Shown: in pieces, positions 1 to 27,545 of the stretch
Layout of the letters: every line of letters begins with the position of its first letter
How positions within the stretch are numbered: the stretch's first letter is position 1
Origin: a virus
Taxonomy: Duplodnaviria > Heunggongvirae > Uroviricota > Caudoviricetes
Length of the DNA: 27,545 nucleotides
Direction: 5' to 3' (one strand)
Virus record (IMG/VR): IMGVR_UViG_3300045996_000667
Location: 1 to 27,545 of that record
The notes under the pieces: generated by a model
Seen by the model: only the letters and a program-made list of their open reading frames with translations
What the model was told of the DNA's origin: nothing
Databases searched by the model: none
Made by a program: the position numbers and the translations under genes

Positions 1-1
1 C

Positions 2-196
2 AATTCGAATAGAACCTACCTCGAATGCCCATGCTGTGGGTGCGAGGGAGCTGAGTCAGACGCTGACGGCCTGTTCAACGACGGCCAGGAACTCATCTGC
101 GGATGCCCTGGCTGGGTGACAGCCGACGGAGATGGCGATGAAAGCTGGGCGTGGATCAATAACGGCGACGAGCCGTGCCAGCAATGTGAATTCTGA
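2..196 (+). CDS. 5'-truncated Cys-rich hypothetical protein
   Basis: Frame 2 is open from the window edge (..LECPCCGC..CGC..PCQQCEF). Its TGA (194-196) lies inside the TCT-GAG codons of the unit 1 motif. Confidence 0.7.
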   Translation, partial: NSNRTYLECPCCGCEGAESDADGLFNDGQELICGCPGWVTADGDGDESWAWINNGDEPCQQCEF

Positions 197-383
197 GGAG
201 TTCTTCGCAGCTCTATCTAGGCGCGCTATTCTGTGGTGTCCGACTTGTGATCAACTGACAGCAGTACGTCACATTGGTGCAGACTTAATAGACACCGACA
301 AAAACTGGCAAGTAGGGCAGTGCGAAGAATGCGGCGAGAGAGCCAGTTGGTCCGAATGGCAGTTCGAAGAATTGGCCATATGA
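186..383 (+). CDS. EFFxAL-tagged Zn-ribbon microprotein, unit 1
   Basis: GTG start; NSEEFFAAL, then CPTC..CEEC. Confidence 0.8.
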   Translation: MNSEEFFAALSRRAILWCPTCDQLTAVRHIGADLIDTDKNWQVGQCEECGERASWSEWQFEELAI

Positions 384-628
384 GCAACGACGAGTTCTGG
401 AACGAGCTTCTCGGTCTAAAAATCTTCTGTGTCGCTTGTGCTCTTAGGACAACACATTTACCAAGCCCTCTACCTACGCTGTCTCCGTATAAGGACTACA
501 ACCGCTACGACTGCTCACGCTGCAACTGTCGGTGGGTTTTAGTTAAGGGCGAAGAGGTCCTGCACCAGGAAAGTGGATGGAAACACGACCTCGACTTCGG
601 AGCAGCCTTGGAGTTGCCTCAAGAATGA
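380..628 (+). CDS. EFFxAL-tagged Zn-ribbon microprotein, unit 2
   Basis: ATGA overlap; MSNDEFWNEL, CVAC..CSRC. Confidence 0.8.
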   Translation: MSNDEFWNELLGLKIFCVACALRTTHLPSPLPTLSPYKDYNRYDCSRCNCRWVLVKGEEVLHQESGWKHDLDFGAALELPQE

Positions 629-918
629 ACTGGGACTACCACAAGCAGCGACTACTGGACGGCAAGACCACGTCATTTCGGCCTAAGGGCAACAGCATGG
701 CTCCTCGCATCCTGTCCGGCCAGCTCGTCGTCCTCGAGCCGGCGCACGAGACGTACATTGAGGTTGGAGACGTAGTCTTCTGCAAGGTCGGTGGCAACTT
801 CTATGTCCACCTTGTCAAGGCTATCCAGGATGGCAGGTTCCTCATAGCAAACAACAGAGGCCACATCAACGGCTGGACCAAGGCCGTCTATGGCAAGCTG
901 AAACTCCTGATGCCATGA
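625..918 (+). CDS. Peptidase S24/S26-like (LexA/signal peptidase fold) small protein
   Basis: GNSMAPRILSGQLVVL matches the G-x-S-M-x-P-x-I-x-x-G catalytic-Ser motif; YVHLVK is the candidate general-base region; ATGA overlaps at both ends. Confidence 0.7.
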   Translation: MNWDYHKQRLLDGKTTSFRPKGNSMAPRILSGQLVVLEPAHETYIEVGDVVFCKVGGNFYVHLVKAIQDGRFLIANNRGHINGWTKAVYGKLKLLMP

Positions 919-1319
919 AAGTGCTCTGTTGTGGTAGCAGGCACTGGGACCTTCGAACACCTGTTGAGGCGGCCCTGTCAGACCTGAAGGACTATGACGG
1001 CGGCGATGACCGTGATCTGTTCTTCAAGTCGCTGGACGTAACTCACATCGAGATAGTCCATGGCAACGCTCTCGGCGCCGATTCGCTCTGCGACTACTAC
1101 GCTCGAAAGCTAGGTTACGTTGTCCATCGACACCGTGCAGACTGGAAAAAGCACGGCAAGGCTGCCGGTCCTATCAGGAACCAGGAAATGCTTGATAAGC
1201 ATCCTGACATCTGCCTGGTGCTGGCATTCTCTTGGAATCTGTCAGAAAGCAAAGGCACGGCTGACATGGTTCGCAGGGCCACGAAGAAAGGCATCCCTGT
1301 CAAGGTTATCAGTGGCTGA
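915..1319 (+). CDS. SLOG-superfamily (DUF2493/YspA-like) protein
   Basis: VLCCGSR, IVHGNALGAD, ADWKKHGKAAGPIRNQEM, GTADMV..A.KKGIPV motifs. Confidence 0.85.
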   Translation: MKVLCCGSRHWDLRTPVEAALSDLKDYDGGDDRDLFFKSLDVTHIEIVHGNALGADSLCDYYARKLGYVVHRHRADWKKHGKAAGPIRNQEMLDKHPDICLVLAFSWNLSESKGTADMVRRATKKGIPVKVISG

Positions 1320-1524
1320 CAGCGACGAGTTCTTCTTCAGTCTAATAGATCCTGTCGTCAATGTCTCACACGTTGAAGCATACTGCCCACGCTGCAAGGC
1401 TATGGCAGATCATGACAAAAAGACCTACGGAAATCCTCTAAGGTGTGCATACCTTTGCCGCCGCTGTGGGCTTCTAGAAGACTTGCCAAACTCGAAATTC
1501 CTAACATATGGACAGTTCTACTAG
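1312..1524 (+). CDS. EFFxAL-tagged Zn-ribbon microprotein, unit 3
   Basis: GTG start; ADSDEFFFSL, CPRC..CRRC. Confidence 0.8.
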   Translation: MADSDEFFFSLIDPVVNVSHVEAYCPRCKAMADHDKKTYGNPLRCAYLCRRCGLLEDLPNSKFLTYGQFY

Positions 1525-1735
1525 TTCCGAGGAATTCTTCGGCGCATTGGCGATTAGGCTGAACGTCAGTTGCCCAAGATGTGACGATCCGCCTCTTAGT
1601 AGCACTGTCGTCGTTATCGACCGCTACAACGCGCTAGACCCAGATGGCAAGCAGGTTTACCCAAAGGTGCAGTGCGAGAAATGCCGCTTCGTAGGTGTAG
1701 TTCCAGAGTCTTGGCTGGAGGAACGGCGTGTCTGA
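1508..1735 (+). CDS. EFFxAL-tagged Zn-ribbon microprotein, unit 4
   Basis: SSEEFFGAL, CPRC..CEKC. Confidence 0.8.
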   Translation: MDSSTSSEEFFGALAIRLNVSCPRCDDPPLSSTVVVIDRYNALDPDGKQVYPKVQCEKCRFVGVVPESWLEERRV

Positions 1736-1925
1736 TAACGAGGAATTCTGGGGCGCGCTAGTTGGTATAGATCTGAACTGCTTAAAGTGCGACAGCGTCA
1801 CGAAGCACATTGAAGCAGAAAATATCCAAGACTGGCATACGTTCCGGCCATACCGTTGCACAGTGTGCAAAAAGGGTGAGCGGCTTTACCCGCTCGACCC
1901 CGAAAATCAGAAATGGTGGCGCTAG
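1728..1925 (+). CDS. EFFxAL-tagged Zn-ribbon microprotein, unit 5
   Basis: GGAGG RBS, GTG start; DNEEFWGAL, CLKC..CTVC; its stop overlaps the integrase stop (CTAG). Confidence 0.8.
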   Translation: MSDNEEFWGALVGIDLNCLKCDSVTKHIEAENIQDWHTFRPYRCTVCKKGERLYPLDPENQKWWR

Positions 1926-3037
1926 GCCATAGCCTTCTGGAACGTGTCGAGCCTCTTGGCCGCATCTTCTAGCATGGCCTGGTCGACGATCGTATAGCGC
2001 CGATAGACGTCCTCAGTCTTATGGCCAACCATCTGCATGGCCGCCTTCCTGCTCACTCCTGCCAGCTCGAGATTCCTGACAGCCGTCCTCCTGAAGTCGT
2101 GCAGGAACCTTTCAAGTCCTGCCGCCGCGCAGGCATCATTCCAAGCCTTGTAGAACGACCTGATAGGCTCGCCAGACGACCTGACGAATACGTATGGCAC
2201 CTTCTTCTTGGTCTTCTCCTCGATCTTGTCGACGTACTCGCGCTGCGCTGTCAGGACCCTGCGAAGTTCATCAGTGAACATGAACGTCCTGCCAACCTTC
2301 TTGTCCTTGCCCTGCCCGACGTACAGCAGCAACTGGCCGTTGTCGAAATCGACGTCAGACCACTTTCTGGTGAGCAATTCGGACTTGACGCGCCAACCTG
2401 TGATGTAGGCCACGTCCAGAACAGGGTGATAGCGCTTGCCGAGGTGTTTTTTGATGGCAAGAACCTCGTCCCGGCTGAAGAATCCGTGCCTGACGTTGTT
2501 TTCTGGCAGCTTGTCCATGAGCGGCACGGTCGTGATCTTGCCGGCTTTGAACGCCAGCCTCATTCCGCGCTTCAGTGCGGCGCATTCTCGGTTAATCGTG
2601 GCCGAGGCTGCCCCAGCTTCCTTCCTGGCCACCTGATAGCGCACGACAGCGGCCGTCGTTATCTGGGAGGCCCGCCAGCCGCCGAAGAACGCTGCCAGCT
2701 TGGGCATGGCGGTGTGCGTGAGTCTGTAGAGGCTCTGCCTGCGGTCCTTGAGGGTGTAGTCCTGCTTGACGAGGCTCAGGCAATCCTCGAAGGTCGTGCT
2801 GCGCTTGTCCGTGATCGGCACGCCGTCCTTGCGGGACTGATTCCGGTCGATCAGCAGCTGCATCGCCTTGCCGTAGTCGTCCGTGTCGGTCGTCTCGGTC
2901 TTGTACTCGCCGCTGACGTAGTACCCGAGGCTGTAATTGGGCGATTCTCGCATTTCGCCCGTCTTCCGGTCGCGCCATTTCGCCTTGAACACTCGTCCGA
3001 GGCCCCACGCCGACGCTTTTTTGGCTTTTCTTGGCAT
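1922..3037 (-). CDS. int: Tyrosine recombinase / phage integrase
   Basis: Catalytic set: R (TGWR..ELL), HDFRR, GHKT, YRRY; N-terminal arm-binding-like region; AGGAG RBS. Confidence 0.93.
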   Translation of the reverse strand: MPRKAKKASAWGLGRVFKAKWRDRKTGEMRESPNYSLGYYVSGEYKTETTDTDDYGKAMQLLIDRNQSRKDGVPITDKRSTTFEDCLSLVKQDYTLKDRRQSLYRLTHTAMPKLAAFFGGWRASQITTAAVVRYQVARKEAGAASATINRECAALKRGMRLAFKAGKITTVPLMDKLPENNVRHGFFSRDEVLAIKKHLGKRYHPVLDVAYITGWRVKSELLTRKWSDVDFDNGQLLLYVGQGKDKKVGRTFMFTDELRRVLTAQREYVDKIEEKTKKKVPYVFVRSSGEPIRSFYKAWNDACAAAGLERFLHDFRRTAVRNLELAGVSRKAAMQMVGHKTEDVYRRYTIVDQAMLEDAAKRLDTFQKAMA

Positions 3038-3068
3038 CCTGGCTCCTACGCGTTCGGGAATTTCACGC

Positions 3069-3272
3069 TCGCTGCGTTGCTACGCGCATTGCACGTGTTA
3101 TTTTACCCCAAAACACACACAAAATGTGTGTGTGCGCTTCGGATTCCTAGAATTTCTTTAAAGGAACACAAAACACACAAGAATTTTGTGTTGTTTACGG
3201 GATTTTGAGTCCTGTTGAGAAGTGAGAATATGCCCTAAAATCGCCAAAATCAAGCAAATTCGCTGCGTTGCT
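3069..3272. other. attP-like region
   Basis: 13-bp direct repeats TCGCTGCGTTGCT (3069-3081, 3260-3272) flank an AT-rich segment with inverted repeats (3113-3133, 3165-3192). The minus strand reads GGACTCAAAATCCC at 3199-3212, resembling a tRNA-Leu(CAA) anticodon stem-loop. Confidence 0.65.
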
Positions 3273-3346
3273 CGCTGTGTTTACCAGCTTTCGCGCTACG
3301 ATCGCCCCAGAATGCAGCGAGCAGCCGAAACAGGCCCGAACTGAGG

Positions 3347-3352
3347 TATAAT
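3347..3352 (+). promoter_or_regulatory. Putative -10 element for the tRNA
   Basis: Perfect TATAAT ending 9 nt before the tRNA 5' end; no clear -35. Confidence 0.5.
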
Positions 3353-3360
3353 TGTGCTTT

Positions 3361-3447
3361 GGCGGTGTGGCGGAACTGGCAGACGCAGGAGACTCAAAAC
3401 CTCCCGACCTCACGGTCATGTGGGTTCGATTCCCACCACCGCCACCA
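3361..3447 (+). tRNA. tRNA-Leu(CAA), class II, CCA encoded
   Basis: Acceptor GGCGGTG/CACCGCC, D arm GCG/CGC, anticodon loop CTCAAAA, variable arm GACC-TCAC-GGTC, T arm GTGGG-TTCGATT-CCCAC, then A+CCA. A-C mismatch at the loop-closing pair. Confidence 0.93.
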
Positions 3448-3468
3448 CCTAACGCGTTAGGGCAACGA

Positions 3469-3528
3469 ATGAGCAAACAACAGATACCATTGTGCAAGGG
3501 CGGCTGGCAACAGAATGGACAAGTCTGA
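3469..3528 (+). CDS. 19-aa leader/remnant ORF ending in the unit 6 motif
   Basis: MSKQQIPLCKGGWQQNGQV; TGA lies inside TCT-GAC of the next unit. Confidence 0.35.
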   Translation: MSKQQIPLCKGGWQQNGQV

Positions 3529-3751
3529 CGAGTTCTTCGGAGCGCTAGCACCTGGCACGCCGCAATACTGCCACCACTGCGAGCGCGTGACAAAGTGGCT
3601 CAGGCTGACAGCCACGGAGAGATATAATTACGGTTCGTCATACACGGCGTGGTCAAAACTCATATGCAGCGAGCACGAAACGTCGTATGGACACCACGTT
3701 TACGGCTTGCCGGACGTGATCTATGAAGTTGACATGTCTTACGGCAACTGA
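3515..3751 (+). CDS. EFFxAL-tagged Zn-ribbon microprotein, unit 6
   Basis: MDKSDEFFGAL, CHHC..CSEH. Confidence 0.8.
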   Translation: MDKSDEFFGALAPGTPQYCHHCERVTKWLRLTATERYNYGSSYTAWSKLICSEHETSYGHHVYGLPDVIYEVDMSYGN

Positions 3752-3771
3752 CACTGACACACGTAACACAC

Positions 3772-3951
3772 ATGGATAGCGTGCAAGCTGACAAGTCGGC
3801 CGAGTTCTTCGAGGCCTTGAGGGAAACCATCATCAAGCGCTGTTCGGGTTGCAAGGAACAAACAGAGCACTCCTATAGTTATGGAAAACATTACGTCTGG
3901 TACGAATGCGAACGCTGTCATGCCCTCACAACAGAACACAGACCAGGCTGA
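3772..3951 (+). CDS. EFFxAL-tagged Zn-ribbon microprotein, unit 7 (59 aa, not in ORF track)
   Basis: Hand translation: MDSVQADKSAEFFEAL..CSGC..CERC. Confidence 0.8.
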   Translation: MDSVQADKSAEFFEALRETIIKRCSGCKEQTEHSYSYGKHYVWYECERCHALTTEHRPG

Positions 3952-4129
3952 GGAGTTCTTCGCAGCGCTGGCCGAAATTGTCAGACAACATTGCCTGGAC
4001 TGCGAAGCAACGGTAGACCATTACACCTATCAGCTAGCTGACAGAACAAGGCATGTGTGCAGATTCTGCGGACTGATGGTGGAGCGATTCAAGAATGGCG
4101 ACGTCACCTTCACCAGAAACAGCGGCTGA
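3920..4129 (+). CDS. EFFxAL-tagged Zn-ribbon microprotein, unit 8
   Basis: QAEEFFAAL, CLDC..CRFC. Confidence 0.78.
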   Translation: MPSQQNTDQAEEFFAALAEIVRQHCLDCEATVDHYTYQLADRTRHVCRFCGLMVERFKNGDVTFTRNSG

Positions 4130-4331
4130 CAGGTCGGCCGAGTTCTTTCAGGCGCTGGAGCCGTTATACCGTCTCTACTGCTATTTTGGCTGCTGCATGG
4201 ACACACCTCACAGGATTACAGGCCCTTTCACCGACCCGATCTTCCACCAAGACATTGTCTATGTTGGTTGCACACTGTGCAACGGTACTGACTATTGGCC
4301 CCGCAAGACGCTTGAGCGCCATGCCATCTGA
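4095..4331 (+). CDS. EFFxAL-tagged Zn-ribbon microprotein, unit 9
   Basis: DRSAEFFQAL, CYFGC..CTLC. Confidence 0.78.
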   Translation: MATSPSPETAADRSAEFFQALEPLYRLYCYFGCCMDTPHRITGPFTDPIFHQDIVYVGCTLCNGTDYWPRKTLERHAI

Positions 4332-4518
4332 TAGGTCTGAGGAGTTCTTTCAGGCTCTTGAGTCGCGCTGGATGCTCTACTGCTTTGGGGTCTGCCGTAA
4401 ACAGCGGCAGCACGTATCTAAAGACGTGGTCCAAGGTACCCACACGATGAAATGCCTCACATGCGGCTACCTAGAAGAATGGCATGAGGATGTCCTCTGT
4501 GCAGACTACCAAATCTGA
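4321..4518 (+). CDS. EFFxAL-tagged Zn-ribbon microprotein, unit 10
   Basis: MPSDRSEEFFQAL, CFGVC..CLTC. Confidence 0.8.
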   Translation: MPSDRSEEFFQALESRWMLYCFGVCRKQRQHVSKDVVQGTHTMKCLTCGYLEEWHEDVLCADYQI

Positions 4519-4708
4519 GGAGTTCTTCCAGGCGCTGTCAAAGATGGCAACCTTGTACTGCGATGGGTGCAATTGCGCAACGGCATGGCGTTACCTCGGC
4601 CCAGAACCTGTCTACAAGCATGTAGGCTGGATAGAAGCCGAATGCACACGGTGCAACGCTGTAGCTCCTTGGCTTGACGTCACCTTTGACCGCAATGGCA
4701 TATCCTGA
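4499..4708 (+). CDS. EFFxAL-tagged Zn-ribbon microprotein, unit 11
   Basis: GTG start after GAGGA (alternative ATG at 4484 or 4490); TKSEEFFQAL, CDGC..CTRC. Confidence 0.78.
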   Translation: MQTTKSEEFFQALSKMATLYCDGCNCATAWRYLGPEPVYKHVGWIEAECTRCNAVAPWLDVTFDRNGIS

Positions 4709-4913
4709 CGACTTCTTCGAGGCGCTGAACATCCTGAACGGCCTGACAGAACGCTGTCAGGAATGCGGGCGCGCTATCAGCGAGGACGAATTCAGAGTGA
4801 ACTGGCAAAGCTGCGAGCTCTGCTTGGACGCCGCCATCGAAGAGTACTACCTAGCAGAAGCTGCCAAGGCTGAGAGGGAATATGAGCAACTCAAAGAGTT
4901 TGGGCAGATCTAA
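4695..4913 (+). CDS. EFFxAL-tagged Zn-ribbon microprotein, unit 12
   Basis: MAYPDDFFEAL, CQEC..CELC, acidic helical tail. Confidence 0.8.
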   Translation: MAYPDDFFEALNILNGLTERCQECGRAISEDEFRVNWQSCELCLDAAIEEYYLAEAAKAEREYEQLKEFGQI

Positions 4914-5109
4914 AGAGTTCTTTCAGGCGCTAAGACCGATGGCCCTGCTGTCGTCATCTTTCCACCCATGCGGAGATTCCGTATATGGGCGCTCAAAGAT
5001 GATTATCACAGACGAGAGAGACGACCGGTACACATACTGCGTTTGCCCACAGTGCGGCTACAAGGACGGATGGTACCATGACACTGTCGAGAAGAACCTG
5101 TGCCAGTAG
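4882..5109 (+). CDS. EFFxAL-tagged Zn-ribbon microprotein, unit 13
   Basis: RSKEFFQAL, HPC..CPQC. Confidence 0.75.
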   Translation: MSNSKSLGRSKEFFQALRPMALLSSSFHPCGDSVYGRSKMIITDERDDRYTYCVCPQCGYKDGWYHDTVEKNLCQ

Positions 5110-5294
5110 ACAAGGCTGAAGAGTTCTTCCAGGCGCTATCAACGTTGGCGAGACTAAACTGCCCTTACTGCGGGCCGCAACGCACCGTAGCTAAGCTGGA
5201 ACCACACGATGCAGCCACGACAGTAGGACAATGCATGTCTTGTCGAAAAACATCTATCTGGTTTAACTATTCTTGGGATCGCTTTGCCCTCTAA
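5100..5294 (+). CDS. EFFxAL-tagged Zn-ribbon microprotein, unit 14
   Basis: GTG start; DKAEEFFQAL, CPYC..CMSC. Confidence 0.8.
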   Translation: MPVDKAEEFFQALSTLARLNCPYCGPQRTVAKLEPHDAATTVGQCMSCRKTSIWFNYSWDRFAL

Positions 5295-5523
5295 AGCCGA
5301 AGAGTTCTTCCAGGCGCTGGACATGATCTGGGCCGACTGCGATCGGTGCAACCCTAAGACAAGGCGAGAAGGAAGCCACACCTGGTTGAGCGTAATAGGT
5401 TGGTACGCAAATGCGATGTGGGCTAAGACTGAGTGCCAGACATGCGGCAACATCGTATGGCACAGCGCCGGCTACATCGAAGCTCGCAAAAATGAACAAC
5501 CTCGAGGTCGGGTAAGGGCATGA
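5284..5523 (+). CDS. EFFxAL-tagged Zn-ribbon microprotein, unit 15
   Basis: TTG start; SKAEEFFQAL, CDRC..CQTC. Confidence 0.8.
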   Translation: MPSKAEEFFQALDMIWADCDRCNPKTRREGSHTWLSVIGWYANAMWAKTECQTCGNIVWHSAGYIEARKNEQPRGRVRA

Positions 5524-5654
5524 TCAATCTCCTAATATTCCTGCTCAGGTTCTACGACGTTCTACTCGTTGGACTGGCAGGCTCGTTCATTCTGGCCGTC
5601 ATCTGGTCGGCAGCCTCATGGCTGGCAGGACTGATAACTTATGTCCAAGACTGA
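5520..5654 (+). CDS. Small membrane protein (44 aa, not in ORF track)
   Basis: MINLLIFLLRFYDVLLVGLAGSFILAVIWSAASWLAGLITYVQD; ATGA overlap; stop lies inside the unit 16 motif. Confidence 0.7.
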   Translation: MINLLIFLLRFYDVLLVGLAGSFILAVIWSAASWLAGLITYVQD

Positions 5655-5880
5655 AGAGTTCTTCGAGGCGCTGTCAATGCGGTTCAGTGGTGCTCACGGC
5701 CAGTGCGCGCCAACACTAGCAGAATCTGGCGGCGTTATCTGGACTGTCGACATGGCCAGCTATCAGGCTGTCAAGCATGAATTACTTGACAACGTACTAG
5801 TCAAGTGCTCTCGCTGCAAGCGATGGTGCCGCACAACAAAATCTTACGTCGATGATAGACTCAGCACACATGCAGTCTGA
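5641..5880 (+). CDS. EFFxAL-tagged Zn-binding microprotein, unit 16
   Basis: MSKTEEFFEAL, HGQC..CSRC. Confidence 0.8.
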   Translation: MSKTEEFFEALSMRFSGAHGQCAPTLAESGGVIWTVDMASYQAVKHELLDNVLVKCSRCKRWCRTTKSYVDDRLSTHAV

Positions 5881-6157
5881 AGAGTTCTTCGCAGCCCTGA
5901 CAGGCACCATGTGCGGCATCTGTTATGCCCCGATAGTGCCTACCGAGAAGCCGTTGGGTGGCAAAGGCTACTACTTCGTATACGTCTGGGACCACGATTT
6001 CATCCCTCCGAACTGTAAGAAGGACGAGGATTCCTATTGTCAACTCCCGATGTGTCCAGGCTGCTATGGCTCGTGGGGAATGACCTCGGCAGGAAATATA
6101 AGATCTTGGGAACTGTGGGTAGTCTCAAGGAGGAAAGAACTTGGCCTCAAAGGCTGA
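5870..6157 (+). CDS. EFFxAL-tagged Zn-ribbon microprotein, unit 17
   Basis: MQSEEFFAAL, CGIC..CPGC. Confidence 0.8.
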   Translation: MQSEEFFAALTGTMCGICYAPIVPTEKPLGGKGYYFVYVWDHDFIPPNCKKDEDSYCQLPMCPGCYGSWGMTSAGNIRSWELWVVSRRKELGLKG

Positions 6158-6371
6158 AGAATTCTTCGAGGCTTTGCACACTGTGCAATCGACGTCCACT
6201 TGTCCATCCTGCAAGGCCACAGAAATGGCTAGGCCATACAGGCATATCACTGGACAATGCGCCTGGGAGTTATTCTGCCAGTGCGGCGAGAGTTTTCAGT
6301 CATCTCCTCGGGGAACATACTACAAAGACCTAAAAGCCATAGGCCACAGGCTACCAGACGATCATGACTGA
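6141..6371 (+). CDS. EFFxAL-tagged Zn-ribbon microprotein, unit 18
   Basis: AGGAGG RBS, TTG start; SKAEEFFEAL, CPSC..CQC. Confidence 0.8.
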   Translation: MASKAEEFFEALHTVQSTSTCPSCKATEMARPYRHITGQCAWELFCQCGESFQSSPRGTYYKDLKAIGHRLPDDHD

Positions 6372-6564
6372 CAAGTCTCGAGAGTTCTTCAAGGCTATCG
6401 GCGTTGTCGTGCTTGAACTGGAATGCCCATCGTGCGACTCTGAACAACTACATGACTGCGAGCCGCTTCCCGAAGGCGTCTGGGCAGTGATCTGTCAACA
6501 ATGCGGCAATGACTGGAAGAGCTACTACATAGCCCAGAAGAAGTACGATGAAGTATCGCTGTGA
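6364..6564 (+). CDS. EFFxAL-tagged Zn-ribbon microprotein, unit 19
   Basis: MTDKSREFFKAI, CPSC..CQQC. Confidence 0.8.
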   Translation: MTDKSREFFKAIGVVVLELECPSCDSEQLHDCEPLPEGVWAVICQQCGNDWKSYYIAQKKYDEVSL

Positions 6565-6706
6565 GAACGGACAGCTCGTGCCAGATCCTGACGGCGATTG
6601 GATAAGGACTGAGATTACTATCGCCACTGGCACAGCTATCAGGCCGCCAGGACTCGACGGACAGAGGATTGTCGTATGGACGCTAAAGAGTTCTGGGACT
6701 CACTGA
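6548..6706 (+). CDS. Untagged hypothetical microprotein (52 aa, not in ORF track)
   Basis: MKYRCENGQLVPDPDGDW..; fills the gap between units 19 and 20. Confidence 0.55.
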   Translation: MKYRCENGQLVPDPDGDWIRTEITIATGTAIRPPGLDGQRIVVWTLKSSGTH

Positions 6707-6903
6707 TACCGCCCACCATCGAGCTGGCGATGTGTGGATGTAGCAGTCCCAGCAAGCCTGCCGAGTGTGTGCCAGTCAGGCAAGAGATGGTATGGTTCTG
6801 GAGGGCGACGTGCAAGAGCTGCGGCTGGGAGTACGACTGCCAGCCCGGTGGCGGCTACGCACAAAGGCTGGCTAGAGATGGATACATCCTCCCTAACGAC
6901 TGA
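6676..6903 (+). CDS. EFFxAL-tagged Zn-ribbon microprotein, unit 20
   Basis: MDAKEFWDSL, CGC..CKSC. Confidence 0.75.
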   Translation: MDAKEFWDSLIPPTIELAMCGCSSPSKPAECVPVRQEMVWFWRATCKSCGWEYDCQPGGGYAQRLARDGYILPND

Positions 6904-7183
6904 AGAATTCTTCGAAGCTGTAGGTGTTGTCAGGTGCATAGCCTGCAGTCAGTTCACCAATAACGGCAAAAGCATGTGCTACGGCTGCTTTATTCCCTTT
7001 ATGCCCTACGAGCGGCTGTTAGAGCTGAAAGAGCGACGAGATGCCTCTTTCTATGCGGCCCCTGACCTCCGATACCGATACTTTCCAGTGCCGTCGACAG
7101 ACCCAACGCCGGCGCGCCCAGAAGCTGACGGACTCGAGAACGCGAGCACGGAACACCCCACCGCATCAGGCGGCCATGATTGA
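6878..7183 (+). CDS. EFFxAL-tagged Zn-ribbon microprotein, unit 21 (3' part antisense to the methyltransferase)
   Basis: LTTEEFFEAV, CIAC..CYGC; the tail is probably read-through into the inserted gene. Confidence 0.65.
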   Translation: MDTSSLTTEEFFEAVGVVRCIACSQFTNNGKSMCYGCFIPFMPYERLLELKERRDASFYAAPDLRYRYFPVPSTDPTPARPEADGLENASTEHPTASGGHD

Positions 7184-7727
7184 CAGCGTACCTAATGTTC
7201 ACCAGAGGGAAATGACGGCCCAGCAACTCTCGCAGCTGCTCGGTCCTGTAATGCCTCTTATGGTCATGGTAGGGACGTGTCAGGAAATCACCGTTTGGCG
7301 TCGTCATCAGGAACCTGCCGCCAGGCCTCAGCACGCGGGCGACATTCGCCACGAAGGCCTCGTCAGCCTCCACGTGCTCCAACACCTCCACCGCCACCAC
7401 CACGTCGAACGACCGCGCCGGCAGCCGCGTATCGGTCATGTCGTCAATGACGTAGTCGTAGACGTTCGTTCTGGAGGCGATGACCTGCCGACGAATGGCC
7501 TCCGTCGCCCCAAGGTCCAGCCGCTCCTGCAGCTCGGACTGGCGAGGAATGTCGGAGATGATCACCCGACTGCGCAGGCCGATGGTATACTGGCTGCGGC
7601 GACCGCCGACGTCCAGGATTCGCAGAGGGCCGTCTGCCTCCATCTCTCGCAGCATCCTCGAAACACGCCAGTACAGCGGGTGCTCGACAGGGCGAACCAC
7701 ACGGCGCAACGTCTCGTATCGCGTCAT
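6999..7727 (-). CDS. Class I SAM-dependent methyltransferase
   Basis: Motif I RILDVGG, FDVVVAVEVLEHV, RVLRPGGRFLMTTPNG; opposite strand and visibly more GC-rich than the array. Confidence 0.88.
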   Translation of the reverse strand: MTRYETLRRVVRPVEHPLYWRVSRMLREMEADGPLRILDVGGRRSQYTIGLRSRVIISDIPRQSELQERLDLGATEAIRRQVIASRTNVYDYVIDDMTDTRLPARSFDVVVAVEVLEHVEADEAFVANVARVLRPGGRFLMTTPNGDFLTRPYHDHKRHYRTEQLRELLGRHFPLVNIRYAVNHGRLMRWGVPCSRSRVRQLLGAPALGLSTALESIGIGGQGPHRKRHLVALSALTAARRA

Positions 7728-7784
7728 AGCTCTAGCATATGCCGATTTTGGCTACCTGACAACACTTACTAGTGTATTCCTTTC

Positions 7785-8021
7785 ATGTCAACATCTGAGG
7801 AGTTCTTTCACGCGCTCGCTCCGTCCGTTATAGGTGCGCACGACGCCTGTCAGGGCAGCTTCGAACATCGCGTGTTCTGGATTATCGACACTGTCAGCTA
7901 TCATGACGTCAGGGATGGACAAGCCATGCTGACCTGCAGCAATTGTGGCCAGCAGGTATGGGCCGCCAAGGCTTGGATCAACGATAAGCTGGACCGAACA
8001 ACGCGACATGACCAATTCTGA
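7785..8021 (+). CDS. EFFxAL-tagged Zn-binding microprotein, unit 22 (paralog of unit 16)
   Basis: MSTSEEFFHAL, GAHDAC..CSNC. Confidence 0.8.
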   Translation: MSTSEEFFHALAPSVIGAHDACQGSFEHRVFWIIDTVSYHDVRDGQAMLTCSNCGQQVWAAKAWINDKLDRTTRHDQF

Positions 8022-8211
8022 GGAGTTCTTCCAGGCCCTGACACCGACTACTATGGCTGTCTGCGATAACGACCGCTCGTGCGGCACCACCTTGCACGCC
8101 TGCACGCCACTTCCCGATTCCTTTTGGGAGGCTAGGTGCCTAAAATGCGGGGCTATGTGGGTCAGCAGCCTTGTCATTCATGAGGCGCTCCTAGAGGAGG
8201 GCAAGATTTGA
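8008..8211 (+). CDS. EFFxAL-tagged Zn-ribbon microprotein, unit 23
   Basis: MTNSEEFFQAL, CDNDRSC..CLKC. Confidence 0.8.
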   Translation: MTNSEEFFQALTPTTMAVCDNDRSCGTTLHACTPLPDSFWEARCLKCGAMWVSSLVIHEALLEEGKI

Positions 8212-8381
8212 CAAAATCTGAGGAATTCTTTCAGGCGCTCACAGGCCCGGTAGTCGAAGCATCATGCCACCACTGCCAGGTTAACAGAATGTTCGTTTGC
8301 ACACATGTTCTAGGACCGCAATGGGAAGCGACCTGCCAAGTGTGCGGTAACGTTATCGCCTTCAGTGTTACTGATGACTAA
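8208..8381 (+). CDS. EFFxAL-tagged Zn-ribbon microprotein, unit 24 (57 aa, not in ORF track)
   Basis: GAGGAGG RBS, TTG start; TKSEEFFQALTGPVV..CHHC..CQVC. Confidence 0.8.
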   Translation: MTKSEEFFQALTGPVVEASCHHCQVNRMFVCTHVLGPQWEATCQVCGNVIAFSVTDD

Positions 8382-8463
8382 ATCTGAGGAATTCTTTCAG
8401 GCGATCACAGGTCCAGTAGTCGAGGCTCACTGCACCGGCTGCCTGCCACGCAGAAGGGATTGA
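8374..8463 (+). pseudogene. Truncated unit 25 (29 aa; second CxxC lost)
   Basis: MTKSEEFFQAITGPVVEAHCTGCLPRRRD*; paralog of units 24 and 26. Confidence 0.6.
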
Positions 8464-8467
8464 GCGA

Positions 8468-8596
8468 ATGACTGAATGCGAGCCGGGATACCACGAATGG
8501 GAGTCCGGCGCCGGGTGGGGGACCATCATCGGCGTCAGTCGCTGTAAGCGTTGCGGTCGAGTGTCCCGCGCGTCTGATTTCTCCGGCGATGACTAA
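8468..8596 (+). CDS. Untagged Cys/His microprotein (42 aa)
   Basis: MTECEPGYHEW..CKRCG..; stop lies inside the unit 26 leader. Confidence 0.6.
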   Translation: MTECEPGYHEWESGAGWGTIIGVSRCKRCGRVSRASDFSGDD

Positions 8597-8789
8597 ATCT
8601 GAGGAATTCTTCCAGTCGCTAACAGGCCCAGTAGTCGTGGCGCACTGCATCGTCTGCGTCCAGATCGTCAAGTTCGTTTGCACACATGTGCAAGGCTCCA
8701 CATGGAGTGCTACCTGCCAGGACTGCGGCAACGTTTGGGAAAGCTTCTTCACAATCGAGCGTAAATTGATAAAGTCAGGTCAGATTTGA
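8589..8789 (+). CDS. EFFxAL-tagged Zn-ribbon microprotein, unit 26
   Basis: MTKSEEFFQSLTGPVV..CIVC..CQDC. Confidence 0.8.
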   Translation: MTKSEEFFQSLTGPVVVAHCIVCVQIVKFVCTHVQGSTWSATCQDCGNVWESFFTIERKLIKSGQI

Positions 8790-9120
8790 CCACTTTGTCA
8801 AGCACTTTTTGCCCGACCAGTTCGCAACTTGCCAGTTGGCCAGCCCCATACTCCACTTCGCACCCCAAAATCAACATAAAAATGGCCATTTTAGCCATTT
8901 CACCCCGATTTTTCCCATATTTCAAGCCTCTCGTAACATTCCCATATAATTTTACAGGTCGATCGCACTAGGGAAACCGCCTGCCCTTACCCGGCCTCGA
9001 GGTCGATGGCTGCCGTCGGGCTCCCTTACTATTTCGCCGGCTACTTACCTTTGTATAGTTACTCACAGCTGGTGAGTGCCAGGCCTTTTGGTTAGTGCGG
9101 ACTAGCATAGGCTGATAGTG

Positions 9121-9138
9121 CTTGTCAAATTTGACAAG
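9121..9138. promoter_or_regulatory. Perfect 18-bp palindrome with back-to-back TTGACA
   Basis: CTTGTCAAATTTGACAAG. Confidence 0.6.
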
Positions 9139-9207
9139 GTATAGCCTGTTATGCTTGGCCACCTAATACACAAGTCTTTTGTGTATGGGCAGAGCCTAGG
9201 CAGGGTA

Positions 9208-9237
9208 TTGACATAGAAGGAATACAGGCTGTAGGCT
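9208..9237 (+). promoter_or_regulatory. Putative sigma70-type promoter
   Basis: TTGACA-N18-TAGGCT. Confidence 0.45.
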
Positions 9238-9352
9238 TGTCGCATGGTTACTTGGTTTGGTTCTGACGCGGTCGGTTTGGCGCTTGCGGCGCTTGGCTAT
9301 GACCGCTTGCGTTCTGTTAGCACCCTGTCTGCTGCTGAGCGTCTAGCATTCG

Positions 9353-9637
9353 ATGCCGTTCTGGATGCCGCTATCAGGGTGCTCAATGTCCGCTAGGTCT
9401 GAGCGTAGACGGTTGCGCGCCATGGTTCACCGTTCCCTAGTGTCCAGCCACTACCGCAGTGCTAGCACTCAGCCCGATACCTCGGCGCGCGCCACCTACA
9501 TGGCAGAGTCTATCGTCCGTTCCTATGCTCTGACCGTCGTATCTCGCAAGGCTAGCGCTGACAGTTCCGTTAGCAAGGCTAGTCCGTATCTGTCTCACGT
9601 TTGCGCCACCTACGGCGCATACATTCAACAGGAGTAG
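9353..9637 (+). CDS. Possible basic hypothetical protein
   Basis: Open frame leading into the RBS of 9641; start uncertain (perhaps 9386). Confidence 0.35.
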   Translation: MPFWMPLSGCSMSARSERRRLRAMVHRSLVSSHYRSASTQPDTSARATYMAESIVRSYALTVVSRKASADSSVSKASPYLSHVCATYGAYIQQE

Positions 9638-9640
9638 ATC

Positions 9641-9979
9641 ATGCGTAACACTACCTCTAGCCGTCTTGTGTCACGTGGCAAGGTTCGCAAGGTGGCTCAG
9701 CCTGCCGTCCCTGCCGTTGATCCTGCCGTTCTGGCCGCACTCGGCAATCCTGCCGTTCTGGCAGGGCTGATACAGGCTCTGCAAGGTGGCAAGGTGGCTC
9801 AGCCTGCCGTCCCTGTCCAGCCTGCTACGCTCAGCCTGCCGATCAATGGCAAGCCTGTTTCCCTGTCAGTTGACGGGCGCAAGGCAGACGGGAGCGTCCG
9901 GCGATACAAGGGATCCGTTATCACTTCGATCAACGGTGCTCAGTTCACGGTCTACCTCAGCGCATACGCTCAGAAGTAG
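9641..9979 (+). CDS. Hypothetical Ala/Pro-rich protein with internal repeats
   Basis: CAGGAG RBS; 27-bp direct repeat (9687-9713, 9789-9815) encoding KVAQPAVP. Confidence 0.7.
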   Translation: MRNTTSSRLVSRGKVRKVAQPAVPAVDPAVLAALGNPAVLAGLIQALQGGKVAQPAVPVQPATLSLPINGKPVSLSVDGRKADGSVRRYKGSVITSINGAQFTVYLSAYAQK

Positions 9980-9994
9980 TCGGCAGGCACTAGC

Positions 9995-10024
9995 AGACTA
10001 GCAGGGTATCGGCCCTGCTAGTCT
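9995..10024. terminator. 12-bp stem hairpin downstream of the 9641 gene
   Basis: AGACTAGCAGGG-TATCGG-CCCTGCTAGTCT; no clear U-tract. Confidence 0.5.
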
Positions 10025-11195
10025 CTAGCAGAGCCTATCACGGCATGCGCCTTGATCGGTTCTGTTAGAGACTACCAAGTCTCTAGCTCTTTACATACCG
10101 CGTAACAGCGCTGTAGGTTCGGGCGATTCGCCCACTATGGCCAACAATGCGGACTAGACTCAGGTGGCAGACAGTGACGCTATTGTCACTGCCGATACCG
10201 CTAGAGAAGCAAAAGACCGTAGAGTCTAACGTAGGCACGGCGAGTGCAATCACATAGACCACGGCGAGTGCATTAAGACCACGTCGCGCAGTGAAGCGCT
10301 TTAGGTGGCATGCACGGTAGCATCCTAGCAATTGCCCAGCAGATTGCGGTTTTAGCGTGTTTAGCCGTTCGTTAGTGGCCTAGCATGCCGTGACAGTAAT
10401 ACGTCCTAGGACGTCCCGCTAATCGTGCCGCATAGGTTATCCGTTGGCGGTATCTGCCGACTAAGTAGCATCCTGCCTGCCTGCCTTTAATGGCCACCTG
10501 AGTCTAGTCTGTATTGGCGCGAATGACAGTGTATGGTCGTCCCTGCTAGCACGTGGCAACGTCTAGCAGGCACCGTTAGTGCTGTTACTGTGCTGGCATA
10601 GCCTGAAAGACTACAGGCTAGCACTCAGGCAGGGTAAGCACTAGCACGCTATACGCCTACAGGACTGTCTAATACTGCCATTCCAATAGAGGGGATAGAT
10701 CCGACTAACCTGTAACGGACCTATCGCCGGCCCCACCACAACCAGGCCTGCCCCGCGACTTCATCAGTCGACCGAAGTGGACCAAGGGAGTAGTGTGTGC
10801 CGACGTATGCCCCTAGCCGGATGCAATATATCCTGCCCAACCGCGCATAGGATGCGAGCCTTCCATAGGCCATGATCCCTATACGCGCCTAGCCCCTGCC
10901 TTCTAACCGCTAGGCTTGCAGGACAATCTGGCGTCAACCATGCACGTTCAATAGTAGGTGGTTGACAAAGGCAGCGGGTTTAACCTCGAGTTAAACCGGC
11001 GAGCTGCGGGAAGTAGAGAGGGAGGAAACGGGACCGAAACAGCCCAAGCGGGGCATGGCTTAACCATGCCTGTCAAGTAAGCTGCTAGTAGGTCCCCTCT
11101 CTATAGAACGGGTCTGCTATACCTGGCCAAACCGCTGAAAGGCTAGGGAACCGCTCTATAGGGAGCATCTTAACCGCCCTAACTGGAGGAAACCA

Positions 11196-11324
11196 ATGTC
11201 TATCAAGACCTATGAGTGCCCAACCTGCCACGCCTTCGAGTTCAACTACATCCGCCCGCACTACTGCAGCAACTGCGGCCGCAAGGGCAAGCTGCGCCGC
11301 ATCATCGGCTGGTTCATCGGCTAG
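11196..11324 (+). CDS. Zn-ribbon microprotein (42 aa, untagged)
   Basis: GGAGG RBS; YECPTC..YCSNC. Confidence 0.75.
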   Translation: MSIKTYECPTCHAFEFNYIRPHYCSNCGRKGKLRRIIGWFIG

Positions 11325-11327
11325 GCC

Positions 11328-11441
11328 ATGCTGAGACTGTTCGCCTACGCATCCTGGGCTGCCGTGATGGCGCTGTTCGTCTACATCACAGTAGTCCCTA
11401 TCCTTAACCACGTTGTCACTGTTCTGGGGAACCTGCGATAA
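11328..11441 (+). CDS. Small membrane peptide (37 aa)
   Basis: Hydrophobic stretch; TAATG coupling to the next gene. Confidence 0.55.
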   Translation: MLRLFAYASWAAVMALFVYITVVPILNHVVTVLGNLR

Positions 11442-11593
11442 TGCTGACACTGCTGCTCGTCCTTGCCCGTAACGACGTCGTCCGACTGGCCAGCCCCGAG
11501 ACGCAGTGGTGGCTGTTAGGGCTGGTCGCAATCGAGCTGTTCACCGAAATCGTCGGCTACGCCCATTGGGTCGAATATCGGCTCAACCGCTAG
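11441..11593 (+). CDS. Small hydrophobic protein (50 aa)
   Basis: TAATG overlap; open frame. Confidence 0.5.
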   Translation: MLTLLLVLARNDVVRLASPETQWWLLGLVAIELFTEIVGYAHWVEYRLNR

Positions 11594-11723
11594 CATCCAA
11601 GTAATACACAAGCATTTTGTGAACGCTGCTGTGTGGGTCATGGCTGTCATGACCTACGCAAGAGCGCTCGTAAGACTGCGAGTGCCTACTAGGCAATACC
11701 GCCTAGCCGGACAGGAGGACACT

Positions 11724-12146
11724 ATGTTCGCCAACACCACCGCCGCCACCCGCGCCCGCAAGCAGGCTTTCATCGCCAAGGTTGCCGCCCGCAAGCAGGC
11801 CAAGACCGCCAACCGCCACACCACGCGCACCGCGAGCCGCAAGGCCCAGCCCGCCACCGCCGCGCCCGCCGTCAACCCGCAGGCTGCGTTCATCCAGGCC
11901 CTCGCCGCCGCGCTCGGCCAGACCCCCATGGCCGCTGCCCTGCTCAAGGCCAACGGCGGCACCAACGTCGGCACCGTGGGCAACCCGACGCCGCAGCTCA
12001 ACACCGCGCCCATCACCCTGAACCTCGGTGACCTCGGCACCCACACGCTGACCTTCGCCCGCGAGTCCAAGGGCCACAAGGCCGTCCACGAGCTGGTGCT
12101 GGAGGACGAGAACAGCAAGTTCTTCATCAGCCGCTACTCCAAGTAA
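11724..12146 (+). CDS. Basic Ala-rich hypothetical protein
   Basis: AGGAGG RBS; strongly biased codons; resembles the 9641 product. Confidence 0.8.
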   Translation: MFANTTAATRARKQAFIAKVAARKQAKTANRHTTRTASRKAQPATAAPAVNPQAAFIQALAAALGQTPMAAALLKANGGTNVGTVGNPTPQLNTAPITLNLGDLGTHTLTFARESKGHKAVHELVLEDENSKFFISRYSK

Positions 12147-12159
12147 CCGCTACCCACAT

Positions 12160-12200
12160 GGACAGGGCTGGCCCTATGGCTAGTCCTGTCCAACCTCGCA
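12160..12200 (+). repeat. 41-bp hairpin repeat, copy 1
   Basis: GGACAGGGCTGG-ccctat-GGCTAGTCCTGTCCAACCTCGCA; near-identical to 14401-14441. Confidence 0.75.
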
Positions 12201-12237
12201 ACAAGGCCAGTGACAGTGGCTTTGTTAGGAGGTCGTC

Positions 12238-12312
12238 ATGGGTCAACTGATAGACGAGCTCATCGTCGTGATCGCTCTCGGCAACTCTCACCCGACCGTC
12301 AACAAGCGTTAA
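12238..12312 (+). CDS. 24-aa peptide
   Basis: TAGGAGGT RBS at good spacing; MGQLIDELIVVIALGNSHPTVNKR. Confidence 0.5.
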   Translation: MGQLIDELIVVIALGNSHPTVNKR

Positions 12313-12339
12313 CCCTCACAACCTGACAGGAGAATGACC

Positions 12340-12726
12340 ATGCTTACCGCATCTCAGTGGAACCGTGTCCGCGCAACCGAAGCCGCCCTCGTCATCGTCA
12401 GCACCAACGCTGGCCAGAACATCATCAACCCCGTGCGCCGCGTCATGCCGAACGCCACCGCCAAGACCATCAGCAACCCGCAGGGCATGAGGATGACCGT
12501 GCGGCCGGCGCTCATCGAGAACCCGCTGCTGACCCTGTCCAACCCGCACAGCAGCTCGGCCACCATCGACAACGCCATCAGGATCGCATCTGGTGGTATC
12601 CGTCTGGTCAAGGGCGGCCGCAACTGGACCGACCCGCGCTACGTGGAATGCACCCGCTACGTCCCCATGGGCGTCACGTTCGGGGACTGCGTCCGTCAGC
12701 GCGAAGCCCTCAAGGCCAGCGAATGA
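12340..12726 (+). CDS. Hypothetical protein
   Basis: AGGAG RBS; biased codons. Confidence 0.75.
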   Translation: MLTASQWNRVRATEAALVIVSTNAGQNIINPVRRVMPNATAKTISNPQGMRMTVRPALIENPLLTLSNPHSSSATIDNAIRIASGGIRLVKGGRNWTDPRYVECTRYVPMGVTFGDCVRQREALKASE

Positions 12727-12815
12727 GGGCCTACCTGCTTGACCTGCTCGATCGTCTGGTAAGATCCCTGCCATCGGCGTTGGACGCGGCAATCATAGCC
12801 GCGCTCGACGCCTAG
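12723..12815 (+). CDS. 30-aa helical peptide
   Basis: ATGA overlap. Confidence 0.5.
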   Translation: MRAYLLDLLDRLVRSLPSALDAAIIAALDA

Positions 12816-12827
12816 GAGGCACCCTGA

Positions 12828-13133
12828 ATGGACATCTGCCCTAGCAGAGACGACGCCCAACCTCACATCTTCGAGGGCGGGCGTTGTGCCCTCTGCCTCA
12901 CACCGCTGCCACAAAACGAACGCTGGATCGCACGCTACGGCTACTCTGTCGGTGGCACGAAGCACGATTTCAACTGGTTCTGGATTCGTGACGAATATAC
13001 GCCCAACGAGAAGGGCAACGCGGAGCGTTTCAATAGCGCAGCAGCTGCAAAGGCAGCGGCCCGCGAGGCCGTAACCAACGCCAGCGCAATACAGCCACAC
13101 CTGCAATGGCGCACGGCCGTGGAACGAGCATGA
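12828..13133 (+). CDS. Hypothetical protein with N-terminal Cys/His cluster
   Basis: AGGAGG RBS. Confidence 0.7.
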   Translation: MDICPSRDDAQPHIFEGGRCALCLTPLPQNERWIARYGYSVGGTKHDFNWFWIRDEYTPNEKGNAERFNSAAAAKAAAREAVTNASAIQPHLQWRTAVERA

Positions 13134-13351
13134 ACGCTGGAATGCTAGTCACTCGTCGTCAACTGCTGGCCCTTTATGAGGCTTGGCAAAAGGCTGGCAA
13201 CAAGGTTCCAACCAAGAAGTTGTCGTTCATCGGCCTCAAGTTCCCAGAAGGGTCAGACTTCTACGACGTCAACATCGAGTATACCGAACACAAGTCGCCC
13301 TATGGAAACCGCCTCTATAGGGTCACATTCCTGAACCCATGCCGACAATGA
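13130..13351 (+). CDS. Hypothetical protein
   Basis: ATGA overlap. Confidence 0.7.
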   Translation: MNAGMLVTRRQLLALYEAWQKAGNKVPTKKLSFIGLKFPEGSDFYDVNIEYTEHKSPYGNRLYRVTFLNPCRQ

Positions 13352-13536
13352 GAAGGCTTGAGTGTTGCTGCTGTGGAGGCCTCGCCTTAGCGGTGAAACA
13401 CTGGTGGAACCGCGACACGGGCTTTGGCCTCTGCGGGAAATGCGCCAACATGATCAAGGCGCGCAAGGACTACGACCCCGAAGAATTCACCCAGAACTAC
13501 GGACACGAAGGAGTCCACTGGATACCTGAACCATGA
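13348..13536 (+). CDS. Cys-rich hypothetical protein
   Basis: ATGA overlap; CCCC..CGKC. Confidence 0.7.
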   Translation: MRRLECCCCGGLALAVKHWWNRDTGFGLCGKCANMIKARKDYDPEEFTQNYGHEGVHWIPEP

Positions 13537-13718
13537 ATGACGTCAAACGGATACAGGAGATAATCGACCGCTTCATCCCGCTCGGCAATCGTTCCTCCAT
13601 GTGTCACAGCTTCATCGTGCCAATGGAGGACTGTTCACGGTGCAAAGACGCCATCGAAATCAGAGAGCTGGTGGCTAAACTGGCAAAGGATAGCCATGCC
13701 AACCCTGAGAACCGCTAG
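13533..13718 (+). CDS. Hypothetical protein
   Basis: ATGA overlap; CH..CSRC. Confidence 0.65.
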   Translation: MNDVKRIQEIIDRFIPLGNRSSMCHSFIVPMEDCSRCKDAIEIRELVAKLAKDSHANPENR

Positions 13719-13947
13719 CACCCTGTCACCCGGCGAGTTCGTTGAGATGCTCGCCGCCAATCAGCCCAACGGCCTTGGCAGCGTGGTCAGCGTCGACATG
13801 AAGGCGCGGCGCGTCACCTGTCGGACCACGGACAGCCATGCCGCTCATGCGGTGGAACTGCTGGCCAACCGGAAAGGCCTGAAAGTCCTGACCACGCGGC
13901 CAGACGATGGCAGCTATGTCATCGGGGTCACGGGCTTCAAGGCCTGA
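13696..13947 (+). CDS. Hypothetical protein
   Basis: ORF track; biased codons. Confidence 0.7.
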   Translation: MPTLRTASTLSPGEFVEMLAANQPNGLGSVVSVDMKARRVTCRTTDSHAAHAVELLANRKGLKVLTTRPDDGSYVIGVTGFKA

Positions 13948-13957
13948 AGGATTCGCC

Positions 13958-14392
13958 GTGAAAGCTCCATTACACTATAAGCCTGCCGGACTAGTGTTAC
14001 CGCTTTGCTGCGCGATGTATGAACTGTCCACTGATGAGCTACCTATGGCTACCTGCCCAGAGTGCGTTGCGCTGGCGGCAGTACCTCTATGGTGCGCCCG
14101 TGGACATCAGTACAACGGCACCATAGAAAAGGACAAGTGTCCACAATGCGGCTTGCACGGACACACCAACAAGGCAGACGCAAACGCCGAAGCCTTCGAT
14201 CTATTTCACATGCGAACACCGCACGTCATCCACTGGCGCAGCATTCGGCTGTTCAACAACGCTGGCATGGACTTTCCGGCCTGCTATGCGTCGACCAAAC
14301 TGCTAGACCTCGACAAGTCGAGGCTGCGCACCAATCCTGAGCGGCACGCAGTAACCTGCAAGAGGTGTCTGCGGCTCATGGAGAAGCGCTAG
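13958..14392 (+). CDS. Multi-Cys hypothetical protein
   Basis: GTG start after GAAGGA; several CxxC pairs. Confidence 0.65.
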   Translation: MKAPLHYKPAGLVLPLCCAMYELSTDELPMATCPECVALAAVPLWCARGHQYNGTIEKDKCPQCGLHGHTNKADANAEAFDLFHMRTPHVIHWRSIRLFNNAGMDFPACYASTKLLDLDKSRLRTNPERHAVTCKRCLRLMEKR

Positions 14393-14418
14393 ACAAAACC
14401 GGACAGGGCTGGTAGAAT
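14390..14418 (+). promoter_or_regulatory. Strong sigma70-type promoter
   Basis: TAGACA-N17-TAGAAT with extended -10 TG. Confidence 0.75.
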
Positions 14419-14441
14419 GGCTAGCCCTGTCCAACCTCGCA
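14401..14441 (+). repeat. 41-bp hairpin repeat, copy 2
   Basis: GGACAGGGCT/AGCCCTGTCC arms enclose the -10; matches 12160-12200. Confidence 0.75.
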
Positions 14442-14492
14442 GTCAGGGCCATACACGTGTATTCTGTTGACCTTGACTAGGAGGTTTGTCTG

Positions 14493-14708
14493 GTGGAGCA
14501 CGAATATCCCAAGGAACGACGAAGTCCAGCACAACTGGCCGACGAGGAACACTGGACCGTGGTTGAGGTCCGACTCAACGAAGACCGCGAGAAACTGACC
14601 ATCGTTAACAGTTTCTCAGGTCAGGAGGTCGCAGAAAGCTACGTGCGCCGCATTCGCAAATACAGCCCTGACATCGTCAGCGTCAAGGCTCTTCCACCGA
14701 AAGGGTAG
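14493..14708 (+). CDS. Hypothetical protein
   Basis: TAGGAGGT RBS, GTG start. Confidence 0.7.
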   Translation: MEHEYPKERRSPAQLADEEHWTVVEVRLNEDREKLTIVNSFSGQEVAESYVRRIRKYSPDIVSVKALPPKG

Positions 14709-14710
14709 CC

Positions 14711-14836
14711 ATGTTCCGCGAACTATGGTGGTGGATAAGAGGCGTCGAGCCTGCCACCTACCGACACGTCTGCAAACGCTGCGGCCAGACCGGTCAGGCT
14801 CACTGGTTCAACGTGTGTTGGAGGTTCAAAGAATGA
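14711..14836 (+). CDS. Trp/Cys-rich microprotein (41 aa)
   Basis: MFRELWWW..CKRCG..H..C; ATGA overlap with the next gene. Confidence 0.6.
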   Translation: MFRELWWWIRGVEPATYRHVCKRCGQTGQAHWFNVCWRFKE

Positions 14837-15030
14837 ACGAGAAAGACAAGCACATCATCACCATCGCACTGCAAGTCGCTATCACGTGCTACCAGGAAGA
14901 AGAGCGCCGCATGTGGCGCGCCGATGAGCTGGACAATTCCGACGTCTTCAAGCGCGTGGCCGAACAGTTCGCACGGCAGGCCAAAGAGGCGCAGGAACTG
15001 CTAGACCGCATCGCGAATGACAGGTTCTAG
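14833..15030 (+). CDS. Hypothetical helical protein
   Basis: ATGA overlap. Confidence 0.7.
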   Translation: MNEKDKHIITIALQVAITCYQEEERRMWRADELDNSDVFKRVAEQFARQAKEAQELLDRIANDRF

Positions 15031-15031
15031 C

Positions 15032-15295
15032 ATGGACATCAAGACAGCCTTCAGGGTAGTCTCCGACGCCATAACCACACGAACAGACCTTTCCGAAATT
15101 GGCAGGCTGGCCATCGAGGACATGCTGGTCGAACTCCGAGACTGCAACATGTCTGTCTTACGGCATGGCGGCGGTAACAACGGCCTTGTCATCAGGGGAA
15201 AGGATGGAAGTTCGTCGTCTATTATTCGTATGAGTCCTGACCTGGCCGTCAGGATTGCCATCAATGCCATTCTTGAGCACTTGGAGAGATCCTAG
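15032..15295 (+). CDS. Hypothetical protein
   Basis: ORF track; tight spacing. Confidence 0.7.
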   Translation: MDIKTAFRVVSDAITTRTDLSEIGRLAIEDMLVELRDCNMSVLRHGGGNNGLVIRGKDGSSSSIIRMSPDLAVRIAINAILEHLERS

Positions 15296-15296
15296 C

Positions 15297-15488
15297 ATGG
15301 ATCCCAACGCCAATCTGCAAGAACAGGAACGCATCATCGCTGAAAGGGAACTGCCAAACCCTGACTGGCGCGAATATGCTGAGCGCCTGCTCGACCTGCG
15401 GCAGGCCCTGTATGACTGGCTCAGGGACGGCGGCTTCGAACCGGACTGGTCCAAGGCTCCCAACGCGGCCAAGCATTACGGACACTGA
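15297..15488 (+). CDS. Conserved phage hypothetical protein (MDPNA..WLxxGGFxP type)
   Basis: Pattern recalled from actinobacteriophage small proteins; function unknown. Confidence 0.75.
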   Translation: MDPNANLQEQERIIAERELPNPDWREYAERLLDLRQALYDWLRDGGFEPDWSKAPNAAKHYGH

Positions 15489-15489
15489 C

Positions 15490-15687
15490 ATGGCCGATAT
15501 CTTTGGGGATTACATGGGCATGGACAGAGGCGAAGACCCAGACCACTATGAAGGCTGGCTCGCTGCTAAACGTGCCCACGCTGGCGGAATCAACATCACC
15601 ACTCACCGCTCTCAGGGCGACACTGAGTGGGACAAGGGCTGGAACGACTACATCGAAGAAATCGAAAGAGGGCTGATGTGTCCATAG
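15490..15687 (+). CDS. Hypothetical protein
   Basis: ORF track. Confidence 0.65.
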   Translation: MADIFGDYMGMDRGEDPDHYEGWLAAKRAHAGGINITTHRSQGDTEWDKGWNDYIEEIERGLMCP

Positions 15688-15950
15688 ACTATCTCGACAT
15701 TCAGATTCCAGGCGAGAAGATCAGCCACACCGACCTGACGGCAGACGCGCTGTTTTTCTCAGGGCGCACCACTGGCTGCTCATGTTGCTCGGACAGCTTC
15801 GACTTCAGCGAAACCTCCAAGGTGCAAGCCTTGGAACTGGCTGACCAGTGGATCAAGGAGCTGCGCGCACGGCTCAAGCAAGCCTGCGAGGTCAAGCGCA
15901 AGATTCGCGCGGTCAAGGTGGCAGACTGGGACAAGGCTAGGAGCACATGA
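15678..15950 (+). CDS. Hypothetical protein
   Basis: GTG start; GCSCCS. Confidence 0.65.
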   Translation: MSIDYLDIQIPGEKISHTDLTADALFFSGRTTGCSCCSDSFDFSETSKVQALELADQWIKELRARLKQACEVKRKIRAVKVADWDKARST

Positions 15951-16351
15951 ACTGGCTGACATTCCTCACCGCCCTGACAGAACAGGAGCGCGAAGAGCTC
16001 AAGGCCACCCTAGCCGACGCTGACAAGAATGCTGAGTTCTTTGATGCGCTGGCAGCCAATGATGCCCTGACCGCAGCTGAGCGCATCATTCGGCGGCGCG
16101 AGGGCAAGATACCGGCTATCAAGGCTGTCAGAGAGCGCACACGGCTAGGTCTGAAAGAAGCTAAGGACTTGGTCGAGCGCTGCGCACCTGACGACCTGTA
16201 CACCTTACCAGCCTGTCCTAAGTGTGGCTGCTGGAAAGAGCGCGTCAAGCCGGTAGCGCCATTGTCGCCAAATGAGTCACGGTATAACGGCAGGTTCCAT
16301 AAGTTTCATTGCCTGTCCTGTGACTGGATCTACGAGGCCAAGTACGTCTAG
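15947..16351 (+). CDS. Ribosomal bL12 (L7/L12) C-terminal-like domain + Zn ribbon, with internal EFFDAL motif
   Basis: KIPAIKAVRERTRLGLKEAKDLVE matches the bL12 CTD signature; CPKC..CLSC. Confidence 0.8.
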   Translation: MNWLTFLTALTEQEREELKATLADADKNAEFFDALAANDALTAAERIIRRREGKIPAIKAVRERTRLGLKEAKDLVERCAPDDLYTLPACPKCGCWKERVKPVAPLSPNESRYNGRFHKFHCLSCDWIYEAKYV

Positions 16352-16532
16352 GCCGCTTTGCACACGTGTTCAAGATTCGGCGTTCATTGCACAAAGTGCA
16401 AACAGTGCCAAGGCTCACAACCTAGATAGCCTCTAAAACGCTCAGGATGCGTTATGAGCGCATCTCAGGACTACCCGCACCCTAACCATTGCCCGACAGT
16501 TTAGAGGGCCTATAAGTCATGCTAGGAGGTTT

Positions 16533-16868
16533 ATGCGTATCAACGTGAACGAGAGCCGACAGATGAACCTGATGAAGGCGCTGAAGAACATGGGAGCCTG
16601 CGATGGATCTAAGGGCGCCATACCGTGGGTGAACACGAACCTGCAACCACAGCAGGGACTGCTCGACGCGTGGCTCCTGTGCCAGAACAAGGAATGGCTG
16701 CTCTGGCTGCTGGAACATTGGAAGCTGCTTGGCGAATGTACCTGCACGCTGAGCATTGACAGCATCAGCCGCTGCCCAATCGGTAAGGCCTACAACCTCG
16801 AATTCGAGGACGTGCAGGCCAATTACAGGGACGACATCGCCTGCATCGCCTACTACACCGGCCTTTGA
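16533..16868 (+). CDS. Hypothetical protein
   Basis: TAGGAGG RBS. Confidence 0.7.
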   Translation: MRINVNESRQMNLMKALKNMGACDGSKGAIPWVNTNLQPQQGLLDAWLLCQNKEWLLWLLEHWKLLGECTCTLSIDSISRCPIGKAYNLEFEDVQANYRDDIACIAYYTGL

Positions 16869-16871
16869 CCC

Positions 16872-17069
16872 ATGGACGACGACGAACGCAACGCGAAACT
16901 CGCAGCGTTCACCCTAGGCCAGTTGGAACTCGTATCAGCCGTGTCAGACGCGCTAGAGATAGCATGGCGGTCAGGCCTGACCAAGCAACAGACCGCCGAG
17001 GCTGTCGAACTGGCACTGCAAGCTCGAGACTTCCTGGCCGTGATACAATCTCGGAACCTGCTGGAGTGA
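16872..17069 (+). CDS. Hypothetical helical protein
   Basis: ORF track; tight spacing. Confidence 0.65.
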   Translation: MDDDERNAKLAAFTLGQLELVSAVSDALEIAWRSGLTKQQTAEAVELALQARDFLAVIQSRNLLE

Positions 17070-17072
17070 CCC

Positions 17073-17237
17073 ATGAAGCCAGCGCAGGCCACGTTGTTCG
17101 ATAAGGGCACTCTCCCCAAGGCCCAGCCCGATACCTACCAGCGGCTGGCAGAACTGGCCCGTGAACAGGGCTGCAACAATACGGCTCAGCTCCTCGAAGA
17201 ATCTGCCAGATTGGCAGAAATTTCTCGCAAGCCTTGA
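17073..17237 (+). CDS. 54-aa protein with N-terminal QATLF
   Basis: GGAG RBS; hand translation MKPAQATLFDKG.. Confidence 0.6.
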   Translation: MKPAQATLFDKGTLPKAQPDTYQRLAELAREQGCNNTAQLLEESARLAEISRKP

Positions 17238-17262
17238 CAGGCTGCCGAGGGCGCGCTACCCT
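17234..17262 (+). promoter_or_regulatory. sigma70-type promoter
   Basis: TTGACA-N17-TACCCT. Confidence 0.65.
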
Positions 17263-17297
17263 AGTGCGTTCCCGTGGCCCGACCAGATGAGGTGGTA

Positions 17298-17489
17298 ATG
17301 CGCGTGTATCTTGTGTATTGGTCCTACGACAGAGGGCGCTACGTGTCCTACGAAGGGCCAATCAGTGACCTCGGAACCCAGCAATCGGGCCAGCTCGTTG
17401 AAGCCGCGTTCGTTGACGAGCAAGAGGCCAACACCTACGCCAACAGGAGAACCGTTCAGAACAACTACATGGAAGGGGTGCGGCAATGA
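17298..17489 (+). CDS. Hypothetical protein
   Basis: GAGGTGG RBS. Confidence 0.65.
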   Translation: MRVYLVYWSYDRGRYVSYEGPISDLGTQQSGQLVEAAFVDEQEANTYANRRTVQNNYMEGVRQ

Positions 17490-17881
17490 GCACGAAAACG
17501 TTCGAACAGATGGTGGCCGCTCGCATCAACGACTATCGGATCGAACCGCTCACCAACGCCGATGCGAAGGCGGCGTGGTTGTCAGCCCTGCGCAGCGGGA
17601 ACTTCGGCCAAACAAAGACACAACTTCGCAACCTGTTCGACCTGAACCGTTTCTGCTGCCTCGGCGTGATGTGCGAAGTCTTCAAGGATGCCGTCAATGG
17701 CGAGTGGAAAAAAGACCTTTTCGGCATCAAGGACGAACAGCGCTACGTTGGCGGGTATCCTCCGCTAGCGGTTACCAAATACGTCGGCATGACCGACGAC
17801 ACGCAGCGCTTCATCAGTGGCCTGAACGACGACGGGGCCACCTTCGCTGAAATCGCGGACTACATCGAGGCCAATCTGTGA
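17486..17881 (+). CDS. Conserved phage hypothetical protein (W..ALRSG..Q....CCLGV.CE type)
   Basis: Pattern recalled from phage proteins of unknown function; ATGA overlap. Confidence 0.78.
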   Translation: MSTKTFEQMVAARINDYRIEPLTNADAKAAWLSALRSGNFGQTKTQLRNLFDLNRFCCLGVMCEVFKDAVNGEWKKDLFGIKDEQRYVGGYPPLAVTKYVGMTDDTQRFISGLNDDGATFAEIADYIEANL

Positions 17882-17979
17882 TGCAGTATACACACACCGA
17901 ACCACCGCTGAGAGGTTTCATCACGTTCCTGCTCCTGCTGTTCTTGGTGGCAGTCGGCCTGATCGGATTCGCAGGATGA
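17878..17979 (+). CDS. Small membrane peptide
   Basis: GTGA/ATGA overlaps; hydrophobic. Confidence 0.55.
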   Translation: MMQYTHTEPPLRGFITFLLLLFLVAVGLIGFAG

Positions 17980-18311
17980 CCACCTTCCTACTGCGAGGCA
18001 AGGGACAGAAACCAACAGCACCGCCCAGATACCAGCATGACTGTTCAGCCTGCCGATTCATTGGGCAGGTTGACAAGTACGACATCTGGTACTGCCCGCC
18101 GGTCAGCGCCTACAAGACTGGTCCAAGCCTGATTGCCCGCTACGGCAATGACGGGCTTGAATACTCCAGCGGCGAAGACTTCGAATACCGCCACATCATG
18201 GCTATCAGGTCGGAAATCGGTGGCCTGACTAACGACGAGGTTATCCTGCTGGCCACGTTCCGCATGATGCCAAGTCTGCTGCTCAACATCTGGAAACCGA
18301 GGGAGAACTAA
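17976..18311 (+). CDS. Hypothetical protein
   Basis: H.C..C pattern; ATGA overlap. Confidence 0.7.
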   Translation: MTTFLLRGKGQKPTAPPRYQHDCSACRFIGQVDKYDIWYCPPVSAYKTGPSLIARYGNDGLEYSSGEDFEYRHIMAIRSEIGGLTNDEVILLATFRMMPSLLLNIWKPREN

Positions 18312-19303
18312 TGCGTCGTTCGTTCGCAGCAGCCGCGTTGGCTGCGCTGCTTTCGGCTGGCTGTGGCGACTCGCCCGTCGCCATAGTCGGCCCTACTACA
18401 CCCACGGCATCGACTCAGGAGCTGTCACCGAAGGCCTGCGCGTTCAACATGACCGTGCTCGAGGCGTCGGTTGACCGTGCCTATCTCAAGGTCAGGAACA
18501 ACGACATCTGCGAACGCAGAGCGGGAGTCGCCGTCTACAAGGCGATTGACCCGTTCCTGCCACTGACGCAGGACAATCAGGAGCTGTTCTCGGACGTCAA
18601 CGTAGTAGTTCAACCAGGCGCGACAGTCGAGATCACAGCTGAACTGCCGCCGCCGTGCGGTGAATATCAGTTTGACCCGTATCACACGATTGAATCCGTC
18701 GGCGCGAAGGGTTCCAAGCCCAACTTCGGGCAGGGCGAGAATCTGTTCGACATCAGCCAGTTCTCGTCTCACTACGGCGGAACGCGCTGCGTAGTGGTGC
18801 CACCGCCACCACCACCGCCGCCACCACCACCGCCGCCACCACCACCGCCACCGCCACCACCACCACCGCCGCCACCGCCGCCTCCACCTCCACCTCCACC
18901 GCCACCGCCACCGCCACCGCCGCCCGTGTGCCCAGTGGTAACCAAGGCGAACGTGGACAAGTACATCACTAGGCGCGACGTGAACTCGGTCAAGGACGGC
19001 GCGTATGCCGTATTCACGATCGAGCTACCGGCTGGCTGCGACATTCTGCTGTCGCTGGTCAGCTACAAGAAATACAGCTGCGAGAAGTTCCCGCAGAAGT
19101 TCATCGACGGCAAGTCTGGGCGTTACAAGTCAGGAACATACACGTGGGAGCTGCAAGTCACAAAGACCGACAGGCTCTATCAGGTGGACCTACTGGTAGG
19201 CGGGTTCAAGCCTGAGGACCTGACACAACAGAACCACGATAGCGACTACGGTCCACGAACCATCGACTGGATATCAGACTGGACGGGTTGCCCGTCAAAG
19301 TGA
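18311..19303 (+). CDS. Putative lipoprotein with a 42-proline linker
   Basis: Signal MRRSFAAAALAALLSAGC with lipobox Cys; Pro codons at 18800-18925. Confidence 0.8.
   Translation: MRRSFAAAALAALLSAGCGDSPVAIVGPTTPTASTQELSPKACAFNMTVLEASVDRAYLKVRNNDICERRAGVAVYKAIDPFLPLTQDNQELFSDVNVVVQPGATVEITAELPPPCGEYQFDPYHTIESVGAKGSKPNFGQGENLFDISQFSSHYGGTRCVVVPPPPPPPPPPPPPPPPPPPPPPPPPPPPPPPPPPPPPPPPPPVCPVVTKANVDKYITRRDVNSVKDGAYAVFTIELPAGCDILLSLVSYKKYSCEKFPQKFIDGKSGRYKSGTYTWELQVTKTDRLYQVDLLVGGFKPEDLTQQNHDSDYGPRTIDWISDWTGCPSK
18800..18925 (+). repeat. CCN trinucleotide tract (poly-Pro x42)
   Basis: Mixed CCA/CCG/CCT/CCC codons. Confidence 0.95.
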
Positions 19304-19309
19304 GGCTTC

Positions 19310-19510
19310 ATGCCCGAAGTGCTCGGACCATGCGACATCGTGCTAGAGGATAAGTGCTTCGCCTGCAATGGCAAAGGCGCTAAGAGCGAGAGCGAATTCC
19401 CCTGTTGGCGTTGCGAAGGCAGGGGCATCATCATCACCGAATTCGGAGCAAAAGTGCTCGACTTTGTCGCCCGCAATCTCAAACTGAACATCACTGGAAA
19501 GGTGGAATAG
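19310..19510 (+). CDS. DnaJ-type CxxCxGxG zinc-finger small protein
   Basis: CFACNGKG and CWRCEGRG. Confidence 0.75.
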   Translation: MPEVLGPCDIVLEDKCFACNGKGAKSESEFPCWRCEGRGIIITEFGAKVLDFVARNLKLNITGKVE

Positions 19511-19513
19511 GTC

Positions 19514-19693
19514 ATGGGATACGCTGCCAGGAACAACAAGACTGCCAAGCTCGCCAAGGCCGGTCAGCTCGCACCGCTCACGCCTGCCAAGCGCCGCCGC
19601 GTCAACAAGCCCGTCAACGTCGTAGGCCCGCGCCGTGTCATGACAGTGCTGGCCATGATGGCAGCAGTTGTCGTCGGCAGGTTCGGACGCTAG
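19514..19693 (+). CDS. Basic small protein with hydrophobic C-terminus (59 aa)
   Basis: Hand translation; fills the gap. Confidence 0.6.
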   Translation: MGYAARNNKTAKLAKAGQLAPLTPAKRRRVNKPVNVVGPRRVMTVLAMMAAVVVGRFGR

Positions 19694-19695
19694 CC

Positions 19696-20007
19696 ATGCT
19701 GCTAGGCGTAGCAACAGTGGGCAGAGAGTCCAAGTTCAAAGAGGGCGACAGGGTTCGCAACTGTGACCGCGTCATAGAGAAGGCGCGCAGGTTTTGGGAG
19801 GAACGCAAATACACCAGCTATGCCACCAGCGCATGGAACTGGTATCAACGTGACAGGGACCGGCGAGGCACTGTCACCTGGGCAGGATGGAACGGCTACT
19901 GTATGGCCGTCGAAATCCGCTGGGACGACGGCATGACCAGCAAGTGCATGGACAGCGAAGTAACGCTCGTGCCCCTCAACCAAGACTTCATGGAGGCTCT
20001 GTGCTGA
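19696..20007 (+). CDS. Hypothetical protein (possible SH3-like barrel)
   Basis: FKEGDRV..GTV..IRWDDG pattern. Confidence 0.65.
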   Translation: MLLGVATVGRESKFKEGDRVRNCDRVIEKARRFWEERKYTSYATSAWNWYQRDRDRRGTVTWAGWNGYCMAVEIRWDDGMTSKCMDSEVTLVPLNQDFMEALC

Positions 20008-20414
20008 CACTCGGCAAGCTGATCGAACTCGCAGTCGGAAAAGACGAATCATCACACGTCGACACGTCCATCCCGCAAGGTGTCTTCGACAACATGTCAA
20101 CCGGACAGCGCGAGGACGTCGCTGGCTGGTGGTATGAGCGATATGCGGGCGGTACTCGCTCCATCTTCGGACGACTGCTGACCAAGACTGAGTGCTGGGA
20201 CAGGATTGTCCAGCATCTCAACAACGGCACCCTGCTAGCCACTGGCATGGGTGGCGGGCCTCTCTACGACATCTCATTCGTTGTCAAGGACTGGCCGTGT
20301 CTGCGCAAGCATGTCAACGAGGGCCACATCGCGCTCTACACGCCGACGCAGTTCGAAGAGGAGAAGGCGGAATACGAGGATCGGCAGCGGCGCATGGAAC
20401 GGCGCAATGGCTGA
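20001..20414 (+). CDS. Hypothetical protein
   Basis: GTG start after GGAGG. Confidence 0.65.
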   Translation: MLTLGKLIELAVGKDESSHVDTSIPQGVFDNMSTGQREDVAGWWYERYAGGTRSIFGRLLTKTECWDRIVQHLNNGTLLATGMGGGPLYDISFVVKDWPCLRKHVNEGHIALYTPTQFEEEKAEYEDRQRRMERRNG

Positions 20415-20589
20415 CAAACAGGTCGAATACCGGATTCAGTTCCTGAACATGGCGTATTGGAAGGATATCGCCAAGCCCTACAAGCGCCAGTCACCAGCTG
20501 TCAGGTTGGCTAACAGACTGGCAAGAAATGGCGACGTTACTCGCGTCGTCAAGGTCGAAACAACCGTTGTCGTTGTCCACTTCAAGTAA
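20407..20589 (+). CDS. Hypothetical protein
   Basis: 8-nt overlap start. Confidence 0.65.
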   Translation: MADKQVEYRIQFLNMAYWKDIAKPYKRQSPAVRLANRLARNGDVTRVVKVETTVVVVHFK

Positions 20590-20596
20590 CGCTGAC

Positions 20597-20968
20597 ATGG
20601 CTGACAAACTGTTCATACCGACCATCGGCACGCAACTTGTGCTCGCAGAGCCGTGGACCTTCAAGGTCTACAGCGAATATCGGAACGCCGACATCCTGTC
20701 AATGGTCAACCATGTCCAGCAACGCTACGGCGTTCACCACGTTAACAACCTGACACTGCCTGTCGGAACTGTTCTGACGGTCGACCGCATCTACATCAAG
20801 AAAGGCATGCCCGACTTCGATAGCATCACGTTCAGGGCCAGCGACTACGCCACTAACAGCGTTGACGAATTCTTCGCAGCGCTGGCAGACTTCAAGATCA
20901 AGAAGTCTATCAGGTTCTGGGTGAAGCTGGCAGACGCCAACACCATCGTCTACAAATCACAGGAGTAA
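20597..20968 (+). CDS. Phage hypothetical protein with internal DEFFAAL motif
   Basis: LFIPTIG..W.F..Y.E.RN..RFWVKL.D.N; motif at 20864-20884. Confidence 0.75.
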   Translation: MADKLFIPTIGTQLVLAEPWTFKVYSEYRNADILSMVNHVQQRYGVHHVNNLTLPVGTVLTVDRIYIKKGMPDFDSITFRASDYATNSVDEFFAALADFKIKKSIRFWVKLADANTIVYKSQE

Positions 20969-20969
20969 C

Positions 20970-21293
20970 ATGCGTATCGTATTCTTTCCGCCCCGTCCCA
21001 ATCAGCGCTCACTGGCCGACTTCCAAATCGAATTCACCGAACCCGGCAGCTTGCTCGAAGGCCTGTGCATCGCCGGCTTCTCCATCTGGCAGCGTCGGAA
21101 CGCACAAGAGGGCGACCTGCCCTACTCCATCACCATGCCGTCGCGCAAGTACGAAGACAAGGACGGACAGACCCAGTATTGGGACTTCGTGCGCCTGATC
21201 GACCTCGAGGACAGCCGCTACAAGACGCGGTTCCTGCGCGCCGTCATCGACCAGTTCGAGAAGTGGGACAGCAAGCGCCGTAACGGCCGCTGA
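20970..21293 (+). CDS. SpoVG-like nucleic-acid-binding protein
   Basis: I.GF.I..ITMPSRKY..G...YWD..R.....AV pattern. Confidence 0.55.
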   Translation: MRIVFFPPRPNQRSLADFQIEFTEPGSLLEGLCIAGFSIWQRRNAQEGDLPYSITMPSRKYEDKDGQTQYWDFVRLIDLEDSRYKTRFLRAVIDQFEKWDSKRRNGR

Positions 21294-21295
21294 CC

Positions 21296-21661
21296 ATGAG
21301 CTACTTCGAAACCAACCTCGCGCCGCCGAACAGCTACTACGAGGTTGTCGAGCCTATCAACGTGCTAGAGCTCATAGGCCACAAGCCTAGCAATGCCTGG
21401 TATGGCGCGTCACGCATCTGGGATCCTGTCTACCGGCCGCTGGAACTGAAAGTCGGCGGGATCCTGATGAACCTGCATGGAGGCCTGTTCTACGCTGACA
21501 AGGCCGGCGACGTCTGCCGCCCTGTGGTCATGCTGGAGAACCCCAAGAGCGCCTTCGAGAAGCGCTACTCGCCGGACTATCACGAGTGGCCACTGGATAG
21601 CCTGCGGCCGACTGACAAGGTTCCCTACGTCCACAAGGATCTGGACAAGCTTCCCGAGTAG
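21296..21661 (+). CDS. Hypothetical protein
   Basis: ORF track. Confidence 0.75.
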   Translation: MSYFETNLAPPNSYYEVVEPINVLELIGHKPSNAWYGASRIWDPVYRPLELKVGGILMNLHGGLFYADKAGDVCRPVVMLENPKSAFEKRYSPDYHEWPLDSLRPTDKVPYVHKDLDKLPE

Positions 21662-21672
21662 GAGGAGAGAAC

Positions 21673-22212
21673 ATGGCTACATGCGCATGGAAAGACGAAG
21701 CCTGCACGTTCGAATCGGATGGCAACAGCAAGTACTGCGGCCCGAAGGGCAACAACCATCGCAAGCTGGCCCGCTTGAGGTTCAAGGACTTCGTCGCTGA
21801 ACAGGCGGCGGTTCGGGCCGAGAAGAACGACCAGTTCAAGGCCATCTTCGAGGAAGCTCGACAAGCCGGACTGGCAGCGGGACAGGCGATCACACCTCGA
21901 CCGATGATCGTCACTCGTGATAGCATGTCGATCGTGACCAGCTCTGGCCAGCGGCCCATCCTCGACCGGGACTACGTGGTGCCGGACGGCCCGTGCGGCT
22001 TCGCGTGGGTTGTCATTCGGCCAGGAAACTCGCCAGCTGCCAACTACGCCAAGAAGAATCTCAACGCGCACAAGCACTACTACGGCGGCATGGAGATCTG
22101 GGTCAGCGACTTCGGCCAGTCGATGGCACGCAAGGAAGCCTACGCCGAAGCCTACGCCGAAGTATTGCGGAAGCACGGCATTCAGGCGAGCGCCGGCTCG
22201 CGCATGGACTAG
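21673..22212 (+). CDS. Conserved phage hypothetical protein (CGFAWV..QS..RKEAYA..SRxD type)
   Basis: GGAGGAG RBS; pattern recalled from diverse phages. Confidence 0.8.
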   Translation: MATCAWKDEACTFESDGNSKYCGPKGNNHRKLARLRFKDFVAEQAAVRAEKNDQFKAIFEEARQAGLAAGQAITPRPMIVTRDSMSIVTSSGQRPILDRDYVVPDGPCGFAWVVIRPGNSPAANYAKKNLNAHKHYYGGMEIWVSDFGQSMARKEAYAEAYAEVLRKHGIQASAGSRMD

Positions 22213-22227
22213 GAGCACGTAATACAC

Positions 22228-22563
22228 ATGGAAAACGTGAGTGGAGTCTGGGCGATCACCACCATCAGTAGCGCCGATTTCCCAAAGGGCCATAGAACGC
22301 CGGGTGTGGTGCGAACGCTGGAGGAAGCCACCGAGTTGATCGAGGGCAACTACGGCGACATCTACGAATTCTCCTACGACTACGCCGTCGCGGAGTTCGT
22401 GCCGTTCGGCCTCTACTCACTGCAGCGCCGTCAGGTCTGGTTCCGATGGCAGCATGACAAATACGTCAACATCGGCAGCTCTGTTCCTGATGGCATGACT
22501 CAGGCCATGGCCAAGGTTGGCTTCGGGGCCACGCGCATGGCCAACTGGAGCGGGATAGGGTGA
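22228..22563 (+). CDS. Hypothetical protein
   Basis: AGGAG RBS. Confidence 0.7.
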   Translation: MENVSGVWAITTISSADFPKGHRTPGVVRTLEEATELIEGNYGDIYEFSYDYAVAEFVPFGLYSLQRRQVWFRWQHDKYVNIGSSVPDGMTQAMAKVGFGATRMANWSGIG

Positions 22564-22892
22564 TGCGATTCTACCTGTCAGACGAACGGCCACAACTGTT
22601 AGTCCCTTGCAGAATGGCCGTCTTCGGTATCGTAGCCGTAGCCACTGGCCGACCGACAAAGAAGCGGCCCTACACGCCCATCGCTTTCAAGCCGGCAGGA
22701 TGGCAAGCGTGGAACAGCGACCCTGTCATGGAGCACAGAACGGCTAGGCTGAAAGGCGCTGGCTCCTTCTACTGGCAGGGTGCTGTCAAGGCGCTGGCAG
22801 AGGCTCGGAGAATCATTGACAGTGCTCCCAGCGTTCACCAAATCAAGATCGAAACCATCAGCGGACGAGAGATAGGAAGGCTATACCGGTGA
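22560..22892 (+). CDS. Hypothetical protein
   Basis: GTGA overlap. Confidence 0.7.
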   Translation: MMRFYLSDERPQLLVPCRMAVFGIVAVATGRPTKKRPYTPIAFKPAGWQAWNSDPVMEHRTARLKGAGSFYWQGAVKALAEARRIIDSAPSVHQIKIETISGREIGRLYR

Positions 22893-23239
22893 TAGCAACG
22901 CTAGAGGTTGAGAGGACTCGCCCTCGGGACATCCCATGGGCGGAACGGCAGATTGAGGCCCAGCTCAAGCAGCCTGTCATCTACGGCAGAAACGGGCTGC
23001 GGCGCTGGGTAGCTCGTCTGGGCGGCGCGGCCTGCGTAGTTGACGCCTTCGGCAACAAATTCCGGCCACTTGGTAAAGGCTGGGATGACCTGCAAGCTGC
23101 TGCTGACCTCTGGCGACGACTCAAAGAGACGCACAAAGATAGTGCAATTCTCAGCCAAGGGATCTACTATAGATGGAATGCCAGCGACCGGCGCTTCATC
23201 GAGGTTGATCACGTCATCATCAAGGACGCACGGCGGTAA
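22889..23239 (+). CDS. Hypothetical protein
   Basis: GTGA overlap. Confidence 0.65.
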   Translation: MIATLEVERTRPRDIPWAERQIEAQLKQPVIYGRNGLRRWVARLGGAACVVDAFGNKFRPLGKGWDDLQAAADLWRRLKETHKDSAILSQGIYYRWNASDRRFIEVDHVIIKDARR

Positions 23240-23577
23240 TGGGACTCCTCCAGCAAGAGCGGCGGCGAGCGCGCGGCCTGTGCGTTCGCTCACGCTGCAA
23301 AAACAAACCGACGATCAACAAACGCACCGGGTATCCGTTCAGGATGTGCCGGGACTGTCGGCTCGTCAACTCGAAGCAATACACGGCTCGCTACCACAAA
23401 CGCAAGAACGCCAAACGTTGCGTCAGGTGCAAGGGTGAACACGACACCAAGTTTGCCCTGTGCCAATCATGCAGAGAGATGAGGAGGATTAGTGGAACTG
23501 GCAGAACGGACCATCTCCAGAGCGCCATCAGGGGTCTATCAGAAGTTGGCCACGTGGCTAGCGCAATGGCTCTGTAA
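23239..23577 (+). CDS. Basic protein with tandem Cys4 repeats
   Basis: Two R..C..C...C..C units; TAATG overlap. Confidence 0.65.
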   Translation: MGLLQQERRRARGLCVRSRCKNKPTINKRTGYPFRMCRDCRLVNSKQYTARYHKRKNAKRCVRCKGEHDTKFALCQSCREMRRISGTGRTDHLQSAIRGLSEVGHVASAMAL

Positions 23578-23746
23578 GCACAATTACCTTGTGTATCATG
23601 AGGGTAAAAGGATGGCCCTGCGCTGTCAGGAGTGCCAGCATGAGACACCTGGTATCGAGGTAACAGGCGAACCCAAGAGGCTGCTCGACGGTCAACCATC
23701 TCGTCACGTTCTCAGAAACGACAGACTCGCCAAGAGGACCAACTGA
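23492..23746 (+). CDS. Hypothetical Cys/His protein
   Basis: GAGGAGG RBS, GTG start; LCKH..CQEC. Confidence 0.65.
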   Translation: MELAERTISRAPSGVYQKLATWLAQWLCKHNYLVYHEGKRMALRCQECQHETPGIEVTGEPKRLLDGQPSRHVLRNDRLAKRTN

Positions 23747-24114
23747 TGTTCGACAGAAAGAAGTGCCAAGTCATCTCTGCGGAAGTCGCCGTAGCTCTAG
23801 CGCCTATCGCCACACGTCATGGCCTGACCATCGACGTCAGGGGTGGCAGGTTCGACAGCACGACTTTCACTCCAAAGATCGTGTTCAACGTAGCAGACGG
23901 CGGAAGGTTGCGCTTCGAGCAGTGGGCCAAGGCGCTGGGGCTGCAGCCTACCGACTTCGGGCGCCAGTTCTCGTTCGGCGGCAAGACCTACACAATCAGC
24001 GACGTCAACCCGAATGCCTTGCGCTCAGTCGGAGCCACGCGCGACGGCAAGACCTACTTCTGGAAGGCCAGCGACATCAAGAAGCTCTTAGGACCGGAGG
24101 TGGTATGCCCCTGA
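23746..24114 (+). CDS. Hypothetical protein
   Basis: GAGGA RBS; TGATG overlap. Confidence 0.75.
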   Translation: MFDRKKCQVISAEVAVALAPIATRHGLTIDVRGGRFDSTTFTPKIVFNVADGGRLRFEQWAKALGLQPTDFGRQFSFGGKTYTISDVNPNALRSVGATRDGKTYFWKASDIKKLLGPEVVCP

Positions 24115-24287
24115 CCTACTGCGCCATGTGTCACCACGAGTACCTGAAGACTCGGCCGCGTTGCCCCGCCTGCGGCCACGTCCCAGCAAACAAGGAGAAC
24201 CGCACAATCAACGAGCAGGACGACGACTTCACAAGACAGCTCAGTCTGGTAGCGAGTTCGGTCAATCGAAGGAGCCAGCAGCGATGA
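24105..24287 (+). CDS. Zn-ribbon microprotein (untagged)
   Basis: GGAGG RBS; CAMC..CPAC. Confidence 0.7.
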   Translation: MPLTYCAMCHHEYLKTRPRCPACGHVPANKENRTINEQDDDFTRQLSLVASSVNRRSQQR

Positions 24288-25147
24288 GTGCTCGTGCAAA
24301 TTGGAAAGGCAGCCTGTCCATCGGTCTTCTCAATATCCCCGTAGCCGTGTTCACGGCGACGGACGACGTCAACGACTTGCAGCTTAGGCTGCTCCACTCG
24401 AAGTGCGCAAACCCGATCAATCAGCCGAGGAAGTGCGTGCCCTGCGGCGTGGACGTCACGACGGACGACATCGTCAAGGGCTACGAGATCGCCAAGGGTC
24501 AGTTCATCCAGCTCTCCAACGAGGAACTGGCCAACATCAAACCAACGTCCACGCACACCATCAACGTCGACAGCTTCACGCCCGTGAAGGACATCGACCT
24601 GATCTACTTCGACCGGCCCTATTACCTCGGGCCGAACGGACCTGTCGCCTACAAGCCCTACAAGGCTCTCCGCGACGGCATGAAGCGAACCGGCAAGGTA
24701 GCGCTCGGCGTCATCACCATGTATGGCAGGGACCATCTCATGGCCATCCGTCCCGAAGGCAGCGGCCTTGTGATGCAGCGCATCCGTGAACGCCGCGAGG
24801 TGCGTGGCATCGAGATCCTGCCAGGATACGAGGAACTGGCCTCGGCTGCCGATGGGCCGCACGTCGCCATGGTGTCCCAGATCATCGACAGCATGGAGCA
24901 GGAGTTCGATCCGGCTCTCCATGAGGACAGCTACCGGCGAGAGCTGCTCAACCTGATCGAGTCCAAGGTCGCTGGCATCGAATACACCGCGCCAGTCGTC
25001 AAGGAAGCGCCGCCGACCGAGGACATCATGGAGGCTCTGACCAAGACGCTGGAGCAAGCCAAGTCCGGCAAGACCAAAAAGCGCATGGCGAAGGCCGAAG
25101 AGCCGGCGGCCGCGAAGAAGTCCAAGCGCAAGGCCGTAGCGGCCTAA
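24284..25147 (+). CDS. ku: Ku DNA end-binding protein (NHEJ)
   Basis: WKGSLSIGLLNIPV, IVKGYE, IDLIYFDRPYYL, D.YR..L..LI..K..G, basic tail. Confidence 0.95.
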   Translation: MSARANWKGSLSIGLLNIPVAVFTATDDVNDLQLRLLHSKCANPINQPRKCVPCGVDVTTDDIVKGYEIAKGQFIQLSNEELANIKPTSTHTINVDSFTPVKDIDLIYFDRPYYLGPNGPVAYKPYKALRDGMKRTGKVALGVITMYGRDHLMAIRPEGSGLVMQRIRERREVRGIEILPGYEELASAADGPHVAMVSQIIDSMEQEFDPALHEDSYRRELLNLIESKVAGIEYTAPVVKEAPPTEDIMEALTKTLEQAKSGKTKKRMAKAEEPAAAKKSKRKAVAA

Positions 25148-25151
25148 CAGT

Positions 25152-25214
25152 CTTGGGGTCGGGGCTAGTCATAACATTGATACTCGCCCTATCAGTCCTA
25201 GCCTCGGCCCCAAG
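25152..25214. terminator. Long hairpin after ku
   Basis: 17-bp stem with two G-U pairs plus an inner TGATA/TATCA stem. Confidence 0.55.
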
Positions 25215-25244
25215 TTCACCAACAACCACACCAAGAGGACAGTA

Positions 25245-25652
25245 ATGAGGAAATTTGTACTTCTCGCAGCCTTGCTAGTTTTCGGCGCCACTCTGTCGGC
25301 GCAGTCGCTCGTGATCACCGTGAACGACGCCCTGAGCTTCGACTACAGGGACGACTACATGGCCGACTACGCGGTCCAGCGTTTCGAGGTGACTTGGGAC
25401 TGCAATCCGGCGACAACTCAGTGTACCTTCCAGACGCTGAACACTACGCAGTTCAGGGACGCGCTGACACAGGACGGACACTCGTCATACCGCTACGTGC
25501 CGCCCTTCTCCAACGGCAACCATACCGTAGCTCTCAGGGCGTGCAACGCGTGGGGCTGCGGAGGTAGCTCGACCCCTTTTCCGTTCGCCTACGAAAACGT
25601 TAGCCCGCCGCCGGGAGTGCCTACCAACTTCCGGAAGGTTCCCCGTCAGTAA
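25245..25652 (+). CDS. Secreted beta-rich (FN3/Ig-like) protein
   Basis: Signal peptide ending LSA-Q; ALRACN..GC..S; C-terminal PGVPTNFR. Confidence 0.7.
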   Translation: MRKFVLLAALLVFGATLSAQSLVITVNDALSFDYRDDYMADYAVQRFEVTWDCNPATTQCTFQTLNTTQFRDALTQDGHSSYRYVPPFSNGNHTVALRACNAWGCGGSSTPFPFAYENVSPPPGVPTNFRKVPRQ

Positions 25653-25664
25653 TCGGTAACCAAG

Positions 25665-25700
25665 GGCCTGCAACGTATGCTTGTGTGTATGTTGCAGGCC
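25665..25700. terminator. 16-bp hairpin with 4-nt loop
   Basis: GGCCTGCAACGTATGC-TTGT-GTGTATGTTGCAGGCC; three G-U pairs; followed by TATTT. Confidence 0.65.
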
Positions 25701-25721
25701 TATTTACACTAGGAGACTCTA

Positions 25722-26033
25722 ATGGAACCTGTTAAGCTCGGACGCATCATCAAGGGTGACAACGCTGGCAGAGACGCTGTCCATATTGCCATAGCTCCTG
25801 TCAGGGCCGCCCAGATCCTCCAACCAGGCGAACGAATCGGCTTCGTAGATGAGGACCAGCTCCTCGTCGGCCGCGTGACTGACTACGTTGGCATCGTTGA
25901 CCCGTTCATGGGCAAGCCTGTCATGCCCGGACAGGACTTCTACATGTGCCTGTTCCCAGGAACCACCACGTCGCTCACGCACGTGTGGAAACACCCGTCG
26001 TTCAAGGAAGAGGGCGAGCGTGTACTCCAGTAG
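25722..26033 (+). CDS. Conserved phage hypothetical protein, N-terminal half (RDAVHIA..GIVDPF..SL.HVW.HP)
   Basis: AGGAG RBS; recalled family pattern. Confidence 0.75.
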   Translation: MEPVKLGRIIKGDNAGRDAVHIAIAPVRAAQILQPGERIGFVDEDQLLVGRVTDYVGIVDPFMGKPVMPGQDFYMCLFPGTTTSLTHVWKHPSFKEEGERVLQ

Positions 26034-26283
26034 GTCTGAAGAATTCTTCGACGCGCTGAACGACGGATCCAAGAAGTGGCTGCAGGGTTTCGCCGCCGAC
26101 TTCGGAATTCCATTCGAAAAGCTCATACGTGACTGCACAAACTGGGTCGTGAACGACGAGTACTTCTGGTACGAAAGCATGGACAGCATCTCGACCCGCG
26201 AGTTTTGGAATCGCTTTGAGCAATACAGCGGCCTCAAGGTTACTGCCGACAAACGCATCTCGTTCTTCTCCTGCTCCTGCTAG
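26020..26283 (+). CDS. EFFxAL-tagged protein ending FSCSC
   Basis: GTG start; SRSEEFFDAL..WL..FA..EFW..FSCSC. Confidence 0.72.
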   Translation: MYSSRSEEFFDALNDGSKKWLQGFAADFGIPFEKLIRDCTNWVVNDEYFWYESMDSISTREFWNRFEQYSGLKVTADKRISFFSCSC

Positions 26284-26519
26284 TGCATAGGCGCAAGCTT
26301 CGGCAGATTCGTCGCAAGCTGCGAGAAGATCCTCAGCCCCTCACAGTCACTGAGTCTTTCCTAGAAGAGGCCACAGGGGACAGGGCCTATAACAGGCGCT
26401 GTCCGTACTGCCTGAGCCTCACACAGGTGGTCAATGGCCAATGTCAACGTCTCGAGTGCATCGTCAAACGGTCAGCCGACCGCATCAAAGACTGGCGAGA
26501 ACGACAGCGTAAACGATGA
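26283..26519 (+). CDS. Basic Zn-binding hypothetical protein
   Basis: CPYC..C..LEC. Confidence 0.6.
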   Translation: MHRRKLRQIRRKLREDPQPLTVTESFLEEATGDRAYNRRCPYCLSLTQVVNGQCQRLECIVKRSADRIKDWRERQRKR

Positions 26520-26637
26520 GCTGCTGACCTCATCCGCTGACATCGCTGTTAATCTGGCCACCCGAGAGCGCGGCCTACTTGACTCGGCCACGATTGCTGA
26601 GTTAGAACAGTGGCTGGCAGAAACGAACAAGCCATGA
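26434..26637 (+). CDS. Possible hypothetical protein (start uncertain)
   Basis: The 3' part fills the gap and ends in an ATGA overlap; no convincing start. Confidence 0.4.
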   Translation: MANVNVSSASSNGQPTASKTGENDSVNDELLTSSADIAVNLATRERGLLDSATIAELEQWLAETNKP

Positions 26638-27008
26638 CAGAAGCTGAGAAAAACGGCGAGTTCTGGGATGCGCTGACAGGGCCGAAAGTCTACCTAGAAA
26701 GGTCGCGCATTCGCTACCAAGACGAGCGCGACGACAGGATCTATCGCAGCAATGTCGTCTACGACGCGATGCGAGAACTAATGAACGCAGCTCGTAGCAA
26801 GGGATACATCGCAAGCGAGTACATCAACAAATCTATTCAGGCCACCAGTAAAGAGTTCACCGCCGAAACGGTTGAACTAGCCAGATCTTACGCCTACTTC
26901 GCTGGCTGCGATGCTCGTCGCGCCTTCACAGTGGCACAGCTCGTGCTCGACATGTACGAGGAACACCAGAAACTCGGCGGTTTTCCTGTCGACTTCACAA
27001 AGCTATGA
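26634..27008 (+). CDS. EFWDAL-tagged hypothetical protein (no Zn ribbon)
   Basis: MTEAEKNGEFWDALTGP; ATGA overlap. Confidence 0.75.
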   Translation: MTEAEKNGEFWDALTGPKVYLERSRIRYQDERDDRIYRSNVVYDAMRELMNAARSKGYIASEYINKSIQATSKEFTAETVELARSYAYFAGCDARRAFTVAQLVLDMYEEHQKLGGFPVDFTKL

Positions 27009-27103
27009 CAGACTACGATCCATTCACACTGGAACTCCTGACCAAGCAAGGCTTTGACACGCCTGCCAAGCTGAACCTGCGCCTACGAGTGCTACTGACA
27101 TGA
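27005..27103 (+). CDS. 32-aa peptide
   Basis: ATGA overlaps at both ends. Confidence 0.55.
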   Translation: MTDYDPFTLELLTKQGFDTPAKLNLRLRVLLT

Positions 27104-27294
27104 CAATCCGACACGAGCTGTTCAAGCGGCTAGAGATGACAGCTCCTGAACGCGAACAGTGCGAACGTGGGCAGTGCGCTGGCGAGTGGCACATCTGGAC
27201 GCCTCAGAACCCTGACAAGTGCCAGTGCGGCGGGTTGACCAAATACGAATTCGGCGGCCTAACCTTGGTGCGAGAAGTATTGGAGGGACGATAG
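27100..27294 (+). CDS. Cys/His hypothetical protein
   Basis: C..GQC..H.W..KCQCG. Confidence 0.65.
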   Translation: MTIRHELFKRLEMTAPEREQCERGQCAGEWHIWTPQNPDKCQCGGLTKYEFGGLTLVREVLEGR

Positions 27295-27296
27295 TC

Positions 27297-27437
27297 ATGT
27301 CAGACGGACCCGAGTTCTACCAGACCGGCTACGGCAAACGGTTCTTCGATTCGCAACTGCCAGACCTGATCAAGCAACTGACCAGAATCGCGGACGCGCT
27401 CGAGGCGATCCTGCGAAGCCGTGGAGAGAACGACTAA
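27297..27437 (+). CDS. Hypothetical protein
   Basis: MSDGPEFYQTGYGKRFFDSQLP.. Confidence 0.65.
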   Translation: MSDGPEFYQTGYGKRFFDSQLPDLIKQLTRIADALEAILRSRGEND

Positions 27438-27545
27438 TGGAGCGCAAGGCTGAAGTTCAGATCAAGGGCCGCGACACTCACGTCACGTTCTTCGTCAAGG
27501 GTACTCCGACAGATCCTTACCTTGGCTGGAGCGGGCGCACTTTCG
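27437..27545 (+). CDS. 3'-truncated hypothetical protein
   Basis: TAATG overlap; runs off the window. Confidence 0.55.
   Translation, partial: MERKAEVQIKGRDTHVTFFVKGTPTDPYLGWSGRTF

Follow-up and report, generated by a model that had tools for sequence, protein, structure and literature searches.

A family of small zinc-ribbon proteins with a shared N-terminal helix in a tailed-phage genome: candidate diversified binders

The window analyzed here is a 27,545-nucleotide stretch of DNA (positions 1 to 27,545 of IMG/VR record IMGVR_UViG_3300045996_000667) from a phage whose circular genome is about 124 kb. Our analysis confirmed the presence of all 26 small co-directional ORFs that the original prediction had described on the + strand between 186 and 8789, each bearing a short shared peptide, the tag. 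Its consensus is x-(K/R)-(S/A/T)-(E/D)-E-F-(F/W)-x-A-L, or S-E-E-F-F-x-A-L in short form; the pattern [ED]F[FW]x[AS][LIV] fits 25 units, and the remaining one, unit 2 (NDEFWNEL), carries E where the pattern calls for Ala or Ser. Since an in-frame ATG, GTG or TTG lies 2-13 codons upstream of the tag in 26/26 units, the tag is N-terminal, as had been proposed. At the DNA level the motif GARTTYTTYNNNGCNNT occurs 23 times in the window, always on the + strand, against 0.01 copies expected from shuffles. A DNA palindrome, GAAGAATTCTTC, was considered as the source of this motif; it is present in 3 copies and does not explain it. The S-E-E start of the tag is a generic helix-capping pattern. The array and the non-unit features within it are as follows.

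186-383, + strand: unit 1, 65 aa, tag SEEFFAAL; missing from the alternative haplotype
380-628, + strand: unit 2, 82 aa, tag NDEFWNEL; other-haplotype allele 65% identical
625-918, + strand: stand-alone S24 (LexA/UmuD-type) peptidase domain, not a unit; protein the same in both haplotypes
915-1319, + strand: YspA/cpYpsA-related SLOG protein (PF10686), not a unit
1312-1524, + strand: unit 3, 70 aa, tag SDEFFFSL
1508-1735, + strand: unit 4, 75 aa, tag SEEFFGAL
1728-1925, + strand: unit 5, 65 aa, tag NEEFWGAL
1922-3037, - strand: tyrosine integrase, not a unit; interrupts the array
3361-3447, + strand: tRNA-Leu(CAA), not a unit; adjoins the integrase; metagenome contigs end here
3515-3751, + strand: unit 6, 78 aa, tag SDEFFGAL; CxxH-type second knuckle
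3781-3951, + strand: unit 7, 56 aa, tag SAEFFEAL; alternative start 3772
3920-4129, + strand: unit 8, 69 aa, tag AEEFFAAL; alternative start 3881
4095-4331, + strand: unit 9, 78 aa, tag SAEFFQAL
4321-4518, + strand: unit 10, 65 aa, tag SEEFFQAL
4490-4708, + strand: unit 11, 72 aa, tag SEEFFQAL
4695-4913, + strand: unit 12, 72 aa, tag PDDFFEAL; most acidic of the units
4882-5109, + strand: unit 13, 75 aa, tag SKEFFQAL; alternative start 4900; degenerate first knuckle
5100-5294, + strand: unit 14, 64 aa, tag AEEFFQAL; sub-threshold DUF6510 match
5284-5523, + strand: unit 15, 79 aa, tag AEEFFQAL
5641-5880, + strand: unit 16, 79 aa, tag TEEFFEAL; degenerate first knuckle
5852-6157, + strand: unit 17, 101 aa, tag SEEFFAAL; alternative start 5870; long inter-knuckle insert
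6141-6371, + strand: unit 18, 76 aa, tag AEEFFEAL
6364-6564, + strand: unit 19, 66 aa, tag SREFFKAI
6676-6903, + strand: unit 20, 75 aa, tag AKEFWDSL
6878-7183, + strand: unit 21, 101 aa, tag TEEFFEAV; tail overlaps the opposite-strand methyltransferase gene
6999-7727, - strand: class I SAM methyltransferase, not a unit; interrupts the array
7785-8021, + strand: unit 22, 78 aa, tag SEEFFHAL
8008-8211, + strand: unit 23, 67 aa, tag SEEFFQAL
8208-8381, + strand: unit 24, 57 aa, tag SEEFFQAL-TGP
8374-8596, + strand: unit 25, tag and first knuckle at 8374-8463 (29 aa), CxxCG knuckle at 8468-8596 in another frame
8589-8789, + strand: unit 26, 66 aa, tag SEEFFQSL-TGP

Within a unit the order of elements is helix, 6-9 residues, CPxC, 15-45 residues and CxxCG, with the distance from tag to first knuckle lying between 6 and 9 residues in 20/25 units. 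The original prediction of two Cys/His pairs in nearly all members holds for the pairs in general, but the canonical double CxxC is found in 17 of the 25 complete units and the remainder are Cys/His variants. The ORFs stay open for 55-100 codons with the Cys pairs in register; the exception is unit 25, which looks frameshifted since its second knuckle lies in another frame, and run X3 contigs on 8296-8458 and 8446-8713 show no differences there. The units have a mean pI of 5.7 and a mean net charge of -2.8, with pI above 7 in 5/25. A fixed helix-knuckle spacing of 6-9 residues would also suit a helix packed on the ribbon.

Unit starts overlap the upstream ORF in 22 of 26 cases, by 4-35 nt, most units are without a Shine-Dalgarno site, and the stop codon of the upstream gene often falls within the tag codons (TCT GAR). 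Sites resembling promoters or terminators show no enrichment within the array. The overlaps and this lack of internal signals suggest that the units would be translated by coupling from a polycistronic mRNA. The integrase beside the tRNA-Leu gene indicates that the phage is probably temperate, and its host is probably a member of the soil Acidobacteriota. Accessory genes for a NUDIX-domain protein and a nicotinamide phosphoribosyltransferase lie just upstream in the circular map. The phage has recognizable genes for the portal, large terminase and major head protein; the head module occupies 93.8-98.8 kb on the strand opposite to the units, and no Pfam family matches the 261-aa ORF that lies between the genes for portal and capsid.

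The paralogues are old, with a median identity of 28%, saturated synonymous sites and a dS of 0.92 even in the closest pair. The first Phe of the tag is nevertheless present in 36/36 copies, and the helix is far more conserved than every other non-cysteine position. The codons used for these residues vary synonymously in roughly genomic proportions at Glu (GAG/GAA 24/10), the second Phe (TTC/TTT 21/10), Ala and Leu. Retention of residues in old paralogues with varied synonymous codons points to selection on the peptide itself, in agreement with what had been predicted, and on codon-level evidence purifying selection on the peptide maintains the helix residues. Among the Ser codons of the tag 13/20 are TCT, versus 16% genome-wide, because the TGA stop of the upstream gene overlaps this codon, and the first tag Phe is encoded by TTC in every copy. 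Where measurable, dN is lower than dS. The bodies show no sign of positive selection, with a dN/dS near 0.4 in the closest paralogue pair. They had been described as mostly unalignable, which did not bear out: the spacing to the first knuckle is regular in most units, and a profile built without the tag still matches 24 units, including three absent from its building set. By alignment, the bodies are one domain family, expanded through duplication and divergence. Of the proposed combination of a constant peptide and a variable Zn-stabilized body, the constancy and the diverged ribbon are retained, and the idea of unrelated bodies is not.

The family extends beyond the array. Family-profile matches number 37 across the 125.7-kb record, so that by this measure the phage genome holds at least 37 copies, and four further carriers of the tag lie downstream in the window.

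15947-16351, + strand: related protein in which residues 28-35 form an internal tag (NAEFFDAL), followed by a fragment of the L7/L12 C-terminal domain and then a CxxC...CxxC ribbon
20528-20968, + strand: 146-aa protein with internal tag VDEFFAAL
26020-26283, + strand: 87-aa protein lacking a zinc ribbon, N-terminal tag SEEFFDAL
26634-27008, + strand: 124-aa protein lacking a zinc ribbon, N-terminal tag GEFWDAL-TGP

By estimate, about 0.03 chance matches would be expected against the two N-terminal carriers without a ribbon. Both could stem from tag recombination instead of functional selection.

Soil metagenomes contain a one-unit indel, one strongly diverged unit allele and one tag-recombined contig. 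The two contig ends represent two haplotypes of one locus, unit 1 being present in one and missing from the other; between them unit 2 differs with a dN of 0.28, whereas the adjacent S24 peptidase has a dN of 0. In run X2, one contig fuses the tag at 20861, in the protein encoded at 20528-20968, to the unit body at genome position 33470. Natural populations gain, lose and replace units at tag boundaries. The tag is not drifting, as homologues without it and a dN/dS of about 1 would have indicated: six homologues were found beyond the phage genome, arranged in pairs on tiny metagenome contigs, and all six carry it. Neither 416 Acidobacteriota genomes nor cultured phages yielded a tagged homologue, and a tblastn search with unit 11 only against 50,697 phage records (E up to 1) gave a single weak match, in Sphingobium phage Lacusarx. 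This is a genuine family that has not been described before.

Structure prediction assigns the bodies to a Cys4 zinc-ribbon fold, in which two knuckles would sit on a beta-hairpin with putative zinc binding and 4-5 predicted strands. None of the 26 units reaches the gathering score of a Pfam family. Unit 14 (5100-5294) matches DUF6510 (PF20120) at 23.6 bits (E 4.7e-5), below the 26.4-bit cut-off, and an E of up to 0.1 to this family is seen in 2/26 units only; PHROG matches are sporadic or to families without a function. Structure and profile searches returned generic zinc ribbons and SH3-like barrels and indicated no target. The best yet weak matches are generic Cys4 ribbons (PDB 8q5b, Rpb9/TFIIS) and small C(P)xCG proteins, all below significance (E 0.005-0.1), which share two CxxC knuckles, often CPxC and CxxCG, and 3-5 strands in 50-70 residues; the N-terminal EEFFxAL helix is found in the units and not in these families.

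We propose, at nearly even chances, that a lineage-specific birth-and-death expansion has its main block in the array and that its products are diversified binders with a shared helical handle. One small domain, expanded to at least 37 copies, would in each case carry a Cys4 zinc ribbon (CPxC ... CxxCG) behind an N-capped amphipathic helix (x-K/R-S-E-E-F-F-x-A-L). The helix may dock through its Phe-Phe-Ala-Leu face to one common phage or host protein, and the variable ribbon hairpin would give each copy its own specificity. The low pI and negative charge of the units favor a protein binder over a DNA binder, and we infer that these small, mostly acidic modules bind protein and are produced early in infection. 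The whole set could then serve as a diversified host-takeover or counter-defense kit, as an adaptor or decoy library that may be directed at host defenses; context and analogy suggest the counter-defense role.

Alternatively, the helix may be a structural cap, conserved since it holds the fold together, on a family of zinc-ribbon regulators or nucleic-acid binders with no common partner, such as specific transcription factors or RNA-binding proteins. We regard this as unlikely, though it merits serious consideration. The narrow helix-knuckle spacing, the alignment of the entire unit as a single domain and the AlphaFold2 placement of the helix, at moderate to good confidence, are all consistent with it, and zinc ribbons commonly bind nucleic acid; Iyer et al. 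(2021, PMC7824862) suggest transcription-factor or structural DNA-binding roles for the zinc-ribbon expansion of phage G. On the other hand, AlphaFold2 models the tagged unit (helix at residues 3-9 plus ribbon) with a pLDDT of 87.9 and the ribbon without the helix with a pLDDT of 94.4 and the same strands, and since the ribbon is predicted equally well alone, the helix looks like an appendage and not a core element in these models. The degree of helix conservation relative to other non-cysteine positions and the occurrence of the helix on two ribbon-less proteins also argue against a cap, and the acidity of the units is unusual for DNA-binding proteins.

A second possibility, which we consider quite doubtful, is that the tag is a capsid-targeting signal like that of T4 (CTS), by which units would be loaded into the prohead, injected with the DNA and act before phage expression. 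The layout is that of the T4 propeptide, a portable N-terminal sequence of 10 residues on diverse anti-restriction proteins (PMC3012670; PMC9026906); the tag is strictly N-terminal in the units, it occurs on unrelated bodies, and units turn over fast. The T4 propeptide, however, ends in an L/I-x-E site for cleavage by the prohead protease, and the units have neither a conserved cleavage motif nor a conserved Glu after the tag, where the residues following Leu are S, A, T, E, R, N, D, H or G. The units are acidic, not basic. Early-type genes surround them and the head module is distant; a non-exhaustive search of that module recognized no T4-type protease (gp21-type) or scaffold (gp22-type), and 37 different cargo species would be unprecedented.

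The units could also be precursor peptides of a modified natural product (RiPP), with the tag as leader and a Cys-rich core, but this is very improbable: many tandem copies, each with a conserved N-terminal stretch ahead of a variable Cys-rich part, and a methyltransferase gene within the array would fit, whereas the conserved stretch has only 8 residues, the "core" is a 50-90-residue domain predicted as a zinc ribbon (pLDDT 94), and the neighbors are an S24 peptidase, a SLOG protein, an integrase, a tRNA and a class I methyltransferase, with no maturase, cyclase, radical-SAM enzyme, protease-transporter or other RiPP enzyme in the array or its flanks. That the ORFs are untranslated, the repeat being an element of the DNA or RNA, as the TCT excess, the invariant TTC and the upstream stop within the tag might suggest, is scarcely credible given the genome-like synonymous variation, the long open frames with Cys pairs in register, the low dN relative to dS, the retention of the peptide by homologues in other DNA and the stop-codon overlap that accounts for the TCT bias.

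The reading as diversified binders with a shared handle can be set beside known systems. The E-F-F-x-A core resembles the eukaryotic, VAP-binding FFAT motif (EFFDAxE), which has an acidic residue at position 7 and a eukaryotic VAP/MSP partner; in the tag position 7 is variable, the virus, a tailed phage, has overlapping genes of bacterial type, and we regard the likeness as a coincidence. The original prediction knew of no described system with such a layout, and two precedents revise this. In the T4 internal proteins IPI, IPII and IPIII and their T-even relatives, a CTS of about 10 residues is the sole conserved part, can be transferred to foreign proteins, and precedes bodies whose variation is linked to an arms race with host restriction (PMC3012670; PMC9026906). 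The likeness is one of layout, with no homology claimed: a short constant N-terminal peptide on small diverse phage proteins, positioned 2-13 codons after the start in all units and carried by two non-ribbon proteins as well. The T4 bodies are a handful of unrelated folds, whereas the tagged units are one zinc-ribbon family of 37 copies, acidic and among early-type genes. The second precedent is Bacillus phage G, which infects a host of a different phylum and for which the part of Iyer et al. (2021, PMC7824862) compared here does not mention a constant N-terminal tag. That account describes a lineage-specific expansion of about 35 copies of one zinc ribbon, and the two phages are alike in that one small zinc ribbon is present as tens of paralogues within one large genome.

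Our analysis of the array at positions 186-8789 establishes a large, old and actively turning-over family of small Cys4 zinc ribbons whose N-terminal helix is under selection acting on the peptide. The window makes up the first 27.5 kb of an IMG/VR virus record of 125,713 bases, and the 26 tagged small ORFs reported in the original prediction are all present, on the + strand. The motif common to all 26 is (S/A/T/N/P)-(E/D/A/K/R)-(E/D)-F-(F/W)-x-(A/S/E)-(L/I/V), and an in-frame ATG, GTG or TTG lies 2-13 codons 5′ of it in every ORF, so that the tag is always N-terminal; the preceding residue is mostly Lys or Arg (M-T-K-S-E-E-F-F...). At the nucleotide level, the degenerate motif GARTTYTTYNNNGCNNT occurs 23 times in the window, always on the + strand, as against 0.01 times in shuffled sequence. 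A conserved DNA palindrome, GAAGAATTCTTC (GAA GAA TTC TTC, with an EcoRI site), was considered and rejected, because only three exact copies use the palindrome codons. The Glu and Phe codons vary, with GAG:GAA at 24:10 for the tag Glu and TTC:TTT at 21:10 for the second Phe, both near genome usage, and the Ala and Leu codons of the tag vary too. Two nucleotide-level biases are left over: TCT makes up 13 of the 20 tag Ser codons compared with 16% genome-wide, an excess explained by the TGA stop of the preceding gene, which TCT-GAR contains, and the first Phe is TTC without exception.

The alignment of the 26 units (A1) reveals a common plan, in which the tag is followed by 6-9 residues, a first Cys/His knuckle (often CPxC), 15-45 residues, CxxCG and, a few positions on, an aromatic residue; the tag-to-knuckle distance is 6-9 residues in 20 of the 25 complete units. 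A profile built from A1 finds 37 copies in the phage genome, 11 of them outside the array (including members at about 33.5, 34.5, 46.2, 46.4, 58.5, 72.8, 114.5 and 124-125.7 kb), and its tag-less version, A2, still matches 24 units, three of which were absent from its building set. To call the bodies 'otherwise mostly unalignable', as was done at first, is therefore too strong; on these alignments, the units form a single domain family, and the bodies behind the tag are related. None of the units reaches the cut-off of any Pfam family. The best match is to DUF6510, at 23.6 bits for a single unit where 26.4 would be required, and PHROGs gave nothing informative; DUF6510 members sought for a profile comparison were found neither in 151 genomes nor in the controls. 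For unit 1 (186-383), AlphaFold2 with A1 predicts (pLDDT 87.9) that the tag forms a helix, at residues 3-9, and that four to five strands and a short helix at the C-terminus follow; without the tag (A2) it predicts the same strands (pLDDT 94.4). In these predictions the ribbon is independent of the helix, and the helix is predicted with less certainty. Searches by fold and by profile (PDB, AlphaFold DB clusters, BFVD, VIA-align wide, a PDB sequence profile and the ESM Atlas) returned nothing more specific than generic small zinc ribbons, SH3/Tudor-like barrels or unnamed clusters, which scored as common arrangements do. A homodimer prediction for unit 1 scored 0.12 (mark 0.42) and weighs neither way.

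The paralogues are old, to judge from their divergence: the median identity between pairs is 28%, units 24 and 26, which are closest to each other, have a dN of 0.375 and a dS of 0.92, and dS is saturated in most pairs. Against these diverged bodies, the residues of the tag persist, and all 36 copies examined retain its first Phe. When 1.84 billion representative proteins were searched exhaustively with the profile, 31 matched at E up to 0.001; beside the phage's own units, these include six small proteins from other DNA. All six carry (D)K-S-(E/D)-E-F-F-x-A-L, while the other matches whose sequences were inspected are multi-ribbon proteins without the tag. Homologues thus keep the tag, which shows no drift, so that the refuting condition named in the original prediction does not hold. 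On contigs of 946 and 1814 nt these six proteins occur in pairs, and on ENA contigs of 567-701 nt they have other small genes as neighbours; relatives, too, thus have tandem units. The co-occurring arrays that had been envisaged elsewhere did not appear: searches of IMG/VR with patterns of tandem tags in DNA yielded no true array, and the first 120 matches listed from metagenome contigs were all chance matches, with no array among them. The pattern K-S-E-E-F-F-x-A-L had three matches in IMG/VR, internal and by chance; a word-based homologue search returned this genome's own proteins only, one unit as query found no family member in 50,697 phage records, and a literature search for tag strings found nothing.

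Within the phage, the tag also heads two proteins that lack a ribbon (26020-26283 and 26634-27008), where by our own estimate about 0.03 N-terminal matches are expected by chance. In a further protein (15947-16351), an internal tag and a zinc ribbon are combined with 29 residues from the L7/L12 C-terminal domain (PF00542, E 1.2e-8). This fusion prompted the idea that the tag mimics the N-terminal domain of L7/L12, which was rejected in view of the lack of any match to an L12 N-terminal family at E up to 10. Two longer ORFs, at G000:C1:42257 (+) and 72868 (-) on the whole record, end in tag-like sequence and stop almost at once (REFWDSLTK-stop, DKNDEFFGALE-stop), and look like remnants of units fused in frame to an upstream gene. 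The window also encodes a Ku70/Ku80-type beta-barrel protein (24128-25147; PF02735, E 7.5e-39) and contains a candidate 94-nt tRNA-Met called by ARAGORN (16400-16493, -) that is below the threshold of the Rfam tRNA model.

The gene layout fits polycistronic transcription with translational coupling: 22 of the 26 units begin within the preceding ORF, with overlaps of 4-35 nt, Shine-Dalgarno-like sequence is found at few of the starts, and promoter- and terminator-like sites show no enrichment within the array. No RNA dataset holding the array was found among the sequencing runs listed. Five features break up the array:

625-918, stand-alone S24 (LexA/UmuD-type) peptidase of 97 aa without a DNA-binding domain, inside the array
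915-1319, YspA-type SLOG protein, inside the array
1922-3037, - strand, tyrosine integrase, interrupting the array
3361-3447, tRNA-Leu(CAA), adjoining the integrase
6999-7727, - strand, class I methyltransferase, interrupting the array

The 3′ end of the methyltransferase gene is overlapped by 185 nt by the long C-terminal tail of unit 21 (6878-7183, +). Between units 15 and 16 lies a strongly hydrophobic ORF of 44 aa (5520-5654), probably a small membrane protein, and between units 19 and 20 an ORF of 52 aa (6548-6706). Unit 25 ends prematurely after 29 residues, with the second knuckle encoded in another frame (8468-8596); contigs of the soil-metagenome run X3 on 8296-8458 and 8446-8713 show zero differences. 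The integrase-tRNA intergenic region (3085-3215) holds AC/GT-rich inverted repeats, ACACACACAAAATGTGTGTGTG and CACAAAACACACAAGAATTTTGTGTTGTTT, which may serve as operators or as recombination-directionality sites.

The last 1.4 kb of the record repeats its first 1.6 kb, with 98% identity between positions 1-189 and 124334-124522 and 87% between 389-1567 and 124535-125713. A diverged repeat at both ends implies a circular genome of about 124.3 kb, and not a linear fragment 83% complete; the ends of the record are two versions of one locus, the circle having been assembled across two coexisting haplotypes. Unit 1 is missing from the second version, the gap running from just past the end of the preceding gene up to the next tag. 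Directly 5′ of the array, both versions (2-196 and G000:C1:124218-124556) encode a Cys-rich small protein without the tag (ECPCCGCEG...CGCPGW...CQQC), the C-terminus of which differs between haplotypes because the next unit differs. The genes shared by the two versions compare as follows, the S24 peptidase being identical in protein despite its diverged neighbours:

Divergence between the two versions of the array start
S24 peptidase: protein identity 100%, dN 0, dS 0.11, dN/dS 0
SLOG protein: protein identity 92%, dN 0.047, dS 0.32, dN/dS 0.15
Unit 3: protein identity 83%, dN 0.126, dS 0.44, dN/dS 0.29
Unit 2: protein identity 65%, dN 0.28, dS saturated, dN/dS not measurable

Contigs of four soil-metagenome studies carry the array. 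Two of these studies have the main block (3370-8981) in identical form, along with a 12-13-kb contig that joins the second version to the integrase and tRNA; in one of these two, run X1, the first version is also present, on a short contig of low depth, so both haplotypes coexist in that sample. One contig of run X2 carries a fusion, in which the stretch that precedes the internal tag at 20861 continues into the body of the unit found at 33470. Both 30-nt flanks of this junction were verified against the genome, and an assembly artefact at k=31 is discounted because the shared stretch is only about 14-18 nt, though the contig is a single one. Together, these comparisons point to units that are gained, lost, replaced and fused at the tag-coding sequence. 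A diversity-generating retroelement was rejected as the source of variation, since haplotype differences are not adenine-specific and no reverse transcriptase was noticed. Just upstream of the array on the circular map (G000:C1:121844-124134) are a 298-aa NUDIX-domain protein and a nicotinamide phosphoribosyltransferase, likely an NAD salvage pair; with the S24 and SLOG genes, they make the surroundings of the array an accessory neighbourhood.

The portal, large terminase and major head protein are encoded at 93.8-98.8 kb on the - strand, and by large terminase the nearest cultured relative is Tunturiibacter phage Tunturi_4 (Acidobacteriota; 35.6% identity), a phage in which the family is not represented. 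The 5′ half of the tRNA-Leu(CAA) has 18 exact matches, 15 of them tRNA genes of Acidobacteriota or Vicinamibacterales genomes; the 3′ half has none. Metagenome contigs break within this tRNA, at 3370-3399, and many other contigs share that stretch alone, as an attachment site would produce; next to the integrase, the tRNA is probably the attachment site of a temperate phage. The family was not found in the 416 Acidobacteriota genomes searched (the 15 that share the tRNA half and 401 sampled), which is not proof of its absence. Mimicry of a host N-terminus by the tag was also rejected: EEFFxA[L/F] matches are scattered through 64 of 301 Acidobacteriota genomes (a sample that includes one unpublished genome, G039, from which nothing is concluded), and at 30 loci examined they are internal to unrelated ORFs or in non-coding frames. 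The family also bears on the phages that infect Acidobacteriota, a phylum abundant in soil; to our knowledge, these phages are barely known.

By general helix chemistry, the tag would be a capped amphipathic helix: Ser would act as N-cap, a pair of acidic residues would lie at the positive end of the dipole, and one face, made up of Phe-Phe-x-Ala-Leu, would be hydrophobic. We tentatively propose, at a little short of an even chance, that the units are a diversified set of small protein binders, which share one handle and serve in host takeover or counter-defence. This assessment draws on the evidence for a shared contact surface, on acidity and on the accessory neighbourhood. A contact surface is favoured over a fold element because the helix does not vary although the surface on which it could pack does so freely, because the predicted ribbon does not need the helix, and because the tag heads two ribbon-less proteins. 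The units are mostly acidic (mean pI 5.7), which argues for protein rather than DNA targets. The same observations make it somewhat unlikely that the tag is a structural helix on regulatory or nucleic-acid-binding ribbons: the ribbon is predicted with higher pLDDT once the tag is removed, and acidity tells against DNA binding. A packaging signal resembling the CTS of T4 is improbable, since its cleavage motif is absent here. That the units are RiPP precursors seems very improbable, and an untranslated repeat, rather than a family selected on its peptide, is scarcely credible. A more specific version of the binder proposal, which we regard as unlikely, is that the EEFFxAL helix is an address label for one putative hub (a host machine, a phage protease or chaperone, or the prohead core) to which each ribbon would bring a different host protein, such as a defence factor. 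In that case the ribbons, 37 or more in number, would form a heritable adaptor library, acquiring new specificities via unit gain, loss and recombination at tag-coding DNA.

The array of the original prediction is thus confirmed, and its interpretation is borne out in part. The facts are solid and unusual in scale, and their importance hinges on a putative single reader of the tag. If the helix does dock all copies to one partner, the phage would possess a simple, evolvable protein arsenal, with one handle and many specificity modules shuffled by recombination at the handle's coding sequence, and the helix plus zinc ribbon, at about 60 residues, would offer a compact natural scaffold for studying the diversification of tiny binders. 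On a modest reading as well, 37 paralogues, 26 of them within about 8.6 kb of a 124-kb genome, are an unusually large investment that needs explanation. The family is undescribed, and the kinds of system to which it belongs, lineage-specific zinc-ribbon expansions and constant-tag protein sets, are known. For the expansion itself, the nearest precedent is the zinc ribbon present in about 35 copies in Bacillus phage G (PMC7824862); no sequence link to it was detected with one unit as query, in phage records that may not include phage G. The nearest functional precedent for a constant N-terminal peptide on diverse bodies is the set of T4 internal proteins (PMC3012670, PMC9026906). The units likewise join a constant peptide to diverse bodies, but they lack the cleavage motif, and packaging is here only hypothetical. 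If all copies do dock to one partner, the principle seen in the T4 internal proteins would hold in a different phage lineage too, and for a much larger family.

Follow-up and report, generated by a model that had tools for sequence, protein, structure and literature searches.

The 27,545 nt stretch of soil phage DNA analyzed here (the window) carries 26 tiny zinc-ribbon genes, tightly packed and gapless, that are all read in the same direction (Table 1). At the N-terminus of each unit is a tag with the consensus x-[S/A/T]-[E/D]-E-F-[F/W]-x-A-L, and every unit has an in-frame ATG, GTG or TTG 3–10 codons ahead of it. The units could not be assigned to any Pfam or PHROG family. Foreign homologues were matched to the family profile in a profile search, and the AlphaFold model of the family (pLDDT 88) consists of an N-terminal helix and a beta-ribbon. 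Identity among the units is low (20–38%), which places the history of their amplification beyond reconstruction. Intergenic space is absent from the array, and a search for promoter and terminator signals within it found none above shuffled controls. At the tRNA-Leu(CAA) gene, phage contigs break and contigs from other organisms pile up. In other strains, unit 3 carries a +1/-1 double-frameshift patch (1348/1371).

Table 1. Features of the array and adjoining DNA, in window coordinates. "Stop" is that of the upstream gene, followed by the codon pair that spells it; "exact" marks stops on the -1/0 step of the tag.
Feature	Position	Strand	Remarks
Small-gene array, 26 units of 59–101 aa	186..8789	+	N-terminal tag, then CxxC...CxxC
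Untagged gene, 5' end cut by window	2..196	+	TGA 194-196 is TCT-GAG of unit 1's tag
Polymorphic cassette, units 1 and 2	190..624	+	Flanks 98–100% identical; boundaries at start codons
Unit 1, GTG 186	186..383	+	Head variant only
Unit 2	380..628	+	ATGA overlap with unit 1 (3n+1 class)
Unrelated gene	915..1319	+	Matches PHROG annotated 'GTP-binding domain'
Stop of gene 915..1319	TGA 1317-1319	+	GCT-GAC of unit 3's leader
Unit 3	1312..1524	+	Overlap 8 nt
Unit 4	1508..1735	+	Overlap 17 nt; stop TAG 1522-1524, ACT-AGT
Unit 5	1728..1925	+	Overlap 8 nt; stop TGA 1733-1735, TCT-GAT
Tyrosine integrase	1922..3037	-	Interrupts array
tRNA-Leu(CAA)	3361..3447	+	Probable attP region
19-codon ORF after tRNA	3469..3528	+	Closed by unit 6's tag (TCT-GAC); unlikely to be a gene
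Unit 6	3515..3751	+	
Unit 7	3772..3951	+	Clear of unit 6; tag variant S-A-E-F-F, encoded TCG GCC
Unit 8	3920-4129	+	Overlap 32 nt (minimum); stop 3949-3951, GCT-GAG (exact)
Unit 9	4095-4331	+	Overlap 35 nt; stop 4127-4129, GCT-GAC
Unit 10	4321-4518	+	Overlap 11 nt; stop 4329-4331, TCT-GAT
Unit 11	4499 or 4484 to 4708	+	Stop 4516-4518, TCT-GAG (exact)
Unit 12	4695-4913	+	Stop 4706-4708, CCT-GAC (exact)
Unit 13	4900 or 4882 to 5109	+	Stop 4911-4913, TCT-AAA (exact)
Unit 14	5100-5294	+	Stop TAG 5107-5109, other register
Unit 15	5284-5523	+	Stop 5292-5294, TCT-AAA
Untagged hydrophobic ORF, 44 aa	5520..5654	+	ATGA overlap with unit 15; ends on ACT-GAA, unit 16's tag
Unit 16	5641-5880	+	Stop 5652-5654 (exact)
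Unit 17	5870-6157	+	Stop 5878-5880 (exact)
Unit 18	6141-6371	+	Stop 6155-6157 (exact)
Unit 19	6364-6564	+	Stop 6369-6371, ACT-GAC
Untagged ORF, 52 aa	6548..6706	+	Overlaps unit 19 by 17 nt
Stop of ORF 6548..6706	TGA 6704-6706	+	CTG-ATA, unit 20's tag; 3n+1, 31 nt overlap
Unit 20	6676-6903	+	
Unit 21	6878-7183	+	Overlap 26 nt; stop 6901-6903, ACT-GAA (exact)
Unit 22	7785-8021	+	
Unit 23	8008-8211	+	Stop 8019-8021, TCT-GAG (exact)
Unit 24	8208-8381	+	Stop 8209-8211 in TTGA (3n+1 register)
Unit 25, frameshifted	8374..8596	+	Tag and first CxxC 8374-8463; second CxxC in next frame, 8468-8596
Unit 26	8589..8789	+	Leader ATG ACT AAA provides TAA 8594-8596

Register and spelling of the junctions

Every junction was re-derived from the sequence, and 20 of the 24 overlapping ones belong to the 3n+2 class (units 1, 3, 4, 5, 6, 8-13, 15-19, 21, 23, 25 and 26), in which the stop of the upstream gene has its first base at the third codon position of the next gene. 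Overlap lengths in this class are 8–35 nt, those at units with ambiguous start codons (1, 8, 11, 13 and 17) being minimum values. The other four overlaps are 3n+1: unit 2 (ATGA), unit 14 (G-TAG-AC), unit 24 (TTGA) and unit 20, where the stop of the 52 aa ORF falls at the Leu step of the tag. Units 7 and 22 do not overlap any upstream gene. The stops are spelled by the codon pairs NNT-GAN, NCT-AAA or ACT-AGT, and each gene borrows its stop and last 2–10 codons from the following gene's leader or tag; one shared leader gives the same ending, two aspartates and a stop, to two unrelated upstream ORFs. In 11 units the stop coincides exactly with the tag's -1/0 step (Ser/Ala/Thr/Pro to Glu/Asp/Lys), with the first acidic codon at 195, 3527, 3950, 4517, 4707, 4912, 5653, 5879, 6156, 6902 and 8020. 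The original prediction had described this single offset in 20 of 24 overlaps, the formation of stops by codon pairs of the downstream leader, the 11 exact cases with overlaps up to about 35 nt, and the receipt of each module's stop from the next one, and all four points were borne out.

Three smaller ORFs had been added to the same scheme. The 44 aa ORF at 5520-5654, which does not match the family profile, does end in this way; the 19-codon ORF after the tRNA is likewise closed by a tag, but has no support as a gene. The third, 8468-8596, had been taken for an untagged insert and probably forms the 3' half of unit 25, split by a frameshift, rather than a gene of its own: unit 25 matches positions 1–27 of the family profile in frame 0 and positions 41–54 in frame 1, and its tag-to-tag length is 215, i.e. 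2 mod 3. The leader of unit 25 gives a stop at 8379-8381, just as that of unit 26 does at 8594-8596.

The junction pattern is real and selected. Codon -1 is NNT in 19 of 24 cases (P = 4e-8) and, where it encodes serine, TCT in 12 of 16, against 15% genome-wide (P = 1e-7); neighboring synonymous sites (GAG/GAA, TTC/TTT), unlike this wobble T, follow genome usage. When synonymous codons were shuffled (5000 shuffles, 19 junctions), a stop had appeared by the step in 7.5 junctions on average (maximum 16) compared with 19 of 19 observed, and the total overlap was 1284 ± 257 nt compared with 287 nt; this null was rejected. The ratio of 3n+2 to 3n+1 junctions is 20:4 in the array and 20:45 in the rest of the genome (Fisher P = 1e-5), where, as predicted, overlaps of 1 or 4 nt predominate; overlaps longer than 4 nt elsewhere in the genome are also 3n+2 (20 vs. 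2). Approximately 86% of tagged genes overlap their upstream neighbor, compared with about 36% of same-strand junctions genome-wide. Of 19 direct modules, 15 measure 1 mod 3 from tag to tag (P = 0.01 against 0.5). Junctions between family members divide 16:4 by phase, and those where an unrelated gene enters a tagged one 5:6 (Fisher P = 0.11); the phase bias lies mainly in the former and is more readily accounted for by an inherited founder register than by the tag itself. Most of the signal is what any working stop inside a neighboring gene would give. Stops in frames unused by the upstream gene are weakly enriched (6/7, P = 0.04; 13/22, P = 0.09), and a 'universal punctuation' role for the tag is therefore not shown.

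Strain variation and cassette boundaries

The only natural polymorphism involves a whole cassette and was compared between two co-occurring strain variants. Units 1 and 2 are replaced by a single unit of 250 nt in the record's tail copy and in contigs of runs X1 and X2. Cassette identity between the strains is only about 70%, compared with 98–100% in the flanks, and unit 2 and the other strain's unit 2' likewise share about 70% identity. The breakpoints are at 189/190 and ATG 625, the latter being where an untagged gene starts, clear of every motif. In one variant the upstream gene ends ...QQCEF in the tag of unit 1, while in the other the same gene runs 22 nt into the unit 2' tag and ends ...TNS; between these two variants, the borrowed-stop arrangement outlasts cassette exchange.

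The mutual homology of units 24, 25 and 26 also starts at the start codon (8208/8374/8589). The three independent boundaries that can be resolved (units 24/25/26 and both ends of the polymorphism) are at start codons, 6–12 nt upstream of the tag and outside it, one of them being at the untagged gene. Both the blocks of homology and the breakpoints open at the downstream cassette's start codon, so the start belongs to the cassette itself, contrary to the proposal that a motif-to-motif module donates the start of the next. The associated proposal, recombination between motifs, gained no support either: contigs of four soil metagenomes revealed no tag-to-tag deletion or joint. Where covered, the array from 3370 to 8981 is 100% identical across these metagenomes. 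A single reported tag-to-tag joint was rejected as a cross-match between paralogous tags.

Origin of the borrowed stops

On balance, we lean toward an origin in which start-to-start cassettes were amplified from a founder of length 1 mod 3, each taking its stop from the next cassette, with this stop kept by purifying selection. A cassette comprises its own start codon, a leader of 3–10 codons, the EEFFxAL tag and the zinc ribbon, and its gene runs 8–35 nt (3n+2) into the next cassette, halting at the first stop in register. That stop is nearly always the wobble T before an acidic residue plus GA (TGA), or NCT-AAA or ACT-AGT of the leader. The uniform register was most likely inherited from the founder, which may have been amplified by tandem duplication or unequal exchange, with later indels in multiples of three. 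Selection on the working stop would maintain the wobble T, loss of which would extend the upstream protein by about 15–25 residues, across its neighbor's tag. Whole cassettes are swapped between strains, bounded by start codons rather than by the tag. Among the points against this reading, the contrast in register between family and non-family junctions is non-significant, and the excess of unused-frame stops is not predicted by simple maintenance of working stops.

Translational coupling along the array is likely, judging from the stop-start distance. Termination no more than 35 nt from the next start would link translation of successive genes on a polycistronic mRNA, through termination-reinitiation or start unmasking. 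Shine-Dalgarno sequences at array starts are neither stronger nor weaker than those of other genes or random sites, so a dependence on coupling is not arguable from weak ribosome-binding sites. Reporter assays in E. coli and Haloferax showed a steep fall in reinitiation when an untranslated spacer of 14–38 nt preceded the start (PMC10666635); those spacers were made by premature stops, and overlaps with the stop downstream of the start lie outside that test.

A neutral by-product, in which closely packed genes lost their stops and read on to the next one, with no selected role in coupling or portability, is a rather unlikely explanation. Long overlaps ordinarily arise in this way (PMC3887535, PMC10666635), and a conserved GAN after a T-ending codon makes such a stop likely. 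The 3n+2 excess among the genome's other long overlaps, the endings of unrelated upstream genes in either register and the unremarkable Shine-Dalgarno analysis are all in its favor. However, genome codon usage predicts a stop by the tag step in only about 40% of junctions, and a mean overlap of about 68 nt compared with 15 nt observed, so that the wobble T must at least be under selection against long overlaps; the high frequency of upstream overlap among tagged genes also goes against it. We are more doubtful that the tag DNA is a homologous crossover site, at which modules are added, deleted or reordered with stops, starts and coupling kept, as a coding-sequence counterpart of the PeSL-mediated shuffling described for T4-like phages. 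The tag is the sole DNA repeated array-wide (26 nt at 69–88% identity, with exact patches to about 20 nt), phage recombination can use patches of less than 50 bp, and PeSL mini-circles are documented (PMC2839356). The whole-cassette polymorphism and the weak excess of unused-frame stops are consistent with crossover, and the first 70 nt of unit 25 resemble a conversion tract from units 24 and 26, although that tract yielded a broken gene. Against it are the positions of all three resolvable boundaries, the lack of tag-to-tag joints in the metagenome contigs, a tail-variant leader that is not a chimera of those of units 1 and 2, and synonymous variation in the tag, which fits selection on the peptide and not on the DNA. 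The constant +1 rotation of frame from unit to unit might suggest a polyprotein made by programmed frameshifting at each junction, or artefacts of ORF calling, but this is scarcely credible given that each tag has its own in-frame start codon, the pre-stop codon (e.g., ATC) cannot re-pair in the downstream frame, a slippery heptamer is absent, and foreign homologues and a confident fold confirm the family.

Relationship to known systems

In the array a known type of gene overlap is used uniformly; it is not a new recombination device. Overlaps of 3n+2 (8, 11, 14 ... nt) are the 'long phase 1' overlaps of Fonseca et al. 2013 (PMC3887535), and long same-strand overlaps are mostly of this class; their origin is attributed to 3' extension as far as the next stop in frame (PMC3887535; Huber et al. 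2023, PMC10666635). The array shares with them a stop beginning at codon position 3 of the downstream frame and a minimum of 8 nt. It departs from the usual 1 or 4 nt case in using 3n+2 at 20 of 26 consecutive junctions of paralogous genes, and from long phase 1 overlaps in general in that 11 stops lie on one residue step of a conserved peptide motif.

Promoter-early stem-loop (PeSL) cassettes, which underlie modular shuffling in T4-like phages (Arbiol et al. 2010, PMC2839356; Comeau et al. 2014, PMC4122927), similarly have short conserved sequences flanking small accessory genes in a hyperplastic region, and each cassette carries its own expression signals. The indels and mini-circles predicted for PeSL-type shuffling agree with the originally predicted model. 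PeSLs, however, are intergenic, about 100 bp long, contain a promoter and terminator, and have crossovers mapped inside them, whereas the array has no intergenic DNA, a coding repeat of 12–23 nt, and mapped boundaries outside the repeat.

T-even internal proteins (Repoila et al. 1994, as cited in PMC3012670 and PMC2839356) are described as having a conserved N-terminal capsid-targeting sequence and an otherwise hypervariable remainder, and so resemble the array in placing a short conserved N-terminal peptide on diverse small proteins at plastic loci. The likeness is one of N-terminal peptide and gene clustering alone, as no sequence relation of the array proteins to them was found; in the citing accounts, their peptide serves capsid targeting, and their genes are separated by promoter-like elements, without the overlap seen in the array. 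In RNA phage fr, the coat and lysis genes overlap by 34 nt (Adhin and van Duin 1990, as described in PMC10666635), and there, as in the array, termination occurs tens of nucleotides past the next start codon. According to that description, reinitiation takes place at the start nearest the stop, by a scanning model, and coupling was shown experimentally for a single gene pair of an RNA phage, whereas the array would be a serial version of such coupling.

Gene Family and Genomic Setting

The whole IMG/VR virus record is 125,713 bp long, and the window is its first 27.5 kb. An array of small genes (units 1–26) and the genes that interrupt it are listed in the table. Outside the array, the genome holds about eleven further tagged genes at scattered positions, giving a family of about 37 copies. 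Pairwise identity among the units is just 20–38%, and in an alignment of 25 units the only conserved columns are the tag and the four cysteines. Pfam and PHROG hold no family matching the tagged proteins, and the predicted fold of unit 1 (an N-terminal helix on the tag plus a beta-ribbon, pLDDT 88) gave no Foldseek match in the PDB at E ≤ 0.001. A full HMMER search retrieved five foreign homologues, 35–41% identical, on soil contigs of 567–1814 bp. The C-termini of two of these (...NGQV and ...DDHRI) are what a leader ATG-GAC-AAG-TCT-GA or ATG-AC...TCT-GA would yield if read out of frame, a match obtained by back-translation only and carrying no evidential weight. A related array was not found in IMG/VR (queried with the integrase, the tag DNA pattern, a Ku-like protein and two foreign homologues), in GenBank phages (DNA and protein) or in an index of 5.8 billion proteins. 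In metagenomes, the tag DNA pattern gave, among the matches listed, single chance matches, none encoding a tagged zinc ribbon.

Tagged genes and neighbouring features (window positions; G000:C1, coordinates of the whole virus record; a raised dot marks the codon boundary in the downstream frame)
Feature	Position	Strand	Remarks
26 small genes (units 1–26)	186-8789	+	each a 3-10-residue leader, the tag [S/A/T]-[E/D]-E-F-[F/W]-x-A-L and a CxxC...CxxC ribbon
Two unrelated genes	577/625-918 and 915-1319		interrupt array
Integrase	1922-3037	-	interrupts array
tRNA-Leu	3361-3447		interrupts array
Methyltransferase	6999-7727	-	interrupts array
200-aa unrelated gene	G000:C1:33968-34570		stops on CTA·G, 19 nt into the tag of the following scattered tagged gene
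186-aa unrelated gene	G000:C1:45667-46227		stop TAG from GTA·GAG in the tag of the following scattered tagged gene
465-aa unrelated gene	G000:C1:122737-124134		stops exactly on TCT·GAC of the following scattered tagged gene

The long low-complexity tail of unit 21, the translation of which is putative, overlaps the 3' end of the methyltransferase gene convergently by 185 nt (window 6999–7183). A dispersed 15-bp palindrome, TTGCACA[G/C]TGTGCAA, lies inside units 5, 9 and 18 (1851–1870, 4268–4287 and 6173–6188), and it codes for the second CxxC (C-T-V/L-C) of units 5 and 9.

Three short ORFs had been described as ending on the next tag without themselves being tagged units. The family profile instead places ORF 8468–8596 in unit 25, since profile positions 1–27 match one frame (8374–8460, E = 4e-11) and positions 41–54 (W...CxxCG) match the next (E = 0.003 in a search of eight sequences), and the tag-to-tag distance of 215 is 2 mod 3, the value expected after insertion of a single base. 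This ORF is best read as the 3' half of unit 25. ORF 5520–5654 is a separate, hydrophobic ORF of 44 codons, while the 19-codon ORF 3469–3528 found no support as a gene, its 'stop' being simply the TCT·GAC of a tag.

Junction Register and Codon Choice

For every tag, the first stop in both shifted frames was recomputed, together with the length of the ORF closed by that stop. The counts of the original prediction were reproduced: 20 of the 24 overlapping junctions in the array are in the 3n+2 register, in which the upstream stop begins at codon position 3 of the downstream gene. The overlaps at these junctions are 8, 11, 14, 17, 20, 26, 32 and 35 nt, and in 11 of the 20 the stop coincides with the step immediately ahead of the tag's first acidic (or Lys) codon, as in TCT·GAG. 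The exceptions are ATGA (unit 2), G-TAG-AC (unit 14), TTGA (unit 24) and unit 20, where the upstream ORF (6548–6706) stops on CTG·ATA, at the Leu step of the tag. In 15 of 19 direct modules the distance from one tag to the next is 1 mod 3, and the frame therefore rotates by +1 from unit to unit. Translational frameshifting (+1) at the stop was considered and rejected.

The rest of the genome differs in overlap phase, as had been anticipated, with 20:4 junctions (3n+2:other) in the array versus 20:45 elsewhere (Fisher P = 1e-5). Of the 65 overlapping same-strand junctions that a crude gene caller found elsewhere, 43 are 1- or 4-nt overlaps and 20 belong to the 3n+2 class. Long overlaps are known to be mostly 3n+2 ('long phase 1'), which has been attributed to 3' ends running on until an in-frame stop is reached (PMC3887535, PMC10666635), and among overlaps longer than 4 nt elsewhere in this genome the 3n+2 class outnumbers the others by 20 to 2. 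The register itself is thus the generic one for long overlaps, and the unusual feature is that nearly every array junction is long, not 1 or 4 nt. Overlap by the upstream gene is general for tagged genes, and is also seen where unrelated genes precede scattered copies (see table); the stops of further unrelated genes upstream of tagged genes lie at -7 or -8. The split between registers is 5:6 at non-family junctions versus 16:4 at family-to-family junctions (Fisher P = 0.11), a trend suggesting that the bias is a property of the array, inherited from a founder cassette, and not of the tag.

Codon choice at the tag step departs strongly from genome usage. TCT accounts for 15% of Ser codons in confident genes of the genome versus 12 of 16 (75%) before the acidic residue (P = 1e-7), and the codon before the acidic residue ends in T in 19 of 24 cases (P = 4e-8). 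Shared ancestry does not explain the T, because adjacent synonymous sites (GAG or GAA, TTC or TTT) follow genome usage. An alternative, named in the original prediction as one that would undo it, is that Ser-Glu codon usage generates the stops. When the downstream proteins and the upstream register were held fixed and codons redrawn from genome usage (5000 draws), on average 7.5 of 19 junctions (maximum 16) had a stop at or before the tag step versus 19 of 19 observed, and the total overlap was 1284 ± 257 nt versus 287 nt observed. The junction pattern exceeds chance, and a neutral origin, with frequency and placement following from codon usage alone, does not agree with these values. A working stop within another gene must bias the synonymous codons of that gene, and ordinary purifying selection therefore accounts for most of the signal.

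A stronger proposal is that the tag terminates whichever frame enters it. In the 3n+2 frame of units where no upstream gene uses it, a stop is present in 6 of 7 cases (null 3.4, P = 0.04), and in the unused 3n+1 frame in 13 of 22 (null 10.2, P = 0.09), a weak trend that falls short of proof of a frame-independent terminator. It is unlikely that the codons of leader and tag (NCT·GAR, ACT·AAA, and CTA·G or CTG·A at the Leu step) were selected to close any entering frame, making portable plug-in cassettes that could be inserted behind any gene (as behind the 465-, 200- and 186-aa genes) and still be translated by coupling.

Other codon preferences were noted within the tag, at codons +5 and +6 (e.g. 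4532–4537). The Ala codon is GCG in 13 of 22 units versus 23% genome-wide (P = 3e-4), and the Leu codon is CTA in 7 of 23 versus 12% genome-wide (P = 0.015). At the Leu position, CTA·G, CTA·A and CTG·A give rise to stops in the 3n+1 frame at +19. A hairpin formed by the GARGAR/TTCTTY palindrome was rejected as a selected feature, as D-E and F-W variants break it and its synonymous sites are free to vary.

Strain Variants and Cassette Boundaries

The first 1567 bases of the record are repeated at its end (G000:C1:124334–125713) with 89–98% identity, in a mosaic of 98–100%, about 70% and 89%. Soil metagenome contigs show the head and tail copies to be two co-occurring strain variants of one genome, so that the true genome is ~124.3 kb, circular or circularly permuted, with the record wrapping into the second strain. 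The copies are 98–100% identical up to 189, after which unit 1 is present in the head and missing in the tail, and head unit 2 and the single tail unit (2') share about 70% identity. From ATG 625 onward, precisely where an untagged gene with matches to repressor families (phrog_4, CI-like) starts, identity is again 98–100%. The head enters this gene through ATGA, the tail through TAATG. Contigs of 12–13 kb from X1 and X2, two of four soil metagenome runs (X1–X4), carry the tail form, with 250 letters in place of window 187–623. The gene upstream of the exchanged segment ends ...QQCEF-stop within the tag of unit 1 in the head strain, and ...GECQTNSGTNS-stop in the tail strain, on CTA·AGT, 22 nt into the tag of unit 2' and in the other register. 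One upstream gene with two strain-specific ends indicates that cassettes have been exchanged and that whichever cassette follows re-terminates it, which bears out this element of the original prediction.

The replaced segment is bounded on the left by a breakpoint at 189/190, 6 nt short of the tag, and on the right by one at ATG 625, which belongs to the untagged gene. The tail leader is no chimera of the two head leaders. Units 24, 25 and 26 are 86–90% identical over about 70 nt in a shared block that begins at their start codons (8208, 8374 and 8589), upstream of which they have nothing in common. The leader ATG ACT AAA gives the same '..DD-stop' ending to two unrelated upstream ORFs. The evidence on breakpoints comes from one polymorphism and one young subfamily (units 24–26), and every resolvable boundary in it is a start codon, 6–12 nt before the tag, one being that of an untagged gene. 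The boundaries had been expected at the motif itself, with each module donating the next start codon; they lie at start codons instead, and each cassette therefore carries its own start and donates none onward.

The region was found in four soil metagenomes from four studies. Positions 3370–8981 are covered without differences by a single contig in X1 and X2, with identical pieces in X3 and X4, where array stretches lacking cover are no evidence of absence. Motif-to-motif deletions or circles, another expectation of the recombination model, were not seen in the assembled contigs of the four runs, which lose rare variants. An apparent joint in X2 (3972->5874) was rejected: it has a side of 24 nt with unspecified letters between, its loose ends match the flanks of tags at 20864 and 33470 of the same genome, and it can be read as a probable cross-match of paralogous tags on one long contig, with no deletion.

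In all four metagenomes, phage contigs break at about 3399, inside the tRNA-Leu (window 3363–3447), and contigs of other organisms stack there. This point would fit an attP core beside the integrase, and a temperate lifestyle targeting a host tRNA-Leu gene. The start sites of units 1 and 2' also differ. ATGTGA at 184–189 contains overlapping ATG and GTG starts. Translation from the ATG would give only ATG-TGA (M-stop) in the head strain, so unit 1 must use GTG; a T-to-C change in the tail (ATGCGA) opens the ATG frame, giving the start of unit 2'. In unit 3 (window 1345–1375), the tail copy, X1, X2 and X4 share two frameshifts, an insertion (+1) behind 1348 and a deletion (-1) at 1371. Their joint effect is to change about 8 residues in the stretch from the tag to the first CxxC (IDPVVNVSH versus IESIGGCQI). 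This compensated double frameshift is a putative source of protein variation.

Possible Mechanism and Known Systems

The junction anatomy, the codon bias, the register and the exchange of cassettes at start codons are observed. The mechanism behind them would comprise a founder cassette, its length 1 mod 3, from which the array was amplified, selection against long overlaps that holds the wobble T, and translational coupling. A polycistronic message is plausible because the array is gapless and its promoter and terminator matches are not above shuffled controls. The upstream stops lie 5–32 nt downstream of the next starts, beyond the -4/-1 optimum for termination-reinitiation. Phage fr offers a precedent for ribosomes reinitiating at a start that lies as much as 34 nt upstream of the stop. 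In E. coli and Haloferax reporters, however, premature stops leaving an untranslated spacer of 14–38 nt ahead of the next start caused a steep drop in reinitiation (PMC10666635). In Shine-Dalgarno energy (-3.8), the array is not significantly different from other genes (-4.2) or from random sites (-3.1).

A phage microprotein family has here been amplified to about 37 copies without intergenic DNA. The opening codons of each copy also serve its neighbour, as that gene's final codons and stop, which places a second function on the synonymous sites of the tag. If coupling is true, a single message would yield every paralogue in a fixed ratio, which bears on the role of this family. A tag acting as a frame-independent terminator or crossover site would be a new way to build portable gene cassettes, a step beyond the present evidence, and plug-in cassettes of this kind would parallel, within coding sequence, those of PeSL or integron systems.

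Several known systems invite comparison. T-even internal proteins carry a conserved N-terminal targeting peptide (PMC3012670), and the array likewise has a conserved N-terminal peptide on divergent small proteins; the T4 capsid-targeting peptide directs prohead packaging and is cut by the prohead protease, and the comparison with the array is one of sequence alone, without homology to known families. As an evolutionary device, the array resembles PeSL cassettes (PMC2839356), yet it lacks those defining features that are open to test. In PeSL, each ORF is flanked by a conserved intergenic element that carries a promoter and a stem-loop terminator, and indel or replacement breakpoints fall inside this element, whereas the array has no intergenic gaps, no promoter or terminator matches above shuffled controls, no local inverted repeats flanking its units, and breakpoints at start codons. 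Integron cassettes each end in an attC imperfect palindrome and are served by an integron-type integrase with attI. The array has no attC-like inverted repeats, its sole recurrent repeat is the coding tag, and its integrase lies beside the tRNA-Leu where contigs break, as they would at an attP site. By type, the junctions belong to the long 3n+2 same-strand overlaps, as 20 of them have the stop at codon position 3 and overlaps of at least 8 nt that are 2 mod 3. The junction type is therefore known, and what is new is its occurrence at about 20 junctions of a serial array, in which the codons of a conserved tag also spell the stop of the neighbouring gene.

Follow-up and report, generated by a model that had tools for sequence, protein, structure and literature searches.

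Why does the short peptide that opens each gene of a zinc-ribbon array also occur in proteins that lack this ribbon? The question arises in a soil phage genome of 125.7 kb, of which a stretch of 27,545 nucleotides (the window) was analysed in detail. A sequence-only reading of the window had noticed the peptide, here called the tag, on four proteins far from the array and had proposed that it is a portable address label grafted onto diverse proteins. The following features are needed to answer the question.

186..8789, + strand: reference array of about 26 tiny zinc-ribbon genes, each starting with the tag (consensus [DT]-K-S-E-E-F-F-x-A-L)
15947-16351, + strand: carrier 1, 134 aa; core EFFDAL at 16034-16051 (residues 30-35, internal)
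20597-20968, + strand: carrier 2, 123 aa, phrog_22676 (E=2.7e-27); DEFFAAL at 20864-20884 (residues 89-95, internal)
25722..26033, + strand: N-terminal half of a split phrog_11912 gene, 103 aa, matching positions 17-114 of 226 (E=4e-25)
26020-26283, + strand: carrier 3, 87 aa, C-terminal half of the split phrog_11912 (positions 146-226); GTG start with a GAGG Shine-Dalgarno 7 nt upstream
26634-27008, + strand: carrier 4, 124 aa, helical; EFWDALTGP at 26658-26684 (residues 9-17); ATGA overlap with the upstream stop
Genome 72842-73138, − strand, outside the window: zinc protein with the tag at its extreme C-terminus (72865)

The four sites (EFFDAL, DEFFAAL, SEEFFDAL and EFWDALTGP) translate as the sequence-only reading had them, and all lie in plausible + strand genes. 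Carrier 1 has AGGAG 5 nt ahead of its ATG. The start of carrier 2 at 20597 is the gene callers' choice; an alternative start at 20528 gives 146 aa. In carrier 4 the tag EKNGEFWDALTGP spans 26646-26684. It does contain the ALTGP said to be shared with array units, but the array unit at 8604 reads SLTGP. SEEFFDAL at 26035-26058 occupies residues 6-13 of carrier 3 and is N-terminal, as had been claimed, only if the gene is indeed split.

The tag is far too frequent for chance. The strict pattern E-F-[FW]-x-[AS]-L has about 39-40 copies in the genome, and 21 array units match it. The + strand holds 39 of 40 copies. Six-frame segments contain the core pattern 39 times, compared to a mean of 0.13 in 300 shuffles. 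Outside the array (+ strand, 9-124 kb) there are 15 matches, compared to 0.063 in shuffles. A DNA pattern matching the tag has 30 copies in this genome and none in five other phage genomes (1.25 Mb).

About 45 ORFs of the phage bear the tag, several of them unrelated to the zinc-ribbon family that holds most copies. The consensus, [DT]-K-[SN]-x-E-F-[FW]-x-[AS]-L, covers about 9 residues and is predicted to fold into an amphipathic helix of two turns, one face of which bears F, F, A and L. Most copies lie 4-15 residues from the N-terminus. The exceptions are carrier 1 (30 residues in), carrier 2 (in a variable internal segment) and the protein at genome 72842-73138 (extreme C-terminus). A longer prefix, DKN-x-EFF, recurs at N-terminal, internal and C-terminal sites; such shared prefixes, R-S-E and D/E-K-N, are a likeness beyond the hydrophobic pattern.

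How strong is each individual site? A 13-residue position-specific scoring matrix, trained on the array copies alone, detects the array family's leader peptide, [DT]-K-S-x-E-F-[FW]-x-[AS]-L, in the carriers. It gives carriers 1, 2, 3 and 4 scores of 20.7, 11.7, 25.2 and 19.2 bits. The null produces 0.12 hits per genome at a threshold of 14 bits, and 0.74 when the threshold is 10 bits. Judged against this null, carrier 2 is the only individually borderline site. About 0.06 chance hits are expected on the + strand outside the array, and a 9-residue matrix gives it 19.5 bits.

Near-matches to the tag can mislead. The looser look-alike TPLDFFESL (genome 102693) was rejected as a tag copy, since it is an intrinsic motif of the Dam methyltransferase family.

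Do the carriers share more than the tag? All-against-all BLAST aligns them at the tag only. A ribbon-only HMM, built from 21 array units with the tag left out, scores array units at E=1e-7 to 1e-17. For carrier 1 it reaches just E=3.1, and carriers 2-4 give no hit. Three of the four carriers had been said to lack the array-type ribbon; by this measure all four do. In carrier 1 an N-terminal helix is followed by DKNAEFFDAL (16022-16051), an L7/L12-like segment (residues 53-81) and a C-terminal CxxC...CxxC. The segment matches the ribosomal protein L7/L12 C-terminal domain (PF00542, E=1.2e-8, 35.5 bits, cut-off 25.9) but is partial, because only profile positions 11-38 of 67 are covered. Carrier 2 holds VDEFFAAL (20861-20884) in a segment of variable length, flanked by two conserved blocks. 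Carrier 4 matches no known family and no phage protein; the best structural matches to its Atlas model lie mostly over residues 30-122. Outside the window, one more carrier has no cysteines at all.

The ribbon, in turn, is predicted to fold without the tag. Along the array alignment nothing is as well conserved as the tag, whose E, F and L never vary; the Cys ligands are conserved at only 90% or more. AlphaFold2 models an array unit with its tag at a mean pLDDT of 84 (tag blocks 62-70, ribbon about 95). Without the tag the mean pLDDT is 93 and the strands are unchanged, an argument in terms of confidence values only. Structural neighbours of an array unit start to align only at residue 16-20. 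These models support a tag that is separable from the zinc-ribbon fold. Together with the tag-only BLAST alignments and the HMM result, they agree with the sequence-only reading that the motif sits on diverse proteins apart from that fold, and we describe it as a portable, short and predictedly helical motif.

Next, is the tag a general feature of the carriers' families or particular to this lineage? At the place aligned with the tag, homologues of carriers 1, 2 and 3 in array-less phages have scores of −8 to −28 bits and lack the tag residues, whereas close orthologues of carriers 1 and 4 score +20 to +29 bits. These orthologues (P0036 and P0002) keep the tag while the flanks change. The 61% identical orthologue of carrier 1 retains KSAEFFEAL, and a distant homologue has KNLVLADAV in place of the tag; in P0037 and P0038 the carrier 1 homologue is tag-less. 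Five homologues of carrier 2 (from Xanthomonas, Pseudomonas, Rhizobium, Agrobacterium and an uncultured phage) show no motif at the aligned place, and an identical piece of carrier 2 was found in an independent soil run. The only relative of carrier 4 (83% identity) retains EFWEALTGP. The phages with tag-less homologues (the five of carrier 2, phiM12, phiN3, P0037 and P0038) contain no tagged family. The tag is also present in all of seven further metagenomic clusters of the family, whose ribbons are at most about 50% identical. On these alignments, the tag is lineage-specific.

The sequence-only reading had called the motif grafted. This part of the claim fits carrier 3 poorly. In Sinorhizobium phage phiM12 and in phiN3, phrog_11912 is a single protein of 233-235 aa. 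Here its two halves lie in different frames with a separate stop and start, and the two domains are not in one polypeptide. The N-terminal half terminates at a TAG that overlaps the region where carrier 3 starts. Two other assemblies, whose DNA is identical here, have the gene called as split in this way too. The N-terminal half is 51% identical to phiM12 residues 42-126 and also exists as a stand-alone family, phrog_17232. Carrier 3 begins M/V-YSSRSEEFFDAL, with the tag at 26029-26058. Its SRSEEFFDALND aligns to SKPEEVIDVIAQ of phiM12 and phiN3, and the phiM12 helix EEVIDVI stands where the tag is. The tag of carrier 3 takes over a pre-existing helix, which suggests remodelling in place and not cut-and-paste. 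Since there is also no DNA similarity in the flanks of the tag copies, the word grafted is doubtful. Carrier 3 would give a rare view of motif acquisition: after the gene split, a helix already present where the new half begins would have been turned into a tag.

In carrier 3, and perhaps in carrier 1, the tag occupies a structural helix of the homologues. Such a helix could be an ordinary fold element that is tag-like without a shared function.

This observation belongs to a broader alternative: the tag would be no more than the opening helix of the zinc-ribbon family, with no common function beyond the array, and the four outside sites would be ordinary amphipathic helices that resemble it by chance, or family remnants. 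Carrier 1 has two CxxC pairs downstream of its tag, the carrier 3 tag aligns with an existing phiM12 helix, and the Dam look-alike demonstrates that tag-like helices do occur. However, at least six carriers lie outside the zinc-ribbon family, where 0.06-0.13 chance matches are expected. The empty 1.25 Mb of other phage DNA, the shared prefixes, the tags kept by orthologues and a ribbon predicted to fold alone also speak against this alternative, which we regard as unlikely.

Alternatively, the conserved element could be DNA or RNA: the palindrome GAAGAATTCTTC, which contains an EcoRI site, a block used in recombination or a signal for translational coupling. A perfect 12-bp palindrome can encode E-E-F-F, and TTC is the first Phe codon in 39 of 40 copies. 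Yet only 4 of 40 copies contain the full palindrome, and the TTC bias can be put down to the avoidance of T runs. Synonymous sites in the tag codons vary (GAA/GAG, TTC/TTT, GCN, CTN/TTG) in line with the codon usage of the genome. Thus selection acts on the peptide and not on the DNA. Information content tracks the codon pattern, no conserved DNA precedes the tag copies, and internal and C-terminal tags do not fit such an element either. This alternative is largely refuted and hardly credible.

What could a peptide under selection on so many proteins do? The reading to which we incline is that the tag is a short linear docking motif outside the ribbon fold, an address label with one common partner, spread by the remodelling of existing helices and loops. 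The partner, from phage or host, would bind the hydrophobic face of the tag. Many different small proteins would then be gathered or handled alike. The tag would probably spread by point mutations that remodel exposed helices or loops, rather than by cut-and-paste. A bolder version is possible, although we would not bet on it: a genome-wide peptide address system, in which one dedicated reader recruits, packages or processes a hypervariable set. About one gene in five would be marked, unrelated proteins included, and clients would be enrolled by mutating an exposed helix.

A more specific form of docking is known from phage T4. Its internal proteins are highly diverse, and only a 10-residue N-terminal capsid targeting sequence is conserved (PMC3012670, PMC9026906). 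As in IPI, IPII, IPIII and Alt, a peptide of about 10 residues is the sole conserved feature of diverse small proteins and is transferable to unrelated proteins. The tag could bring a diverse set of small proteins into the prohead, to be ejected together with the DNA, and hypervariable bodies with a shared, mostly N-terminal peptide are found here too. There is, however, no established sequence relation. The T4 signal is strictly N-terminal, whereas the tag lies at residues 30-35 of 134 in carrier 1, at residues 89-95 of 123 in carrier 2 and at the C-terminus at 72865 on the minus strand. The T4 signal is closed by a prohead-protease site, but column counts show no conserved L/I-x-E cleavage site after the tag. 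A search of the 83%-complete phage record for the Pfam S78 and S77 proteases gave no match, with the caveat that the S77 control matched nowhere. In contrast to T4, the neighbours of the tagged genes are early and replication genes: all but one of the tagged genes belong to the + strand block that also encodes Ku, ligases and primase-helicase, and the minus-strand structural block (77-112 kb) contains none. We consider a packaging signal decidedly unlikely.

The tag could also be a degradation or processing signal for a protease or AAA+ machine, through which many early proteins would share a lifetime or a maturation step. Its copies are exposed, at a protein end or in a loop, and the tag is aromatic-rich and acidic. 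At genome 30770-33250 an AAA_5 (MoxR-like) ATPase lies beside a DUF2201 putative metallopeptidase plus VWA-like protein, with tagged genes flanking. But the only link to this machinery is gene proximity, the AAA_5 match is under the Pfam cut-off (20.5 vs 22 bits), and no cleavage-site pattern is visible at the tag. We consider a degradation or processing signal very improbable.

Two further systems resemble parts of what we see. The eukaryotic FFAT motif, E-F-F-D-A-x-E, binds the MSP domain of VAP proteins, and EFFDAL occurs in Toxoplasma VIP1 (PMC12669045). FFAT shares with the tag the core letters EFFDA (carriers 1 and 3 only), an acidic context and the nature of a portable docking peptide. 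Its position 4 is D, whereas the tag family has Q, A, E, D or G there (array consensus Q, A or E). It ends in E, whereas the tag ends in L, and position 7 is never E in the family. FFAT is eukaryotic, the host of the phage is bacterial, and an MSP domain (PF00635) was not found in the phage record. Judging from these residues, FFAT is a look-alike only. In Bacillus phage G, zinc-ribbon proteins have undergone a lineage-specific expansion to about 35 (Iyer et al. 2021, PMC7824862). Here too, dozens of diverged small zinc-ribbon paralogues occupy a single genome. The subject of the phage G report is a ribbon family, not a tag, whereas here a conserved leader is also found on ribbon-less proteins.

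If one partner reads the tag, the tag would be for a bacterial virus what short linear motifs are for eukaryotes, and a counterpart to the capsid targeting sequence of T4: a compact handle by which dozens of fast-evolving small proteins are treated as one class. It would also provide a nine-residue tag for engineering. Identifying the reader would assign a function to about 45 orphan genes together.

The tag, a helix of about nine residues around E-F-F-x-A-L, leads every gene of the array, about 26 tiny zinc-ribbon genes, and also occurs in four genes outside it (carriers 1 to 4). At all four sites our translation is identical to that of the sequence-only reading, and each site lies within a credible gene. 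As that reading had it, carriers 1 and 2 have the tag at an internal position, and in carriers 3 and 4 it falls inside the first 17 residues.

The array and the four carriers (window coordinates)
186-8789, array of tiny zinc-ribbon genes, each with the leader consensus [DT]-K-S-E-E-F-F-x-A-L
15947-16351, plus strand, carrier 1 (EFFDAL), AGGAG 5 nt upstream of the ATG
20597-20968, plus strand, carrier 2 (DEFFAAL), start used by gene callers and shared with homologues
26020-26283, plus strand, carrier 3 (SEEFFDAL), GTG start with GAGG 7 nt upstream
26634-27008, plus strand, carrier 4 (EFWDALTGP), ATGA overlap with the preceding stop

The carriers are unrelated to each other: in an all-against-all BLAST the tag is the only region that aligns. 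Carrier 2 is a member of phrog_22676, carrier 3 corresponds to the C-terminal part of phrog_11912, and no family match was found for carrier 4. Residues 53-81 of carrier 1 (window 16103-16189) are a close match to part of the L7/L12 C-terminal domain, IPAIKAVRERTRLGLKEAKDLVE (PF00542, E=1.2e-8). In L12 this part corresponds to the factor-binding helices, and the segment may be a mimic of the ribosomal stalk. Metagenomic relatives have only the L7/L12-like block in common.

Three of the carriers had been described as free of the array-type ribbon, and a profile built from array units with the tag cut away bears this out. It matches none of the four carriers, against E=1e-7 to 1e-17 for array units. 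Carrier 1 has two CxxC pairs, yet reaches only E=3.1.

Could four such sites arise by chance? Genome-wide, the plus strand has 39 matches to E-F-[FW]-x-[AS]-L and the minus strand has one, compared with a mean of 0.13 in shuffled six-frame segments. On the plus strand between 9 and 124 kb, 15 matches are observed and 0.063 expected from shuffles; the reversed genome contains none. A DNA pattern for E-F-F-x-A-L matches 30 times here and not at all in 1.25 Mb from five other phage genomes. We also scored the sites with a 13-residue matrix trained on the array only, whose null expectation is 0.12 matches per genome scoring at least 14 bits. Three of the four carrier sites score 19-25 bits; carrier 2 scores 11.7 bits, and 19.5 bits with a 9-residue matrix. 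Given these scores and the shuffle and real-phage controls, the tag sites as a set are therefore beyond chance, while carrier 2 taken singly is borderline.

E-E-F-F can be written as the palindrome GAAGAATTCTTC, so we checked whether the DNA rather than the peptide is conserved. Among 40 copies of the tag, synonymous choices (GAA/GAG, TTC/TTT, GCN, CTN/TTG) vary approximately as genome codon usage predicts, and only 4 carry the complete palindrome. Information content tracks the codon pattern, and no conservation extends into the 45 nt preceding the tag. On these observations we reject a reading as DNA palindrome or EcoRI site, and the synonymous variation and unconserved upstream DNA indicate that selection acts on the peptide.

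Structure predictions, read from their confidence values alone, are in line with the sequence evidence in setting the tag apart from the ribbon fold. With an alignment of 21 paralogues that included the tag, AlphaFold2 gave a mean pLDDT of 84. The ribbon reached about 95, and the leader and tag (helix 9-17) reached 62 for residues 1-10 and 70 for residues 11-20. Trimming the alignment directly after the tag raised the mean pLDDT to 93 (pTM 0.76) and left the strands unchanged. Alignments of an array unit to its structural neighbours in the Atlas mostly begin at residue 16-20. Foldseek found no match in the PDB at E≤0.001, the top rows being the ribosomal zinc-ribbon protein eL42, and VIA-align placed the tag-less ribbon near Tudor/SH3/KOW-like small barrels at Z≤6.6, under the tool's noise level. 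A helix breaker after the tag is unconvincing: 54% of copies have Pro or Gly within four residues, where 42% would be expected. A complex prediction for two copies of one array unit scored 0.01, which is uninformative either way.

The sequence-only reading proposed a comparison with homologues, to see whether those from phages without the array share the residues of the tag. In our alignments for carriers 1 to 3 they do not. The motif is absent from all five homologues of carrier 2 (from Xanthomonas phage XaC1, Pseudomonas phage nickie, Rhizobium phage RHph_I4, Agrobacterium phage Atu_ph07 and one uncultured phage); its place is in a segment of variable length with a conserved block on either side. 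The tagged ribbon family is likewise absent from all five comparison phages. A distant L12-like homologue of carrier 1 has KNLVLADAV at the tag position; a metagenomic orthologue (61% identity) retains KSAEFFEAL. The single relative of carrier 4 (83% identity) retains EFWEALTGP. At the tag position, homologues from array-less phages score -8 to -28 bits and orthologues +20 to +29 bits.

Carrier 3 suggests how a tag may have arisen. Sinorhizobium phages phiM12 and phiN3 encode its homologue as one protein of 233-235 aa, which in the present phage is split between two genes. The N-terminal half of phrog_11912 lies in a different frame at 25722-26033 (103 aa), and its terminal TAG falls among the opening codons of the C-terminal half. 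The split coincides with the interdomain linker and yields overlapping ORFs of 103 and 87 aa (window 25722-26283), the second with its own Shine-Dalgarno sequence and GTG. A programmed frameshift uniting the halves is unlikely, as 26020-26033 has no slippery site and a good Shine-Dalgarno sequence and GTG are present. Gene calls in two other assemblies, whose DNA is identical, show the same arrangement; contigs of independent soil runs show no differences in the pieces listed, none of which spans the junction at 26020-26033. The tag region of carrier 3, SRSEEFFDALND, aligns with SKPEEVIDVIAQ of phiM12. Both E residues are kept, as is the D, and all four hydrophobic positions are swapped for other hydrophobic residues. 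This points to a tag that took over a pre-existing helix; the same perhaps holds for carrier 1. Of the proposal that the tag was grafted onto its carriers, lineage specificity is supported; insertion is doubtful.

The window makes up the first 27.5 kb of the record (125.7 kb, an uncultured soil phage, 83% complete by CheckV estimate). On the plus strand are small genes of early type together with genes for DNA metabolism (Ku, DNA ligase, RNA ligase, primase-helicase), whereas capsid, portal and terminase are encoded on the minus strand, at 77-112 kb. Among the sequencing runs listed for the region, none is RNA.

Further features
Window 1922-3037, minus strand (371 aa), and 2021-3208, plus strand (395 aa), opposed open frames, first array interruption
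Window 6999-7727, minus strand (242 aa), and 7041-7772, plus strand (243 aa), opposed open frames, second array interruption
Window 24128-25147, plus strand, Ku-like end-binding protein (PF02735, E=7.5e-39)
Genome 30770-33250, adjoining AAA_5/MoxR-like ATPase and DUF2201_N putative metallopeptidase/VWA-like protein, tagged genes on both sides
Genome 33633-33968, cysteine-free protein with LEFWDALANED close to its start
Genome 72842-73138, minus strand, cysteine-rich protein ending DKNDEFFGALE-stop, tag at the extreme C-terminus
Genome 102654-103196, Dam-family adenine methyltransferase (PF05869, E=6e-24), N-terminal TPLDFFESL intrinsic to the family

Several features stand beside the tag question. 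Two longer stretches with long open frames on both strands (1922-3208 and 6999-7772) break the array, and their plus-strand frames have no significant Pfam or PHROG match. The record's final 1.4 kb (genome 124334-125713) repeats the first 1.6 kb (window 1-1567) at only 89-98% identity, an imperfect terminal duplication, not an exact terminal repeat, within which tagged ribbon genes are present. An ATP-dependent DNA ligase (genome 35199-36458) lies 10 kb from the Ku gene, and the two may together make up an end-joining module of the phage; nearly all Ku matches among cultured phages come from mycobacteriophages.

Two more tag carriers lie beyond the window, the cysteine-free protein and the C-terminally tagged one, whose gene is the last of a minus-strand operon. 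The D/E-K-N prefix of the C-terminal copy recurs in carriers 1 and 4 and in a pair of ribbon genes at 114.5 kb. Two look-alikes, GEFFGEL (genome 30128) and REFWDSLTK-stop (genome 42260), are uncertain. We dropped TPLDFFESL (genome 102693) as part of the Dam N-terminus; its imitation of the tag calls for caution with loose motif scans.

Beyond this phage, a profile search of the tagged family against 1.84 billion representatives returned only 32 matches. About seven are small non-self proteins; each of these opens with the tag and continues into a ribbon, and their ribbon bodies fall in different 50%-identity clusters. Retention of the tag in all of these indicates that it is conserved within a narrow clade of relatives of this phage. 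In IMG/VR, the Ku query found one distant locus without tags, and the DNA pattern for S-E-E-F-F-Q-A-L a single match, likely chance. Carrier 2 matched no metagenome contigs, a 'longer' search with carrier 3 found nothing, and relatives found through the major capsid protein (≤41% identity) carry no tags. A protein from another metagenome, P0022 (165 aa), is built of four tandem units, each about 24 residues long (RNQFWQSLEEGTGKRCSEC) and combining a tag-like helix with a single CxxC knuckle.

What might the tag do? Plotted on a helical wheel, A, F, L and F line up as a single hydrophobic face, the other positions being mostly acidic or polar. The tag is better conserved than the domains carrying it, and in at least one case it was probably acquired through point changes. 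Short, and placed at termini or in a variable segment, it is built like a short linear docking motif. The most likely reading, to which we give slightly better than even odds, is a common binding partner: one partner would bind the tag on many different proteins. A packaging signal like the T4 capsid targeting sequence (CTS) fits in concept (PMC3012670, PMC9026906) but is weaker than general docking: against it stand where several of the tags are placed, the missing cleavage motif, and the fact that tagged genes lie among early and replication genes. No S78 or S77 prohead protease was found in the 83%-complete record, although the S77 control matched nowhere. Also weaker is a degradation or processing signal, for which the AAA_5 ATPase and DUF2201 metallopeptidase/VWA pair amid tagged genes (30.8-33.3 kb) speaks; PHROGs label the DUF2201_N/VWA-like protein an HNH endonuclease, without Pfam support. 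Returning to docking, the eukaryotic FFAT motif has similar letters, but the consensus of the tag family differs, and a search of the record found no MSP domain.

A short shared targeting peptide is known in principle from the T4 CTS (PMC3012670, PMC9026906), as are large zinc-ribbon expansions in phages from phage G (PMC7824862); a literature search found no description of this tag. The sequence-only reading called it a portable address label. Portable it is, being separable from the ribbon and present on unrelated proteins; its role as a label we infer. What is new here is the evidence that the tag separates from the ribbon and occurs on proteins unrelated to one another.
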